Source: Lepidodermella squamata (Eukaryota; Animalia; Gastrotricha). From it: 64,000 nucleotides of DNA. Positions 1 through 64,000 of the stretch are shown piece by piece. The stretch is taken from contig JBLDXI010000024.1 of assembly GCA_047495785.1 (NCBI GenBank), positions 1,860,001-1,924,000 on the forward strand, read 5' to 3'. The number at the start of each line of letters is the position of its first letter. The first letter of the stretch is position 1. The position numbers were made by a program, and so were the translations under genes. The notes beneath the pieces are model-generated. The model was given only the letters and a program-made list of their open reading frames with translations. It made no database searches and was not told where the DNA came from.

Positions 1-974
1 GCAAGCATTGGAACATGGCCCAGGAGTTCGTGGATGCAATCTCTGGGAACAAAATTATTTGTTCAGGTCAATCGGAATTAACGAGACACTCACGGTTCCG
101 GGCTGTGATGTGGCGAAGATGGATGCCGAATATACTGGGTACACATGAATACGCGGTAGGCCAAGCTATAAAGAAAATGCCGTGATGACAGCAACCCAGA
201 GACAGGTCGTAGTTGAAACCCAGTCTGCCTTTTCAGAAAACTCGAGACGTCTTCGAGCTGCGGAATGAACGCAGGCGCGTAGATTCCTTCGTCCTCCATT
301 AGGTTGAAGACACGGATGAATCCGGAGTAAGCATGCGTCTTGTGTAGCTCTTTCAGCTTAGAATATACCGCACGCCAGGTTGACACCTCATCGCTGGTGA
401 ATTCAACTCGTGGAATCGGAGATCCCCTGAAAATGAAGAGTGTGTATAATTCTGTAGGTTAAGAGGAAAATTAAGGTTACGTTTTATGGTTGTAAGCGAC
501 GTTGGCGATCGCATTTCTGCGGGCACGGTAATTGCTGTCATGGAATCCCTGAAATTTGAAAAATTCACCATTAATTTGAATTTCTATCAAGCCGTGACTT
601 ACTGGATGACCAGAATCTTCCGTCGGGTCGAATTTCGTTATGCATTCGAGACATTTATCCAGCTCAGTAATGTCTTTCGGATACCAATACTCGCTTGCAG
701 TTGAATTGTTCGACGATATTATTAGCTCAATATGTGAATCGATCTTGCAGTTCCTCAAAGCATCCAGTAATTCTCGGCCATCGCACGATTCTGTGCTATA
801 GAGTTTAGTTTCCACCAGAAAATCGCGCTTGCTTTGGTTGAATTTGTTGTTTCGAATTTCGAGTCGCTCTACTTCGGCACCATTTATCTCCTTGATGGCG
901 CTGTATATACAGCTGAGGGCTTTTGCTGGTTGTTCAACGCCTTCGATAAGAAAAACGCATCTGTTTTCGCACAT
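1..974 (-). CDS. TH: Tyrosine hydroxylase-like aromatic amino acid hydroxylase (multi-exon; 3' part lies off the window)
   Basis: Spliced exons read [12 protein letters not shown]...[39 protein letters not shown] and [17 protein letters not shown]|[14 protein letters not shown]. SSPxHSPEPDC and HVPMLA match TH better than PAH or TPH. GT-AG introns at about 602-550, 481-428 and 94-43. Confidence 0.85.
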
Positions 975-1034
975 TGAGCTGAGGATTGAGCTTCTTTACC
1001 AAATTACAAAGATATATTCGGGGAAATTTCCGTT

Positions 1035-1070
1035 GAGACTGAGAAATTGACAAAGATCGCGCTGCTTATA
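1035..1070 (-). promoter_or_regulatory. TATA + Inr core promoter of TH
   Basis: Minus-strand TATAAG (1070-1065) lies 30 nt upstream of the A in TCAGTCTC (A at 1040), which is ~65 nt before ATG 974. Confidence 0.55.
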
Positions 1071-1507
1071 TTTGCGTGAAGTGCATACGTGACGAAGTTC
1101 TTCGTGCACCTAATTAGCGGCTCTGGGTATTGTCATCATGTCATGATACAATGGCGCGTCTGTTAAAAAAAACTCGGAATCGGCGGCGAAAGTGTATGTC
1201 TGGATAATTAGTAGGAAAAGTAGAAAAAAATTAACGCGAGCGCCGACAGCTTATTACAGATCCCTTATCTTTTGATGATAATTATAGTCAATGCAAAAAA
1301 TGAATTCGCTTCCAATTATAAGCAACTAGTCTAGAAAAGTTCAAAGATGGCGCAGACGCCTCCCTCACTTTAACCAACAATAAAGCATGTAGTGGAGTGA
1401 GTGCCGTAACGACTTGCCTGGAATAGAAACATGCGCTTCATGCTTTTTGTGAGCTGAAAAAACTGGCGTTCAGTTCTGTCTTTTGATCATCAAGGCAGCA
1501 GACAGCA
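1071..1507. repeat. Cluster-specific non-coding module, copy 1 (upstream of TH)
   Basis: 1325-1507 matches the reverse complement of 6249-6432 (~85-90% by eye) and, more loosely, 6806-6918. 1071-1163 matches 6585-6662. Confidence 0.9.
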
Positions 1508-2094
1508 CGTAGCGGTGATATTAGAAAATACTAGAAGTTGTCGTTTCCATTGTCTGTGCTTCGAATGCGCATTTTTGTATATCATCATCAACTTCAGGCG
1601 TGGTACAGTGGAACCATCCGAAATGACTTCTAATTATAATTTTATTGAAGGCTTATTTTATTTGAACCTATGCAAAGGAGTCCATCAATATGAATAAGGA
1701 AATTCTCTAATTAAAGTTGTTGTTGCGGGAAATAAACCAGTGTTAGGCTGTGAGAAACTTTGAGGCCGATTCTTTGATCAAACTCCAAGCGTATTCTATG
1801 TCCTGTTCGGTGGTTTTCGCCGCACAAATCGCTGAGTAGTTCGGCAGATTTGCAACATCAGCCGGCGTAGGGCGAGGCGAACGGCGAACGGAATAACCTA
1901 TTTCATTAACGTAACTGCGCCCCCCCCTCCTCCATGGGAACTTGAGATTCCAATGATTTCCTCACACCTTGATCGCTATATAATCATGCATCGTGCCCCT
2001 ATAGAATGAACCGTATATTTTATTAAAAAATGAATCAGTCCTGGAGTTTCAGCGATGTTAGAATATCATCATGCACTATGCGACATATATACAC

Positions 2095-3883
2095 TTAATG
2101 TGGCAAGTTGTCCTCTTTCTGCCGATTTTTACAGCCAATTTTCAGTTGAATAAGCGGGCGCCCAGGAGAGAACCGTTCGGCCGCTGACGTAACATCTGTC
2201 AAACCGACGCCTGTTTCCGGTAGGAAAAGCAGGCAAAACAAGCATTCAAGAGCAGCAACGGCAGCAAAAGGCAGGAAGGAATACTGGTGGATTGTGATCT
2301 GCATGGCGGGGAAAATGAAGCTGCTGATGATGTTGCAAGACCAACTGGCGAACATTGACACGCTCATCCCCATTGGTCGAGCGTTTTGATCGAATAACTC
2401 AGCTGCGATGAAGCAAGGTATCGGGCCGGGTCCAGACGCAAAAAACAGGTGAAACAGAGCGAAACCCAAAATGCTCGCTTGGAAAACCTGGAAAATTGAT
2501 TGATAAAAAATATTTGAAATGGATGAGAAAAGCTTACGTTATAGCTCAGGACGATGACCAGCAAAATTTGAGCCAGGGAAGTGCCGAGCAGTCCGATGAT
2601 CATCAAAGGACGCCGTCCAACTCGATCGATGATTATCGCATTGATGACATTTCCGATGAGATTTGCGACTGATACGCCGAAGTTCGCGAGTCCAGCCCTG
2701 TCAGAAGGTAAACCAGCGGAGTAGAGCACGTTGGCTGCATAGAAGAAAACCGGGGCTAGACCGGTCAGTTGAGCGCATATAAGCATGTTCACGACGATAA
2801 TTAGAGGCCACCATAGTGAGCGATTTTTGAATATGGCTTTGACTGAAACTAATTCGACCTTCGCCTCAGCTGCTGAAATTTCTTTCAATTCGACCAACTC
2901 AGCTTCGACTTCTTTCGCCGACCTTCCGCGAAGCTTTTTCAACGCTGACAAATCAGCTGTTAATACTTCATCTTATTGCAACAAGTGAGATCTTCTACCT
3001 TCTATAGCTTGGTCCTCCTTGCCCTGGTCAATTAAAGCTCTAGGACTTTCGACGACAAGAAACAAGGCAGCTCCATCCACTAGATATATGCCAAGTTCGA
3101 ATACTTGTAAATAAATAAAATTAATATGTGGCTAAAACACTAATTATTTGTAAAATTTACGAAATAAATATTGCCACGTTGACTCTTTGCCTAGCACAAA
3201 ACTGAGACCCAGAATGTTAGAAACGAGAAGGCCGAGGCTGATTCCAATGCCGATGAAACTGCCGAGTATACCTCTCAGTCTGCCAGGTGCATGCTCTATA
3301 ATTATCGAAGGCGCGATCACCAGAGTTAAGCCAGCTTGAAACCCTAACACTGTCCTTCCAATGTACAGTGGAATGTGGCTCTCAGTCCAGGGTGTCACAA
3401 ACAAGATCACAGCGCCAGCGCACCCAATAGCAGATCCCAAAATTAAAGAATTCCTCCTTAGAAATTGAATAATTGTTAAACGTTGTCGTGCAATTATTTT
3501 CTAAATTATTCTCACTTTCCAAATTTGCTTGAAATTTTGACTGGAATCCATGTTGATCCGATGATGCCGCCAATTAGGTACAAAGCGACTATAGCAGACC
3601 AGTTCGAATTCAGTTCAGCGCTTGACAAAATTTGGCCAGTTCTCGCAAATGACTGGTTGACGTAGTTATTCATAACTTCAAACGGGGCATTTATCACGCC
3701 TATTATGCAAGATCATTTAAAAAATTAGCCCTGAAACGATTCATCAAAAATATAGTTACCGAGGTTGTAACCGAATAGGAACGAAGAGCCAAGAACGATC
3801 GAAACATTGCAGTAGATCAGATAGAAAGTCCAGCCTCCCGCTTGCTTCTCCTCTGAAACAGCTGATTCACCGGTCTTGCTCAT
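2095..3883 (-). CDS. SLC2A/GLUT-family MFS transporter (multi-exon) with divergent substrate site
   Basis: Motifs GSSFLFGYNLG|VINAP, EHAPGRLRG, VESPR, QLTG..VFFY, DRVGRRPL, GPGPIP, AELFDQNARP and LPET. ATG 3883, stop 2095. Confidence 0.9.
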
Positions 3884-4219
3884 GTTTATCAACTATTCTC
3901 CACTTGCTTATTGTTGAAAAACGTTTTGCGGTAAAAAGGAGTGGGACTATTATGAGGAAATAATATTTTATAATTTTTTGAATGAACGATGTAAATTCGT
4001 CGTCAAATAACTTTTCCAATTAAAATTTTGATTAAAACGCGCTCACATGATTACGGCGAGGAGGCGTGCCGGGGTAGACTGCTCACGTTTTAATAATCTA
4101 AAATAAGATCATACCTTTTCATACCTTAAGCACTCATTGTTCATAGTACTTCGTCCTCGAAGAACATAACACGTTAGCTTCAGTAACCGGTTTTTTCACT
4201 TGAAGAGCTATCACTAATA

Positions 4220-6028
4220 ATGGACGCTGACGAATTTCGCCTGCGGGGCAAGGAGATGATCGATTTCGCAGCTGATTACCTGGAAAACATCAGCGAGAGG
4301 TTAAATATTAAATATTATTAAATTGATCAATTAAGTAATTCAAATGAACAATTAAAGACCAGTTTTCCCAACCGACCTGAAGCCTGGATTTCTGACTCCG
4401 CAGTTACCATCGGAAGCGCCACAGGAACCGGATAGTTTCGAAGCTGTGATGGATGATATAAATCGAGTCATACTACCTGGAGTGACTCATTGGCATTCTC
4501 CGAAGTAGGTTCAATTGTTCCTCTCAATTAAACTAACCAAAGCTTCCTTTGACAAGGTTTTTCGCCTATTTTCAAACAGCAAACTCCTACCCGGCGATTA
4601 TGGCTGACATTCTGTCAGATGCAATTGGATGCATAGGATTTTCATGGGCCTCTTCGCCTAGCTGCACTGAGGTTTGCAATTCAAGTTCTTAAAACTTGAC
4701 ATAATTGAATTACATTTCTCTAATTTAAATTAGCTAGAGACGGTTATGATGGACTGGTTGGCGAAAATGTTGCAACTCCCGGAGCATTTCTTGTTCAGCT
4801 CTGGCCAAAAAGGTGGTGGCATAATTCACGGAACGGCAAGTGAAGCGACATTCACAGCACTTTTAGCCGCCCGCAGTAGAGCAATAGCTCAACAGAAAGA
4901 ACTTAATCCCAATTCAACAGCGGGCAGCGTCCTCGATAAATTGGTCGCTTTCTGCTCTGACCAGGCTCACTCCAGTGTTGAACGAGCTGGTTTGATGGGC
5001 TGTATCCAACATTTCGTGAAAGTCCCGAGTGATGACGAAGAATCCATGCGAGGTGACCGTCTGAAACAAGCGATTGAAACTGCAATAGCTCGGGGTCTGG
5101 TTCCTTTTTACGTTGTAGCAACACTTGGAACTACAAATACCTGTGCTTTTGACAATTTGTTGGAAATCGGCAAAGTTGTCGCAGAATACAATGAGAAGAG
5201 CGAAACGCCGATTTGGCTGCATGTTGATGCCGCTTATGCTGGTAGTGCGTTCTGCTGTCCGGAATATCGGCATTATTTGAGCGGCGTCGAATTTGCCGAC
5301 TCTTTCAACTTCAACCCTCACAAATGGATGCTGGTTAACTTCGACTGCTCTGCCATGTGGTTTAAAGATGCCTCTCAAGTGGTCAGTTGAGAATTCTCGA
5401 AACTTTTTTATTGCTGAAATTGTTGCTTATAAAGGTGGATGCGTTCAACGTCGACCCTCTGTACTTGAAGCACCAGTTTCAAGGGCAACAGCAAGTTCCG
5501 GACTATCGACATTGGCAAATTCCTCTAGGACGTAGATTCAGAGCGCTGAAGCTCTTCTTTGTCCTTCGATTGTTCGGAGTTCGAGGAATTCAGGTTTTTC
5601 ATCTTAACGCATTTACTTTTGTATACCTACTTCTGCTGCATATAGGATTATATCAGAAAGCAGATTGGACTAGCTCATTCATTCGAAAATAAGCTGAAAT
5701 CTGACAAACGATTTGAGATAACGGCAGAGGTCACGATGGGACTGGTTTGCTTCCGATTGATCGAAGTTAGCGATGGTGACGTCAATGGGCCTTCCGAAGC
5801 TCTTTACAAGGCAATTGCGAGCGATGGCCGAATTCACTTGGTTCCGACGAAAGTAAAGTAAGAGCATCTTTTTGCAAAATAAGGTAATCAAATAAAAAAT
5901 GCTATGATTTCAGGGAAAAATTCGTGCTGCGACTGGCGATTTGTGCGGCGAAAACCACCGAACAGGACATAGAATACGCTTGGAGTGTAATTAAAGAATT
6001 GGCCTCAAAGGTTCTGACATCCCAATAA
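4220..6028 (+). CDS. DDC: Aromatic L-amino acid (DOPA) decarboxylase, 7 exons, intact
   Basis: [44 protein letters not shown] lysine motif NPHKW, DPLYLKH and [15 protein letters not shown] (DDC-type, unlike the HDC/TDC ..PLSRRFR). The exons splice in frame. Confidence 0.95.
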
Positions 6029-6248
6029 CGCGGGTTTAAATCCCACAAAAACACTATTATTTTGAGAAAATTTCCTTATTAATGTTGACTGATTCTTAAG
6101 CATTACTTCAAGTAAAATTAAACTCGAATATGATCAAAATGAAAAGACATTTTCCACAGGATCACGCCTGAAATTGATGATGATACAAAAGTGCGCGTTC
6201 GAAGCACAGACAATTGACACGACAACCGCCAGTCTTATCTATTACCCC

Positions 6249-6505
6249 TGCTGTCTGCTGCCATGATGAGCAAAAGACAGAACTGAACGTCAGTTTTTCC
6301 ACTCACAAAAAGCATGAAGCGCATGTTTCTATTCCTGGCAAGTCGTTACGGCACTAACTCTGATACGTGCCTCATTGTTGGTTAAAGTGAGGGAGGCCCA
6401 TATGCGCCATCTTTGAACCTTTCTAGACTAGTAGGTGCCGTCAACACACGAATTCATTTTTTTCTATGGTGACTAATTAGCAAGACATTTACCTTTGCCG
6501 CCGGT
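6249..6505. repeat. Cluster-specific non-coding module, copy 2 (inverted, just 3' of DDC)
   Basis: Reverse complement of the 1325-1507 block, extending into the CGGCGGC..TGTC..TAATTAG..AGAAAAAAATGAA motif. Confidence 0.9.
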
Positions 6506-6576
6506 GCCGACTAGGTGTACCGCGTGCACTAGATTGTTCCCGGCGAAAGTTCGCGCGAAATGTGGTTATTCTTAAG

Positions 6577-7010
6577 CTGCAATTATGCGTGGGAAGTGCA
6601 TAGTTCCTCGTGCAACTAATTAGTAGATTTAGAAATATTCATCATACAATGGCGCGTCTGTCTGGGAACCGCGCTTGAACATATTTTAGCTCAATTTCGT
6701 GTGGATACTCGCCTGGTGTCTTGATCTAGCATATGTCTTGCTAATTAGTCACCATAGAAAAAAATGAATCTGCGTGGTGACGGCAAACCAAACCAACGAT
6801 AACCAACTAGTCTAGCCAAGTTCAAGTTGGAGCAGTGGCCTCCCTCACTTTAACCAAGAATATGGCATAACCAAGAGTGGGTGCCGTAGCGAATTGCCCG
6901 GATTGGAAACAAGGCAGCGGCGGGGAAGGTTGCTATTGTCTTCTTAGTTAGGTAAGTAGAAAAAAATGAACACGCGAGTAGCGATGGCATACGAAAGATG
7001 GCTTATCAAC
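6577..7010. repeat. Cluster-specific non-coding module, copy 3 (upstream of the GNAT)
   Basis: Contains matches to 1071-1163 (TCGTGCA.CTAATTAG, ATACAATGGCGCGTCTGT), 1325-1430 (ACTAGTCTAG, GCCTCCCTCACTTTAACCAA, GTGCCGTA) and 1205-1240 (AAGTAGAAAAAA..AAC.CGCGAG). Confidence 0.85.
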
Positions 7011-7092
7011 GACACTCGGCTGTTTAAGCTCACAGTTGACAGTTCAGCGCTTCAGTCTCCTTCAATAACGCATTCAACTACCCAGAAAGTTC

Positions 7093-7722
7093 ATGGCGAA
7101 TCACCAAGTTGCTGTCAAACTGCTCACCCGCGATCGCCTCGATGAGGCTGTTGATGTGTTGGCGAACTCATTTATGCAGAATCACCTCCCCACAATCCAC
7201 CTCAAACAATTTACTCGCGACAAGTTCCCGATATTCGTCCGAGACTTTATTATCGAGACTTGCATCGATCAACATGTTAGCCTTTTCATTGAAGACTCTG
7301 CTGGTAAAATGCTTGGCGTTGCTGTCGGCGAGATATGGCATATCGAGGAGAATCCTTCTCTGCCTGATCAGGATGAAGAGATGTTCATCCTGATGGGAGA
7401 GCTCCAAAAAATGTTGCCGCAAGAGATGGTTGCAGAATCTTGCAATGGAACAATTTTGCATCTCAGCATGGTCGCGACTCGAGTTGGTGAACATGGCCGT
7501 GGGGTCGCGACTCTGCTGATAAAATCAATGGTCGAATTCGCGCTGATGAATGAATTCAAATACATCTTCGGCGATTGTACATCGGTTGAGACGCAGCACA
7601 TATTTTTGGATAAATTAGGCTTCACCAACGCTGGGGAAATCATGTACGATACATTCAGCGACAAGCTCAAGGGCTGCCCTGGCAAAATTGTTTTAGCGGT
7701 CAAGAAATTAGTCCAAGATTAG
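7093..7722 (+). CDS. GNAT acetyltransferase resembling insect arylalkylamine/dopamine N-acyltransferases (intronless)
   Basis: 209 aa. Features include the N-terminal 'LDEAVDVLANSF' helix, 'DSAGKMLGVAV', the AcCoA motif HGRGVATLLI and 'DCTS..TQHIF.KLGF', as in the iAANAT family. Candidate TTTAAG + TCAGTCTC promoter at 7023-7059. Confidence 0.7.
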   Translation: MANHQVAVKLLTRDRLDEAVDVLANSFMQNHLPTIHLKQFTRDKFPIFVRDFIIETCIDQHVSLFIEDSAGKMLGVAVGEIWHIEENPSLPDQDEEMFILMGELQKMLPQEMVAESCNGTILHLSMVATRVGEHGRGVATLLIKSMVEFALMNEFKYIFGDCTSVETQHIFLDKLGFTNAGEIMYDTFSDKLKGCPGKIVLAVKKLVQD

Positions 7723-8670
7723 GCTGTCGGAATTCGGAATCATGGATGATAAATTATTCGACCCACTGAAGCACATGAAACAGTTATAACTTGATCCATG
7801 AAAGTTCTGATGACATCATATATATAGTAAAAATTGAGCATATTATCAGTAATATTGCGGAATAAATAGGTAGCGTATTTTACGAAATATAAGGCAGGAC
7901 TGAAATAATGTTTTTCGAACTCGGAAAAATAGTGAAAAAATCAAGCAACTTTTCGAGGGAGGCAATTATTAACCCCGAAAACGTGAAATCGAGCTCATCA
8001 GCTTATTTGAGCAGCTTCCAAAAGAATTTTCAGGTACCTGAACCTTTTTAAATCCGCGATTCCGCAGGTGGAAGGCTACTCCTTATCTTTTCGTTAGCTT
8101 CGCGCCAGAAGGGCGACTTTACTATAAATAGCTCTCGCGTATGAAAAGTAAGGCCGCTTCATAACGTGTTGGGGAATACAAGCAGCTATAGATTATCACG
8201 TTCTACGGGCAAGTGACGTCAACTAAACTACCCTTTTGGCGCCGTTTTCAGGCCAGATGATTTTCCTGGCTTCAACCTGATTTTTTATTTTTAGCATTTT
8301 GATTCTCTTTCGATTGTGCGGTCTTGTGTTCGGGAAAGGTCCAAAACAACACAGTGTTGACTTAGTGCTTTCTATTGTTAAGCTAGTACTCCAAATTTAA
8401 TATTTCCTAACCGCAGGTTACAATTTTTCGCTTGCTATGGCATCTAACGCGGCGACTTCAAATTGGTTGTTCTCTACCCTAAAATCAGGTTAATATATTT
8501 TTCTATAACAGCTGAATTGCTCTAATTGCGAATACGGGAATTGTGCCAATGTCCACTTGAAGCTGCTACCAGTCTGTGGCCATCATCAGCTTTACGAAAA
8601 CTGTATTATTTAACGGGTGATAGATGGCACATTCGACTGTCGATTTTGTTCGCGCACTGGCCACCCTGTA

Positions 8671-8997
8671 TTTTTTAAATGAAACCTTCCGAGAGAATTT
8701 ATAATCTTCTATCTACGATATAACCGAAGAAATAGGTACAAAATTTACCGCTGAAAACCCGGAAACCCCCGATAGTTACGGGTTCGGTAATTTTCGGTAT
8801 TTTGCCCGATCGGACCGAATATCTCCGGACATTTTTAATTCCATTAAAATGGGGCATGCTGGATTACGATTCTCGTGATTTTTTCGTGATTTTCGAAACA
8901 TTTTCTGGCCATGAGATGCGACTTCGTCTCTCATCTTAGAGTTTCTGAACCTTTTTCCGTGTATTTTCTTTGCTTGCGTTACTTATGGGACACGTTG
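8671..8997 (-). mobile_element. Tc1/mariner-type MITE family A, truncated copy
   Basis: The reverse complement begins TA|CAACGTGTCCCATAAGTAACGCAAG and is colinear with the full copy at 22654-23041. Confidence 0.8.
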
Positions 8998-9040
8998 TAG
9001 GAATTTTCGAAATTCGATTATTTTTCGGTCTTCTTTCTTA

Positions 9041-9390
9041 GAATCGGTCAAATTATTGATTGAAAAGGGCGCAGATACCAGATCGCCAAATGGGATCTCT
9101 GATCTGACTGCTGCCAGTCTTGCTGCGATGGGTGGCCATATTGAAACTCTGAAGTGCCTTATCAAAGCGGATGCTAGCGTTTTCACGCTGAAAAATTCCG
9201 TAACTCCGCTGATTGCTGTAACGCCAACGTAACTGCTTACCGGAAAATAACAATGGTCACTTGGAAACAGTGAAACTTATCTGTGACCTGAATCCTGAAC
9301 TGGCGGCTTTGCGAAGTTACAAAAGGCCCCTTATTCGCGCCGAAAATTACAACAAGACAGAAACAGTTGAATTTCTTCGAAATTTTTTAA
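9041..9390 (+). pseudogene. Ankyrin-repeat gene fragment, paralog of the downstream ankyrin exon
   Basis: Reads ESVKLLIEKGAD..LAAMGGHIETLKCLIKADASV...TPLIA, then a stop/frameshift, then NGHLETVKLICDLNPELA. It parallels parts of ORF 12189-13226 with a deletion. No start exon found. Confidence 0.75.
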
Positions 9391-9883
9391 ATCCCATTGA
9401 TGATTGTATCTTTGACTGCATCATCTAATAAAGAGTATTTTGATCGAATTATTTGCTTGACAATTATCTTTCATTTTTATTAGACCGATATTCTTGAGAT
9501 TCTTACCATGAAAAAAAGAGAATTTTTGAAATCGCATTGTACCTACGCACAAAATAATTGAGGTTCTAGTTTTGCGTGTGTGTGTGTGCCATTTTATAGG
9601 CACGAGTGAACTATACCCACATCAATTACTTTATTTGACCGTTAGCCGACACGCAACAATGTGGCGTAACATTTTTGACTTTCTACTTATTAATCGCATG
9701 CATTTTTAGCTAAATGAAACTGGTCCAACGCTTGTTTAAAGAGCTCTAGATTTCATCCAGATCATTTAGGTTTTCAATTTGTTGACCAATAATTTTTATT
9801 TTGTATTGCAATATGATTCACCTAGGGAACTGTTATTTCACCGATTTAGTTCTGACCTTTTTCAATTATTTCATCTTTTCTCA

Positions 9884-12800
9884 ATGGCAATGTATACGGG
9901 CCACGACTTTCGGATGGTAAAGGACAATTTTATTTAGCTTAGTCAATTATTCTGAATTTTCTATTGCAGCAATTCAGATGCGTAGACTGTGATACTCCGT
10001 ATTGCGACTTGGACGACAAGCCCTTGAAAGTTCTAACAAAGTGTGGGCATCAAATCTGTGATCATTGCATCGGGAGAAGCAAGCAAAATGGCGAGCTCGT
10101 CTGTCAAGCTTGTTCTTACAGCTATGAAGTTGATGGAGATGACTTCAAAGGTGATACAAGAATTTATATTAATTTATTGGCAAATTCTAAATAATTTCTT
10201 AAATTTTCTGCTTAAAAATTTCCAATAGCGGATTTTTTCATTTAACTCGATAGGATTCCCTGTCAATTATGCAACTTGGAAGGTGATCGCGTTTATCTCA
10301 AAACGAGATGAAGAAATCAATCGAGAGTTCAAGAATGACATGTTCGGCGCAGTTATCGACGAGTGCACTCACCTACCAATGAGCAATGAGATAATAGACT
10401 GCGCTCACTGCAACCACAAATTTTGCCAGATCTGCATTTTTCTGCACTTGGAACGAGTAAGAATCGAAACCCTGTGGCTCGGGAAACACGTAACCTACGG
10501 TTATTTTCTAGTAACATTTTTAACATCCGTTGCCTTAATAGATATTGAAAATTCGTGGAGATTTGATGACTTTTTTCGAAAAAAATGGCCCAAAAATTCG
10601 AGCTCAAATAAGGTAAATAAATTAATTAAAAATTTTAGAGAAAATCACTCATTTTTCTTTTTTTTTAGCAATCTCGACAACGTTTTCGAGCTTCGAAAAG
10701 ACACTGCTATCAATATTGCGGATAGAGAAAGAGTTGAGCAATTAAAAGCCTCACTAGTCAAAGGTGTCGGAGCAAATTTTTTGCGATTTCTTTCTCGCAT
10801 CGAAACTTTGCTGAAAATCGATCATCTACAAACGATTGAGAAAAATTGCAAAGATCTCGATGGACTTGCTCTGGAGCAATTGACACCGGATCACGTTTTC
10901 AAGTCATATTGCATTCTTCGTGAAATGGCCCAAAAGTACGGCACTGCATTGGACGATTTGAAAGCTATTTCGATCGAGCCATGGACAGATCATAATGTTC
11001 GCGATGAATTTATGTTGGTTATGTTAGACGAATTTCCGACACGACCCAAGGTAAAAATATACTGAATTTTAATCTCAAAAATTTTGATTCAATGCAATCA
11101 GGCTGTTCCTCCGATGATCAGCTGCTTGTTCAAATTCGCCCGATCTGGTGATCTCTTGTCGATAAAGCGGATTATCGAAGACCTTCCGCCCGATTGCGTC
11201 AAGTACCGTCATTTGGGGCAAAATGAACCTTTGGGGCTAATTGGCCAAAAATTGAGATTTTCACATTTTTATCGATAGCTCAAAAATTACAAGGTAAAAC
11301 TTCACAAAAATTTACGGGGACGATTATCAACAAGCCTCCTACAAGCCTGCAAATTTCCAGCCACGTATGTCCCGAAATGAGGTCACGGCATGTTGTTGCA
11401 CAGAGGTGAGTTTAGGGAGATAAAAATGACCCCTCTAAATTGAATTACCTGGAGCCAATCACGAGGTTTGATGATCAGATGAAATTTTTTCCTTCGACCA
11501 TTTTCGTCGTAGATGACAGCAAAAAAAACCGCGACCCCAGGCGATGCACAGGTATGGCTAGGTGATAGTGGCCAAATTACCCCATGGAAAACTCAATGAT
11601 GGGGGCTAATTGGCCACCCTTGTCCTTATAATGGGTTTTTAGTATTTGATGATTGTGAGGGTTGAATGGTCGAGTGGTTGTGATGCGTCCATCAGAACTT
11701 GAGTTATCTGATGAGCGACGGTTCGAATCCTCATAAAGTAGCATTTTTTTTGCTCCGCATTTAATTTTTTTAATTTTTTTGTTAATTTTCCATTTTAATT
11801 ATTCCACTAACACAACGTATGCCGGACATGTTTTGTTCGGGAGACGTTTAAAAGTTGCTCAGCAATAAAACTCTCAGAAAAAACGGAGAAACTAATTAAA
11901 AATTATTAAAATGGACAATTAAAACTAAAAAATTTAAAAAATTAAATGCGGGGCAAAAAAAATGCTACTTTATGAGGATTCGAACCGTCGCTCATCAGAT
12001 AACTCAAGTTCTGATGACGCATCACAACCACTCGACCATTCAACCCTCACAATCATCAAATATTAAAAACCCATTATAAGGATAAGGGTGGCCAATTAGC
12101 CCCAAATCACCTGTCCAATTTGCCCCAAACCTGGGGCAAAATGAGCTTCCTATAAAATCGGAATCAGGACCCTCTGAAACGTGTAAAAATGCGAAAAAAA
12201 CAGGGGGTCATTTTTTTCCCGCGCCCATTTTGCCCCAATTTACGGTATGTAGTCGAATTTGCTGACGAAAGCGACGATAACAAGAGAATGCTACACCACG
12301 CGTGTGAAAATGGTCACTTGGAACTGGCTCGATATCTCATCAACGACCTGGGGGCTGATCTATGGGCAAAGGTCCACGAAGGTAGCCGAACAGATTTTCA
12401 CGAAGAAGACACTCTTCCGATTCACCTTGCCTGCCTGAACGGGCATCTGAAAGTCGTAAAAATGCTTTGTGCAGCCGATTCAGGCCTCGCAAATGCGCGC
12501 GAATTTAGCCGAAGAACCCCGTTACACAACGCCGCTGAAGCCGAGAGTGAGGCGATCATGAAATTTTTAATCGACAAAATGAAGGTGGATGTCGATGCTC
12601 AAAGGATGAGTGATATTTCCGCCCTACATATAGTCGCAAAAGCTGGCAATCTTAACTGTGTTCGACTTCTGCTGATCAGGGGTGCCGATACGCAATTGAT
12701 TGGAGGGCTGGAGGGTCGCCTAATGCCAGCTCATATCGCAGCTAAGCTTGGTCATCTCGAAGTTTTAAAGCTCTTGATAATAGCCGACCCTACTGTTCTG

Positions 12801-13226
12801 AAGTGCACGGAAATCTTGACCCCGCTAATGGCTGCTTGTTCTAATGGAAAAATTAGCATTGTTAAATACTTGCTGTCAATCGGCTGTGACGTCAACTTCA
12901 GATCAAAAATTGGGAAAACAGCGGCGATGTTTGCTGCTGAAAATGGCATGCTTAAAACTTTGAAGTTATTGGTCGAAGCCGGGGCGGACTTGGCCCTGCT
13001 CAGTCAACGTTCTAAGGCTTTGTTGGACAATTTTTCAGCCATTCATCAAGCAGCTAGGCTCGAACATTTGAAAGTTGTCAAGTTCATCTGCGAACGCAAA
13101 CCGGAGCTTGCTCATTTGAAAAGTGAACAAGGTGAAACTGCTCTGTCGATCGCTGAAAAACGTGGCAATGTTAAGATGGCCGAATATTTGCGCAAATTTC
13201 TAGCCTCCTCGCCTGTTCAAGGATGA
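9884..13226 (+). CDS. RING + B-box-like + helical region + ankyrin-repeat protein (TRIM-like), with an exon interrupted by a MITE
   Basis: C3HC4 RING (CVDC..CGHQICDHC..CQAC), GFPVNYA, CTH..CAHCNHKFCQIC..H and ~9 ankyrin repeats. Removing 11206-12247 restores ...DCVKYVVEFADES... Confidence 0.7.
11206..12245. mobile_element. Non-autonomous DNA transposon (CCGT termini, TA target duplication; Tc2/pogo-like)
   Basis: Left end CCGTCATTTGGGGCAAAATG, right end CATTTTGCCCCAATTTACGG. TA at 11204-11205 and 12246-12247. Internal ~200-bp inverted repeat (11601-11800 / 11900-12102). Confidence 0.9.
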
Positions 13227-13559
13227 GAACTTGAGTTATCGCATATGCGAATTACCTAACTAACTCATACAATGATTTCTAGCCGTAATTTCGTAGAATT
13301 TTTCACTGTCACACTCTCCAATTCGATTCTGAATCTGATTCTTATCCGTCTATACCGAATAAAAAATATGATTTTGCGATCTCAAGTCATTGTTCATGTT
13401 ATCACCGACTCCGAGAGGTCAAGATAGCGTTCGCTGAATAGCCAATAATCAAATACCATCTCCATCGATGCGATACACCTCGCAATTTCACCCTCTTATT
13501 CATTCATAAACCGTTTTATTATATATAAAGTATGTGTAAAAAATCAAAGAAACGACTAA

Positions 13560-13959
13560 TTATTTGGCATTTTCCGTTTGCTGCACGTTACTTAGCAGAG
13601 CGCGTTTCAGTTCCAGAATTTTCGACGACTTTCCAATATACTCTTTCGGCAGTTTGCTGTCCGTGTCGGCGCCACTATTGTTGCTGACTTCGGTCGGCAT
13701 TTCGAAGATCAAATGCGTATCCAGGGCGTGAGAAAAGTTCCCTTTGAAAAGTAAATTTCCTATTTGAACTCCAGGGTTGGGTGAATCGAGCGCCTAAATA
13801 TATTATAAATGACGGTGTTAAATTTAGATACTTGAGAAAAATACAAACCACAAATTTAATTCCTTCCTGCTTTATTTCTTCAACGAAATTATCGGGAGAA
13901 TCAACGAAGTCCAGAAGGAGATACATATCTTTATCAGCAGCGGGTTCACCGGAAGACAT
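13560..13959 (-). CDS. GTF3C6: General transcription factor IIIC subunit 6-like (2 exons)
   Basis: The spliced product MYLLLDF...IKFV|ALDSPNPGVQIGNLLFKGNFSHALDTHLIFE...EYIGKSSKILELKR resembles the TFIIIC35/Tfc7 N-terminal domain. Confidence 0.65.
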
Positions 13960-15606
13960 GTCAGTAATCTTTTAATATCTATAATGCAAACGCATATTAT
14001 GGATAAGATTCATCCATTAGGCGTAAAATATCCGGTTGTCGGCCACCCTTTCACTTCAAGTTTCACGCCAGAATAAATCGAAACATACCGAAACTTGAAT
14101 TAAAATTTAGTCAACTGTGTAAATAGCTTTATTTCATGCTAACATTATTTCATGACGAGCAGTTCTGTCAGACAAACGCTGCTCTTGAATACGGATTTCA
14201 CGGGACCTGCGCTTGAGGATAAGCGACAAACTCCTTAACGCCATTTTCAATTTGATAGAACATAGCGATCTCATAGGGTTAGGACTCGAAAGCGCGCTTC
14301 TAATTACTTACGTTTTTGGAAGAAGCTTTTGACTCTTACACCTTGTGCCGCGTTTTCTTTACAACCTCTCTTTTCGTGTAGTCGGCGATGAGTAGGTCAG
14401 TGCTTAGTCGCTGTTTGAGGCCGCGAGACGGATTCCGGAAAATTGCTATTCATAATATTCGGTCATCACCGTGATCACAATGCAATCAACTGTATGGACC
14501 AAGATTATCATGTTGAGCAAGGTAATGAGCAAAACTCATCGCAAAACGAAACAGGTAAAATAAAATAAAGTATTTCAAGCTCTCCTGGAGCGAATTGACG
14601 GTGCTAGCAGAATGTTGTCAACTAACCCCGGATTTGTTGCCAACCCGATACTCCAGACCTTAAGCTCATTGCTAGACCTTGGTAAGTCCAAACTTACCTG
14701 TGTAGCTGACCAGGAAGAAAGAAGAAAGAAGGAAGAAGGTGTTAATCAATTGGAATATCAATTGCGGTAAGCTCATTTGATAAAAGACCTCGTAATATCG
14801 TAGCGCAGTATTGTCATCCATGGCTTGGACTGTTCCGGCAACTGCAAGAAATCTTTTCAAACAAAGACTACTGGCTTTACTGCAAACATGAAAACATCAT
14901 TGTAACGACTGACAGAATTGAGATTTATTAAATTAAATGCTTTCAAAGCTCTCAAGAAGAATGCTAATGAGGTGAAAGCAGACAACCCCCACGCCAAATG
15001 GCGCTATGGCTATGAAATTCACTGCGGGGACTTCAGGTACAGCAGCCAAACTTTCTGATCGTATCCTCTCTGATGACTAGAATAAGCTACTTCTCCGTGC
15101 TTTCAAACCGGACCTGAAAAAAACTGGTTCGAGGTTTGAACCAGGATCCCGCGGCGGCAAAATAAGTCGCTTCGATCTGTTTAGTATTTCGAGATTTTAT
15201 TTTTTAGCGCGTAAAATTGACGCCCACGTGATTGAAAACATTGACGGCAAATAAAAGATATTCATTAAATTGATGGTGTAATGTATTCAAATAAAACCAC
15301 TATAATTTTTCATTTTATTAGCAACAAGAGTCCTTAACTACCCCACACAGCAAGGCTCGGGTCGATCTGTGATCTTCCGACAATGCTCCCCGCGTTAGAA
15401 CCTTGATCTATACCGTTTCCCTATGAATTTTACCTCTAAAAGCTCTGCTAGGGAAAAATAAGCACGCAATAAGAGCAATAAGGGAGTTTAGATTGCGTTG
15501 CTTCCAGCCACTGTTTTGTCATGAACATTAATTAAAAACTATGCAAGCCGGTCGCCTGGTTTACTAGAGAATTTGTGGTTTCTTATTGTTAGATTTTTAG
15601 CGCATA

Positions 15607-18600
15607 ATGAGTGCATCTCGCGACAAGAATTTGATCGCGAGCGGTCAAATACCATATCTGCCCCCTATCAATGACAAATTGTCAGTCGAACCAGATCGAT
15701 GGAAGAAAAGCAAGCTGCTAAGTTATCGGAGAGAGAATGAGCAAAGGAAAGTTCTTGATCATATCATCATGCAGCAAGCGAAGAAGCGGCGTACAGAGCT
15801 TGTTGAATTAATGGAAACAGAACCTCCGCCGATTCCACCTCCTGAATATCCAGCAGAAATGATGTCACGTGATCGGAAAATCAAGATGAATTATATTTTT
15901 CTGAAGACATGCGTGGAGTCAACCCAGATGCCACCTCTCCAGGAGTATACAATTGACAACATTGAATCTCGCGTGCCAGAACGCCTTAAGAAGTTACCTG
16001 GCTATCAGAGCCTCATTGAAGAGGTAGCAACCGAAGTTCGGTCAGATTTTGACAAGAGTATGAAAAAGGCATTGGGTAAGTGATATTGTTATCTCGGTTA
16101 ACGTGTAATTTAAAACTGCGCTTACAGTTCAAAAGACTTTGATCACACCTAACATCAAAGGGTTGAATGCTGGAGAGATCATCATACCTCTGCCAGATGA
16201 ACCAAGGTTTGCTATTCATCGTCATTTTATTTATTATGAAACATCTCTTCTTTCAGTGGGCTTGATTATTCAAAACCTTGGCATCATACTTATGTGGAGA
16301 GCAAGAAAAGTTTGCAGGCTAATTTGCAGACCGTGCACCCTTTAATGATGCAAGTTTTGCGGTTATGCCAGCAACATCTTGGAAACACTCTCTTGGTTGA
16401 CATTTCTACTTATCGGTAAGTGCATCTACTGAAATCTTAAGATCCCCAGCAATGCTCCTCTATTATGTAGGAAAAAAGGCGTGATCGATTTTGAGTCTTT
16501 GAGGCGTGATATTACAGTTACAATTGAAAAAGCTGAGGAAAAGTTGCTGCAGTCGTGGTATCCAAATGTTGTCAGCATATTTTCCGATCCAAAATGCAAA
16601 ATCAAGCTGCGAGGCGAGGGATCGAAAATATTTTTCAACTGTTTGACCGCCCTAATTTCCAATCAGGTAATCACTTATTCATCCAATTTATTTATTAAAT
16701 CCAACATTTTCATCCTCTTTAGCTAAGAGACTTTTTACATCGGACCGTCGATGCTGTCGTCGATCTGTTTCGTATTGATAACAAGTCCAAGCTTCCTCTC
16801 CTTAAAACTGAATTGATACTGGAAGACAACAAAATGCAGTTTTATCCCACTTACAAGGATCTTGAAGAATTGGTTCTATTTTTTGTCGACGCTATTCTGA
16901 AATCCATGCAAAAAGTTCCGACTGTCAGTTCCTTTCTTGCCGGTGGTAATGTCGACTACATTCGTGTTACCATCGCCGAGGACATCGTGAAAGCTGCCAA
17001 AACCGAATTGAAGGCTTCTTGCAAGCGTAATTTTGAGGAGCCAGCTGCATACCTTCAGTGGTATGGTAAGTATTTTCGGGAGATACAGAAATTTGTGATG
17101 AAATGAATTGAATGTAGTGGAAAATTATGACTACCTGGTTAATGGGCAAGCCCAATCAGAAATCGAGAAATTCATCAGCGAAGGCAGGGAGTTCGAAGAA
17201 TACACTAAGGTAATATTTTTTCTATCAATTTGATTGAATTTGAATTCCCAATATTGCTCTTCAGCTTATCGAAAGCTATCGTGATCTGGCGTACAAAATC
17301 ATGATCCTCCCTCCCGCTGAATACTACGATTTGATTCGCTTGGACTGCGAGGACCTAAAGCGTGGGCTAGTCGCCGCTGCCAGAAACCTCGCCGGTCAGC
17401 TCATCGAAAAGGTTGTGAATGATCATCGGAACGAGAACACTAGTATTTGCGATGAATTCACCACGATCAAAGCCCGAGCATTAAAAGTGCCCGAAACCTC
17501 GGAAGAGCTCGTCGACATGGTCAATTTTGTTGAAACAGCTCGATCTATGGGCATGCTCAAGCTCAACGAACGCATTAAATTGTGCGTTGAACGCCTTCAG
17601 TACCTTCTCGAAGCGTACGGTTTCACAAAAGCCGATATAGATCTCAACAGTGATGTTTTGCTTTGGCCTAAGAAGATTAGCCCAGTTTTTGATGACAACG
17701 ACTTGGTAAACTGAAAATTTTAAATTACGACCTCGTTTAAAGCCTTTATTTCATTTTAGCTAACTGAAAAGTCGAAAGAGCTCGGCGAGAAAGTGTTGAC
17801 GGAAAAACGTGAAAAAGTAATGATTGAACTCGCGAAACTCAAGACCCGCGCTGATGAATTCAACGACTACGGCGAGTTGGACATGATGGCTCAATACGTT
17901 CAAGACGTTCGAGCTGTTCAGAAGCGCCTCGAGGTCGCTCAAGAACAGATCGCTTGGGTCAACAAAGTTTGTTAAATAACGTCGATTTTCTTGAAACTAC
18001 ATACATTTTCTTCTCTCGTTGATAGGAGGAAGCTTTGTACAAATTCGCCATCAGCCAATACCCAGAAGTAGAAGAAATTTCGACGGCGGTCGATCCTTTC
18101 TACAAACTTTTCTCGGTGGTTTTCAAATGGCAACGTGCCGAGAAGAAGTGGATTGATGGCAGCTTTACTGACCTCAATGCCGAGGTTATTGAAGCCGAAG
18201 TCGACGAATACTGGCGCGAGTTATACAAAGTTCAGAAAATTTTCAATCAAAAGTAATTTTGGATTTTATTTTTTTTCTCATATGAATTTTTTCGGAAAAT
18301 GGATCTAGATATAAAGAAAAGCTTCGGCTAATGAAAGAGGAGCGTTTGAAACATTTAAAGAAAAAACTTCAGACTCATGATCCCCTGAGACGCATGAAAA
18401 CATTGAATCGTCTCGTTATTGACATGGAGTAAATGAAATTGCTAAATTCACGACGCGGCTGTAATTATCACTACATTATTGTCATTTTTCGCTTCTTGTA
18501 TATTCGAGCTTTGCTATCCATGAAAAATTGCTGAAAATAATTTTATAATTGATGTGTTTCAGGATCAAAAGGATGCAAATGGAAGTTGATGAGCGAAATC

Positions 18601-21600
18601 GCGAGAAAGCGAAGAAACGCCGGCACAAGGAGGCCGAGGGGTCTGAAATGACCCCGGAGGAAGAGGCTGAGCTTGCCGATGAAGTTGTCCACCCTCCAGT
18701 TGCTCTCGGCATTGTCACAACTGTTCAGGAGCAGATCGGCGAGTTTAAGACTCACGTTCCAACTATCAGCATTTTGTGTAACCCTGGCCTGCGGCAACGC
18801 CACTGGGACAAAATGTCCGAAGTAGCCGGGTTCAACTTGACGCCAGATTCTGGAACTACCCTACGAAAAGTTCTTAAACTTCCGATTCAGGAATTTATGG
18901 ATCAATTCGAGGCAATATCAGGCGCTGCGACAAAGGAACACTCGCTTGAAAAGGCGATGATCAAGATGAGAAACGATTGGGAGCCGATGGTTTTCAACTT
19001 GACGCCTTACCGCGATTCAGGCATTTCAATCTTATCGTCAGTCGACGAAATTCAAGCTCAACTCGACGATCAAATTATTCGAACGCAAACTATGCGCGGC
19101 TCGCCGTTTATCAAGCCGTTTGAAAACGAAATCAGGATATGGGAAGAGCAGCTTCTACGAATTCAGGACACGATCGATGAATGGTTGAAAGTACAGGCGC
19201 AATGGCTGTACTTGGAGCCTATCTTCGCTTCACCTGATATCATGCAACAAATGCCGGAAGAGGGCCGTCTATTCACACAGGTTGATCGGTCATTCCGTGA
19301 AACTATGAAGCACACGGCTAAAAATACTAGCGTTCTGGTCGCTACAAGCCTGTCAGGTATGAAATTTGAGTATTTTCCCTCACACAAATTTTGCGAATAG
19401 CTTACAAATTTTGAAATGACATTTTCATTATTAGCCAAAGGAGTGTTCGCAGGTAAACTTTTGCACGATGGCACGATATCATTTTCTGGAGTCTAATTAA
19501 TTTTATACAAAGAAAAATAACTGTGGCCCACAATTTCGGAAAATCACTAACGCATGATTTTTAAGGCGGAATTTTCACTCTTTACATTTTTTTCATCCAG
19601 GATTGTTGGAAAAGCTGGTTGATAGCAATGTGTTATTGGACCGAATTAACAAAGGTCTAAATGCTTATCTCGAGAAGAAACGTCTGTTTTTCCCGCGTTT
19701 CTTCTTCCTGTCCAACGACGAAATGCTGGAAATTCTATCCGAGACAAAAGACCCAACTCGAGTTCAGCCTCATTTGAAGAAGTGTTTCGAGGGTATTGCC
19801 AAGTTGGAATTCGACTCGATTCAAGACATCAGGGCCATGTTTTCATCTGAAAATGAGAAAATCACCCTGTCGGAGGTTATCTCCACCGCTGAAGCTCGCG
19901 GCGCCGTTGAGAAGTGGCTGATTCACGTCGAACGAGTCATGATTCTGTCGATGAAAGACGTAGTCCTAGCGTCATACAACGCCTATGCGAATGAAGAGCG
20001 TCGAAATTGGGTTGTTTCATGGCCTGGCCAGGTCGTGCTGTGCGTCAGCCAGGCTTACTGGACCACCGAAGTTCACGAAGCAATCCGGTCGAGCAAAACC
20101 GGCCTTCGCGATTACCACAAGCGTTTAGGCGCTCAACTCATGGAAACTGTCGAGTTGGTTCGAGGCAAGTTGACTAAGCAGCAGCGAACCACGCTAGGAG
20201 CTCTTGTCGTCATTGATGTCCACGCTAAGGATGTCATTAATGAATGCGTGCAACAGGGCGTTGTTTCCGAGAACGATTTCATGTGGCTGTCTCAGTTGCG
20301 TTACTACTTTGAAGACGGGTTGATGATGGTTCGCTGCACTAATGCAACGATTGGCTACGCCTATGAATACCTCGGCAACTCGCCACGTTTAGTCATCACC
20401 CCGCTGACGGATCGTTGCTACCGAACTCTGATCGGCGCCTTCCACCTTAATCTAAACGGCGCCCCTGAAGGCCCGGCCGGGACTGGTAAAACCGAGACGA
20501 CAAAGGATTTAGCAAAAGCGATCGCAGTTCAATGCGTCGTGTTCAACTGTTCGGACGGTCTTGATTACATAGCCATGGGCAAATTTTTCAAGGGTCTTGC
20601 CGCCTGCGGTGCCTGGGCTTGCTTCGACGAGTTCAACCGCATCGAGCTCGAGGTGTTGAGTGTCATTGCTCAGCAGATTCTGTGCATCATTCGAGCTGTC
20701 CAGGCTCACGTTGATTCTTTCATTTTCGAAGGAACGGAACTTCGGCTGAACCCTATGTGCTATGTCGTAAGTTCTAGCCACCTTAATTTTAAAATTTAAT
20801 TTTTTTGAATTTTCTTGAAATTGAAATTTTTTGAAATTTTGAAATATTGAATTCTAAAATTATTTAACATTTTCTCAATTTAAAGTTTTTGTTTAAAATG
20901 TTAAAATTGAAAAAATTGAAAAATAATTTTATCGTAAGTTTACTCTTTTTTTTTATTTTAAAGTTTTTAATATGAAAATCTTAATCCTTAATCTTAATTT
21001 TTTAAATTGTGAACAAGTTTAAAATCTCATTTTTTTCAGTGCATCACCATGAACCCGGGTTACGCTGGGCGCAGTGAGCTTCCAGACAACTTGAAGGTCC
21101 TCTTCCGACCCGTGGCTATGATGGTCCCTGACTACGCGATGATTGCTGAAATTTCGCTGTACTCGTACGGTTTTCTCGACGCTCGAGATTTGTCCGTCAA
21201 AATCGTCACGACCTACAAACTGTGCTCCGAACAGCTGTCCAGCCAGTTCCACTACGACTACGGCATGCGAGCCGTCAAATCCGTACTGTTAGCCGCTGGC
21301 AACCTCAAATTGAAGTACCCGAACGAGAAGGAGCAGATTCTACTTCTCCGCTCGATTATCGACGTCAATTTACCGAAATTTTTAGCCCACGATATACCGC
21401 TATTCGAGGGTATCATCTCCGATTTGTTCCCAGGTGTTTCGCTGCCGAAACCAGACTACAGAGTTTTCCTCGAATCTCTGGACGCGATTTGCCAGAAGAA
21501 AAACCTGCAAAATGTCGACTTCTTCCAACAGAAGGTTATCCAGACCTACGAAATGATGATCGTCCGTCACGGTTTCATGCTTGTCGGCGAGCCATTTGGT

Positions 21601-24600
21601 GGGAAGACCAAAGTCCTCGAAGCTCTGGCCGAAACTATGACGACGCTAGAAGGCAACGGCGTGACTGAGTATGAAAAGGTCATGTTTCGAACAATCAATC
21701 CGAAAGCGATTACCATGGGCCAGTTGTACGGTCAGTTCGACCCGGTTTCTCACGAATGGTCTGACGGTATCGTGGCGAACACTTTCCGTGAGTTCGCGTT
21801 TATGGACACGCCTGACCGGAAATGGGTCGTCTTCGATGGCCCTATCGACGCCGTTTGGATCGAAAGTATGAACACTGTGCTGGACGATAACAAAAAACTG
21901 TGCCTCGTTTCGGGTGAAATCATCCAAATGTCGGCGGTTATGAGTTTGATTTTCGAGACAATGGACTTGTCTCAAGCTTCGCCCGCCACTGTCAGCCGTT
22001 GCGGTATGATTTACATGGAGCCGACCACGCTGGGCTGGCGGCCGATTTTCAAGAGCTGGCTAAATGCTAACCACCCTACAATACAGCAAAACAACGAAAT
22101 TCTCGAGGCGCTCTTCGAGTGGATTGTCGATCCAACGCTTGATTTTGTTCGGAAAAATTGCAAAACCTACACACCAACTGGACAGGCTAATATGGTCCGA
22201 TCTCTGATGTACCTCATCGAAATGTTGCTGCACGAGGGCGCGATTAAGGCGGAAACTGAGGAGAATAAACACTTCCCAGTTTGGTTGATGGCTGCGTTCC
22301 TTTTCGCGATTGTTTGGTCGCTCGGCGGTGTTATCGATGGCGAAAGTCGGCCGAAATTTGACCAATTTTTCCGCGAATTAATCAGCGGCAAAAACAACGA
22401 TCTGCCTACGCCGAAAGCTCTCGGCAAGCTGGACATGCTGTTCCCGTCTGAGCAGACCGTCTTTGACTATTACTACGAGGTACTGAAATCCACTGAAAAA
22501 TTCCTTAATTAAATTATAGAAATTTTGTTTTTAACTTGAAATATTTATGTGATAATTTGTTTAAACACAGCAAAGAGATCCTATCATTGTAAGTACTTGA
22601 TGGTGTCATTTAAGGATTATGAGAAAATTTCCCTCGAGTTTCTAGGATAATTACAGCGTGTCCCATGAGTAACGCAATCAAATAAAATACACGGAAAAGG
22701 GTTCAGAAACTATAAAATGAGTGGCAAAGTCTCATCTCATGGCCAGAAAATTGTAGAAAAATTCAAAAATTCGCGAGAATAGATAGCAAGTATGTTACTT
22801 GTTAATAGAATTGAAAAAGTACGGAGAAATCTGGTCCAACCTGGAAAAATACCGAAAATTACCGAACCAGTTACCATCGGGATTTTCCAGGTTTTCTTCT
22901 GTAAATTTTCAATTTTTTCGATAAAATCACGGATAAATGATGGGAGATTCTCTTGGTAGGTTTAATTTGAAAAAATTACTTGAATTTCCAACAACAATTT
23001 TTCAAATTAAAAAATAGCTGCGCAATTTTTGGGACGCGCTGTAATGTTACCTTTAAAATTGAAAATTGCCTTTGGGATACATTTTGAAAATATAGAAAAA
23101 ATGTTGTCATAGTATAGCCATTGTAAATGTGATTTGTGTGTCATTTTGAGTTATCCGAAGCATTTTTATTGATTTATTAATCGTGATTTTTTTCGACAAT
23201 TTATAGCAAAAAGCCCGTGGTGCTTGGATGCATTGGAACGAAATGATCCGTCATCAGAAAGTTGATACTGGGCGAAAAATCCAGGAAATTCTAGTGCCGA
23301 CAATGGACACGGCCCGTTTTATGTACCTGTTGGATCTATGCATCCACCACGACCGTCCTATCCTGTTCTGCGGCCCTACTGGTACCGGCAAATCGGTATA
23401 CGTTCAAGAGCTGCTTATGAACAGCCTGCCACGTGACCAGTACATGCCGGCTTTCCTTGCGTTCTCGGCGCAAACGTCGGCGAATCAAACGCAAATGATT
23501 ATCATGTCGAAGCTGGACAAGCGGCGTAAAGGCTACTTTGGCCCTCCGATCGGCAAGAAGGCCATCATTTTCATCGATGACGTCAACATGCCGGCGAAGG
23601 AAGTCTACGGCGCCCAGCCGCCTATCGAGCTGCTGAGAATGTATTTCGATCATCAGTATTGGTTTGATCTGAAGGATATGAGCAAGTTAATCCTTCAGGT
23701 AGGTCCTCTTTAAAATTCGAGAGATTTAATTTTTTTTATTCGTATCTCAGGACATCCTTCTTGTCGCTGCTATGGGTCCACCGGGTGGAAGTCGCAACTT
23801 TTTAACGCCGCGTTTCCTCCGTCACTTCAACGTTATTTCAACCCCACCGTTCAACGATGAAACAATGAACAGAATTTTCTCAACTCTTTACAGCACTTAT
23901 TTGAGGGTAAGGATGGCGAATAATTTTCCGATAGTTATCGTCCACGTCGCTGAAAATCAATTGGTATTTTAATAATTAAACTATTTAATGAACAATAGCA
24001 ACCTGGAAAAGACGGAACGGTTTGTAGAATATATTTTTTAATTTGCGCCATTTTATAAATTTTCCGCTAAATTCAGCATAGCTAATAATTTGATTAATAT
24101 CAGCGGTTAATTTAAGTTTATATTACTATTTATCGCTTTGTAATTTATCAGCGCATCGCTGAAACTAGATCCCATGTTGACAAGCTGCAGGTAAATAACG
24201 AAGAAAACGAAAATCACAGACATTATTTTCGTCGTCACAAAATTTTCAGAGCATAAATACTTTTATTTAAATAATTTTTCCTTCCACGATTTCATTTTTC
24301 GCGATTTAAAATTTCGTTATTTCTAATTTTTGCAGAAGGGAGAATTTTCGCCGGAATATTTTACCGTTGGAAATCTCATCATTCAAAGCACGATGGACGT
24401 TTACAAACAAGCCATGTTGAAGCTGCTGCCCACCCCAGCTAAATCGCATTACGTTTTCAACCTGCGAGATTTCAGCCGCGTCGTTCTTGGATGTTGCCTG
24501 CTTCGCAAAGAGCAAGTCAGCGATAAGAAAATGCTCGTTAGGTAAATATTTTGTATGACATTTAGCAAGTAAAACGTGGGCTTGGCAACATTGTTGGCAT

Positions 24601-27600
24601 CTTGAAATTTTGATGTCGCTTTCAAGATGAACGAACGAGGAGTCGAATGATACCAAAACGAGGTTGATAGTCATCAGGGTTGCTGAGAAAATGTGCTTCA
24701 AAGTTAACGGGTGAAAATTGTTAATTTCGAAAAAATGCACGCTTAAAAATCAAGTTTTTATTGCATCAATTAATAACTTGGCGCGCAATAAACTTTCTTA
24801 TGCGCATTCGAGATTTTTGGGGCAATCTGAGGTGAGGAATCTTGCTAAATTTTCAAAAAAATTGATGGAATCAAGCTAGTACTTCCACATCGACCTAAGT
24901 CAATAATCATGTTCGGCGACACTTTGGGGTCTCCCGACTTTTAGGATGGATGGGAGCCTCCTGGAGGTCTGAATTTTTACAAATTTAAAATCCTCGAGAA
25001 AAACTTGGTAAGAACACCTAGGAATCGAAAAATCGTCCCTCTTCAAGCCAACACTCTTTGTGCCATTCACTGAAAAATACAGAAAATGCGCCAAACCCCA
25101 CTTTTCACTTGCTATAACGGCCATATTCAATTTTCTCGACTGATCGTTACTTTTCCCCCGTCAGATTGTGGGTGCACGAAGCTATGCGTGTCTTCTACGA
25201 TCGTTTAACCGATAATAAGGACAAGCAATGGCTGTTTGGACAGCTTCGAGAGTGCATCACCAACAATTTCAAAGAATCTTTCGACGGCCTGTTCGAACAT
25301 TTATGCCAGCCCGGCAAGAAGCTGAGCCCGGAAGACCTGCAGGGCCTCATGTTCGGCGACTACATGAACCCGGACCTTGACGCTGAAGATCGCATGTACG
25401 AAGAGGTGCGTTCTATCGATGACATGTACAAAGTGGCTGAGCATGGCCTGGATGAGTATAACAACACTCATAAGGCTAGAATGAGCCTCGTCGTTTTCCG
25501 CTACGTTCTCGAACATTTGTCGCGAATTTGCCGAATTCTGCGCATACCAGGCGGTAACGGGTTGTTGGTCGGTGTCGGCGGCTCGGGGCGCCAGTCGCTT
25601 ACCCGGCTAGCCGCTTCAATGGCTGGCTGCGAACTCGTTCAGCCGGAAATTTCGAAAAATTACGGCAAAAATGAGTGGCGGGAAGATTTGAAGAAATTGA
25701 TGAAATCAGCCGGTGTCGGCGGCAAGAAAACCACCTTCCTAATGACTGATAGCCAGATTAAGGAGGAGTCTTTCCTGCAGGACGTTGATTCACTGCTGAA
25801 TACCGGCGAAATTCCGAATCTATTCGCGTCAGACGAAAAAGCCGAGTTGATGGAAGCTGTCCGCCCGGCAGCCCAGGCGGCTAACACCGCTGCTGGCGGG
25901 GATAAAAACGCCGAACTTGGCCCATTAGCGCTGTTCGCGTTCTTCATCAACAGATGCCGTGAAAACCTACATATCATCATCGCGTTCAGCCCTATCGGTG
26001 ACGCGTTCCGAACCCGACTGCGCCAATTCCCGTCTCTAATCAACTGCTGTACGATCGATTGGTTCCAGGAGTGGCCGGAGGATGCGTTGGAGCGAGTCGC
26101 GAATCGTTATCTCGAGGCGGTCGAGATGAAAGATGAGTGGAAAAAGGAGACCGTACAGCTGTGCAAAATGTTCGACATTTCAGCGCGTAAGTTGTCGGAG
26201 AAATTCTACGCGACACTCGGCCGGCGCAACTACGTCACGCCAACGTCGTACCTTGAACTGCTCGGTTCTTTCAAGCGGCTGCTTTCCCAGAAGCAGGACG
26301 AGACAATGAAGGCGAAGAAGCGGTACGTTGTCGGTTTACAGAAACTCGCCTTCGCCTCGGAGCAGGTCTCGGCTATGCAGCGGCAGTTGGAAGACCTGAA
26401 GCCGGAGCTGGTCAAATCAGCCGAGGACACGACCCGCTTCATGACAATTATCGACAAGGAATCGGCCGAGGCTGAAATTACGAGCAGACGCGTTAAGGCG
26501 GATGAGGAGATTGCGAACGAGCAGGCGGCCTCGTCGCAAAAGCTGAAAGATGAGTGCGAGGCTGAACTCGCCGAGGCTATGCCGGCGCTTGAAGAGGCCC
26601 TGGCCGCTTTAGACACCCTAAAACCAGCCGATATCACAATCGTTAAATCCATGAAAAACCCGCCGTCTGGGGTTAAATTAGTCATGGCTGCTGTTTGCGT
26701 TATGAAAGACATTAAGCCAGACCGAGTCAACGACCCGGCGACCGGGCAGAAAGTTCTCGACTACTGGGGCCCATCGAAACGGTTGCTAGGTGACATGAAC
26801 TTCCTTGGGATGCTGAAAGAATACGACAAGGATAACATGCCTAACCACGTTGTCACGAAAATTCGGACGGAATACATTACCAACCCGGAGTTCGACCCAG
26901 TCCGTGTCGCGAAGGCGTCGTCAGCCGCTGAGGGTCTATGCAAATGGATCATGGCCATGGAGAAGTACGATCGAATCGCGAAGGTCGTTGCGCCAAAGCG
27001 AGAGCGTCTAATGAAGGCCGAGGCTGAGTTCGCGCAGACTATGGCGAATTTGAACGCGAAACGAGCCGAGCTGCGCGCCGTTGAAATGCGCCTCGCCGAC
27101 CTGCGCCGCCAGCTCGACGAAACCACGCTGAAGAAGCAGAACCTTGAATTTGAGGTGGATTTGTGCGGGAAGAAGCTAGTTCGAGCCGAGAAGCTGATCG
27201 GCGGCCTCGGCGGCGAGAAAGACCGTTGGGAGCGAACTTCAGTCGAGTTGCAAGTTGTCTACGACAATTTAGCGGGTGATGTGCTGATTTCAGCGGCTGT
27301 TATCGCCTACCTCGGCCCATTCACCGCGCCGTACCGCGACGAGGTGATAACGGAGTGGGTGCGCCACGTGTCTGTTAAAGGCATTCCTTGCAATAAGGAA
27401 TTCTCGCTCACCAAAGTTTTAGGCGAGCCGATTAAAATTCAGGCGTGGAACATTGCCGGCCTGCCTAGGGACGCGTTTTCTATCGATAACGCCGTCATCG
27501 TAGCCAACGCGCGTCGCTGGCCGTTGATGATCGACCCTCAGGGCCAGGCGAATAAGTGGATCAAAAATTTTGAGCGTGAGAACAGCCTGTCTGTCATCAA

Positions 27601-30600
27601 GCTCACAGACGCTGATTACATGCGAACCCTCGAAAATTGCATCACATTCGGAACACCACTTTTGCTGGAAAATGTTGGCGAGGAGCTTGACCCAGCCTTA
27701 GAGCCGATTTTGCTGAAACAGACCTTCAAACAAGCTGGTGTTGACATGATCCGATTGGGTGATAACTTGATTGAATACAGTAAAGATTTCAGGTTTTACA
27801 TCACCACAAAACTGCGAAATCCGCACTATTTGCCCGAAGTTGCGACCAAAGTTTCACTGCTCAACTTCATGATCACGCCGGAAGGTCTTGAAGATCAGTT
27901 GCTCGGCATTGTGGTCGCGAAGGAACGGCCCGATCTTGAGGAGGAGCGGCAGGCTTTGATTGTTCAATCCGCATCGAATCGGCGTCAGTTGAAAGAAATC
28001 GAGGACAAAATTCTTCAAACTTTGTCGTCATCTGAGGGCAACATTTTGGAGGACGAGTCTGCTATTCAAATTCTAGACTCGTCCAAAATTCTGTCCGATG
28101 AAATTCAAAAGAAGCAAAAGGTCGCTGAGGAGACTGAGAAAAAGGTCGAGACGAGTCGTGTCGGTTATCGACCCATAGCCAAGCACTCGGCCAATTTGTT
28201 CTTCTCTCTCACGGATTTGCCGAACATTGACCCGATGTACCAGTACTCGTTGACGTGGTTCGTCAATCTCTACATCAATTCGATTCAGGATAGTAACAAA
28301 TCGAAGATTCTTGACAAGCGGCTTCGCTATCTTCAGGAGCACTTCACGTACAGTCTCTACCAAAATGTGTGCCGGTCGCTGTTCGAAAAGGACAAACTAC
28401 TCTACTCATTCGTCTTGTGCTCCAAGATCATGAGGTACTTTCAAAATTTAAAAAAACTTGAAAATGTTAAATGTTGATCAAATTTAAATTTTTAAAATTT
28501 GTAGAAAATACTTTCAAAATTGTTTTAAGACATTGCAATTTGCACTTGTTGCCCTGGTTGCGAAATTTGCCCTTGAATTTTATTAATAATTTATGAATTT
28601 TTAATTAATTAATCAATTTAATTTAATTTTTTGATGAACTATTAATTATTAATTAATTATTTTTATCAATTAACAGTGGTAAAGGCGAGCTTCTAGAAGA
28701 TCAGCTCATGTTTTTCCTAACTGGCGGTGTTGGCCTCGAGAACAAACTGCCAAACCCGGACAAATCTTGGATCACCGATAAAACATGGGACGAACTGTGC
28801 CGTCTCGACGATTTGGCTGCCTTCAAAGGCATTCGGTAGGTCTTACTAATTTTTCAATATAATTTCAAATAATTTTCTTTGAAATTTTAGTGAGAGCTTT
28901 ACTCGAAATATTGGAGCTTGGAAAGATTTTTACGAAACAAAGGAGCCGCAAAACGCTGAAATTCCCGAGCCGTGGCAAAGCAAGTTGGACGATTTTGCTC
29001 GACTGCTGGTCATTCGCGTCATTCGACCCGACCGCTGTGTTTCCGCCGTTACGAAATTCGTCACCGAACGGCTGGGCAAAAAATTCGTCGAACCGCCGCC
29101 GTTCGATCTCGCTAAATCGTTCGCTGATTCTAACGCATGTGCTCCACTCATTTTCATACTGTCACCCGGCGCCGACCCAACAATGGCGCTGCTGAAATTC
29201 GCCGACGATCGCGGGTTTGGCGGCAAGAAATTTCAGTCCATCTCGCTGGGTCAAGGCCAGGGTCCGATTGCCGCGAAAATGATCGCGCAAGGCCGAACTG
29301 ACGGTCAGTGGGTGCTGTTGCAAAATTGCCATTTAGCTGTCAGTTGGATGACGGCTCTCGAGAAACTGTGCGAGGAACTGAGCCCGGAAAGCACCGACCC
29401 GAAATTCCGGCTATGGCTGACCAGCTACCCGTCGGAGAGATTCCCTGTCACTGTCCTGCAAAACGGGGTTAAAATGACGAACGAACCGCCGACGGGACTG
29501 AGGCAGAATCTACTTCAGTCCTATTTGAATGACCCCATTTCGGACGAGACATTTTTCTCAGGTTGCCCGGGTAAGGAGGGCAATTTCGAGAAATTGCTCT
29601 TCGGCCTCTGCTTCTTCCACGCTTTGGTTCAAGAGCGGCGAAAGTTCGGCCCGCTCGGCTGGAACATCCCGTACGGCTTCAACGAGTCGGACCTGCGAAT
29701 CTCCGTTCGCCAACTGCAAATGTTCATCAACGAGTACGAGGATGTGCCGTTCCAGTCGATCACGTACCTGACTGGCGAGTGCAACTACGGCGGTCGTGTT
29801 ACTGACGACTGGGACAGGCGGACGCTTCTGACGATTCTGGCGGATTTCTGCAATGACAGCCTGATCAGCGACCCGAAGTACAAGTTCTCGCCGTCTGGCA
29901 CGTATTTCGCCCCGCCGCAGGGCAGCTACGAGTCTTATTTGGACTTTATCAAAGACCTGCCGCAGTCGCAACAGCCGGAGATTTTCGGAATGCATGAAAA
30001 CGTCGATATTAGCAAAGATTTACAGGTAAAAAATTATTATCAACAAAAAATTCTTTTATTTGGGAATTTCGCTTAAATCGCCGAATTTTTGCTGTTAACC
30101 AGCTTTGCGAAAGGATTACCTTGTGATCGGAATCGGTCTTGCCAAAACGGAAAATTCGTAACTAGAAAAATAATAAATTGATAAATTTAATTTCAGCTCC
30201 GTAATTAGGTGGGGTGATTTTGGCCAAACAATGTTTTTTGAGGATTAAAAATTAGTCGTAATTCAGAAATCGATGATTTTATATACAAAGGTGTGGAAGG
30301 TTATTCTAAATTTATCTTAAATTATTTGTGATTTTGGTGAAGTAACGCAAGCAAAGCAAATACACGGAAGAAGGATCAGAAACTCTAAAATGAGAGGGAA
30401 AGTCTTATATAATGGCCCGAAAATGTCTTAAGTGAATAGGATTAAGAAAAATCCCAAGAAATTCGATCCAACCAGGTAAAAACCGAAAATTACCGAAGCA
30501 GTTACCATCGGGGTTTTCAGGGTATTCTCTGGTGAATTTGTAATTTCTTAGGTGAAAATATTGGATAAAGGATGGAAGATTCCCATAGTGGGCTTAACAA

Positions 30601-31820
30601 AATTAAATCAATTTTCTTAAAAAATTTGCAAAGATTATGCTGTAGGAGGGGTCCAAAATCGATATTCGAGTTTCCTTGCTTATAACATTTCTTAAAAATC
30701 AAGTATTGCTCCAATCATCTTGGGACTTGCGCCAGTCGAAAGCTCAAAAGACAGGCAATTTCATACAAAAAACCGCATGTTTTTATCTTTCGGCGTTGCA
30801 AAGAGTTTCACCTGCAAAGCCGAAGTATCCAAAGTTACCAAAATTTCCTTGCCCATTAACATGTTTTTTATTATTTCAAAATTCTAGGAAACAAAATTGC
30901 TGTTCGACTCAGTTATTGCGACCATGGGTGGGTCTGGCGGTGGTGGTGGTGGCGGAGCCAGTGGAGGCAGCACCGACGACGCCCTTTACGCGATGGCGAC
31001 AGACATTTTAAGCAAACTGCCGCCGGCTTTCGACCTCGAACTTGCGGGCAAGAAATTCCCTGTCGTCTACAAGGAGAGCATGAACACCGTACTTGTGCAA
31101 GAAATGGAACGTTTCAACCGCCTCACCTCCGTCATCCGCACCAGCCTGCAAAACGTGCAAAAAGCAATCAAAGGCCTCGTTGTCATGTCAACAGACCTCG
31201 AGGCCGTCTGCCGGTCGCTGCTCGTCGGCAAAATCCCGGCAATGTGGGCGAAGAGCTCATACCCGTCACTGAAGCCGCTCGGCAGTTACATGAACGACCT
31301 GCTGGAGCGGTTGAAAATGCTTCAGAATTGGTACGACCACGGCAAGCCGAAATCTTTCTGGGTCTCCGGGTTCTATTTTACGCAGGCGTTTTTGACTGGT
31401 GTCATTCAAAATTTTGCGAGAAAATACGTCCTGCCTATCGATACGTTGGCGTTTGATTTCGAGCTGCTGCGCAAGGGCGTGCCGGCTGATAAGGCGCCGG
31501 ATGACGGCGCGTACATTTTCGGGCTGTACCTCGACGGCGCCCGGTGGGACGAGGAGAAGCACTGTCTCGGCGAGCAGCGAATTCGCGTGCTCTACGAACC
31601 GACGCCGGTCATCTGGCTGAAGCCGGCGAAGAAGCTGGAGATCGATACGTCGGATAAGCGGTACAAGTGCCCGGTTTACAAGACGTCGGAGCGGCGGGGT
31701 ACGCTGTCGACGACCGGCCACTCGACCAACTTCGTGCTGCCCATCCTGCTCGAAACCGACCAGCCCGTCCAGCATTGGGTCAAGCGAGGATGCGCCCTCC
31801 TTTGTGCGCTTGATGACTAA
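15607..31820 (+). CDS. DNAH12: Axonemal inner-arm dynein heavy chain, DNAH12 type (multi-exon)
   Basis: P-loops [24 protein letters not shown] and GVGGSGRQS; stalk/MTBD; C-terminus [24 protein letters not shown]. The N-terminal tail ([33 protein letters not shown]) resembles human DNAH12. Confidence 0.9.
22654..23041 (+). mobile_element. Tc1/mariner-type MITE family A, full length, in a DNAH12 intron
   Basis: TIRs CAGCGTGTCCCA / TGGGACGCGCTG with TA on both sides (22652-53, 23042-43). Related copies near 8671, 30341 and 52440. Confidence 0.85.
30341..30590 (+). mobile_element. MITE family A, internal fragment
   Basis: GTAACGCAAGCAAAGCAAATACACGGAA...AAAATTACCGAA.CAGTTACCATCGGG, colinear with 22668-22960. 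Confidence 0.75.
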
Positions 31821-32697
31821 CAATTATTTTTCATCAATGTCGAACCTTTCTTAGTTTGTATTTGTTAAATACACAGTATACCACCTAAAACTTTTACACG
31901 ATATTTTGAGACAGGGTCATCACACGTTTCTGATATCTCACTATTATGATATATTTTTATCAACTAACGCTTGAAATTTTTATTTTAATGATCTATTGTA
32001 TTTATTGCGACCGGAAAATATTTTCGGTAGTGCGGGAATACCATAGAAACAATTAATTGTTGTGCCTTTAAATTACGCATTTGAAATCTGAAAATCAGGT
32101 TCATAATAAAAAAAATGATGCGCTTCTAAAAGGTGTCGAATTGTTCATAAAAGTTTTAGAATTTCGTTGTGCGACGTTTGAATTTTCATAATTCTCGATG
32201 GCTAACATTGCAGTCGGAAGTCTGAAACCTCCGAAATCGCTGAATTCTGAGGCAGTAGAAGTGACTTTGGAAAACTGGGGCCGATGTGTATGTGTATACT
32301 TTTGAGCGGCCACTATATGAATCAACGACTTGTGGTAAAATATTCACATCTTCTTATGGAAAAATTCCCGCAAATTCCAGTTTGCAGCAGATCTGATGGC
32401 GCTGAAATCGTATGATAATAAATCAATCCGGTGACATTTGATCCTGAGAATTTTACTCCGGGTAAACCCCAACATTTCAAGTCATTCGAGTCATTCAAAA
32501 ACTGACCCAGGCAAGTTTCAATTTTTTAATATTTATTGCAGAGTAAAAATCGTTGCGGTAATATCGAGATCGAAAATGAAGTTTTCAATATAATATCACA
32601 TGAGATCATTGCAGGTAATCACAAACAAACTATCACAGAGTAATTAATGTCTTATTTCGTATTATGAGCAATTCAATTTTCAATTCCTTTTTGATTT

Positions 32698-34218
32698 TCA
32701 ATTGCCGCCATCTTGTTGCTGCCGATTTTTCAACTCGGCATTCGTGTTAGCGATCAAATCACACGCCGGCTTGTGTTTCGGCCAATGCCCAACCTGGCAC
32801 TGCCGGCTGCAGTACCACTCGGTCTGGCAACGGGAACAACGCTTCTCCGCCTCCTTGCCACACCCGATCTGGCCACATTTCGGCGGATCGCCGCCATACA
32901 TTAACAGCGGCTCAATGGCATCGACGTTGTACGCCGAGGCCAACCCGCCAGCCATTCGGCGCGCTTCTTTCGGATCCTGCGGGTCGAAAAACTTCTCAAG
33001 CTGCTCCTTCGCCAATTTTTTCCACAATTTCGCATATTTCGCCATCAATTTATCATAAATCTCCGGCACTTGTTCAATGACAATTTCAGATTTAGGCGGA
33101 GCAACATCGGCGTTGGAGAACGACAGATGTTCAATAAATCGCCGAAAATCCATCAAAATCGGCAGCTGGTCCAACGCCGCGTCATTGAGGTGAGTTCGCA
33201 ATTTAGCGAAAACCGACCTGCGATACGCGTTGAAGTCATATTTTCGCTGCAGATCGGCGTTCATTAGCAGTTGGAACAACGCGAGCCAAATTTGCGCCTC
33301 ACTTTTCGTCATTTTCGTCGACTCTTCAGCGATGTTTACCAGCGGGCGCCATCGCGAGTCAACATAGCGCAGTGTTTTGCCACTCGACTTGAGTGTGCGC
33401 TGCCACGGCTGAGCGTCCATAATTTGCACGAGTAGAAGTGGGAAGTCGAACACGACCAACAGCCGATTGGCGACACTCAACGGCAGTTGCCCGGTCGCGC
33501 ATTGGTCGACAATGTAGCGCGTGATATTGAGGCATTTCATCGCCAGGCCGAAATTCAGCGCCGTGTTCTGCCTCTCGAGTTCGGCCATGCTCGATGAACC
33601 ATCATCATCATCCTCGTCATTTTGATGGGTCACATTCGCACGGGTAGGTTCGAAATCGCTGTCATCGCCAAAGTCAATAGGCCAATTCGACGTCAAATCC
33701 ATCAATTTCCTGTAGCAATAATCGATCAAATCGAGAAGGGTCTCGTCAAGAGCCTCGACAGCCTCTGCGTGGAAAAGAGCGGTTTCGAGTAAGGAAGCGA
33801 CGGTTATTTCGTGGTAGAGAGCTGTATACAGAAAAATCGACGTCTTCGGTTTCGCGTTTGAGGCGACAATTTCCGGGAAAACTTGACGTTTCCAGACATC
33901 GGTTAAAATCAGATCACCAAGAACTGTGACAATCTGGCGAAAAAAATAACGAAATCAAATTTTTAAGGAGGATTTTTTCATTTTTTTTACCTTTCCAGAT
34001 GACACCAGGAAATCTTTGACAAATTCGTCTTCGTTTCGAGCAGCAGATAGAACAGCCTGCATATTGAGTTTTTCCAAATGTTCGTGCTGTGAAAACCAGC
34101 GTGGAGAGCCGTAATCATGCAACTCGAACGTCTGAAGGCTGTCAATCATCAGTTCAGCCTCCGGGGCGAACAGCACATGATGGTGTTGCTTGGCAGACGA
34201 ATCTTCGCCCTTACTCAT
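32698..34218 (-). CDS. ZMYND10: Zinc finger MYND protein 10 (dynein arm assembly factor), 2 exons
   Basis: QHEHLEKLNMQA, YHEITVASLLETALFH, IDYCYRKL, LDQLPIL and the C-terminal MYND finger CSRCQTEWYCSRQCQVGHWPKHKPAC. Confidence 0.92.
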
Positions 34219-35922
34219 TTTCGTCACAACAAATTTCTTTTCGTCTAAATGAAGAAGAAAACATGAGTAAATTTCGGGAAAGCACGTCCGCTTTTATTAT
34301 TTTTTCATCATCATTATTGAATTCCGTATTTTTTTGCTTCGAATTGACAAACAAATGAAACACAGCACTCACACAAATGCATCTTGTTAAGGTGGATACA
34401 CATAGCATATATGTAGTATAAAACAAGGATTGTTTGTTTTTCATCATTATATACGTAGTTTTTCTCTCTCTTTCAAATATAAAGAGCTCAGACCTGAAGC
34501 GCATAAAGCAGTTGTAAATAAATTTTTGTTAAATGGTATAGTAATAATTATAATAACACATTTTGTTTCGGATTTGCCATAGTTGGTATTATTTTCTCAT
34601 CAGATTATACACATAGAGCTTCGTCGAATAATTTCATCATCAGATCGTCACAAAACAACAAAAAACTGTCCCGCAAAGTAAAGATAATAATAATAATCCA
34701 GCGTATTTAAAGCGTCTCACCAGTTTGATAATAACGTTTTCGTAATAACTCCGCAATTATTACGTAAATTTTGTTGACCAGCGCCAGTTCATGATGCAAA
34801 AACAACGCAGAAGGTATATCATTCTCGTTCATAATTGTTTTTTGTTTTCGTTCATGTGCGAGATACGAGAGTGAGAAAGGCCGAGAGAGAGTAACCGCCC
34901 TCCTGATGATACCGCTATTTGGCTTTCTTTCTTTCCTTCACGAGACAATCAACTGCTTTGTTTATGCAAGAGAGAACTACGACGACGCTGTGTGTCACCT
35001 TTTGCGGCCGCGCACAGCGAAATTATGTATGCATACTACTCGGGCACGCAAGCGAAAACAGGTAATGACGACGCCTGCCCAAAATACTACACGAAAACAG
35101 ATAGAAATAAATCCGGGATGATTCAGATCGTTACATTATAATTTCAGAGAATACTAGAAAAGCCCCAGAAACTCACGTAATTTCTTTGCCCAGAAAAGAA
35201 TCGTAAAAGCAGTCAGACCTCGTTAGAAAGAGAAAAAAACAGAACATTAAAAGCCCAAATTAGAAGTAATGAGGAATCGCTTTTCAAAAGCGAGTCAATC
35301 TACCTTAATATATTTTAGAGTAGCAAGCATGCAAGAAACACGGCCACAGTTGAGCATTGCACTATTATGTATGTAATATTGAAGATTTTTTTCAAGAAAA
35401 CATTCAGAATGAAAAAGCTGCGAAAAAAGTGACGACTTGATACTTTAGTCAATAATTGTAGCCCACAATGGTAAGTAATACGAAGACTTTCATTTTTAAA
35501 ACAATAAATTTTTAAATAAAGTGCAAGTGCCGAAAATAAGTGAATCTGTTTTTCATGATAATAAATAATAAATTTGTAGTTATATATACTTGAATTCTTT
35601 CATCATCTGCAATGCCCGTCAAATAAACGGAAAAAACTGGTGCTTGTGGTATAAAAAAATCGAACTTAGGTAAAGCCAGTGCGTTTCGAACGAACGTCAA
35701 ACGTGAAGGAGGAGACATGATTTCTCACACTCAAAACATTTATAATTACCACTTTCAAAGTTTCGAGGAGGAAGACTGGAGAGCATCATTTTTTATCATG
35801 GATAGCGCACTTCAAGTTTGGCTATTTCAAAATGCTAACGATATCGATCATTGAGGGTGAAAAAAGGCGTCCCAACAACATCGGCAGCGACCGTTTGAAT
35901 TAAAATAGAAATTCTACTCGAT

Positions 35923-38268
35923 TCAGGACGTCCACTCATCTTCATCATCATCCGAATCATCTTCGTCCGAAGCTAGAAAAAATATTAATTTTATTCAAAA
36001 TCAATGAAAATTCCTCCTTAAAACTTACAAGGTTGCAAAACGCCCTGTCTAGACTGAAGAGCGCGTCGCAATTGAGCTGCGAGATCATTGCTGTCTTCAG
36101 GCGAGTCGTGAACTTGTCGATTAGTTTCAGGCGGGCCGACTTTTTTGAGCCGTGTTGTCGCGGTACCGTCTTTAATCGCAGCCAGCATTGTATCCCGAGG
36201 GTCGCCGCCACTGAAAACGGCCGACTCACGCCTACTCGCCGGTTGCTCAAAACCGCCACTGCTGTTTTCGTCACTACTCGACGAGCGAATAGGCCTTAAG
36301 GTGGCTGATCCGCCGTGTTTGCGTATCGCGTCGAGAAGTTGATTTCGACCAGGGTCGGCCTTGACCGGGGCGGTTTTCGATAGCTGAGTAGGCATCGGGG
36401 GTGGAGGGGGCGGGCCGTTCGATGGCGGGATAGGAGGCGGCGGCGGGATAGACGCGCCGTTTCCATTCATTCGATGATTGCTCGGAGCCGTCATAATTTG
36501 CGGCGGCATCGAGGGAGGAGGCGGCGGAGGGGGAGGCGGTGGTCCGGCTGGTACCAGGGTGCCGTTTGACGGGGGCCGGGTTGGAGCATTGCCGGGTCGA
36601 GGCGGTAGTTGCGGCCGACCAGGCGCCGGCGTTTCTCTCGGAGGTAACTCAGGGGCAGGAGGAGGCTGATGCATCGGAATTTGAGGCCGGTGATGCCTAC
36701 CATTGCTTCCATTCTGCGACTGGTTATTACTACTACTAGGCGGACCTCGCATAGTCGCGATACCGCTGTTGATATTACTAAATTGGGCCTGCATTTGTTG
36801 AAGTTGTTGCCGCGAAGATTGCACCTGACTAGCCGCAGATTTCATCGAGTGAATAGGCGGTAGTTCCGGCTGAGTCAGAGGGGGCGGTGGTATCACCCCG
36901 ACACCGCCGTTTTGAGACATCTGCGTAGCTTGAGGTAACGAAGGCCGCCGCGACTGGCCAGTATTTCTCATATCAGCCAGAGGTCCGTAGTGCTGTTGCA
37001 CAGCAGCCATACCTCCTTTCGCTTTGATGAAATCAACAATAAAATTCTTATCCACATCGCGAATCTGCTGCAATCCTGCTCTTTTCAAGAGTTCTAACAC
37101 AGCTGGATCGTTGAACTAAGATAAAAAATCATTTTAGATAAATTAATATTTTTTTTCATTTTAATTACGTCAATGCCAGAATCTGCTCCGACGTGCGTTT
37201 CCACTTTGAAACTGCCGGCAATAGGGGCAGAAATTTCGAGTTTAGTGCCGTTTTTCTTCTTCTGCTTCTCTTTCTTCGCTTTCTTATCGGCTTTTGTCGG
37301 TTTTTTCAATGAACTTCTCACAATAGCATCGACTTCGTCCATTGTTAGCCTATGACTTAGTTCAGCGGCACCTCCTCGAACTTCGGTGGTTTCTAAACAC
37401 GATGAAAAATTACAAATTATCTGGGTGTAAAGAGCGCACTTTTCATATTTTATCCTAGTTATATCGAAAACTTGATTTTGAGTTTGAAATTTAACTAAAA
37501 TTGGTCGAACAAGCAAAATCGAGAAATTCTTTCATTTTTAAGGAGGATTTTTTAAATTACAATATTTATCGAAATCAACTTACGCAGATGTAAATCTGCA
37601 GCTAGATTTATAGTTTTTCCCTGTTTAACTTGAGGCGCAGTCATCGGCCTCGATATTTGAGTGTGTATTTGCTGCTGCTGTGGTTGCTGATGATTTTGTT
37701 GATGCTGCTGCTGCTGTTGCTGTTGGTCTTGCCGAGTGACCTGGCTATTCCGCTTATCAAGCTTCGCCTGAACAGCGTTTTTGAAATTCATCGCATCATC
37801 GTCATTTGCGAAACACAGCCCAGCGATGCATTCCTGCATTTCATATTCAGCAAAAGAAATAGGCTGTAATTGAGGCAAGGTCGTTGAAATATATCTTACA
37901 TGAGCTTCGAAAAAAATAAATGAGCCATGTCGAGTGAATGTTTCCAGCTCGTTATATATTTCTTGCTGCCATATCAATGTATTTCTCTATAAAATAGCAT
38001 AAAATCAATATATGTAACTAATTTATTTGAAATTCCTTACCTGTATGTCGTAGAGCCGAATATAAAATGAGTGCTTGTAGTAGTCTTTTATAAATCCGAC
38101 GACGCCCGTATATTTTTTCGTCCAATGCGGCCGATCCGATGGCTCGGCGAGATATAACTGAACTACGCCCGTCGCTAGCGTCACACACTGATCGCCTAAT
38201 AGGCGAAAGAGACGCGAGTGCTCTTCGTTCGTTAGCACCCGCGAGCAGACGTTAGTTTCTTTCGGCAT
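35923..38268 (-). CDS. WASL: WASP/N-WASP actin nucleation-promoting factor (multi-exon)
   Basis: WH1 domain, basic region, CRIB (ISAP..FK..THVG), poly-Pro, two WH2 motifs, C helix and acidic tail DEDDSDDDEDEWTS*. Confidence 0.9.
37665..37725 (-). repeat. CAG/CAA polyglutamine tract in WASP
   Basis: Encodes QDQQQQQQQHQQNHQQPQQQQ. Confidence 0.8.
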
Positions 38269-38386
38269 TCTACTCAAATACTTTCATAACAAAAATCTAC
38301 ATCTGCTGCAGATAACACAAAAAAATAATAATCAATATCACTATATAAGAAACCACAACAATTTATTTTTCTTTCGGCGGCGTGAT

Positions 38387-39664
38387 TTACTCGTGGCAGA
38401 ATTGAGCCAAGAAGAAATTCTTATCAGCGGCTGGCGGCTCAAGATTTAGCCGAGTCGTTGCCACTTTAAAAAACTTCCGACTATCTTTAACCGCCCGGCA
38501 GGCGTGTCGTAAAGCGTATAGACTGGACTCATCAGTAATTTGACTGATCGGGTCCTCGATTTTGAGCAGTTTTGAACCAAATCGCGCGGCACTTTTGGCA
38601 ACATGCGGATGCCAGTGGCGCTGTAAAGCGACCAATTCCCAAAGCGAGCTGTTTATGGCATTAGTAGCCAGTGGATCGGCACATTCGGAATTGAACGGGT
38701 CTGAATTACAATTGTCAGCAGAGGCGGCCGGCGATTTTTTATCGACTAATACTCGGCACGCTTCGTGACGCACCAGTGAGTTGTAAATAATGGACAATAA
38801 CACAAGCGCGATATCGGGAGTTGCAAATAGCGCAATTCTGGCTAAACGCTTCAGAAAGCTAGCCACTGTGCACTGTGATATGTGCGCCGACGATAATGCC
38901 AGGTCCAGTGCAGCCGCAAATGTGTCGCACACAGTTTTTTGAGCGAAATTCTCCGGACGAATCAACGCATATAGATCCGCGTAAAAATCCGGGTACTCAA
39001 AATTGTGAAACTGGATGAGCTTTACTGCGCCATGAAGTGCGTAAACAGCATTCGGTCCTTTGGATTTAATGCACTTCATGTAATAATCACCCAGTAAAAA
39101 TGGTCTCGGCATTTTACTGAGATAATCAACAGATAGCTTCAAAAACTTCCGCTGTGTTTTCTCATCCGTCAGTTTTTCCGTAACAGCCAGAACCAGCTTT
39201 TCAAACATGTTAAAATGCGACTTTCTAACTTTCGATGCATGATGTTGATGAGCAGGGAAACTTGACAAATAATTTGGAGTTGTTTCGTCCTCTTCTACAG
39301 CTTCGTCGTCTTTCATATCAGCTGACGGATCTTCCGGTTCGACTTCGACGTGGTCCAAGAAATTCAGAATATCCAATAATGAGATAGGGCTTTTGATGTC
39401 CGTTTGAAGCAGCTTATGCATCTCAACGAGCAAAAAGTACCGCACGTCATCGTTAAAGGATTGTTCCACCAATGTTATTAGACAATCGCGGTCGAAGTAA
39501 GGCGAAACAACGACTGAACTAACCAGTCGTTCGACGTCTTTTAACGAGCAATCGTCATCAGAAGACTCCATGTGACTGAAGAAACTAGAGAGTGCAGCAG
39601 ACAGCTCTTCGCTTGATTTGGAGGCGGCAGCCGCAACATCCGATAAGTGAGATTTGACACCCAT
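38387..39664 (-). CDS. NOC4L: Nucleolar complex protein 4 homolog (CBF/Mak21 domain), intronless
   Basis: NFEYPDFYADLY, LSSAHI...VASFLKRLAR, DPF...DP..TNAINSSLWEL..LQRHWHPHVA. Confidence 0.85.
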   Translation of the reverse strand: MGVKSHLSDVAAAASKSSEELSAALSSFFSHMESSDDDCSLKDVERLVSSVVVSPYFDRDCLITLVEQSFNDDVRYFLLVEMHKLLQTDIKSPISLLDILNFLDHVEVEPEDPSADMKDDEAVEEDETTPNYLSSFPAHQHHASKVRKSHFNMFEKLVLAVTEKLTDEKTQRKFLKLSVDYLSKMPRPFLLGDYYMKCIKSKGPNAVYALHGAVKLIQFHNFEYPDFYADLYALIRPENFAQKTVCDTFAAALDLALSSAHISQCTVASFLKRLARIALFATPDIALVLLSIIYNSLVRHEACRVLVDKKSPAASADNCNSDPFNSECADPLATNAINSSLWELVALQRHWHPHVAKSAARFGSKLLKIEDPISQITDESSLYALRHACRAVKDSRKFFKVATTRLNLEPPAADKNFFLAQFCHE

Positions 39665-40530
39665 ATATTCTAAAACGGCTTCAATGCGACTATCAACACA
39701 CGAATGTCAAACCGTATAAAGGCAAATTTAAGTAAATCGTCAATCAAATAAATAATTCGGTCACAAATCAGCTGCGGGGTTGATGAAAGTGTTTGATGGT
39801 TTAGGTTTTGGCAATATTCCCAGCCAGCAAAATGAATACCGTAGTAGAGCTCTTCGTAATTAGCAAATTTAATAGGAATATCAGCAGAAATATGCTGTCA
39901 TACAGCATACTGAAGCGTGCCGTCCTCCTTAAACACTACACAGGGCTATAAAGTACTACACCGAAAAGGTAGACAATTTATATTGGAGACCGAAGACTTT
40001 GAAACTTCTGAAAAATGATCATTTGGATGCTAATAACTCAAACAGAAGATAGGCCAATACATTATCAATGAGTATGGCAGCAATATAAATGAAGCATGAG
40101 AAAATCATTAATTTTGCGAAGATAAACTCAAACTTCCAACCTATAAGTAACACAAGACATTTAGTTAACGTGATACAACGTGATAATATACCTCAGCGGC
40201 ATTCATCTCAAGGAAAAAATCGCTCCAAAAGGACATAAACAGAAGAAAACTACCCCCACGGGTGATTTCATTGTACTTTAACCTTCTAGACGGGTAACAC
40301 CGGGTAGCAAGTACAGTGGATGCGGCTTATGGCTCATCATTTACGGCTTTGAGGCACTGAAAAGCTCGACCCAAACTTGACCTGATGATGCACACAACTC
40401 GACGTTTTTGAAAAAGGGGGCCAGAAATGCTAATTCATTTTGTTTTCACGTATAATTACAAAATAATACTGACTATTCAACATTAAAAATAAAAAATTAG
40501 GCCAGCAAAATTTTATAAAAATAATTGATT

Positions 40531-40596
40531 TTTGGCGGGAATTTTTAATGCGCCAAATCCAAGAAACGAAAGTTTTTTCTGCGGAAATCGCGCCAA
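40531..40596. promoter_or_regulatory. Cluster of E2F-like sites upstream of RPA2-MCM3
   Basis: TTTGGCGGGAA (40531-41), GCGCCAAA (40550-57) and CGCGCCAA (40589-96). Confidence 0.5.
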
Positions 40597-40844
40597 CTTG
40601 GCTTCGGAGTGATTCGAATATGTTTAACAAGAAAGTAATGTGCAATCGTAACGCTCCTCTTCGCACAACTTTCTCAAACAATCGATGTGGCATTCTGCTT
40701 CTCAAGCCTGTTATGATTATTAATAGAATATGAAGTTTGTGCCATTCATATCATTATAAAGAAGTGTAAATCTTGATCTTGGGTGCCTAGCGTCCTCGTG
40801 TTCGAATTTGTGTACTGTATAAAACTTCTAATAACTTGCCAAAT

Positions 40845-41005
40845 GTGCTCAGTTCAAACGTGGCGAGAAGTATCCCCAATGATCTACGGCTTGGGGACGA
40901 CCATCCATAATCATTGTCCTTTCCCACACTGAGCTTTACGATGAAACTCTTCGGAGTGTAAAGCCTTACGCAATCCGTGTAATATACCAGCTTCCTGTTT
41001 TTTTT
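40845..41005 (+). ncRNA. Candidate structured RNA of unknown class
   Basis: TATAAAA at 40818, several nested helices, a cUUCGg tetraloop (40949-54) and a T8 run at 40998-41005. Confidence 0.4.
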
Positions 41006-41034
41006 AGTTCTTCTTATCAGCCTGTTTCGATAAA

Positions 41035-41932
41035 ATGTTTGGAAGCAGCGGATTTCAAGGCATGAGTGGTGGATATGGCGGAGGTGGTTTTGGCTCGCCA
41101 TCAACCAAAGGAAATAAGCCAGGTGGCTTCCTGGGAAACAGTGGCTCCCCCTCGGTTGGTGGAGTAAGTATCAATCGCGATTTCTCTTCCTAGATATTTA
41201 TATGTTTTGTTTCAGGGCGAAAGCCAGAATCGTGTTAACAGCATTTTTACGGCATCCATTGCTCAGTTGCTCAAGTTGGTTGAACAAGACGGAAAAATGA
41301 TTCATCACGAGCGCGAAATCAGCCAGGTTCGAGTTGTCGGCGTTATTCGTGACTTCCGTACAGAGGGTTCTCGATACGTTTACACTCTACAAGACATGAC
41401 CGGTGATATCGAAGTGAACCAGTTTTTGGACTCTGACAATCCTATCGAGCTTCAGCAGATGGAAATCATTCGTGATGAAAATTGGGTCGTCGTTTTGGGT
41501 ACTCTGAAGAATTTCCAAGGCAAACGCTCCATCACTGCTTTTCGTGTGATGCAATTGCAAAACGCTAATGAGATCACCACTCACATGCTCGAGTGCATTG
41601 ACGCAAATTTGTACTTGCGTAAGCTCGAGAAAGAAGCTAAATGCGGCGTTACATCTGGTGTTGAATCTATGCAAATCGACAACAATCGTGGTGGAATCAG
41701 TAGCAGCGCAACAAGCACCTACGCAAACTCTGGCTTGACGCCTTTGCAGCAACAGCTGGTCATGAGCATAAGTGCTTGTCATGACGAACGCGGTTTAAGC
41801 ATCCACGACATGATTTCTACCCTCTCTGCTCAGTACAAGGAGCGGGATATTCGAGGGGCCGTTGATTTCTTGGTTCAAGAAGGTCACATCTATTCATCAG
41901 TTGACGATGAGCATTTCCTCACAACCAACTGA
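41035..41932 (+). CDS. RPA2: Replication protein A 32 kDa subunit (2 exons)
   Basis: Gly-rich N-terminus, OB fold (VRVVGVI, QDMTGDIEV, NEITTHMLE) and C-terminal winged helix LVQEGHIYSSVDDEHF. Confidence 0.92.
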
Positions 41933-42084
41933 TAACATCGTGATTCTTCAACTTTGATCTTGGACAGTGGCATTCTTTTCGATATTTCATTTTCCCGATG
42001 ATCGCTCGTTATTCTGAAATCTTACGTTAAATAAATTTGATGTAGTTCTCATAGATTTTATACGATCAAATTTTACTACCCAAA

Positions 42085-46027
<3,943 letters not shown>

Positions 46028-46270
46028 AAACGAACTAACGAACTGACTGTCAAGAATCTCCAATTACTGTTTCATTTGAAATTTTTCTCGTCTCATTTTA
46101 GTCTCGTCTTATTAATACCGGTTATACTACCAGCTCAATGCATGCCAAATGGATTTTTTCTTTCAAAATTATGCCCACAGAACAAATAAAACGCGTATAA
46201 AAGTTTCTTCCAAGCTAATTGAAAAACCGATAGAAACACTGGAACGCTGAAAATAACATTATACGATATA

Positions 46271-46699
46271 CCGTCAACTGGGGTGACTTCGGGCATCGGG
46301 GTCACTTCGACGTACCAAAATGGGGTGACTTTGGCGTACCAAAAATCAAAGATGGTAAGGTAAATACCCCGCGAGTGGGGTACCGTTGGATAGCCCAACG
46401 AAAGGCCAACATGGATGTGTACAATGCACATCAATGCAACCCACCTAAGAACATATAATAGCAGGTGAAGTTTTGGGAAAATTCATTTTTTTATTAAAAC
46501 TTTGGTGACTGCCCAACTTAAGTCGTCTGATCAAAATTGAAATCGTATGCCCTTTTCAGACTGTACTTCCTCCAGGCTATCCAACGGTACCCCACTCGCG
46601 GGGTATTTACCTTACCATCTTTGATTTTTGGTACGCCAAAGTCACCCCATTTTGGTACGTCGAAGTGACCCCGATGCCCGAAGTCACCCCAGTTGACGG
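46271..46699. mobile_element. Young MITE with 125-bp TIRs, CCGT termini and TA duplication
   Basis: 46271-46395 is the apparently perfect reverse complement of 46575-46699. TA at 46269-70 and 46700-01. Confidence 0.92.
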
Positions 46700-47110
46700 T
46701 AGCTAAGTTTCCTGAAATACATTTAAGCTAACTGCATCTTAAACACTTCACAAATAGCTTGGGAAAATGAAGCCGGATGAAAAATTACGATTAAGGATTT
46801 CCGTCCTTGGCGTTCACGCAGCCAGAAATAATCTCTTTGTCTAAAGGAGCAGAGATTATTTTGGGAACTTAATATGCAGATATTCTTAGCAAAGATCGGG
46901 AAATGAAAGGCTTCCAAGAAAGAGTAAATAGACGATTTAGCTTCAATCTAGCTTCATGCGATGAAACAATCCCAGAAGTTGGCGATACCATGGAGAGTCC
47001 TTTAATTTTGCTTCACCCTGCGCAATAACATTTAGGCATTAACTAATTGATAACAAAACATTATTTTATTGGAACAGAACAAAATGAAAAAAGAGCGAAT
47101 TCATTCGCAT

Positions 47111-47944
47111 TCAATGTTTTCTCGACATGACTTGCTTCAAAACACGAGCCACTTCAATCCTGTTCTTCGCCTCGGCTCGTTGCAGAGACGTGCGGCCGTA
47201 CTGGTCTTGAGCTTCCACGCTAGCGCCGAATTTCAGTAAAAGCTGAACCATTTCCAGGTCGCCTCTTGACGCCGCTATGTGCAAGGCGGTACTGGCCTCT
47301 GTTGAACCTTGATCGACGGGAACACCAGCATTGAGCAATTCACGCAAGATATCACTGTTTCCCCTAGACGCGGCTTGCGCTATTGCCGAGCAGCCACGTA
47401 GTCCGCTAGCCTTAACGTTTACGCCTAGTTTTAGCAAAGATCGAACCTTGGAGAGTGAGCTCTCTCTAATGGCAGAATAAAGTGCAAGGGGGCGGCCTAC
47501 AATAAGAGGAGTATTCACGTCAGCGCCATATCTCACCAGCAATCGCATCATAGCTTCCCCACGCTCCATCGCGTAATACATAGGCAAGTCATGCACGCCA
47601 TAAAACTTCATCAGCCGGCCGCAACGATTCGGGTTGGCGCCCCATTCTAACAAGACTTCAACTGCGTCGTCACTGTTGTATTGTAGGGCACGGCAGAGTG
47701 GCCCCTGAAGTTCTCTGGCCGTGTTGACATCTGCTCCTCCACAGGCTATAAGCTGTTCGATGAAATCACGTGACAAACGCGATGATGCAGATATAAGGCA
47801 CTCGTTTTCATCATATGCGCGTGGGAAAGGCGAATTTGGTGAAGCTTCGCAGAAGTTGCAAACTCCGCCCAAATCAAAGTGAAAGAGCACCTGCTCGTAG
47901 ATGGAACCGCTCTGTCGAAAAAGTGCACAGCTTTTATAACTCAT
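47111..47944 (-). CDS. Ankyrin-repeat ORF (separate gene or distal part of the upstream ankyrin gene)
   Basis: Repeats such as GADVN, GANPN and TALHIAASRGDLEMVQLLLKFGASV. No clean in-frame splice to 48067-49260 was found. Confidence 0.75.
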   Translation of the reverse strand: MSYKSCALFRQSGSIYEQVLFHFDLGGVCNFCEASPNSPFPRAYDENECLISASSRLSRDFIEQLIACGGADVNTARELQGPLCRALQYNSDDAVEVLLEWGANPNRCGRLMKFYGVHDLPMYYAMERGEAMMRLLVRYGADVNTPLIVGRPLALYSAIRESSLSKVRSLLKLGVNVKASGLRGCSAIAQAASRGNSDILRELLNAGVPVDQGSTEASTALHIAASRGDLEMVQLLLKFGASVEAQDQYGRTSLQRAEAKNRIEVARVLKQVMSRKH

Positions 47945-48066
47945 ATTTACAAGTAGATTAAGTCATGATTAAGCTTGTATTTTCTAGCAACAATTGGTGC
48001 CGTTGGGGAATGAAAAAGTAATGGGGCAAAGGATGCTTCGAGCGTCAGCTGGCTTGTTGCCTATTT

Positions 48067-49260
48067 TTAGGCATAATAATTAGTGTTGAAACATACATCT
48101 TTTGAGGACGTCAACTGTTTCTGTCCACGGCGAGCGCCATTCGCTATCAGAAACTTGGCAATCTTGTCCCAACGTGTCGCCATCGCAAGATCTAACGATG
48201 TTCTTCCTTTTTCATCAATCATGTTGACATCAAACCCAGGTTTTGATAGCAGAGTTTTGCACACTTCCAAGTTACCAAAACGGACTGCTATATGGAGTAG
48301 CGTTGTAGTGCCATTTTCCGCCTGAATTTGCGCCGCTTTGTCGATCAATAGAAGAGTAAGCTCGTGATAGCGATCCCTCATTGCTTCCGCTAACAAATCC
48401 AAGGTAATGTTTTCAGACAAAGCTTCACGGTCGAGTAAATATTGAACGCAGGCGATATTGTTGTTTGAAACGCAGCTTTTCAAGTCACGCCCTGTCAAAG
48501 AGGCGCCACGGCTTGATAGTAGCTCCACGATATCTGACCTTCCGCTATGAAGTGCAGAAGCAATGGCTTGTAACCCTGTGTTATCTGTGGCATTAGCTTT
48601 CGCACCGGCGTCTAGAAAAAGCTCGACTGCGGCTCTGTCGCCAGCAACAACTGCGTCGATCAATGTTTTGTCGAGATTCATAAACGCGATTTTAGCGATC
48701 AGCGTTCTCAGCATGTCAATATTTCCAGCTATGATATCAAACTCCATGCTCTCAATTTTAACATTGGTTCTGCTTAGCAGCATCTCGATTGTGGCAACGT
48801 TTGATCTACGGATTGCTTCTTTCAGCATGTATTTGGTGTTCGAGTCATACGTTGGGCTCATTAAGAGGTTTGCTGGGAAGCCATCTAGAAGCACTTTAAC
48901 TACAGATGCAGAGGCGTTGTTGCAAACAGCCCACTGTAGTGCGTCAACGAATACGACGCAATCGCCGAAGTCAGTCAAAATAGATTCTTCCAATCTTAAG
49001 ACATCCGTTGCATCGTTGCTAAGCAATTCGCTGATTTGTCTTATGTCTTCGAATAAGACAGCTTTAAACAGAAGCCGTTTGAGTATTTCCTTTCAAAGGA
49101 AAGAAAATAAAAAGATGGGTCTAATTATTAACGCAAATTCATGACATGAAAAAATACTCACTGGATCTTTAATTGTAGAAATTGGCATCGAATACTGCAT
49201 GTCGTTACTGTTGCAATGCGCCAGAGCAACCATGAAAAATAGACAAGTAAAAACCTGCAT
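48067..49260 (-). CDS. Ankyrin-repeat protein with predicted N-terminal signal peptide (exon 1 49260-49162, intron 49161-49090)
   Basis: MQVFTCLFFMVALAHC|NSND..KDP splices in phase 0 to EILKRLLF...LLSNDA and then multiple ankyrin repeats. The 3' end is uncertain. Confidence 0.65.
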
Positions 49261-50466
49261 TACAACAATGTCTCTATGGAAAAATTAATCGGACGATAAT
49301 TTATTGTTAATCTTGATACCGTAAAGCGTGAGGTGGCTTTGGACAGGTTAACCTGAGGATTAAACTGATTTGCAGAGGATTAACTTTTCAGGGTTGAATG
49401 CTTGAAACATGGGGCTTTTTAGAAAATTTTACAGTTGTTAGAACTTGGATACAGTTGGTTTTGGACCGATTGCTACAAATTTGGCCCAATGACAAATACA
49501 GCTGTGTTCGTGTGAGAGTCTGCATAACAGTCACCTTGTTAGAGTCATAATATCATTGATTACATCCATATTAACCACTAAGTAAATGCAAACTGGCGTT
49601 TTGGACGTCAAGGACGTCAAGGCCTGTCACAACCATGATTTCGGCGTCATTTTTCAGGAAAGTTTATGATTGTGCTGATTCACGGCCCAGACCCACATCA
49701 GGAAAGAATAAAGGCACCTATTCGATGTGTGACCCGACCCAACCCCCGCACTGACAAGTCGCCTCGTCGCCGATTTCCGTAAAAACTTTTTTTCTCCACA
49801 ATGTTGTTCGACGGGCACGCTATTTTAGGAAAATACCAAAGCAGCAACCTTAACTTTTTGAATCGAAAACTGGCCTTCGTTTCTCATCGATTGGCTTTAC
49901 TAGCCGATCGATTATAAGGCTAACGATTTTCGCCGCGACTATCTCGGCATTCTCTGATATTATGACTACTGCATTTCTGAGTACGGTCACATGGTAAGGG
50001 CAGTTGGATAACCTGGAGGAAGGGTAGTCTGGAAATGGCAAATATGATTTTGATCTTTATTAGGCGGCTTCTAGGAGTACTTTGAGCAGTCTCAGAAATT
50101 TCTAATGTCAGCCAATGCTTTTTACAAATACACCTCCTGGCGCTCTTCTCACTCTGATCGAGCTTTCCCCGATTTCTACCCCAGACTGCAGGATGTGTTT
50201 TGAGCGCTTCGGCCAGATGACACGGCTAATCAGCTGGAATAAGTCTCCTAGATGGCTTTGGAGTATAACTTGACATATTCAGGCTAAAAGTAGACATGTT
50301 CAGCCTATGGAACCTCCACTTTCGCATGCACAAGTTTCTCCAAAATTAAATTTGTTTGAAGTTCACTATGCAAAAATCTCGCTTTTACTATTCAAAAAAT
50401 ATTCGAAATCAGGAGTTTACAAATCATGAGGGAAATCGATATCGGAATGTTATATGTTTACAATGT

Positions 50467-53400
50467 TCACAATACTTCAATTTGTGGATAGACGAGGGCT
50501 TGGCACCGACAACCGCACCCGGTAGGACACGTACTCTTCGCTGGATTGACGGCGAAAAACTCGCGGATGTGACTCGCATGGCCGCCGTGGCCACACATGA
50601 CGCAAATTGATGAAAGACCACGAACAGGACGATCGCAAACTGCGCAGCTAGTCGAAGTCGGCATGTTTGCAGTTAGCGCAGTTACGGGCAGAGAAGTCGT
50701 CATTGGTGGGCTGGTGACATCTATAGATGTCTGCTGGTAATAGCCAACAACGCTGAGACTTGTTGTATTCGATCGCTGCATGATCTAAACAAATGCATAA
50801 CGAGGTTTAATTACTTCAACTTTGCTTAGATCGTAAAACTCGTGAAATTGCAAAAGAGCGCGTATAATTGTCGGGAAAATCAAATAAAAAACTTACAGAA
50901 GACGATGAAGCAACAGGAGCTCGCTGCATGAGAAGTGACTGGTCCATACTAGCATTTACCAGACCATTCGGTTGTTCCAAGGGGGACAACTGGCCGGCGG
51001 CAATCGCATTCAGCGGTCTCAACAACGCAGTCCTTCGATCGTGTAGCCGCCACGCGTGAAGTTGAGTCGCGTAACACCGAAGTACAACAGACATTTGAAT
51101 CCGTTCAGATTCCGAACAGCCGCCGTACAAATTGTGATTGTTGTATATTCCATTTTCTTGCGCGATTCGCCTAATATGTAAAGCATAACTTATAATTATC
51201 CCTTAAAGATGATTCAGAATTTTATACAAAATTCGAAAATTCACCTAAAACCAAATAGGGGATGCTATTAGGGATGTACTTATTTTGCCGCTCAAATATC
51301 AATTTACAATTAATTGTGAATTCTGTCAGCGCAGAATTAACAAGAGCCAAGTATAGCGGCCGTTGCCCCCTATCTAAGCAAAAAATTTCTTCACAGCCAA
51401 GCATCTCTAATCTTGCATGTATCATGCAGAAACGGAGGAACCTACAACTCGATTTTCCAGCAAGTTCTCATACTCATGACATTTTTCCTGATTTTTTCGC
51501 TCCCAAAGAGTTATCAGGCTATAGCCGAGAGACGTCCTGTAAAAAAGTCGTCTACAAACGCACAGTCTAACCGTGTACGACAGCGTTACCAAAGAGGGTA
51601 ATTCAGAATTTTCGGTCAACAAGTTTGATGTTCGATGAGTGCCAAGTAGAAATATGTATTATTCAGTGTTTTGCCATATATTCGATACGACTACAACATT
51701 CCATACACTCAAGGCATGAGAAATGTCACAGCTATGGATTACTACTATTCCTACCACTATTTCCCTAAGATGAGAATTTTTCTCCATCACTATGATCGAC
51801 TCCACGAGTATATTTTTACTGGCTATGCCAAAATGGAGAATGACCGATTATGTTCTCGAAACTCAAACAAAGTTTAGATCCGACAGTTGCGCTCGGAATC
51901 TTGACGTTGTTCGTCAAGGCGCAAGCAGGAAAACGGATAGTCTTACCGTTAAACTTCGTTGGCGGGCCGTGACATATGTACCAGCTTTATCAAGATGCGA
52001 TGGCCATTGTAAGGTGTGTGGACAGACCGTCTCTATTCGTAACTTTCACACGTAACCCCAATTGGGACGAAATTCAAGTAGAGCGTAAACGAGACTCGCA
52101 AGGCTGTCTCCTAGAAACCGCCGCTGATCGACGAAATTTATTAACAAATTGGAGTCGCATTATGTCTTTCCAACAGTTTACTCTACGAAGCGATATTAAA
52201 ATTGAAAACAATTGTCTTCCAACAGCTCGAATTTCTCGCGTTGCTAAATCGTGCCCGAAGTTGCCTCATATCATACACCTAATCTCATTTAGTTAATCGC
52301 ATATTTCAATCCGACTTGAATATTTCCGTTATATTTTCGAAATTTCGAATTACAGTGACGCTAAACATGAAGCTGAAAATGAGATACTCTAAAAATGATG
52401 GTCCGAAAATTGTAAATGACTTGAAAATACTAATTAGCTATGAAACTTTTCAACAGGGTAGAATACCAATAATTATACCAGTTACCGGGTTTTACCGGGA
52501 TTTCTCTGCCAAATTTAGAATTTTTTCGATTAACTGTTCTCTTCTTGTTCAATTTAGAAAAAATTTAACCAATTTCGGACAAGATATCTACAAGACTCAT
52601 AAAAACGATAGGACAATTATGGGACACTCTTCAAGAAATATATAAATAGTTAGGTATTTTTTTAGGTATTTTTCGATATTAAAACCAACTTTGCAGCTGT
52701 AATTTGCACTAGTCGATTGTTGTAAGCATTGCGCGATGGCGACAACAATTGCTGCCGACTCGAGGTGTGACGCGACCTCAATTCGCCATTTATCGAACCA
52801 GTTCCCTCCGCCCCTGCTGAAGATCCGTCAATCGGCGAAACAGCCTGCACATCGTGCCAACTCGACGATCTTTTAACCGCTGAAACTTCTGGAGAAAATA
52901 ATCGCAATGAGAAAAGCGAAAAAAAGCCAAGCCACAATGGCGGTAAGAAATAGGCATAATCAGCAAGCAATTTCAGGGTTAAAAATGACTATCTAAAAGA
53001 GCTATGATAAGTTGACATTAGACGACTTGCATACCTACGTAATCGAGGCTAACCGACACCATTTTGAACTTAACCGAGTTAGGCGAGCTTATAACCATCC
53101 CAATACCATCAGGCGATTGGCGCTACAAAAATATCGATAGCAGCTTCAAAATTTGTTCGAATATATTTGCCCTTATATAACGCTGATCACACTGTTTCTT
53201 AACCGCCAATTAAGCTGGATCGAAAAACCTACGAATGACAGGCGGTCTGCGTAAAAAGGCGGGTCCCACAGTGTTATAATTGTCGTATTTCACATATTCT
53301 TCACTCCACTGAAATGAATCAAAACACGACCATGAAATTGTTCCCTCAGAAAATAATCGACATTTTGCAGGGTTTCGGAACAAACCTGGTTTTCAAGCCC

Positions 53401-55995
53401 GCCCGGGACATTACTCGCGATCAGTGAGTTGTTATGGCTTAATAACCCGTCGCCTGGTGGAGTCCGGTTATCGATAGCAGTGCCCGTCTGGTTGTGAAAA
53501 TCGTTCCAGTTATTCGCAACGGAATCCTCAGGTATTTGATTCAAATCGATTCCTAAGGCAAATTTTCATCGAAAATCGAATTCAATCGGAAATACTTACC
53601 AGTAAATGATAGGAAATAAGCCAACATAGCTGCGTCCTGGATGCAACCCTGTTTTACGTAATGCGTAAACATTCGAATCAACGCATCCCGACCGATACAT
53701 CCGACTAAATCCGGCTTGGTCAAAAACGTTGAATCATCCAAAACAAGAGAAGCAACACTGAACGCTTGCGCTAAATCAGGCCGGTCGAATGCCAAGGCAA
53801 TCTCAGCATTTTTCCGGCAACAATCCGCCGGTTTCGTCCAGTCAAGCCGGCATTCGATTGCTAACTCTCGGTTACATTTCAACAAAGCGTTCACTGAATA
53901 AATTAGAACTGAGTGCTGCCTTGAATTGTCCATATTTCCACCCATGTTAGCCGCGCTGTTTGAGGCGGATAGCGCAACGCCCGAGTTCGAACTGCTAGTT
54001 GTTGTACTTTGGTGGTGATGGCCGGATAAAATGCCGCCGGAACTTGGCGAAATCGCGCCTGGTAACACGCCGGCGGTTGAAAAGCCGGCTGTCATTATCG
54101 GGAAACCAGGCGCGTCCGAGTGCCGACTCATACTGGTCTGGCGATGTCGGTGACTCCGCTTAGTCGAAGTCGCGTGGCCGGTGAAAGCTTTATGGAAATC
54201 GGCTAAAGCTCTTGGGTTCGAATTCGGCTGTTGTTTCAGCTCGTACAGGCGATGGAGGGAAACCAGAAAACCAGCCGGGCAGAACCGGGCGCCGGCAGTT
54301 CTGGGTGATGGGATCATATAATCGGTTGGCTGGACGTTGAATTGAACAGCCGGAGTTCCAGGTCCGGTCAGATTCGCAGAGCTAACAATCTGCTGAGGCA
54401 GAGGCGGTGGCAGTGGAATTTGCGGCTGGGGTGATATCAGCGGTAAGGCTGGGACGGACGATGGAACCGAGGCTGAAAATTGCTCACTATTGTTCAAACT
54501 ATCAGTTAGAGCCGCAGTTGATGGGCGTAGCATAGGCGGAGTGGATGGGGTTGAATCGCGCGAAAATGCTGCGATCGTATCACTCGCGGTTGATGTTCCG
54601 AAATTCGTGCTGTCATTCGACGATGAATGAATCATGGCCTGGCGGTGGGTTAGTTGGAATTGACGTAGGTAGAAATCGTGGGACCAGGTCAGGACAACAT
54701 CGCCTGATGGCCAAATAGCATCGTAAACGTGATCCATATGGCTGGGCAACATAAAGCCGGAGTAAGCTTCACTCAGAGAAATAACAGCTGCTCTAGGCTC
54801 GTCAATTGAAGCTGGACGCGGCATAGTTGAGGCTGTAACTAGTAACATGCCACCGCCAGGCTAAAATTCAGCACTTAGTTTTCAATTCAAATATTTAAAT
54901 AAAAGCTTACGCTGAATCTGATTCGCCTAGGAGCTTGATTTCCAAATGGAGAGTCGATCGAGCTAACTTTCCTGTCAAGATTCCGGACATCCCACAACGC
55001 GATACGTGAATCACCATCAGCAGCAGTCACCAAATTGTATTGTTCATTTGGGGCTGACCCAGCATCAAGTGTGTGAATTTTAAGCGAGTGAGCTTGGACG
55101 ACAATTGCTGGCCTTCCGCCAGCTCTAACGTCCCAAAATAACAAACGGCTATCAGCCGTGGTTACAACAACATATCCGGACATTTGGGGTGAAATCGGCG
55201 AGTCCAGCTTGCTATTAGCGCCACCACTCGCCGATTTTTCGTTATAAAGCCAGCAGCAACACGAGAATTGCGCTAAAATATAAGCGCAATTATGAAGGAA
55301 AAGTTTAAAGCAGAAATAAATTACAGGTGGCCCTGAAGTTTGCTACAGCTTCCAATCGCGAAACGTCCCATAATATGGCATACTGATCTCTGGAACAAGT
55401 TACGAGCCAGTTTCCAAAAGTGGGACACCATGCGAAATCGCTTGAAAACACGCGGATGATAAATCAAGGGAAAGATTTTAATCCTTTTTCTTACTCAATA
55501 GCTTTGCTGTGCGCTTGAATTTCGGCTTTCTTGGTGCATATTTCTGTGGCGTTCTGCGTTTGCCCTTTGTTGTATTCATACAGCTCGAGAGCTTGACCAC
55601 GCTGTCAAAGCAAGATAATTGCTCAAAGTTCATGATATTTTTTCACGTTACAGCTATTGCAAACTGCGATGGGACTTCAGGATTGCAATAAATCCGAGTG
55701 GCGTCAGCTACTGCAGCTTGTCGTAGCGTGTAACGACCGATAGCGGACTGTTCGAATTCACCAAGCGGTACAAACATGAAAGCCCGTCGGCTGAAACAGT
55801 GAAGTATAATTGCCTATTTGAGGTAAGCTGCGCAAATCTTACCCAGGTAATATAACATGGTCGTTGACAGCATCGTATGCAACACAAGTTGCCTACAAAA
55901 GCAGTAAATTTGTCGCAAATCATGGCTTTTTTACCTTGTTTCTTACTTACCTGGACATCCTTCAATCTAGTTTGATTGCGTATGCTAACAGACAT
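50467..55995 (-). CDS. WDR59: GATOR2 complex subunit WDR59/Sea3 (multi-exon)
   Basis: N-terminus KDVQ|ATCVAYD..HVILPG, WD40 repeats, PSPRTAGARFCPAGFLV, and C-terminal RING CAVC..CVMCGHGGH..CPTGCGCRC. Confidence 0.88.
51690..52150 (+). mobile_element. Degenerate Helitron Rep/helicase fragment in a WDR59 intron
   Basis: YIFTGYAKMENDRL, then (frameshift) VLPLNFVGGP*HMYQLYQDAMAIVR..RPSLFVTFTRNPNWDEI, the Helitron Rep motif. Contains stops and frameshifts. Confidence 0.85.
52440..52630 (+). mobile_element. Diverged MITE family A-like 3' end
   Basis: ACCAGTTACCGGGTTTT... ending ATGGGACACTCT, similar to the right end of 22654-23041. Confidence 0.45.
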
Positions 55996-56219
55996 CCCAA
56001 GAATCAATAGCTAAACATCATCAAGAAACTAAAGAAATATTTCACGGAGTAAATCAGATAAAATTTCAGCACTCGTTGCAAAAACGAAAGAACAGTGTGG
56101 CACGGAGGTAGGTAGGTAAGATATTCGTACTGCAAGCCCAAGCACTATACCGCAGTTATTCAAATATTTCAAAAACCTGCCTCTTTAAGCAATTCTAGAA
56201 TTATACAACAGTTGTGTTT

Positions 56220-56790
56220 TATCGCAATTCGGATATGGCGCCGAGATTTGGGGTTTATTCTACCCAGGATCCTCGCATATGTGATTCTCGAAGAGAGCCT
56301 TAGGTTTACACTCGGCAACGTCTCATCGTATGAAGGATGAGAGTGAATAGTCTATTACATCAATCGCTCCACAACTTTGACTGGATGGTGCGAAAAGCTC
56401 AACATAATTTAGTTGAAAGGGCCGTGAGTGCAGTCTCTGATTTGAACCTCGGAAACATCGCCAACCTGCCTTCCGCACAGAGGAGCGAATCGTTAAAAAC
56501 TACATTGACTAAGAAGCGCCTAGAAGAAACACGTGAAGGGCTCTTAGCTAATACGGACAACACCCTGCGCTGACCGATGTCGGCAATGTGAACTTCACAA
56601 ATTACTATTTCGAAAGCCTCCCCCGCGAATTAGCCACCACCTTGCTGAATATTCGCTTAAATCTTTATCGAATCCGCGCCAATACTTAGGCAACTGCCAT
56701 CGATGCATGACTAGGCCAACTGACGGCAACAGTTGGAATCACACCCGCCGTCTCGTCATAGATTGTCCCGTCACCTACAATCGCTAACGT
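56220..56790 (+). mobile_element. Decayed non-LTR retrotransposon 3' fragment
   Basis: Interrupted frame ending LATTLLNIRLN...CHRC..N..H...IDCP, similar to the CCHC tail of LINE ORF2. Confidence 0.4.
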
Positions 56791-56974
56791 GCGTCCATTT
56801 TATTGCATTTTATTTAGCTCAAAATTAATGATCGACAACAATAGCGAATTCAACAAATGGCTCAACTTACTTATTAGATAAATTGTAATCCAATCTTTTT
56901 CAGCAGCTCGGTTAATACCGAGTGATTTGTAAGGGTGAGAAGCAACGAGGATAAAAGTGAATGGAGAACGGAGA

Positions 56975-57400
56975 TAAAGCTAGGCAGCTAGGCAGCTTAC
57001 TGGGAGATAACGAAGACGTCGAAAATCGCATCCGCTGCTCAACAATCGCCTTCAACAAAATGGAATAGCTATGGCTACGCTCGAACTAAATCCCCGTTGA
57101 AAGGAAAGTCCGCCTTTATAATGCTTATGTACAGCCAATTCTGCTAAACAACTGCTGTACTTGGGGTCTCACCAAATATATTGCCTATTTTATTATATAA
57201 CTGCAGTACGTGGGGTCTGACGGAAGCGCCGTGGAATCGCCTCGACTCTCATCACCGAAAACAGCTTAGACGGCTACTCAGTATATGATACCCTGGTACA
57301 GTAATGAAGCCTTGTATGCTAAAACCAATACATCGAAGCTGTCAGATACAGTCAGGAAAATGCGATGGCGATACCTCGTTCACGCGCTTCGAAAGCCATG
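56975..57400 (+). mobile_element. Decayed RTE-like LINE ORF2 C-terminus
   Basis: LGS..GDNEDVENRI...AFNKM, KVRLYNAYVQPILL..C.TWGLT, RLDSHHRKQLRRLL, SNEALY...LSDTVRKMRWRYLVHALR. Contains stops. Confidence 0.8.
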
Positions 57401-58390
57401 GCGTCCAGTTGGCGATGTCGAACTAAGTGAAATCTGGTCTGTGCTTGGCCGAGCACGTGTCATTCTGCCAAAGCTGTCTAAAGAACTTGCAAACATCAAT
57501 TGTGCTATCCGTGTTCGTCATGACCACAACTGTGATGGTCGTTACTCAACTGAAGAGTAGCCGATCCTTCCGGAATCGCTAACCTGCCTGGAAAATGATC
57601 CAAGTACGAAAGCCAAGATAGTAGCTCATCAGTCCTCAGTCCCCTCACATGATTACGGCGCGCGATAATACCGCCAAACCCGGGTTCAAGGTCATTGCCG
57701 GACTCATGATCTGCCACTCGATCTTTTCAGCTCATTAATGGCCCATCGCAATGGTTTCTGCCATCCAATTTTTTCCTATAATCCTAGGACATGTGTATCA
57801 AACGATTATCTACTGTTCGACACCCGAAGTTGACTGAAATAAATAGAAAGAAGCTCCAAACTGATCAAATAGGAGCGGAAAAATTCCACTGCGACGAAAT
57901 AGAAAATATTATCATCAAATTAAGTAATAATTTTGATATAAGTCTATTAATATTGAAAAATAATCTAACAACATTTATTTTTTTAGAAACAATGGGCATT
58001 TGCGCGCCAAAATTTACGAGTTGCCGGTGCTCGTTCCGTGGCTTCGTGCTGTCTACGACTCACTACGGCTGCCAATTGCCGATTGCCTGAGGTCAGAGGT
58101 TTGGTGAGGTGAGGTTCTGGATTTTTGATGCAGTACGTGTGACTTCAGGCTCTAGGCTTGCGATTTTCCACCTATTAGCTTGAACCTGCAGCTTGAAATG
58201 ACCTGGAACTAGAGCTTTTGACTGCTCTGACCCCGGTATATTCGTTTCGTGTCGAGTTGGTTTGGCTGCCACCCGAAATTTACAAGACTTGCTTAGCCGT
58301 ACGGCGTAATTCAGGGTCGGATTTTGCGAAAGCTTGGGTTGATGGTTTGATCAGTCATCTGTTACGAGTTACGAATTACGACTGTCGACT

Positions 58391-58433
58391 GTAACTAGGG
58401 AACAGTTATGTCAGACAGCGTTGCCTAGGTACC
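58391..58433. promoter_or_regulatory. Two RFX X-box-like motifs upstream of the Rb-like gene
   Basis: GTAACTAGGGAAC (58391-403) and GTTGCCTAGGTAC (58420-432). Confidence 0.45.
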
Positions 58434-58760
58434 AATGAAATCTCGAAGTACAAACAACATCTATTATATTATAAGGCTGAACCAAAAATCAATCGCCAAA
58501 ATAGAATCTGCAGAGCAGAGACCTTTATTCTTTCGATTCTCTAGTTTCCCATTTCTCACTATTTTTCAGGAGAATAATGATTTATGCCAATGTCAATTTC
58601 ATGACTTTTGCACAATGAAGTCTTATGTATTTTCCCCCTTTCCTCTTCAGGCTTGATTGAACGCATCTTTCGATCCATTGGAACATTGCCTTAACGTCGA
58701 TTTATGATTTTGTAATTTGTAATTGTGTAGGTTATTTAGTTAATATATCCTCATGTCGTG

Positions 58761-61700
58761 ATGGAAGAATTGAAAGTCAAATTGGATGAAATCTGCGGCG
58801 TGATCAGTCTTGATGAACCAACAAAAACAGAAGCTTGGAAGAAATTTGTTGCTGCATCGGAGCAGTTTGTGCTAGAGGTTGATTAGTTTCGCTTTTTAAA
58901 GCAACTGTTTCAAATGATATTCTCAATTTCAGGGTGACAAAGTTTCATGGCTGGTTTGCTCTTTATATGCCACATGCTGTCTGGAAGAAATCGAGACTGT
59001 CGATGGTCACACGACTCTTGGCAGTTTCATATCGCTCGCTAAAATGCTTCATGTAGCAAATATCAGGTAATGAATTATGATATCTGACCATTGGTGCCAT
59101 AATTGTGTTTTATTTCAGCCTGTATAACTTCTTTTCTCGACTCCATCAATGGTGCGAAATGGTAGCCGCCCCGTCGGCGTTTTCCGCGCACGTTCATCGA
59201 CTTGAACAGAGATTTATTGTTTCATCTGTGGTATTCGGAAAATACCGCCTCGTTTTTTCTTACGTTTTCGACGACGTTGAGTCTTCTCATGAGAAGGCGT
59301 CGACTGACAAATCATCTGACGTAGAAATGAAAGACGCAGCTGCCGGCGACTCGTGCAGCAAACCTATGTCTCCGCCAACCAAACGGTCGAGAAAAAGCAA
59401 AGTCTTGCCTTGTACCACAGCTGAGCTGTTCGATTTCGGCTGGACCGTATTCCTTCTTGTGAAAGCTCAATACCGTCAAATAAGCGACAATCTACTGAAC
59501 TGTTATCACTTGGCACTATCGTGCGTCGACTGGCTATACTCAATCGCAATTCAAGCTTCGAGGAGAGATCTCATTTCGCCGCAATTCCGCGACGATCTCG
59601 CAAACAGCTCGTCATCCGCCACAGGTCCAGCTACTCGCCAAGCTGCATCTAAGCCGCCATCAATCATTCATCTGCTATGTCAGCGATTTTCTGGCGTTGA
59701 AGTTGAGGCGCTAGCAATTCGTCAGTATCATTGGCAACCGGCTCTTAAGAAGTTCTCTGATTCGCGCATGCTATCGACCGGGTCTGACAGCGGTTTCATC
59801 GACATTGATGTGTTTGTGGAGAATAAGCGAGCTGTCTCTGCCAGCTATGACGAATACGTCTTGAAAACGGGCGATTTCGACGAGAGAATCTTAATGGCAC
59901 CTGATGCTCATGCCCGGATTGGTAGCCCGCCTAAAACTGGTCTCAATGCAAATAACATAATGAGCCCAGTCAATTATCCGATGGAAAGTTCGAGATCTGA
60001 AGGTAGCATGTTTCCCCCGCCGAAGCCCATAATTGGCAGTAATCTAGGTGCTGCTCGAAAGTTGCTTCCTATGTTCGGTAGAGCTACCCCTCTAACTGCA
60101 AAAGAAAGAGTAGGACCGCCTTCTTTCGTGCCGACAACTCCAGTTTGTGCCGCCGCAACTACTGCAGCTTGTTTGCTTCAACTCGCCTCGTCCCGACCGC
60201 CTGGTATGAGTGACGCGTTACAGCAGATGTTGGATAAGTCCGGGAAGAATCATTCGACCGAATTTGAGCGAATGACCCACGAATACCGTGGTATGCTGGA
60301 AAAAGGCCTGAGCAGCGCAACTAGTCTTACTGAGAGCGAATCCGCCTTATTAGCCGCTCAGAATGGCGTTCAAAGAGTTGTCGCGATGTCTACTTCGTTA
60401 TTCTATCGATGCGCTGAGTTGGTTCTTGCGAAAGAGAGACACATCCTTGCGTTGAAATCCGGCAATTCAGACATTGACATTTCACCGATTGCAACTCAGC
60501 CCGTCTTCCTTAAATCTCTTTTCGCGATCTGTTCCGAAATTATTTTGTCAGCCTTCTGCCCGACTTGCTCGTTTCCATGGAGTTTGACCGCGTTTTCGCT
60601 ATCGCCGCAGGATTTTTTGAGAGTTATTGAGCCATTAGTACGAGCTGATGATCACTTACCTCGTGAAACTGTTAAACACTTGAACTATATCGAAGAAACG
60701 GTGCTTGAAAGTTACCTATGGTCCTCCGAGTCGTCATTCTGGCGTTTACTGGAGAAAACCGAAATTCCGAGTTACGAAGAAGTTTGCCTCGAGAAAGATC
60801 ACCAGGGCAGTGGCCAAATCTCGCAAAGCCCTGTAAGTCAAACACCGGCTAATACGCCACTTCGAGCTGCAGTGACGGCTTCGAGTTTGACCCCGAGCCT
60901 AAGTCGAGTTTTAACCGGGGCCTCACCCCCGGCTGCTCCAGCGCCTCCTGCGACTGGTAACAGCCCAGCGACTTCCAGTGTTTGCCGAGCTTTGTTCTCC
61001 GCGGATGATGATTCGAAAGGTAAATTTTTAAGTTGGATTTTTTAATGATTTTAAATTTGATTTTATTTGCTAGACCGACCTCAATCGCTGAGATCTGTCG
61101 CAGTTTCGTCGCCTAGCCGAATCGCGCCTGAACTTACGATTTCAATCGCAAGTCGCAACAAACCTACCGAAGTGGCCCCATCGAATCGTCGGAGCGGGTC
61201 CCTAGCCCTGATTTTCCGAAAATTATACCGAATGGTAGCTCTTCGCATGTCGGAATTATGCAACTCGTTGGGGCTAGGCGGCCGATTTCTGCAACAGGCC
61301 TTCACCTTTGTCGAACACTGTTTCCGGACTGACATCGCGCTGTTACGCGATCGACACGTCGATCAAATCATATTATGCGCGATTTATATGATGAGTAGAA
61401 TTCTTCAGAAACCGCTCGTCAGTTTTTCGGAGTTGCTGAAATGGTACCGAAAACTGCCGCATGCGAATAGCTCGACTTATCGCTCGATTCTACTGCACTC
61501 GACCAGTCCGGCTAAACCAGCTGGTTCGGCTGAGAAATCGGAGCCGAAGGCTGAGCAACCGTCATCGGCGACTCGAACTTCAACGCGGCAAGCAGCGAAA
61601 CGGCGATCGGCTGCCGGTAGCGGCAAGTCAGAGGATGAAACGCCGTCGGAAAAGGCGGAACCAACTTCTGGGGTCATCACTTTGACGGCTGAAATGTCGC

Positions 61701-62483
61701 CGTCGGAGACCGCAGTTCCAACAGCTGATAATCGGGGCGATATTGTGTTGTTTTATAACATGTTATTCGTTCCGAAATTCCAAGAATACGCTATCGAATT
61801 GGGCGAAGGCCGTCGATCTGGATCCGTTATTCCAAGTGAGTTAAAATTATTGGAAATTTTTGAAAAAATGTCTTGAAAATTCCTGAACATTGATAATGGT
61901 AAAATTATCGTTCGATTTTTGAATTAATTTTAAATTTTGAATTGAAATTTCGAAATTGAAATTGAATTTTGAAATGAAATTTTGAAATTTATTTGGAATT
62001 TATTATGAAGTTTAATTGAATTTTAAAATTCATTTTGAATTGTTCAAAATTTTATAGCGGGGCGGCGAATTTACAAAAAAATCCACCTTAAAATTTTGAA
62101 ATTTATTTAATTTTTTATTTTTCTGTATTTCAGGCGCTCGATTTGCGAAACTTTCGCCTCTACCTTGCCGCCGTTCATCTTCCGGCGCAATGCTCTCACC
62201 CCGTCATTTATCCGCCCAAATCTCAATTCAATCGATCGAAACCTCTCCCGCCCGCTTCAATATCACGAATTCGAGCGATCGCCTCGTCGTTCAAGTGAAT
62301 AACTCGCCGAATAAGGACCTGCAAGCGATCAATTCCGCGCTGAAACACCGCGCGACCATGTCCGCAACTCGCCGCCTGCTCGGAGATGTCGATTCAGTGC
62401 ATGCAGTTGCGGCTCAAAATGCTCAGAACGCAAGCGCTACATCATCATCTGCCCGCCAGTTGCTAGATAGCCTTGGCGCATGA
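58761..62483 (+). CDS. RBL1: Retinoblastoma-like pocket protein (p107/p130 type, multi-exon)
   Basis: LE|GDKVSWLVCSLY, GDFDERI, pocket A (LPRETVKHLNYIEETVLES..W) and pocket B (GSLALIFRKLY, DRHVDQIILCAIY, RGDIVLFYN). Confidence 0.88.
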
Positions 62484-62833
62484 TCAGAAATACCACCACC
62501 TTAAAATTGCTTTACATCAATTTTTCTCGTGTTGTTGTTTGGCTGAATTTTTTAAATAAGTTTTTTTCTAAATGCTGGGTGGATCATTTTTGTTTTGTTA
62601 ATGGCTTGAGTGTGAAATTTGATCGAGTCAACATAAAGTGCCACAGCTGTGCTGACTCGTTGTTGTCTGTAAAAACAAAACTTTTTTGTTGATTTTGTGT
62701 TGTTTTTTCTTTTCTTATTGGCGATGTAATATTCTGAAAACAATAGCCGTACCTAAACTTGATACGCACTCTTACGACGTGGAATTTTGATGATTGTTAT
62801 GGATTTTTTTGTAAATTCGCTGCCCCGCTATAA
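62052..62833. repeat. 34-bp inverted repeat bracketing the last Rb-like exon
   Basis: TTATAGCGGGGCGGCGAATTTACAAAAAAATCCA (62052-85) versus its reverse complement at 62800-833, with one mismatch. Confidence 0.85.
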
Positions 62834-62947
62834 TTGTGCTCGTATAATGTGTCTACTCTTGACCAGGTTGTAAAATAAAAATTACGAAAAATATAAATTA
62901 ATTCGATTGAAAAACTCGGTTCTATATTTTATGGGTAGATTCTGAGA

Positions 62948-64000
62948 ATGTTTACCCGTTGGAAGTCGGTTAGCGGTGACAGTTTAACGAAAAGCGATGC
63001 TCGACAGATTGCTGAAGAAAATGACCGGTTGAAGCAGGAACTTGAGCTGGTCAAGTCGCAACTTGAACGAGAAACAGGCCTGTTGGAAGAGGTAACCGCT
63101 GGTTTTATTAACTTGTGGAATTCGCGCAAATTGAAATATGAACTACCTGAAAGGAAAAAAGCCTTCTTGATAACACGTTTGGCGACGATGATGATGAAGA
63201 TGTAATGGCTAAATTGATACATTGTGAACAGGCTCGCAAGAAGTTGCAGGAAGAAAACGAACATTTGGCCTTGGTTTGACTTGCGCTGTTAAAATTCGAA
63301 TTTTTAGAAATTTCTCCTTCATAGGAACTTCACAAGGCTCGGAAGCAGTGGGAAGACGCGTCGAAAACTTTGAAAATTTTATCGTCCGCCAAAGTTTCGT
63401 ACAACTTGTTCAATTCATTGGTAATTAATCGAGTTATCAAATTTTTTGAGATTTAATTCGATTTTTTTCGCAGTTCTCTTTCCATCAATCTCGAAGTTAT
63501 TCGAATGCCTTGGAGAAAAAGTCGCTTTTTCACCACAAATGGCGATCTATTGCTGCGTTGGCGGTTACTAAGCATTGCTCAGCTGCTGATCTCATCGTTT
63601 TTTATCAATGCGGAAATATTTTCGTATGCCATGAAAAAGCCGTTCACAAAATCCAATAAAATCGAATTTTATTCAGGGTCTGACCCGAGACGCCAAAAGT
63701 ATTGTTTGGCGCGCGAAAATTGACTCGACAATTTGCCACGCGGTTGTCGACGAACGTCGCGGTCTTGTCTATTACTCAGCCTACTTTTTCCATCCTGGAA
63801 TTTACTCAGTTAGCCTGAAGAAACTCGAAAGTTGGCGCAGCTCTACGAAAAAACCACCCGCTAATTTGCCATCGGTGAAAACTGACACATTGATTGAGTG
63901 TCCGAAATGGGTCTTCCGAGGCATGGCTATTGATCCGCATCAGGACTGGCTATTCTGCTGCGCGAGATACGCTGGTTCCAACGCTGAAAATGCGTTCGAA
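62948..64000 (+). CDS. Unknown protein: N-terminal coiled coil, then beta-propeller-like repeats (partial, multi-exon)
   Basis: GT-AG exons join in frame: coiled coil (EENDRLKQELE..), then AVVDERRGLVYYS and FRGMAIDPHQDWLF. Runs off the window. Confidence 0.55.

Follow-up and report, generated by a model that had tools for sequence, protein, structure and literature searches.

The first 7,722 positions of the window, the 64,000-nucleotide stretch of DNA that we analyzed, contain four genes, which encode TH, a GLUT-family transporter, DDC, and a GNAT amine N-acetyltransferase. We give a probability of about 0.5 to the reading that, in the compact genome of this invertebrate, these genes form a linked pathway locus, which would lead from tyrosine through DOPA and dopamine to N-acetyl- or N-acyl-dopamine in three cytosolic steps, with a transporter alongside. 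TH would hydroxylate tyrosine to L-DOPA, DDC would decarboxylate L-DOPA to dopamine, and the GNAT would use an acyl-CoA to N-acetylate or N-acylate an amine, presumably dopamine, yielding N-acetyldopamine or a related N-acyl-arylalkylamine. The transporter, which has a GLUT fold with a sugar pocket now lined by small or hydrophobic residues, may move a substrate or product of the pathway. The biological use of such a product could lie in the tanning of extracellular structures or in the inactivation of amines.

Gene models, Pfam matches, and PDB matches all bore out the preliminary description of this region as four contiguous, unrelated gene families in less than 8 kb (Table 1). The sequence is gap-free and contains no Ns, and the introns of the gene models are clean GT-AG introns of 42 to 62 nt. 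The same description had the transporter and DDC diverging across 336 bp, and this figure proved exact when measured between the two start codons. We presume that this spacer is a bidirectional promoter, and because the two genes are transcribed divergently across so short a distance, they are probably co-expressed and may be co-regulated. To the right of the cluster lie housekeeping genes (a RING-like gene, an ankyrin gene, and an axonemal dynein gene), and there were no further pathway genes among these neighbors. An Rfam search of the window gave no match.

Table 1. Features of the TH-transporter-DDC-GNAT region, in window coordinates
Feature	Position	Strand	Description
TH, 5' part	1-974	-	Exons 974-603, 548-481, 426-94, and 42-1; 271 aa visible; continues off the left edge
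Relic inverted copy of the last DDC exon (3' part) plus 3' flank	1276-1832	-	Between the TH start and the transporter 3' end; from local alignment and repeats
GLUT (SLC2)-family transporter	2095-3883	-	Six exons, 506 aa; major-facilitator; Pfam Sugar_tr
Divergent transporter/DDC spacer	3884-4219	.	336 bp; start codons at 3883 (-) and 4220 (+)
DDC	4220-6028	+	Seven exons, 491 aa; Pfam Pyridoxal_deC
Palindromic non-coding module in the DDC-GNAT spacer	6294-6911	.	Arms at about 6324-6488 and about 6733-6911; from repeats and blastn within the window
GNAT amine N-acetyltransferase, A654L/insect-AANAT clade	7093-7722	+	Single exon (intronless), 209 aa

The first two enzymes of the proposed pathway were assigned from their Pfam and PDB matches. 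The TH model matched Pfam Biopterin_H (E 1.6e-42), and its best PDB matches were to TH at 143 bits, against 121 for PAH and 120 for TPH, placing TH 22 bits above PAH/TPH. The iron-ligand histidine pair (HELLGH) is present, and the part of the protein that would hold the third iron ligand and the residues for specificity falls beyond the window. DDC matched Pfam Pyridoxal_deC (E 4e-81), scored 46 bits higher against pig and human DDC than against HDC (278 versus 232 bits), and found its best database matches among animal AADCs at 55 to 62% identity. Since it retains the PLP lysine (NPHKW), the active-site histidine (DQAHSS), and the catalytic-loop tyrosine (DPLYLKH), it has the appearance of a genuine decarboxylase, not of an aldehyde synthase; the kept catalytic residues, together with the margin over HDC, led us to reject both histidine decarboxylase and aldehyde synthase as identities for this gene. 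Judged from the sequence, the catalytic motifs of both enzymes are intact, for TH as far as that gene is visible in the window.

In our TH model an ACT-type regulatory domain is followed directly by the catalytic domain, with residues 4 to 124 aligning weakly to residues 32 to 147 of rat PAH, and residues 96 to 124 aligning where the TH catalytic domain begins. About 95 residues therefore precede the catalytic domain, compared with about 165 in human TH, and the model, which starts at the ACT domain and from which an upstream exon may have been missed, has no N-terminal phospho-regulatory tail. In vertebrate TH this tail carries regulatory phosphoserines. A TH without the tail, as it stands in the present model, would fit unrestrained production.

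These features bear on the possibility that the locus is a neuronal module, in which TH and DDC make transmitter dopamine in ordinary dopaminergic cells, the GNAT N-acetylates and so inactivates it, in the manner of Dat in the nervous tissue of insects, the linkage reflects a shared, cell-type-specific control region, and the transporter is simply a co-expressed nutrient carrier. TH and DDC are both of the standard bilaterian type, insects are established to inactivate monoamines mainly by N-acetylation, and the upstream regions of TH and the GNAT have non-coding modules in common that could be shared regulatory DNA. Specifically, units of the palindromic module between DDC and the GNAT recur upstream of TH at 1096-1163 and 1312-1431 (repeats I6, I8, D1, and D2; blastn). 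We rejected a high-copy transposon as the identity of this common module, as no further copy occurs in the 64 kb. However, neuronal TH typically has an N-terminal regulatory tail, which is absent from the TH model, and synthesis and breakdown normally take place in separate cells. We regard a neuronal module as unlikely.

We compared the GNAT with enzymes of known function at the levels of sequence, family profile, and predicted structure. The best PDB match in phmmer was 3qb8, the A654L protein of chlorovirus PBCV-1 (E 3e-10). The family profile reached A654L at 4e-46, aaNAT2 at 3e-30, Drosophila dopamine NAT at 1e-22, and the Ebony C-domain at 2e-19, and its matches to 3te4, 6k80, and 4fd5 had E values between 1e-22 and 3e-30 across about 205 residues. 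The proteins that the profile matched end to end are all amine acylators: A654L, mosquito aaNAT2/5b/7, Drosophila dopamine NAT, Tribolium AANAT, agmatine/polyamine NAT, and the amine-selecting domain of Ebony. When the AlphaFold model (pLDDT 93.3) was searched with Foldseek, A654L again came first (TM 0.79/0.83), followed by Dat, Ebony, and the aaNATs, with TM scores of 0.72 to 0.79 against the insect dopamine/arylalkylamine N-acetyltransferases. What the GNAT shares with Dat and the aaNATs is full-length homology and a fold consisting of a GNAT core and family-specific N-terminal helices. Vertebrate-type AANAT and SSAT were set aside as identities, their matches being weak or absent.

The active site of the GNAT departs from that of most insect homologs in the DEPLN motif. 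The acetyl-CoA motif (R/Q-x-x-G-x-G/A) is present as HGRGVA at residues 134 to 139, and the Ser/Thr pair that follows beta-5 is kept as Thr163 and Thr167, both of which occupy columns without variation in an alignment of eight sequences (A2). At the DEPLN motif, the GNAT reads QNHLP, with His31 at a position occupied by Glu in 38 of 46 aligned sequences. In most insect AANATs this Glu (Glu47 of Dm-AANATA) serves as general base, and mutating it removes nearly all activity (PMC6070697). Because His31 takes its place in our enzyme, activity on dopamine is something that we infer only. The preliminary description had called this gene an AANAT-like GNAT, and the homology to insect dopamine/arylalkylamine N-acetyltransferases stands; given the better match to A654L, the giant-virus affiliation of its nearest relatives, and His31, we do not consider it a strict insect-type AANAT. 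Among the observations that stand against the pathway reading are the substitution at the DEPLN Glu and the fact that A654L, the closest relative to have been characterized, acetylates polyamines and not dopamine.

We also assessed where the GNAT may have come from. A word-indexed protein search returned no match and an exact-match look-up no record, while an exhaustive HMMER search returned 67 matches, none above 34% identity except for one 36-aa fragment, which sits on a giant-virus-like contig; the closest relatives share only 24 to 34% identity. In a tree, the GNAT was sister to a clade of 13 sequences (support 99/91), with which it shares a shortened C-terminus carrying a KGCxGK motif, and all five members of that clade with readable surroundings were on giant-virus-like contigs. 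One of these relatives adjoins an ornithine/arginine decarboxylase, a pairing with the same logic of a decarboxylase plus an amine acetyltransferase as the locus described here, which favors the pathway reading. A scan of viral contigs with a narrower GNAT alignment found one IMG/VR contig. Among the other homologs, the one in Ptychodera lies within an amidohydrolase gene, and P0011 is on a bacterial contig. The GNAT gene itself has a GC content of 46% and a GC3 of 54%, resembling the neighboring genes. Its base composition is host-like, and it is flanked by spliced animal genes. We rejected contamination as its source on the basis of this composition, the contiguous sequence, and the spliced genes on both sides. 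We consider it probable that an exchange of this gene with giant viruses took place and that the animal genome has carried it for a long time.

This affiliation could mean that the functional link is confined to TH and DDC, that the GNAT is a viral-type acetyltransferase of polyamines or other amines that landed, or was retained, beside DDC, and that the GLUT-type gene is an unrelated neighbor. The sequence and fold matches, both of which put a polyamine acetyltransferase first, are consistent with this account, as are the five of five contextualized relatives on giant-virus-like contigs, including the one beside an ornithine/arginine decarboxylase, and the missing general-base Glu of the insect AANATs. 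Against it, there is only a small chance that a homolog of dopamine NAT would come to lie directly downstream of DDC and within four genes of TH, and we consider this account, too, to be improbable.

The transporter belongs to the GLUT family. Its best PDB matches were GLUT5, GLUT1, GLUT3, GLUT4, GLUT7, and GLUT9, three of its exons matched Pfam Sugar_tr, and it retains the GYNLGVINAP, GRR, ESPR, and PET motifs. Sugar-porter signatures and a 12-TM architecture were found, with the exon-by-exon alignment spanning TM7 to TM12. We rejected an SLC22 or SLC18 amine carrier on account of the GLUT signatures and the short first loop. The gene thus shares signature motifs and PDB matches with the Class I/II GLUT (SLC2A) facilitators, and it differs from them in its pocket residues. 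Of the eight residues that we take, from the GLUT1/GLUT3 structures, to coordinate glucose in GLUT1 (Q161, Q282, Q283, N288, N317, E380, W388, and N415), only Q283, N317, and N415 are kept, while Q161, Q282, N288, E380, and W388 are replaced by G, A, A, A, and C, respectively. With five of the eight now Gly, Ala, or Cys, the transporter is unlikely to carry glucose. GLUT9, which has shifted to urate, offers an analog for a remodeled pocket of this kind. Counting against the pathway reading, we know of no GLUT-family member that transports catechols.

The two halves of the locus are tied together by an inverted duplication that brackets the transporter-DDC pair. In a local alignment, positions 5936-6482 matched 1832-1276 at 455 of 533 ungapped columns (85%). 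The relic between TH and the transporter is a decayed copy of the 3' part of the last DDC exon and its 3' flank; the initial 22 nt of that exon are missing, a 17-letter protein stretch can still be read, and the relic matches repeats I1, I2, I4, I5, I7, I9, and I10. No other copies of the relic sequence were found in the 64-kb window. Given that the 3' end of DDC was duplicated in inverted orientation and has since diverged to 85%, we conclude that the locus is old and was rearranged in place, and that it is not an assembly join.

We searched for the same arrangement in relatives, and no TH-transporter-DDC-GNAT cluster was found by the GNAT HMMER, DDC exon 4, or JGI metagenome searches. The DDC exon 4 search yielded nothing above 62% identity, with a length filter that would miss an intron-free, full-length DDC, and the JGI metagenome scan gave matches mostly at 43 to 48% and at best 54% identity, none close enough for a relative. 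An RPA2 search did bring up a relative in ENA metagenomes (samples ERZ23486787 and ERZ27333047), at 69% identity, whose contigs keep the local gene order MYND-WH1-CBF-RPA2-MCM. In the one compact arthropod DDC locus that we inspected, the neighbors were unrelated and there was no such cluster, and topic searches of the literature found no description of one. No evidence of conservation in other species came from these searches, a point against the pathway reading and in favor of a chance arrangement or an assembly artifact with no functional meaning; chance or artifact is nevertheless very improbable in view of the continuous sequence without Ns, the short intergenic distances and clean models throughout, the diverged duplication, and a chance probability for three consecutive pathway steps within four neighboring genes that we estimate to be on the order of 1e-5 or less (our own figure, assuming about 20,000 genes and a few paralogs per family).

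A metabolic cluster is recognized when three or more non-homologous genes that encode successive steps of one pathway are physically adjacent, and here the genes for TH, DDC, and an amine N-acetyltransferase occupy 7.7 kb, the transporter being the one intervening gene. Fungi and plants commonly group the non-homologous genes of a pathway in this way, but animals rarely do, and the octocoral terpenoid clusters are an example of the few animal cases. The present locus resembles these in its linked, non-homologous genes for successive steps, and resembles the fungal clusters in particular in its transporter, which is a common member there. It differs in that its chemistry is a primary-type amine metabolism rather than that of a classical secondary metabolite, and its co-regulation and common product are putative.

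The same three steps, from tyrosine through DOPA and dopamine to N-acetyldopamine, occur in the insect cuticle sclerotization/pigmentation pathway (TH/pale, Ddc, Dat/aaNAT1, and Ebony), the genes of which are dispersed. In the locus described here, by contrast, the genes are adjacent, a GLUT-type transporter is included, the GNAT falls outside the insect clade, and His stands in for the DEPLN Glu. The Drosophila Ddc cluster at 37C comprises Ddc, its paralog amd, and other genes, and includes neither TH nor an N-acetyltransferase; it is likewise a dense animal neighborhood around Ddc, with several genes of catecholamine metabolism and cuticle, although these are not consecutive pathway steps, unlike those of our locus. 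Compared with A654L and its giant-virus relatives, our GNAT is at 24 to 34% identity, is located on an animal chromosome, has no Glu-Pro motif, and has an aromatic amino-acid decarboxylase for a neighbor instead of polyamine genes.

A more far-reaching version of the pathway reading, which we put forward tentatively and as the less likely form, is that a giant-virus-type amine N-acetyltransferase, TH, DDC, and a GLUT-derived exporter make up a self-contained tyrosine-to-N-acyl-dopamine cassette, assembled and amplified several times in the animal genome, that would supply a catechol in bulk as a cross-linker or protectant for egg shell, jaws, cuticle, or adhesive. If this is true, an animal would have built a biosynthetic gene cluster in part from virus-related material.

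A linked TH-DDC-acetyltransferase locus would in itself provide a simple and testable example of an animal metabolic cluster, and it would mean, if the pathway reading is true, that a giant-virus-type enzyme family has been recruited to catecholamine chemistry. The His-for-Glu change in the GNAT and the TH model without a regulatory tail provide handles for enzymology, and the transporter is a candidate for the poorly known membrane carriers of catechol precursors.

The left end of the window (1-7722), a gap-free stretch of a compact animal genome, holds adjacent genes for a tyrosine hydroxylase (TH), a major-facilitator transporter, a DOPA decarboxylase (DDC) and an acetyltransferase (GNAT), in spliced gene models whose introns are canonical (GT-AG, 42-62 nt). 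This is the four-gene layout proposed in the preliminary description, and the 336 bp between the transporter and DDC start codons match its claim exactly. Pfam domains at the locus are Biopterin_H, Sugar_tr and Pyridoxal_deC. Tyrosine would be converted to DOPA by TH, DOPA to dopamine by DDC, and dopamine to N-acetyl- or N-acyl-dopamine by the GNAT; we consider this linked pathway the most likely reading of the locus, with a probability of about one half. It is very unlikely that three consecutive pathway steps would fall in four adjacent genes by chance, as we estimate the chance of such adjacency at ~1e-5 or less, assuming a genome of 20,000 genes with a few paralogues in each family. In its linkage of pathway genes the locus is reminiscent of fungal and plant clusters, the Drosophila Ddc region and the few animal clusters known, and our literature search on the topic turned up no published description of a TH-DDC-acetyltransferase cluster.

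Features of the locus and its flank (window positions)
Feature	Position	Strand	Details
TH	974-1	minus	exons 974-603, 548-481, 426-94, 42-1; 271 aa visible, exits window at position 1
Inverted copy of DDC 3' region	1832-1276		between TH start and transporter 3' end
Major-facilitator transporter	3883-2095	minus	six exons; 506 aa
DDC	4220-6028	plus	seven exons; 491 aa
Source of inverted copy	5936-6482		3' part of DDC last exon, 3' UTR and downstream DNA
Palindrome in DDC-GNAT spacer	about 6324-6488 vs 6733-6911
GNAT	7093-7722	plus	single exon; 209 aa
RING/B-box-like ORF pair	9964-11300	plus	Cys/His-rich; next to GNAT
Inverted repeat	11706-12000		near-perfect; 78-nt arms, 96% complementary, 139-nt loop; just upstream of ankyrin-repeat gene
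Axonemal-type dynein heavy chain	13000-32000	plus	very large, exons to 1103 aa; DHC_N2, AAA_6 to AAA_9, MT stalk, Dynein_C
MYND finger - WH1/WH2 protein - CBF/NOC1 - RPA2 - MCM	32698-45716
Retinoblastoma-family pocket protein	59105-61876	plus	two large exons; DUF3452, RB_A, RB_B

A serious rival to the linked pathway has the GNAT acetylating polyamines as a mere neighbour of the pathway genes, and its nearest characterised relative, the chlorovirus PBCV-1 enzyme A654L, does act on polyamines. Compared alone with solved structures, the GNAT gave one clear match, to A654L (E 3e-10), with mosquito aaNAT2 at E 0.16, and a word-indexed protein search returned no match. HMMER, run exhaustively over 1.84 billion representatives, recovered 67 relatives, none a close homologue, the best being 34% identical if a short C-terminal fragment is set aside. 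A family profile built from 46 of the 67 matched, over their full length, A654L (E 4e-46), mosquito aaNAT2 (E 3e-30), Drosophila dopamine N-acetyltransferase (E 1e-22), Tribolium AANAT (E 7e-21), the amine-selecting C-domain of Ebony (E 2e-19) and polyamine/agmatine N-acetyltransferases (E about 1e-12). Foldseek, run on a confident AlphaFold model (pLDDT 93.3), ranked A654L first (TM 0.79/0.83), followed by Dat, Ebony and the aaNATs. Given these profile and fold matches, the earlier label "AANAT-like" is right for the clade, whose characterised members all acylate an amine. The insect sclerotisation pathway has the same chemistry as the window locus and a homologous acetyltransferase, but the window GNAT lacks one motif that defines the insect family and groups with giant-virus enzymes. 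His31 (QNHLP) stands where the insect DEPLN motif has its general-base Glu, a residue carried by 38 of 46 aligned sequences, and in most insect enzymes mutation of this Glu nearly abolishes activity (PMC6070697). The acetyl-CoA motif is intact, as is the Thr163/Thr167 pair, and His31 could serve as the base.

In a maximum-likelihood tree, the window GNAT came out as the sister of a 13-sequence clade (support 99/91), with which it has in common a shortened C-terminus bearing a KGCxGK motif. All five clade members with readable surroundings lie on dense, intron-free contigs carrying giant-virus hallmark genes, beside an ERCC4 nuclease (P0001); Erv1/Alr, NUDIX, and SNF2 and DEAD helicases (P0004); a 1532-aa family-B DNA polymerase and an RNA polymerase fragment (P0008); an ornithine/arginine decarboxylase (P0010); or an intein-bearing SNF2, XRN and RNase III (P0022). 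The P0010 gene directly adjoins the decarboxylase gene on its giant-virus-like contig (K1HB-8YC, NCBI GCA_041443065.1, 6.6 kb), a viral pairing of decarboxylase and amine acetyltransferase that parallels the DDC-GNAT pair of the window. A further copy lies on an IMG/VR viral contig beside NAD-dependent ligase, eIF4E and PCNA, and the most similar sequence found, a 36-aa fragment in viral context on contig L011, is 64% identical to the window GNAT C-terminus. The giant-virus contigs L010 (243-3204) and L011 (4-2604) both carry, in this order, the GNAT, a small ORF and an NAD-dependent DNA ligase with BRCT. The family's more distant members come from bacteria, archaea or scattered eukaryotes (mite, hemichordate, foraminiferan). 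Since the window GNAT is sister to the viral clade and not nested in it, the tree fits a transfer in either direction. The gene is intronless amid intron-rich neighbours, yet it has their composition (GC 46%, GC3 54%), and we rejected contamination on this ground. It is an old resident of the animal genome.

The inverted copy of the DDC 3' region is 85% identical to its source over 533 aligned columns, so that inverted repeats some 550 bp long flank the transporter-DDC pair. It still reads as the DDC C-terminal peptide, with the first 22 nt of the exon missing. Units of the spacer palindrome recur upstream of TH, and neither the inverted-repeat nor the palindrome DNA has a copy elsewhere in the 64-kb window. 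We read the repeats as traces of an inverted duplication, or of an inversion, that took place when the genes of the locus were already linked; the internal inverted duplication also argues against misassembly. On this reading the non-coding DNA common to both sides of the locus is left over from duplication, whether or not it also regulates the genes.

To the right of the GNAT, about 2 kb without clear genes is followed in order by a RING-like gene, an ankyrin gene, the large dynein gene, MYND, CBF/NOC1, RPA2, MCM, ankyrins and an Rb-like gene; none of the genes identified on this side in the window is pathway-related. The RING/B-box-like ORF pair has no Pfam match or evident pathway link, the inverted repeat beyond it is possibly a small foldback element, and the dynein gene implies motile cilia or flagella in the organism. 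This speaks against a nematode, although the short introns resemble those of nematodes. Synteny of the cluster in relatives was raised in the preliminary description; GNAT, DDC and JGI metagenome searches found the cluster in no other species, the DDC matches in the range of lengths covered not exceeding 62% identity and the JGI metagenomes holding nothing close. A relative of the organism is present in ENA metagenomes (RPA2 69% identical), on contigs that stop short of the cluster region. These contigs (L012-L015) keep the window's gene order from MYND to MCM. They have a GC of 38-39% and genes that appear intron-poor, and left of MYND they carry a trypsin and an ABC transporter where the window has dynein.

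The transporter belongs to the GLUT (SLC2) family, with GYNLGVINAP, GRR, ESPR and PET motifs; among solved structures, GLUT5, 1, 3, 4, 7 and 9 match it best. At what we take, from the GLUT1/GLUT3 structures, to be the glucose-coordinating positions of GLUT1, Q283, N317 and N415 are kept and five residues are replaced (Q161->G, Q282->A, N288->A, E380->A, W388->C). These replacements leave a larger, less polar pocket, and glucose is an unlikely cargo. The sole basis for linking the transporter to the pathway is the divergent spacer it shares with DDC; it is probably co-expressed with the pathway genes.

The decarboxylase matched DDC of pig and human at 278 bits and histidine decarboxylase at 232, and it shares 55-62% identity with animal AADCs. 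With its PLP lysine (NPHKW), active-site His (DQAHSS) and catalytic-loop Tyr (DPLYLKH) all in place, it appears to be a genuine decarboxylase, and we rejected an aldehyde synthase on the same residues. The hydroxylase fragment matched solved structures of TH (143 bits) ahead of PAH (121) and TPH (120), and it contains the HELLGH iron-ligand pair. Vertebrate TH has a long N-terminal tail bearing regulatory phosphoserines. Here the first 95 residues align weakly to an ACT domain (rat PAH 32-147) and residues 96-124 correspond to the beginning of the catalytic domain of TH, so that TH lacks a long tail as modelled, although a short upstream exon could still exist. The pathway could serve bulk extracellular chemistry, as proposed in the preliminary description, or, alternatively, neuronal synthesis and inactivation, and the tail-less TH leans toward bulk use.

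Follow-up and report, generated by a model that had tools for sequence, protein, structure and literature searches.

Near its beginning, the window (the whole stretch of 64,000 nucleotides that was analysed) holds a dopamine gene cluster of four genes, TH, an MFS sugar-transporter-like gene, DDC and GNAT, whose flanks are filled with repeated blocks (Table 1). Animal gene clusters that bring together consecutive enzymes of one pathway are rare. Spliced genes were compared exon by exon. For the GNAT product, a word-based protein search recovered no close kin of 115 to 365 aa sharing words with it, and an exact-product look-up gave no transcript match. The introns are short; the SL1 leader is absent from the genome, which is not that of an SL1-using nematode.

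Table 1. Genes, repeat copies and blocks of the cluster, in positions of the window
Feature	Position	Strand	Remarks
TH first coding exon	477..974	-	ATG at 974; ORF list, Pfam Biopterin_H
X copy 1	1060-1471	+	upstream of TH
Block A, copy 1	1060..1165	+	putative TH proximal promoter region; alignments
Block A copy 1, TATA-like box	~1066-1080
Block A copy 1, core 20-mer	1098-1117		ends in CTAATTAG
Block A copy 1, TCATCAT...CAATGGCGCGTC part	1133-1160
Block B, copy 1	1196..1256	+	TAATTAG and TAGAAAAAAAT run
Block C, copy 1, unique part	1312..1391	+	conserved 19-mer at 1359-1377
MITE left half, copy 1	1392..1471	+	profile positions 5-85 of 194; nhmmer E = 2e-12
Copy of DDC 3' flank and 3'UTR	1472..1742	-	left arm of inverted repeat
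Pseudo-exon	1743..1833	-	last 93 nt of DDC coding sequence including stop codon
MFS sugar-transporter-like gene	2095..3883	-	head-to-head with DDC
Real DDC last exon, distal part	5935..6028	+	inner end of right arm
DDC 3'UTR and downstream flank	6029..6284	+	right arm of inverted repeat
X copy 2	6285-6512	inverted	after DDC
MITE half, copy 2	6285..6357	-	nhmmer E = 3e-7
Block C, copy 2	6358..6432	-	19-mer at 6378-6396
Block B, copy 2, and outer end of right arm	6436..6512	-
X copy 3	6576-6913	+	upstream of GNAT
Block A, copy 3	6576..6661	+	core at 6604-6623, 1 mismatch
Block B, copy 3	6733..6785	+
Block C, copy 3	6793..6913	+	19-mer at 6839-6857; truncated MITE remnant at ~6880-6913
Extra B-like copy	6944..6991	+	within GNAT 5' flank
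GNAT (acetyltransferase-like)	7093..7722	+	single exon

The repeated unit, here called X, is made of three blocks (A, B and C) and the left half of a MITE of ~190 bp, and occurs as three copies in the cluster, the first of them on the 5' side of the TH first coding exon. Alignment confirmed the blocks that an earlier note on this DNA had seen in common between 1071-1507, 6249-6505 (inverted) and 6577-7010. Beyond X, copies 1 and 2 extend into duplicated DDC sequence, namely the 3'UTR and the final 93 nt of the coding region, and together form an inverted repeat (1176-1833 / 5935-6512) of 580 to 660 bp that is 78.5% identical in the alignment, brackets the MFS-DDC pair and has its inner edge within the DDC last exon. 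The earlier note had described a non-coding module of ~200-400 bp; the repeats are real, but the inverted repeat is longer than this and, since it takes in the DDC 3'UTR and the end of the coding sequence, the module is not purely non-coding. The pseudo-exon is 91% identical to 5936-6025, and translations show its frame to be open at this locus and broken in a paralogous locus. Copies 2 and 3 make up a palindrome (6294-6488 / 6733-6911) in the interval that separates the 3' end of DDC from the 5' end of GNAT. Direct copies of A and C precede GNAT, the A copy lying near the palindrome centre and being oriented away from the gene. The inverted arms of the locus are 72-92% identical and differ by indels as well.

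Across the genome, X is restricted to this cluster and a paralogous one at a distance of 175 kb. When three pieces of the repeat were used as DNA queries, they matched C24:1,861,000-1,867,100 and C24:1,680,900-1,691,500, the only other matches being the DDC last exon of a third cluster (contig C1) and a single short MITE match (contig C38); within the 64-kb window the blocks occur nowhere else, as had been claimed. The core 20-mer of block A has only six occurrences in the genome, all at the three clusters. The C 19-mer has none outside the two C24 loci genome-wide at 0-1 mismatch, and its matches at 2-3 mismatches are no commoner than in the control. A genome-wide count of copies, which the earlier note had proposed as a check, thus shows the module to be no high-copy TE: outside this cluster and the paralogue that shares its contig, A, B and the unique part of C have no match, and copy number rules out the whole module as a TE of this kind. 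The MITE part taken alone is dispersed, with 65 motif matches against 2 in the control. Its family alignment gives an element of ~190 bp with TIRs of ~55 bp, the profile matches inside X copies 1 and 2 (nhmmer), and further copies surround both C24 loci. Neither TIR nor TSD was found at the edges of the repeat (1176, 1833, 5935, 6512; 1060, 6913). The lack of TIR and TSD reported previously therefore stands for the module as a whole, but not for its segments 1392-1471 and 6285-6357, which are derived from the left half of the MITE. As in other gene flanks with MITE-derived sequence, an 80-nt piece here matches a dispersed family; unlike the usual case, only half of the element is present and it was copied passively within a larger host segment.

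The paralogous locus shares most of this architecture. It harbors three C copies at the same positions as here, its DDC-GNAT junction is a nested palindrome too, and the MFS-DDC orientation is identical at both loci. The third cluster, on C1, is older than this pair and has the gene order MFS, DDC, TH, TH-like, GNAT. B, C and the pseudo-exon are missing from it, the DDC 3' end is present there once, and none of the blocks is found at its DDC and GNAT genes; the homology of the DDC 3' flank to it stops at 6157. At 4-fold sites, this locus is 79.6% identical to its paralogue and 66.7% identical to the third cluster. The blocks are 78-84% identical between this locus and the paralogue, which equals the neutral value. 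At this locus the C copy on the TH side is 83-89% identical to that on the DDC side, whereas positional C counterparts across the two loci reach only 81% and 68%. In the tree, the TH-side copy of this locus pairs with its DDC-side copy (support 0.95), and in the paralogue it is the DDC-side copy that pairs with the GNAT-side one (support 0.71). The copies thus cluster by locus and not by position, indicating gene conversion. Palindromes and inverted segmental duplications homogenised by arm-to-arm gene conversion are a known type of structure, and, as in these, copies within the locus are more similar than their positional counterparts in the paralogous locus; unlike in typical cases, the arms here are short (0.2-0.65 kb) and 8-28% diverged, and conversion is patchy. 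In the paralogue, the A core at the intact GNAT is degenerate (4 mismatches, loss of TAATTAG), B and C are absent with a MITE in their place, and the perfect A cores of that locus flank a deleted GNAT remnant.

Two motifs had been put forward as regulatory sites in the repeats. The TAATTAG sites at 1110, 1205, 6473, 6616 and 6741 are all present, and the window contains 24 matches to this motif against 8.0 +/- 3.0 expected; for CTAATTAG, four of the five occurrences in the window lie within the module. The TAATTAG sites are not independent: block A and block B each contributed one ancestral site, which was then copied with its block, and the motif is retained in five of six A copies and five of eight B copies. 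The CTTATC (GATA) sites did not hold up: they are no denser than chance predicts (28 in 64 kb, which gives 2.6 expected for the interval, where 3 are seen), and the alignments do not place them at homologous positions among the copies. Some short segments are better conserved than their surroundings. The C 19-mer and part of A exceed their flanks in conservation (p = 0.0015 each, column permutation over 5-6 copies), each of the three clusters has the A core 20-mer beside a TATA-like box upstream of TH, and this core persists in the third cluster despite a neutral value of 66.7% there and flanks that cannot be aligned. Neutral drift alone does not account for the conserved cores, and part of this DNA is therefore probably functional.

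The most likely interpretation, which we consider probable, is that the three X copies are by-products of rearrangements that carried the TH proximal promoter to the front of GNAT. X is the TH 5' flank (A, B, C) joined to the left half of an old MITE, now in three diverged copies. Local segmental duplication would have produced these copies during the rearrangement of the cluster, later than the divergence from the third cluster (C1) but earlier than the cluster's own duplication 175 kb away; since that time they would have changed at roughly the neutral rate, and gene conversion would have acted between the arms. From the observed repeat anatomy, copy number, ages and MITE content, we infer two possible mechanisms of duplication: the MFS-DDC segment may have been inverted through staggered breaks, giving an inverted duplication at the breakpoints, or the copies may have come from fold-back replication; a second duplication may have come after either route. 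Incidentally, this would have placed the TH proximal promoter element (the 20-mer with CTAATTAG) ~470 bp upstream of GNAT, and this copy may give GNAT some TH-like regulation.

Inverted copies of non-repetitive sequence do flank MFS-DDC, and the left arm contains a partial DDC exon, as staggered breaks would leave them. In Drosophila, 59% of inversions carry inverted duplications of non-repetitive breakpoint sequence, including partial genes, and these have been explained by staggered breaks (Ranz et al. 2007, PMC1885836). As at the Drosophila breakpoints, host sequence and a partial gene are inverted here at both ends of the segment, and the copies decay through substitutions and small deletions. 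Unlike the Drosophila inversions, the segment spans only ~4 kb and two genes, and a third, direct copy is present. In the third cluster, which serves as the outgroup, the MFS-DDC pair has the same orientation relative to TH and GNAT, in another position. The predicted pre-inversion arrangement is thus not observed and at least one extra rearrangement must be assumed; with no opposite orientation in the outgroup paralogue, an inversion is not demonstrated here. Several orders of rearrangement fit the three loci.

The earlier note had seen in the module a copied enhancer that co-regulates the cluster. One part of this proposal survives, since the block A core, with its TATA-like box, persists in the older third cluster and what was copied before GNAT thus appears to be a real TH regulatory piece; the neutral divergence of the blocks and their absence at paralogous genes weigh against the rest. 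In its full form, with a TH block copied to DDC and GNAT and kept as a functional cis-regulatory module for a common homeodomain-type input through TAATTAG, we regard the proposal as rather unlikely. It would account for blocks specific to this cluster and its paralogue, for an A core maintained upstream of TH in three clusters amid unalignable intergenic DNA, for the retained TAATTAG sites, for the conserved cores inside C and A, and for the survival of all three copies in both loci; moreover, because the genome is compact, the 0.5 kb upstream of TH is likely regulatory. However, the overall divergence of the blocks is neutral, the copies are homogenised within each locus instead of being conserved by position, the GATA sites are at chance level, and the repeat unit includes a DDC exon/UTR copy and half a MITE, as expected of a structural duplication. 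The paralogous loci also speak partly against co-regulation: the blocks are missing from DDC and GNAT of the third cluster, so that they are not present at every member gene, and in the paralogue the intact GNAT is left with a degenerate A core and no B or C while the perfect cores stand beside a GNAT remnant. Judged from the sequence, co-regulation of the cluster through copied blocks is plausible, and only a few short conserved cores might have a shared-enhancer role. That the A core (CTAATTAG), perhaps with the C 19-mer, was duplicated to the DDC 3' and GNAT 5' flanks and kept there as a working enhancer seems unlikely; if it does work, three consecutive enzymes of an animal N-acyl-dopamine pathway would be co-regulated by promoter duplication, and the copied enhancer would make visible one stage in the assembly of a metabolic gene cluster in an animal. 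In C. elegans, dopamine-pathway genes follow a terminal-selector logic with ETS, Dlx and Pbx sites. The present locus resembles that system in having homeodomain-type TAATT sites near TH, DDC and a downstream enzyme gene, with the idea of one input for several genes. The C. elegans motifs, in contrast, are short, of independent origin, at unlinked genes and validated by reporters and mutants, whereas the likeness here is one of 100-650-bp blocks copied by duplication and known from sequence alone, and DDC and GNAT of the third cluster have no site. The locus offers a dated series of three paralogous clusters, which record how inverted and direct duplications, arising repeatedly, together with MITE insertions and gene conversion remodelled the TH-MFS-DDC-GNAT cluster. 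Should the TH-derived promoter segment prove active at GNAT, this would be a concrete case of regulon building by promoter duplication. If it is inactive, the locus would be an ordinary though tidy example of rearrangement scars, and a caution that repeated "motif-bearing" blocks beside pathway genes are not necessarily enhancers.

The remaining explanations attribute the repeats to other causes. Around 80 nt of X copies 1 and 2 each come from a dispersed MITE family, more copies of which lie near both loci, and the break point between long and short C copies falls inside the MITE, as might be expected if the whole module were a low-copy composite transposable element or had been mobilised by its MITE. 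We hold this to be very unlikely, as only half a MITE is present and it is internal to the repeat, not terminal, A, B and unique C have no copies beyond the two paralogous loci, the module edges are free of TIR and TSD, and host gene sequence (DDC exon, UTR) lies within the repeat. It is highly improbable that the palindrome or inverted repeat acts as RNA or DNA, whether as a hairpin or small-RNA source (through DDC read-through) or as a switch flipping MFS-DDC. Long inverted arms with short spacers occur in both loci and gene conversion maintains arm similarity, which speaks for such a role; on the other side, the arms are merely 72-92% identical, MFS-DDC has the same orientation in both loci, and block C has no conserved RNA structure or covariation on either strand. 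RNAalifold on the six C copies gave -9.1 and -7.2 kcal/mol for the two strands with a positive covariation term; the energy is weak and covariation is absent. An Rfam search (E <= 1, positions 1-9000) returned only a chance match to IMES-4 and no relevant family, ARAGORN found no tRNA, and a structured RNA was rejected on these results. Finally, the source DNA was probably MDA-amplified, and MDA makes inverted chimeras. An assembly or amplification artefact is nevertheless extremely improbable: the assembly authors found no chimeric contigs, and an MDA chimera is rejected because the arms have diverged by 8-28% with indels, where chimeric arms would be identical, and because the paralogous locus independently shows the same architecture.

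The genome analysed comprises 121 Mb in 151 contigs, with a GC content of about 43% and introns of about 50 nt; the published L. squamata assembly, obtained by MDA and HiFi sequencing, has 122 Mb, 157 contigs and 43% GC (PMC11660948). A repeat finder and pairwise alignments within the window revealed a stretch, here called X, that is present three times in the TH-MFS-DDC-GNAT cluster. It consists of block A (~100 nt), block B (~55 nt), block C (~80 nt of unique sequence) and ~80 nt matched by the profile of a dispersed MITE family. The A block of copy 2 is mostly gone at the window locus, yet it is present in P, a paralogous cluster on the same contig (C24), and copy 3 has a shortened MITE part and an additional B-like piece. 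An inverted repeat (78.5% identity, local stretches 90%) flanks the head-to-head MFS-DDC pair on both sides, and since its arms reach 1833 and 5935, it takes in the 3'UTR of DDC as well as the final 93 nt of its coding sequence. The resulting copy of the last DDC exon, a pseudo-exon, still reads through 29 residues to a stop, and its counterpart in P is broken by frameshifts and stops. The window pseudo-exon, whose frame is open, shares the MFS strand and lies shortly after the last MFS coding ORF. A palindrome made by copies 2 and 3 has its centre close to the core of the A copy. The blocks that the earlier note had reported at TH, inverted after DDC and at GNAT are therefore real, but the repeat is longer than stated, partly TE-derived and, through its DDC portion, not entirely non-coding.

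Features of the window locus, its paralogous clusters and the MITE family (window positions unless a contig or fetched piece is named)
Feature	Position	Strand	Remark
TH	90-386, 477-974	-	exons; ATG at 974
MFS sugar-transporter-like	2095-3883	-	
DDC, last exon	5913-6028	+	
GNAT	7093-7722	+	single exon
X copy 1	1060-1471	+	upstream of TH
X copy 2	6285-6512	inverted	after DDC
X copy 3	6576-6913	+	upstream of GNAT
Additional B-like piece	6944-6991		copy 3
MITE profile matches (nhmmer)	1392-1471; 6285-6357		E = 2e-12; E = 3e-7
Inverted repeat arms	1176-1833; 5935-6512		
Pseudo-exon	1743-1833	-	left arm
Palindrome arms	6294-6488; 6733-6911		between DDC and GNAT
Cluster P	C24:1,680,900-1,692,130		inverted vs window cluster; L004, L011, L013, L015
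Cluster Q	C1:2,313,900-2,323,050		MFS(-), DDC(+), TH(-), TH-like(+), GNAT(+); L032, L033
MITE examples	L016:172-367; L017:173-367; L018:171-356		

The genome-wide copy number, a check proposed in the earlier note, was obtained by DNA searches with window 1200-1840, 6480-7092 and 975-1330. Apart from one short MITE match and the last exon of DDC in a third cluster, Q, on contig C1, only the window locus and C24:1,680,900-1,691,500, in P, were recovered. The hundreds of randomly placed copies expected of an ordinary transposable element are thus not found for the whole module, as the searches match essentially two loci; on this copy number, we rejected the reading of the whole module as a TE, although ~80 nt of it is TE-derived. 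With 0-1 mismatch, the conserved 19-mer of block C, CCTCCCTCACTTTAACCAA, is confined to five C copies out of six, the remaining one having three differences; at 2-3 mismatches, its genome-wide matches do not exceed those of the control. The 20-mer core of block A, TTCYTCGYGCACYTAATTAG, has six occurrences with 0-1 mismatch, all of them in the three clusters, on the side of either TH or GNAT. The MITE motif TTGCCTGGAATAGAAACA gave, at up to two mismatches, at least 65 matches spread over many contigs (control: 2), frequently paired in inverted orientation at a distance of ~120 bp; aligned examples define a family of ~190 bp, with ~55-bp TIRs containing TTGCCTAGAATAGAAACA and TA-rich flanks.

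P, located 175 kb upstream, is an inverted duplicate of the entire cluster at 83-85% nucleotide identity. It has three C copies at equal relative positions and the pseudo-exon, and bears a nested palindrome where DDC and GNAT meet. The GNAT adjoining DDC is reduced to a remnant, and an intact GNAT (89% amino-acid identity) lies downstream of TH. Q, an older cluster with convergent TH and DDC and a GNAT of 81% amino-acid identity, served as outgroup for the rearrangements; it can be aligned to the window only over TH and its upstream region to 1136, MFS-DDC (2005-6157) and the GNAT coding sequence, and in this alignment B, C and the pseudo-exon are absent. As the X copies are common to the window locus and P and Q has no B or C, the duplications of X date between the split of Q and that of P. 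Fourfold degenerate sites of six exons, taken singly as in all gene comparisons, provided the neutral yardstick: identity to the window locus is 79.6% for P (338 sites) and 66.7% for Q (219 sites). The value for P varies from 67% (DDC) to 91-93% (MFS exons), with window 4746-5390 compared to its P and Q counterparts, a variation suggestive of patchy gene conversion between the window cluster and P.

The simplest reading is that the repeats are most likely a by-product of rearrangement. In 17 of 29 Drosophila inversions, non-repetitive sequence, which may comprise partial genes, is present as inverted copies at both segment ends, a hallmark of inversions through staggered breaks (PMC1885836). 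An inversion of this kind may have left the inverted copies at both ends of the MFS-DDC segment; fold-back replication is the alternative route, and several orders of rearrangement fit the three loci. Fold-back replication yields a palindrome with a short spacer. The window locus works like breakpoint-associated inverted duplications and palindromes with gene conversion and is probably a case of them. The pre-inversion state is not observed, since Q has MFS-DDC in the same orientation at another position. The locus clearly has a propensity for such events: P carries extra inverted copies of its own, several MITE insertions surround both loci, and C, in its long and its short version, has different end points inside the MITE. 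A chimera of the MDA procedure was rejected, since P shows the same architecture and the repeat arms differ from each other in sequence. A structured RNA was rejected as well: Rfam returned only a chance IMES-4 match for window 1-9000, no tRNA was detected, and the six C copies, folded on both strands, yielded little folding energy and no sign of covariation.

The earlier note had proposed a copied enhancer that co-regulates the cluster, and a piece of the TH promoter does appear to have been copied. Aligned between the three clusters, the region upstream of TH retains in Q a TATA-like TTATATTTG, ~95 nt from the ATG, as well as the A core, which lies ~25 nt further from the ATG, the remaining intergenic DNA being unalignable; from this position and conservation, block A is best read as the TH proximal promoter. 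The C 19-mer region, across the six C copies, and the part of block A reading TCATCAT...CAATGGCGCGTC each show far fewer changes than shuffled columns (p = 0.0015 in both cases). Judged by sequence conservation, these elements, the A core and the TATA-like box depart from a purely neutral pattern. That the blocks are cluster-specific and hold conserved cores, that most copies keep TAATTAG and that both loci keep all three copies would also fit a working shared enhancer. We nevertheless consider this unlikely. Overall divergence is neutral, positional counterparts of the blocks being 78-84% identical between the window locus and P. Moreover, the intact GNAT of P has no B or C upstream and is preceded by the GNAT-proximal 180 nt, a MITE and a degenerate A copy that has four mismatches in its core and no longer contains TAATTAG, whereas perfect cores adjoin the dead remnant; nothing comparable exists at DDC and GNAT of Q, whose GNAT upstream region is unalignable with the window locus. 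Co-regulation through the copied promoter piece is thus unproven and, from these comparisons, partly contradicted by P and Q. In copy 3, a distance of 470-515 nt separates the TH promoter-proximal element from the GNAT ATG downstream; the element is reversed and its TATA-like box degraded, so any role would be enhancer-like and orientation-independent.

The C copies themselves point to exchange between the arms. At the window locus, TH-side and DDC-side copies are 83-89% identical, and between the window locus and P the values are 81% (TH-side) and 68% (DDC-side). In the C-copy tree, the TH-side and DDC-side copies of the window locus cluster (support 0.95), as do the DDC-side and GNAT-side copies of P (0.71), a grouping that indicates gene conversion between the arms and not position-specific constraint.

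Among the motifs emphasised earlier, TAATTAG is more frequent in the window than expected (24 matches, 8.0 +/- 3.0 expected) and four of the five CTAATTAG palindromes fall inside the module, but these sites are not independent, because they descend from one ancestral site in A and another in B, which were copied along with the blocks. In nematodes, dopamine genes share cis-motifs; any resemblance to that logic here would be limited to TAATT-type sites. CTTATC (GATA) sites do not hold up as a shared feature: with 28 per 64 kb they occur at chance density (3 observed, 2.6 expected), at positions that are not homologous between copies.

Some further features were observed in P. The MITE before the intact GNAT resembles a copy of the one beside the GNAT remnant. 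An insertion of ~1.1 kb (C24:1,687,270-1,688,395, corresponding to window 1714-1731) splits the DDC 3'UTR repeat copy. Finally, the DDC region contains a 124-nt inverted repeat (L004:2223-2549; 98% complementary, 79-nt spacer), possibly a further MITE or a fold-back of very recent origin.

Follow-up and report, generated by a model that had tools for sequence, protein, structure and literature searches.

GLUT9 (SLC2A9) is a class II member of the GLUT family that functions as a urate uniporter. Its urate-binding residues are Y327, N333 and W336, plus E364 and C427, and weak glucose transport persists in it (PMC11169512). The QLS motif and the tryptophan W388 are both absent from class II GLUTs (PMC12347752), and a reference cited in the same article (PMC12347752) is credited there with the observation that W388 substitutions in GLUT1 impair transport and targeting. 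In flea beetles, a lineage-specific expansion of sugar porters carries plant glycosides, the glucosinolates, and not free sugars (PMC8113468); these proteins are a model for how paralogues acquire secondary-metabolite cargo. By default, GLUT-family proteins are annotated as glucose carriers. The gene analysed here lies in a window of 64,000 nt (the whole stretch of DNA studied) and appears to illustrate binding-site drift with the transport machinery intact.

Structure and expression of the transporter gene

The coding span occupies positions 2095-3883 of the minus strand, exactly the interval that the earlier note on this DNA had assigned to the gene, from an ATG at 3883-3881, the first in-frame one after an upstream in-frame stop, to a TAA stop at 2097-2095. 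Six exons encode a product of 506 amino acids, with 1,521 coding bases free of frameshifts and internal stops, and the five introns (60, 59, 57, 42 and 50 bp) all have GT..AG borders. The features of the gene are the following:

3760..3883, minus strand: exon 1, with the start codon, the N-terminus and TM1 (FGYNLG)
3516..3699, minus strand: exon 2, with the VINAP motif, loop 1 and TM2
3161..3456, minus strand: exon 3, with the GKR loop and TM3 to TM5 (Pfam Sugar_tr, E 1.1e-15)
2999..3103, minus strand: exon 4, with TM6 and VESPR (equivalent to the PESPR motif), placed by MAFFT and the residue map
2538..2956, minus strand: exon 5, with the intracellular helices and TM7 to TM9 (Pfam Sugar_tr, E 4.4e-20; aligned with GLUT1 226-356)
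2095..2487, minus strand: exon 6, with TM10 to TM12, the C-terminal tail and the stop codon (Pfam Sugar_tr, E 1.8e-21)
2019..2024, minus strand: AATAAA, candidate polyadenylation signal ~70 nt past the stop, read from the sequence

Loop 1 in exon 2 carries an N-Q-S sequon (3650-3658). As read from the sequence, retention of intron 4 would introduce a stop codon. An alternative acceptor for exon 5, located 12 nt downstream (start at 2944) and deduced from the sequence together with a 4-residue gap in the relatives, is possible and would yield a protein of 502 amino acids. We looked for a paralogue of the transporter across the rest of the window and found none.

Removal of intron 2 is seen in a ~92%-identical transcript from a probable RNA assembly, in which a loose end at 3456 matches the end of exon 2 with one mismatch. 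The RNA-like contigs covering exons 2, 3 and 6 are 8-9% diverged from the transporter copy and, therefore, seem to have their source in a paralogue or in a related species. The window lacks a loose-end sequence that marks, in another copy, a different 3' flank of the transporter. Relative to the ~91-92%-identical version, we counted 12 synonymous and 7 non-synonymous codons (among the listed differences, which are a partial sample), an excess of synonymous changes that suggests purifying selection on the transporter.

Family membership and mode of transport

Profile and database searches were carried out exon by exon, and the joined protein was used only for a local frame check, for tblastn against fetched loci, for MAFFT alignment and for the tree. 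Exons 3, 5 and 6 each matched the Pfam family PF00083 (Sugar_tr) singly, scoring 57.9, 72.4 and 77.0 bits where the cut-off is 22.3. Their top matches among solved structures were the mammalian GLUT1/3/4/5/7/9, with E-values of 1e-11 to 1e-15 versus 1e-5 to 1e-8 for GlcP, XylE and STP10. In the full-length MAFFT alignment, the protein was collinear with vertebrate and arthropod GLUT1 at 30-31% identity, with indels of at most 5 amino acids. Hydropathy and this alignment placed twelve helices where they were expected, TM11 being the weakest. In the tree, the clade of the transporter sits within a group containing vertebrate GLUT1 and arthropod Glut1 (SH-aLRT 90 for the group). By these sequence criteria the transporter is a GLUT-family (SLC2A-like) sugar porter of the animal branch, as the earlier note had held.

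The loop motifs are GKR at residue 102, VESPR at 219, GRR at 350 and PETG at 466, and the salt-bridge motifs are kept in the forms IIEHAPGRLRG (E..R) and AELFDQNAR (AELF..R). The earlier description of these motifs as intact is accurate for the second GRR and for GPGPIP; the first GRR is in fact GKR, PESPR is VESPR and PETKG is PETG, all of them conservative variants. Together, the cytoplasmic salt-bridge and loop motifs (GKR, E..R, VESPR, GRR, AELF..R and PETG) would drive a rocker-switch cycle. In XylE and the STPs, an acidic residue in TM1 marks proton coupling. This residue is absent here: exon 1 encodes an asparagine (Asn40) at the position of GLUT1 N29, followed by a leucine at that of T30, whereas an HMIT-like sequence of our dataset (P0011) has an aspartate at the N29 position. 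Since this proton-coupling position is not acidic, the transporter most likely works as a facilitative uniporter, its substrate moving passively down the gradient. The signatures of class I GLUTs are replaced, with L-I-C instead of QLS in TM7 and Cys401 instead of the tryptophan (W388) that follows GPGPIP.

A rewired substrate pocket

The six substitutions previously read by eye (Q161G, Q282A, N288A, E380A, W388C and N411S) were reproduced by formal alignment with MAFFT and, with few or no gaps, with HMMER. Exon 3 aligned with GLUT1 93-189 over 97 residues without gaps (HMMER, human GLUT1), so that LHQLG corresponds to FIGIG and the Q161 position to Gly172 (codon 3249-3251). In exon 5, where GRR lies at 2610-2618, the HMMER alignment with human GLUT1 paired QQLSGINA with AQLTGLAP, placing Ala298 at Q282, Gln299 at Q283, Ala304 at N288 and, further on, Asn335 at N317. 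In exon 6, compared with GLUT4, GLUT3 and vertebrate GLUT1, FFEVGPGPIPW corresponds to FFASGPGPIPC (Ala393 at E380 and Cys401 at W388, with GPGPIP between them) and SNW to ASW (Ser424 at N411), with W412 and N415 kept as Trp425 and Asn428 ahead of PETG.

Three of the eight near-universal positions (Q161, Q282, Q283, N288, N317, W388, N411 and N415) are thus kept, namely Q283, N317 and N415, and the other five are replaced (Q161, Q282, N288, W388 and N411 by Gly, Ala, Ala, Cys and Ser, respectively). Among 281 full-length sugar porters, a sample skewed to arthropod Glut1 and bacterial inositol-type carriers, all eight positions were kept in 157 and three or fewer in only 6; of the individual residues, Q283 was kept in 280, N288 in 270 and W388 in 265, and arthropod Glut1 retained 8/8. 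Judged from this sample, the pocket pattern exceeds chance.

Not every substitution carries the same weight. Alanine is the commonest residue at the E380 position (199 of the 281 sampled carriers) and the usual one outside vertebrate class I GLUTs, arthropod Glut1 orthologues included, so that E380A is not a loss. The absence of W388 and QLS is, in turn, a class II signature. With these two corrections, there are four truly unusual substitutions, or five with N411S, and not six. The previous claim that most glucose-binding residues had been lost holds for five of the eight near-universal positions and has to be abandoned for E380, and the absence of W388 is already known in class II. W388C is unique even inside the transporter's own clade and, given the impairment caused by W388 substitutions in GLUT1, Cys401 could be damaging. 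The N411 position remains an asparagine (S424N) in the ~91-92%-identical version found in sequencing runs, which points to at least one recent pocket change.

Comparison with characterised carriers

The transporter shares with GLUT9 the fold and the family, and no PDB entry matched exon 3 better than GLUT9, in which the LGKESTW.YLF segment is nearly identical. Both proteins lack Q161, Q282, E380 and W388, and both have leucines at the T30 and I287 positions (L75 and L332 in GLUT9). As far as residue-by-residue alignment can tell, the pocket of the transporter is as far rewired as that of GLUT9. The outcome of the rewiring is different: the positions of GLUT9 Y327, N333, W336, E364 and C427 are occupied by Ala298, Ala304, Phe307, Asn335 and Ala393. 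We rejected the possibility of a GLUT9-type urate carrier since the urate triad is missing. The transporter clade did not group with the GLUT9-like sequence (P0066) in the tree. The transporter is not a GLUT9 orthologue and, judging from these residues, probably not a urate carrier.

With vertebrate GLUT1/3/4 and arthropod Glut1, the transporter shares 12 collinear helices, the gating and salt-bridge motifs and the asparagine in TM1, and with arthropod Glut1 also the alanine at the E380 position. Unlike them, it lacks QLS and STSIF, and five of eight sugar-coordinating residues are replaced. The flea-beetle glucosinolate transporters belong to another clade and organism, and their substrates keep a glucose moiety; they are likened to the transporter by their description and not by sequence.

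A lineage-specific clade of metagenomic relatives

No relative above about 45% identity was found among 1.84 billion representative proteins. The closest ones, 37-46% identical, are metagenome-derived eukaryotic genes (P0003, P0270-P0272 and P0002, from loci L001-L003, L005 and L006), which form with the transporter a clade (SH-aLRT 99) that has no named or characterised member. They share with it the intron positions, the N-terminal GWT.YL.Y and C-terminal LIQL motifs and a pocket rewired at the TM5, TM7 and TM8 positions. The replacements, however, are not the same, since seven of the eight pocket positions differ between them and the transporter (e.g., N-E at 282/283, E or M at 317 and a retained W388). 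The scan of JGI metagenome contigs with the clade alignment produced no match, and exon 5, used as query for a feature search of the ESM Atlas, retrieved generic Sugar_tr clusters only.

The flanks of the relatives carry genes for a lipase, an NRF-type acyltransferase and PHM, whereas those of the transporter carry a tyrosine hydroxylase (TH)-type gene and a DOPA decarboxylase (DDC) gene. Neither TH nor DDC was found beside the nearest relatives within the reach of their contigs, and no sugar porter adjoined DDC on the three DDC-bearing contigs of other compact eukaryotes (contigs L007-L012 examined). Two apparent links at these loci were discarded. The upstream 211-aa ORF of L002 is unlike the GNAT of the window, against a conserved transporter-acetyltransferase linkage, and the copper monooxygenase located 8 kb from the relative in L005 resembled a peptidylglycine alpha-hydroxylating monooxygenase (E 2e-28) more than a dopamine beta-hydroxylase (E 8.5e-5).

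Genomic neighbourhood

The transporter is flanked by the following features:

3884..4219, no strand: 336-bp spacer separating the start codons of the transporter (3883, minus strand) and of DDC (4220, plus strand)
4220..6031 (approximate), plus strand: DOPA/aromatic-amino-acid decarboxylase (DDC), head-to-head with the transporter, identified by Pyridoxal_deC and PDB matches
1325..1832, minus strand: left arm of an inverted repeat, 81% identical over 515 nt to 5936-6432 (E 3e-139)
5936..6432, plus strand: right arm of the inverted repeat, from inside the last DDC exon into the 3' flank

The DDC gene was recognised by the Pfam family Pyridoxal_deC (E 4e-81) and by DDC structures in the PDB (E 4e-82), and its best named matches were ~60% identical, from insects, spiders and mammals alike. 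Its N-terminus starts at 4220 and its last exon and stop were read from the sequence; its GT..AG joints are spliced in a probable RNA assembly, one exon piece of which is identical to the window. The 336-bp spacer is a candidate shared divergent promoter for the transporter and DDC. This pair of genes is flanked on both sides by the ~510-nt inverted repeats, the left arm carrying, on the minus strand and 260 bp past the transporter stop, a remnant copy of approximately the last 30 DDC codons. A TH-type hydroxylase, closest in the PDB to tyrosine 3-monooxygenase (E 2e-33, above PAH or TPH), lies 1.1 kb away, and an acetyltransferase completes the neighbourhood (TH, transporter, DDC and acetyltransferase). 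The latter matched a chlorovirus polyamine acetyltransferase (3QB8, E 2.9e-10) far better than the insect arylalkylamine N-acetyltransferase (E 0.16); this closeness to the polyamine type weakens the reasoning in favour of N-acetyldopamine.

Possible cargo of the transporter

We lean towards a working but highly divergent protein of the animal GLUT branch, with a rebuilt pocket and, probably, a non-hexose cargo. With the reading frame intact, the alternating-access motifs present and most hexose-contact residues replaced, the non-glucose substrate put forward in the earlier note continues to be the most reasonable reading of the sequence, and a non-hexose cargo is likely. The cavity would be bigger and less polar, which would make free hexose improbable and a small molecule of greater bulk or hydrophobicity likelier. 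An ordinary sugar or polyol carrier seems to us distinctly unlikely; in it, Q283, N317 and N415 would still hold a hexose, polyol or disaccharide with the help of the backbone and of water, possibly at low affinity but high capacity. Such a carrier would agree with the retention of Q283, the most conserved pocket residue (280/281), as well as of N317, W412 and N415, with the weak glucose transport of GLUT9 despite similar losses (PMC11169512), and with the existence of bona fide sugar carriers that have E380A or lack W388. However, Q161, Q282 and N288 are all Gly or Ala, although N288 is kept in 270/281, and no characterised hexose carrier of the 281-sequence sample has the same combination. 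If the transporter did merely carry sugar, the 'universal' contact set would be dispensable.

As for the identity of a non-hexose cargo, the head-to-head position 336 bp from DDC would make a metabolite of the TH/DDC pathway a candidate, the link being positional. The catechol, N-acyl product, glycoside and cofactor cargoes proposed previously all came from gene position alone, on which a catechol is plausible. A more specific version, a dedicated pathway carrier that takes up a precursor (e.g., tyrosine or L-DOPA) or releases a product (e.g., dopamine, N-acyl-dopamine or a catechol glycoside) in cells where the flanking TH, DDC and acetyltransferase genes are active, and is co-regulated with DDC through the spacer, is rather unlikely. 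Besides the head-to-head arrangement and the TH-type hydroxylase 1.1 kb off, it is favoured by the inverted repeats that bound the transporter-DDC pair, which suggest that the pair behaves as a rearrangement unit, and an aromatic cargo would fit well into a larger cavity of lower polarity. Position is nevertheless its sole link, the nearest relatives are unlinked to TH/DDC within their contigs and the acetyltransferase resembles a polyamine acetyltransferase. Were the position to reflect function, the transporter would be a candidate membrane route for catecholamine precursors or products beyond SLC6 and SLC18, and an animal instance of a transporter gene clustered with those of its pathway. 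We regard as clearly improbable the most elaborate scenario, in which the transporter is built into an animal cluster for a catecholamine-derived metabolite (TH, transporter, DDC and acetyltransferase), is transcribed together with DDC from one divergent promoter that serves both genes, and moves a precursor or product of the pathway across the membrane. It would imply a rare animal biosynthetic gene cluster with a dedicated transporter and the conversion of a GLUT scaffold to the transport of an aromatic amine or its conjugate.

The pocket changes might also be the early decay of a redundant duplicate under relaxed selection, or belong to a non-transporting sensor. The uniqueness of W388C within the clade, the recent change at S424 and the 8-9% divergence of the RNA-like contigs from the exons of this copy would fit such an origin, which we consider very unlikely in view of the 1,521 intact coding bases with five canonical introns, the presence of all the conformational-cycle motifs and the 12 synonymous versus 7 non-synonymous differences. 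Intact genes with rewired pockets occur, moreover, in relatives from other organisms. A working carrier with a rebuilt pocket thus remains our preferred reading: as each member of this lineage-specific clade has a differently rewired pocket, its evolution looks like a diversification of substrate range and not like decay. Beside GLUT9, the clade offers a naturally occurring set of pocket variants in which to study sugar-porter specificity.

Gene model and fold

The GLUT-like transporter is encoded on the minus strand by a single six-exon gene, whose 1,521-base open frame gives a product of 506 aa. The coordinates proposed by the earlier note, 2095-3883, delimit the gene exactly from start to stop codon:

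3883-3760, minus strand, exon 1
3699-3516, minus strand, exon 2
3456-3161, minus strand, exon 3
3103-2999, minus strand, exon 4
2956-2538, minus strand, exon 5
2487-2095, minus strand, exon 6

The five introns (60, 59, 57, 42, and 50 bp) all have GT..AG borders. A candidate alternative acceptor AG for intron 4 (window 2944-2956, minus strand) lies 12 nt further into exon 5; with it, this intron would measure 54 bp, a better match to the remaining intron sizes, and the protein would lose four residues that are absent at that place from its relatives and from GLUT1. The product may therefore have 506 or 502 aa, with the same pocket residues under either choice.

We ran database searches with each exon separately and used the joined 506-aa model for the frame check, tblastn against the fetched loci, MAFFT alignments, and the tree. 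Exons 3, 5, and 6 each matched Pfam Sugar_tr on their own (58-77 bits, cut-off 22.3). Their best solved relatives were mammalian GLUT1/3/4/5/7/9 (E 1e-11 to 1e-15); the sugar porters of bacteria and plants matched less well (E 1e-5 to 1e-8). The joined model was collinear with vertebrate GLUT1 and arthropod Glut1 in the MAFFT alignment (30-31% identity, indels of at most 5 residues), and its hydropathy peaks fell at the expected sites of twelve helices. The alternating-access motifs were complete: GKR after TM2, the E..R pair after TM4, VESPR after TM6, GRR after TM8, AELF..R after TM10, and PETG after TM12. Gene model, profile matches, and alignments thus bear out the observation of a GLUT-family transporter at this place. 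In XylE and plant STPs, proton coupling depends on an Asp in TM1. This Asp was found in the HMIT-like sugar porter P0011, included in the same residue table; since the transporter has Asn at the position, it is most likely a facilitative uniporter.

Binding-site residues

HMMER alignments with few or no gaps and two MAFFT alignments agreed on the residue map and reproduced every pairing with GLUT1 motifs that had previously been made by eye.

Transporter residues at GLUT1 positions
T30: Leu41
Q161: Gly172
V165: Ser176
Q282: Ala298
Q283: Gln299, kept
N288: Ala304
N317: Asn335, kept
E380: Ala393
W388: Cys401
N411: Ser424
W412: Trp425, kept
N415: Asn428, kept

The proposal that most glucose-binding residues have been lost holds for Q161, Q282, N288, W388, and N411, and requires correction for E380. 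Replacement of the latter by Ala is not a loss, because Ala is the commonest state there (199 of the 281 full-length sugar porters fetched for comparison) and occurs in arthropod Glut1 orthologues, Glu being a feature of vertebrate class I. The weight of W388 must also be lowered, as the textbook signature of class II GLUTs is the absence of both this residue and the QLS motif (PMC12347752). The unusual feature of the transporter is the joint replacement of Q161, Q282, N288, W388, and N411. N288 is kept in 270 of the 281 carriers and W388 in 265. All eight near-universal positions (Q161, Q282, Q283, N288, N317, W388, N411, and N415) are kept by 157 carriers and three or fewer by only 6, in a sample skewed to arthropod Glut1 and bacterial inositol-type carriers; the transporter keeps three. 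Compared with GLUT1, ~360 cubic angstroms of side chain would be removed from the cavity lining, a value obtained by arithmetic on textbook residue volumes and not by structural measurement. We cautiously favour the view that the transporter is a functional facilitative carrier, belonging to a lineage-specific GLUT-like clade without a characterised member, with a cavity rebuilt to be larger, less polar, and ill-suited to free hexose.

GLUT9, the best PDB match of exon 3, likewise misses Q161, Q282, E380, and W388 and shares Leu with the transporter at the T30 and I287 positions. However, the GLUT9 residues involved in urate binding, Y327, N333, and W336 plus E364 (PMC11169512), correspond to Ala, Ala, Phe, and Asn in the transporter, and the GLUT9-like protein P0066 falls outside the transporter clade in our tree. 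GLUT9 is a precedent, not a family assignment. A second precedent is provided by the beetle glucosinolate transporters, sugar porters with secondary-metabolite cargo (PMC8113468).

A lineage-specific clade

An exhaustive HMMER search of 1.84 billion representative proteins retrieved nothing above 44% identity to exon 5. The nearest relatives (P0002, P0003, P0270-P0272, and P0006) are exon-sized ORFs on eukaryotic contigs from metagenome assemblies. Their genes, at loci L001-L003, L005, and L006, have 37-46% identity to the transporter and share with it intron positions and the N-terminal GWT.YL.Y and C-terminal LIQL motifs. In the maximum-likelihood tree, all these sequences formed one clade with the transporter (SH-aLRT 99), with the sugar porter P0070 as sister (SH-aLRT 98), nested in a group also containing vertebrate GLUT1 and arthropod Glut1. 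Members of the clade have a conserved scaffold, but seven of the eight pocket positions vary between lineages: N-E at 282/283 is combined with Met at 317 in one, and Glu occupies both 161 and 317 in another. Such variation suggests that specificity has diversified.

Most canonical pocket residues, N317 excepted, have been kept in the sister lineage, which consists of P0070 and the genes in tandem with it on contig L004. This array (L004 1200-8017) contains three sugar-porter genes, including an intronless pair 140 bp apart; the metagenome sample that yielded it also yielded one of the nearest relatives of the transporter. The independent assemblies carrying the closest relatives (L001, L005, and L006) all end inside the same gene, near the exon 3 equivalent, so the part upstream may be repeated or duplicated in that organism.

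Genomic neighbourhood and possible pathway role

The transporter lies among candidate catecholamine genes, including a DOPA/aromatic-amino-acid decarboxylase (DDC), and inverted repeats:

from near 974 past the window start, minus strand, biopterin-dependent hydroxylase, best match tyrosine 3-monooxygenase
1325-1832, left arm of the inverted repeat bounding the transporter-DDC pair
4220 (ATG), plus strand, DDC
5936-6432, right arm of the same repeat
7093-7722, plus strand, single-exon GNAT ORF of 209 aa

The start codons of the transporter and DDC are divergent and 336 bp apart, making a shared promoter plausible. The repeat arms have 81% identity over 515 nt; the right one starts within the last DDC exon, and the left one holds a remnant copy of the last ~30 DDC codons, 260 bp beyond the transporter stop. 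A third, partial copy occurs at 6793-6974, directly upstream of the GNAT ORF. A DNA contig links 1832 to 5868 on opposite strands, so that in another copy or haplotype DDC continues from the left arm in reverse orientation. This suggests either that the DDC-transporter cassette has undergone a small inversion or that a paralogous cluster has the other order; under either arrangement the two genes are head-to-head.

That the transporter serves the adjacent catecholamine genes, for which its position is the one argument, seems unlikely. Its nearest relatives are flanked instead by a lipase, an NRF-type acyltransferase and, further off, a peptidylglycine hydroxylating monooxygenase (considered as a DBH, an identification that we rejected). 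Neither tyrosine hydroxylase nor DDC genes were found beside them within contig reach, the upstream side of L001, L005, and L006 stopping at the contig end, and three DDC-bearing contigs of other compact eukaryotes had no adjoining sugar porter. The GNAT, previously regarded as an arylalkylamine N-acetyltransferase, has as its best match A654L, the polyamine acetyltransferase of chlorovirus PBCV-1 (PDB 3QB8, E 2.9e-10), and is far less close to the insect arylalkylamine enzyme (E 0.16). None of the Pfam GNAT models reached its cut-off on the 209-aa ORF. The viral match was far the closer one; this resemblance makes N-acetyldopamine uncertain as end product.

On a metagenomic contig of a compact eukaryote (L010 10001-13223), a GTP cyclohydrolase I gene lies ~2 kb from a DDC homologue; this enzyme is the first in the synthesis of biopterin, the tyrosine hydroxylase cofactor. 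Elsewhere in the window, the plus strand carries large exons, filling ~12 kb, of an axonemal-type dynein heavy chain (18549-30076; DHC_N2, AAA_6, AAA_8, MT stalk, AAA_9, and Dynein_heavy domains), and a retinoblastoma-family gene is found at 59105-61045.

Transcription and selection

One sequencing run, probably of the source DNA, covered the whole stretch and contained a second version, ~9% diverged, over part of the transporter. Another run, tentatively classed as RNA and labelled as a different organism, had GT..AG joints through DDC, one DDC exon piece being identical to the window. In this probable RNA run, the contigs aligned to exons 2, 3, and 6 of the transporter were 8-9% diverged. 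A loose end at 3456 agreed, but for one mismatch, with the end of exon 2; intron 2 had therefore been removed in that transcript. A close paralogue or orthologue, known from these diverged contigs and distinct from the window copy, is therefore transcribed and spliced.

A partial list of differences between the window transporter and the diverged version, with 12 synonymous and 7 non-synonymous codons, points to purifying selection. Among the latter is S424N: since Asn, the canonical residue at N411, is still present in the diverged version, the change to Ser424 is recent. A DNA contig from run X1 departs from the window at 2413, precisely at the codon of Cys401 (W388), and its continuation would read F-A-I-G-P-G-P-I-A-P, suggesting a further GLUT-like paralogue in the same genome, also devoid of the tryptophan.
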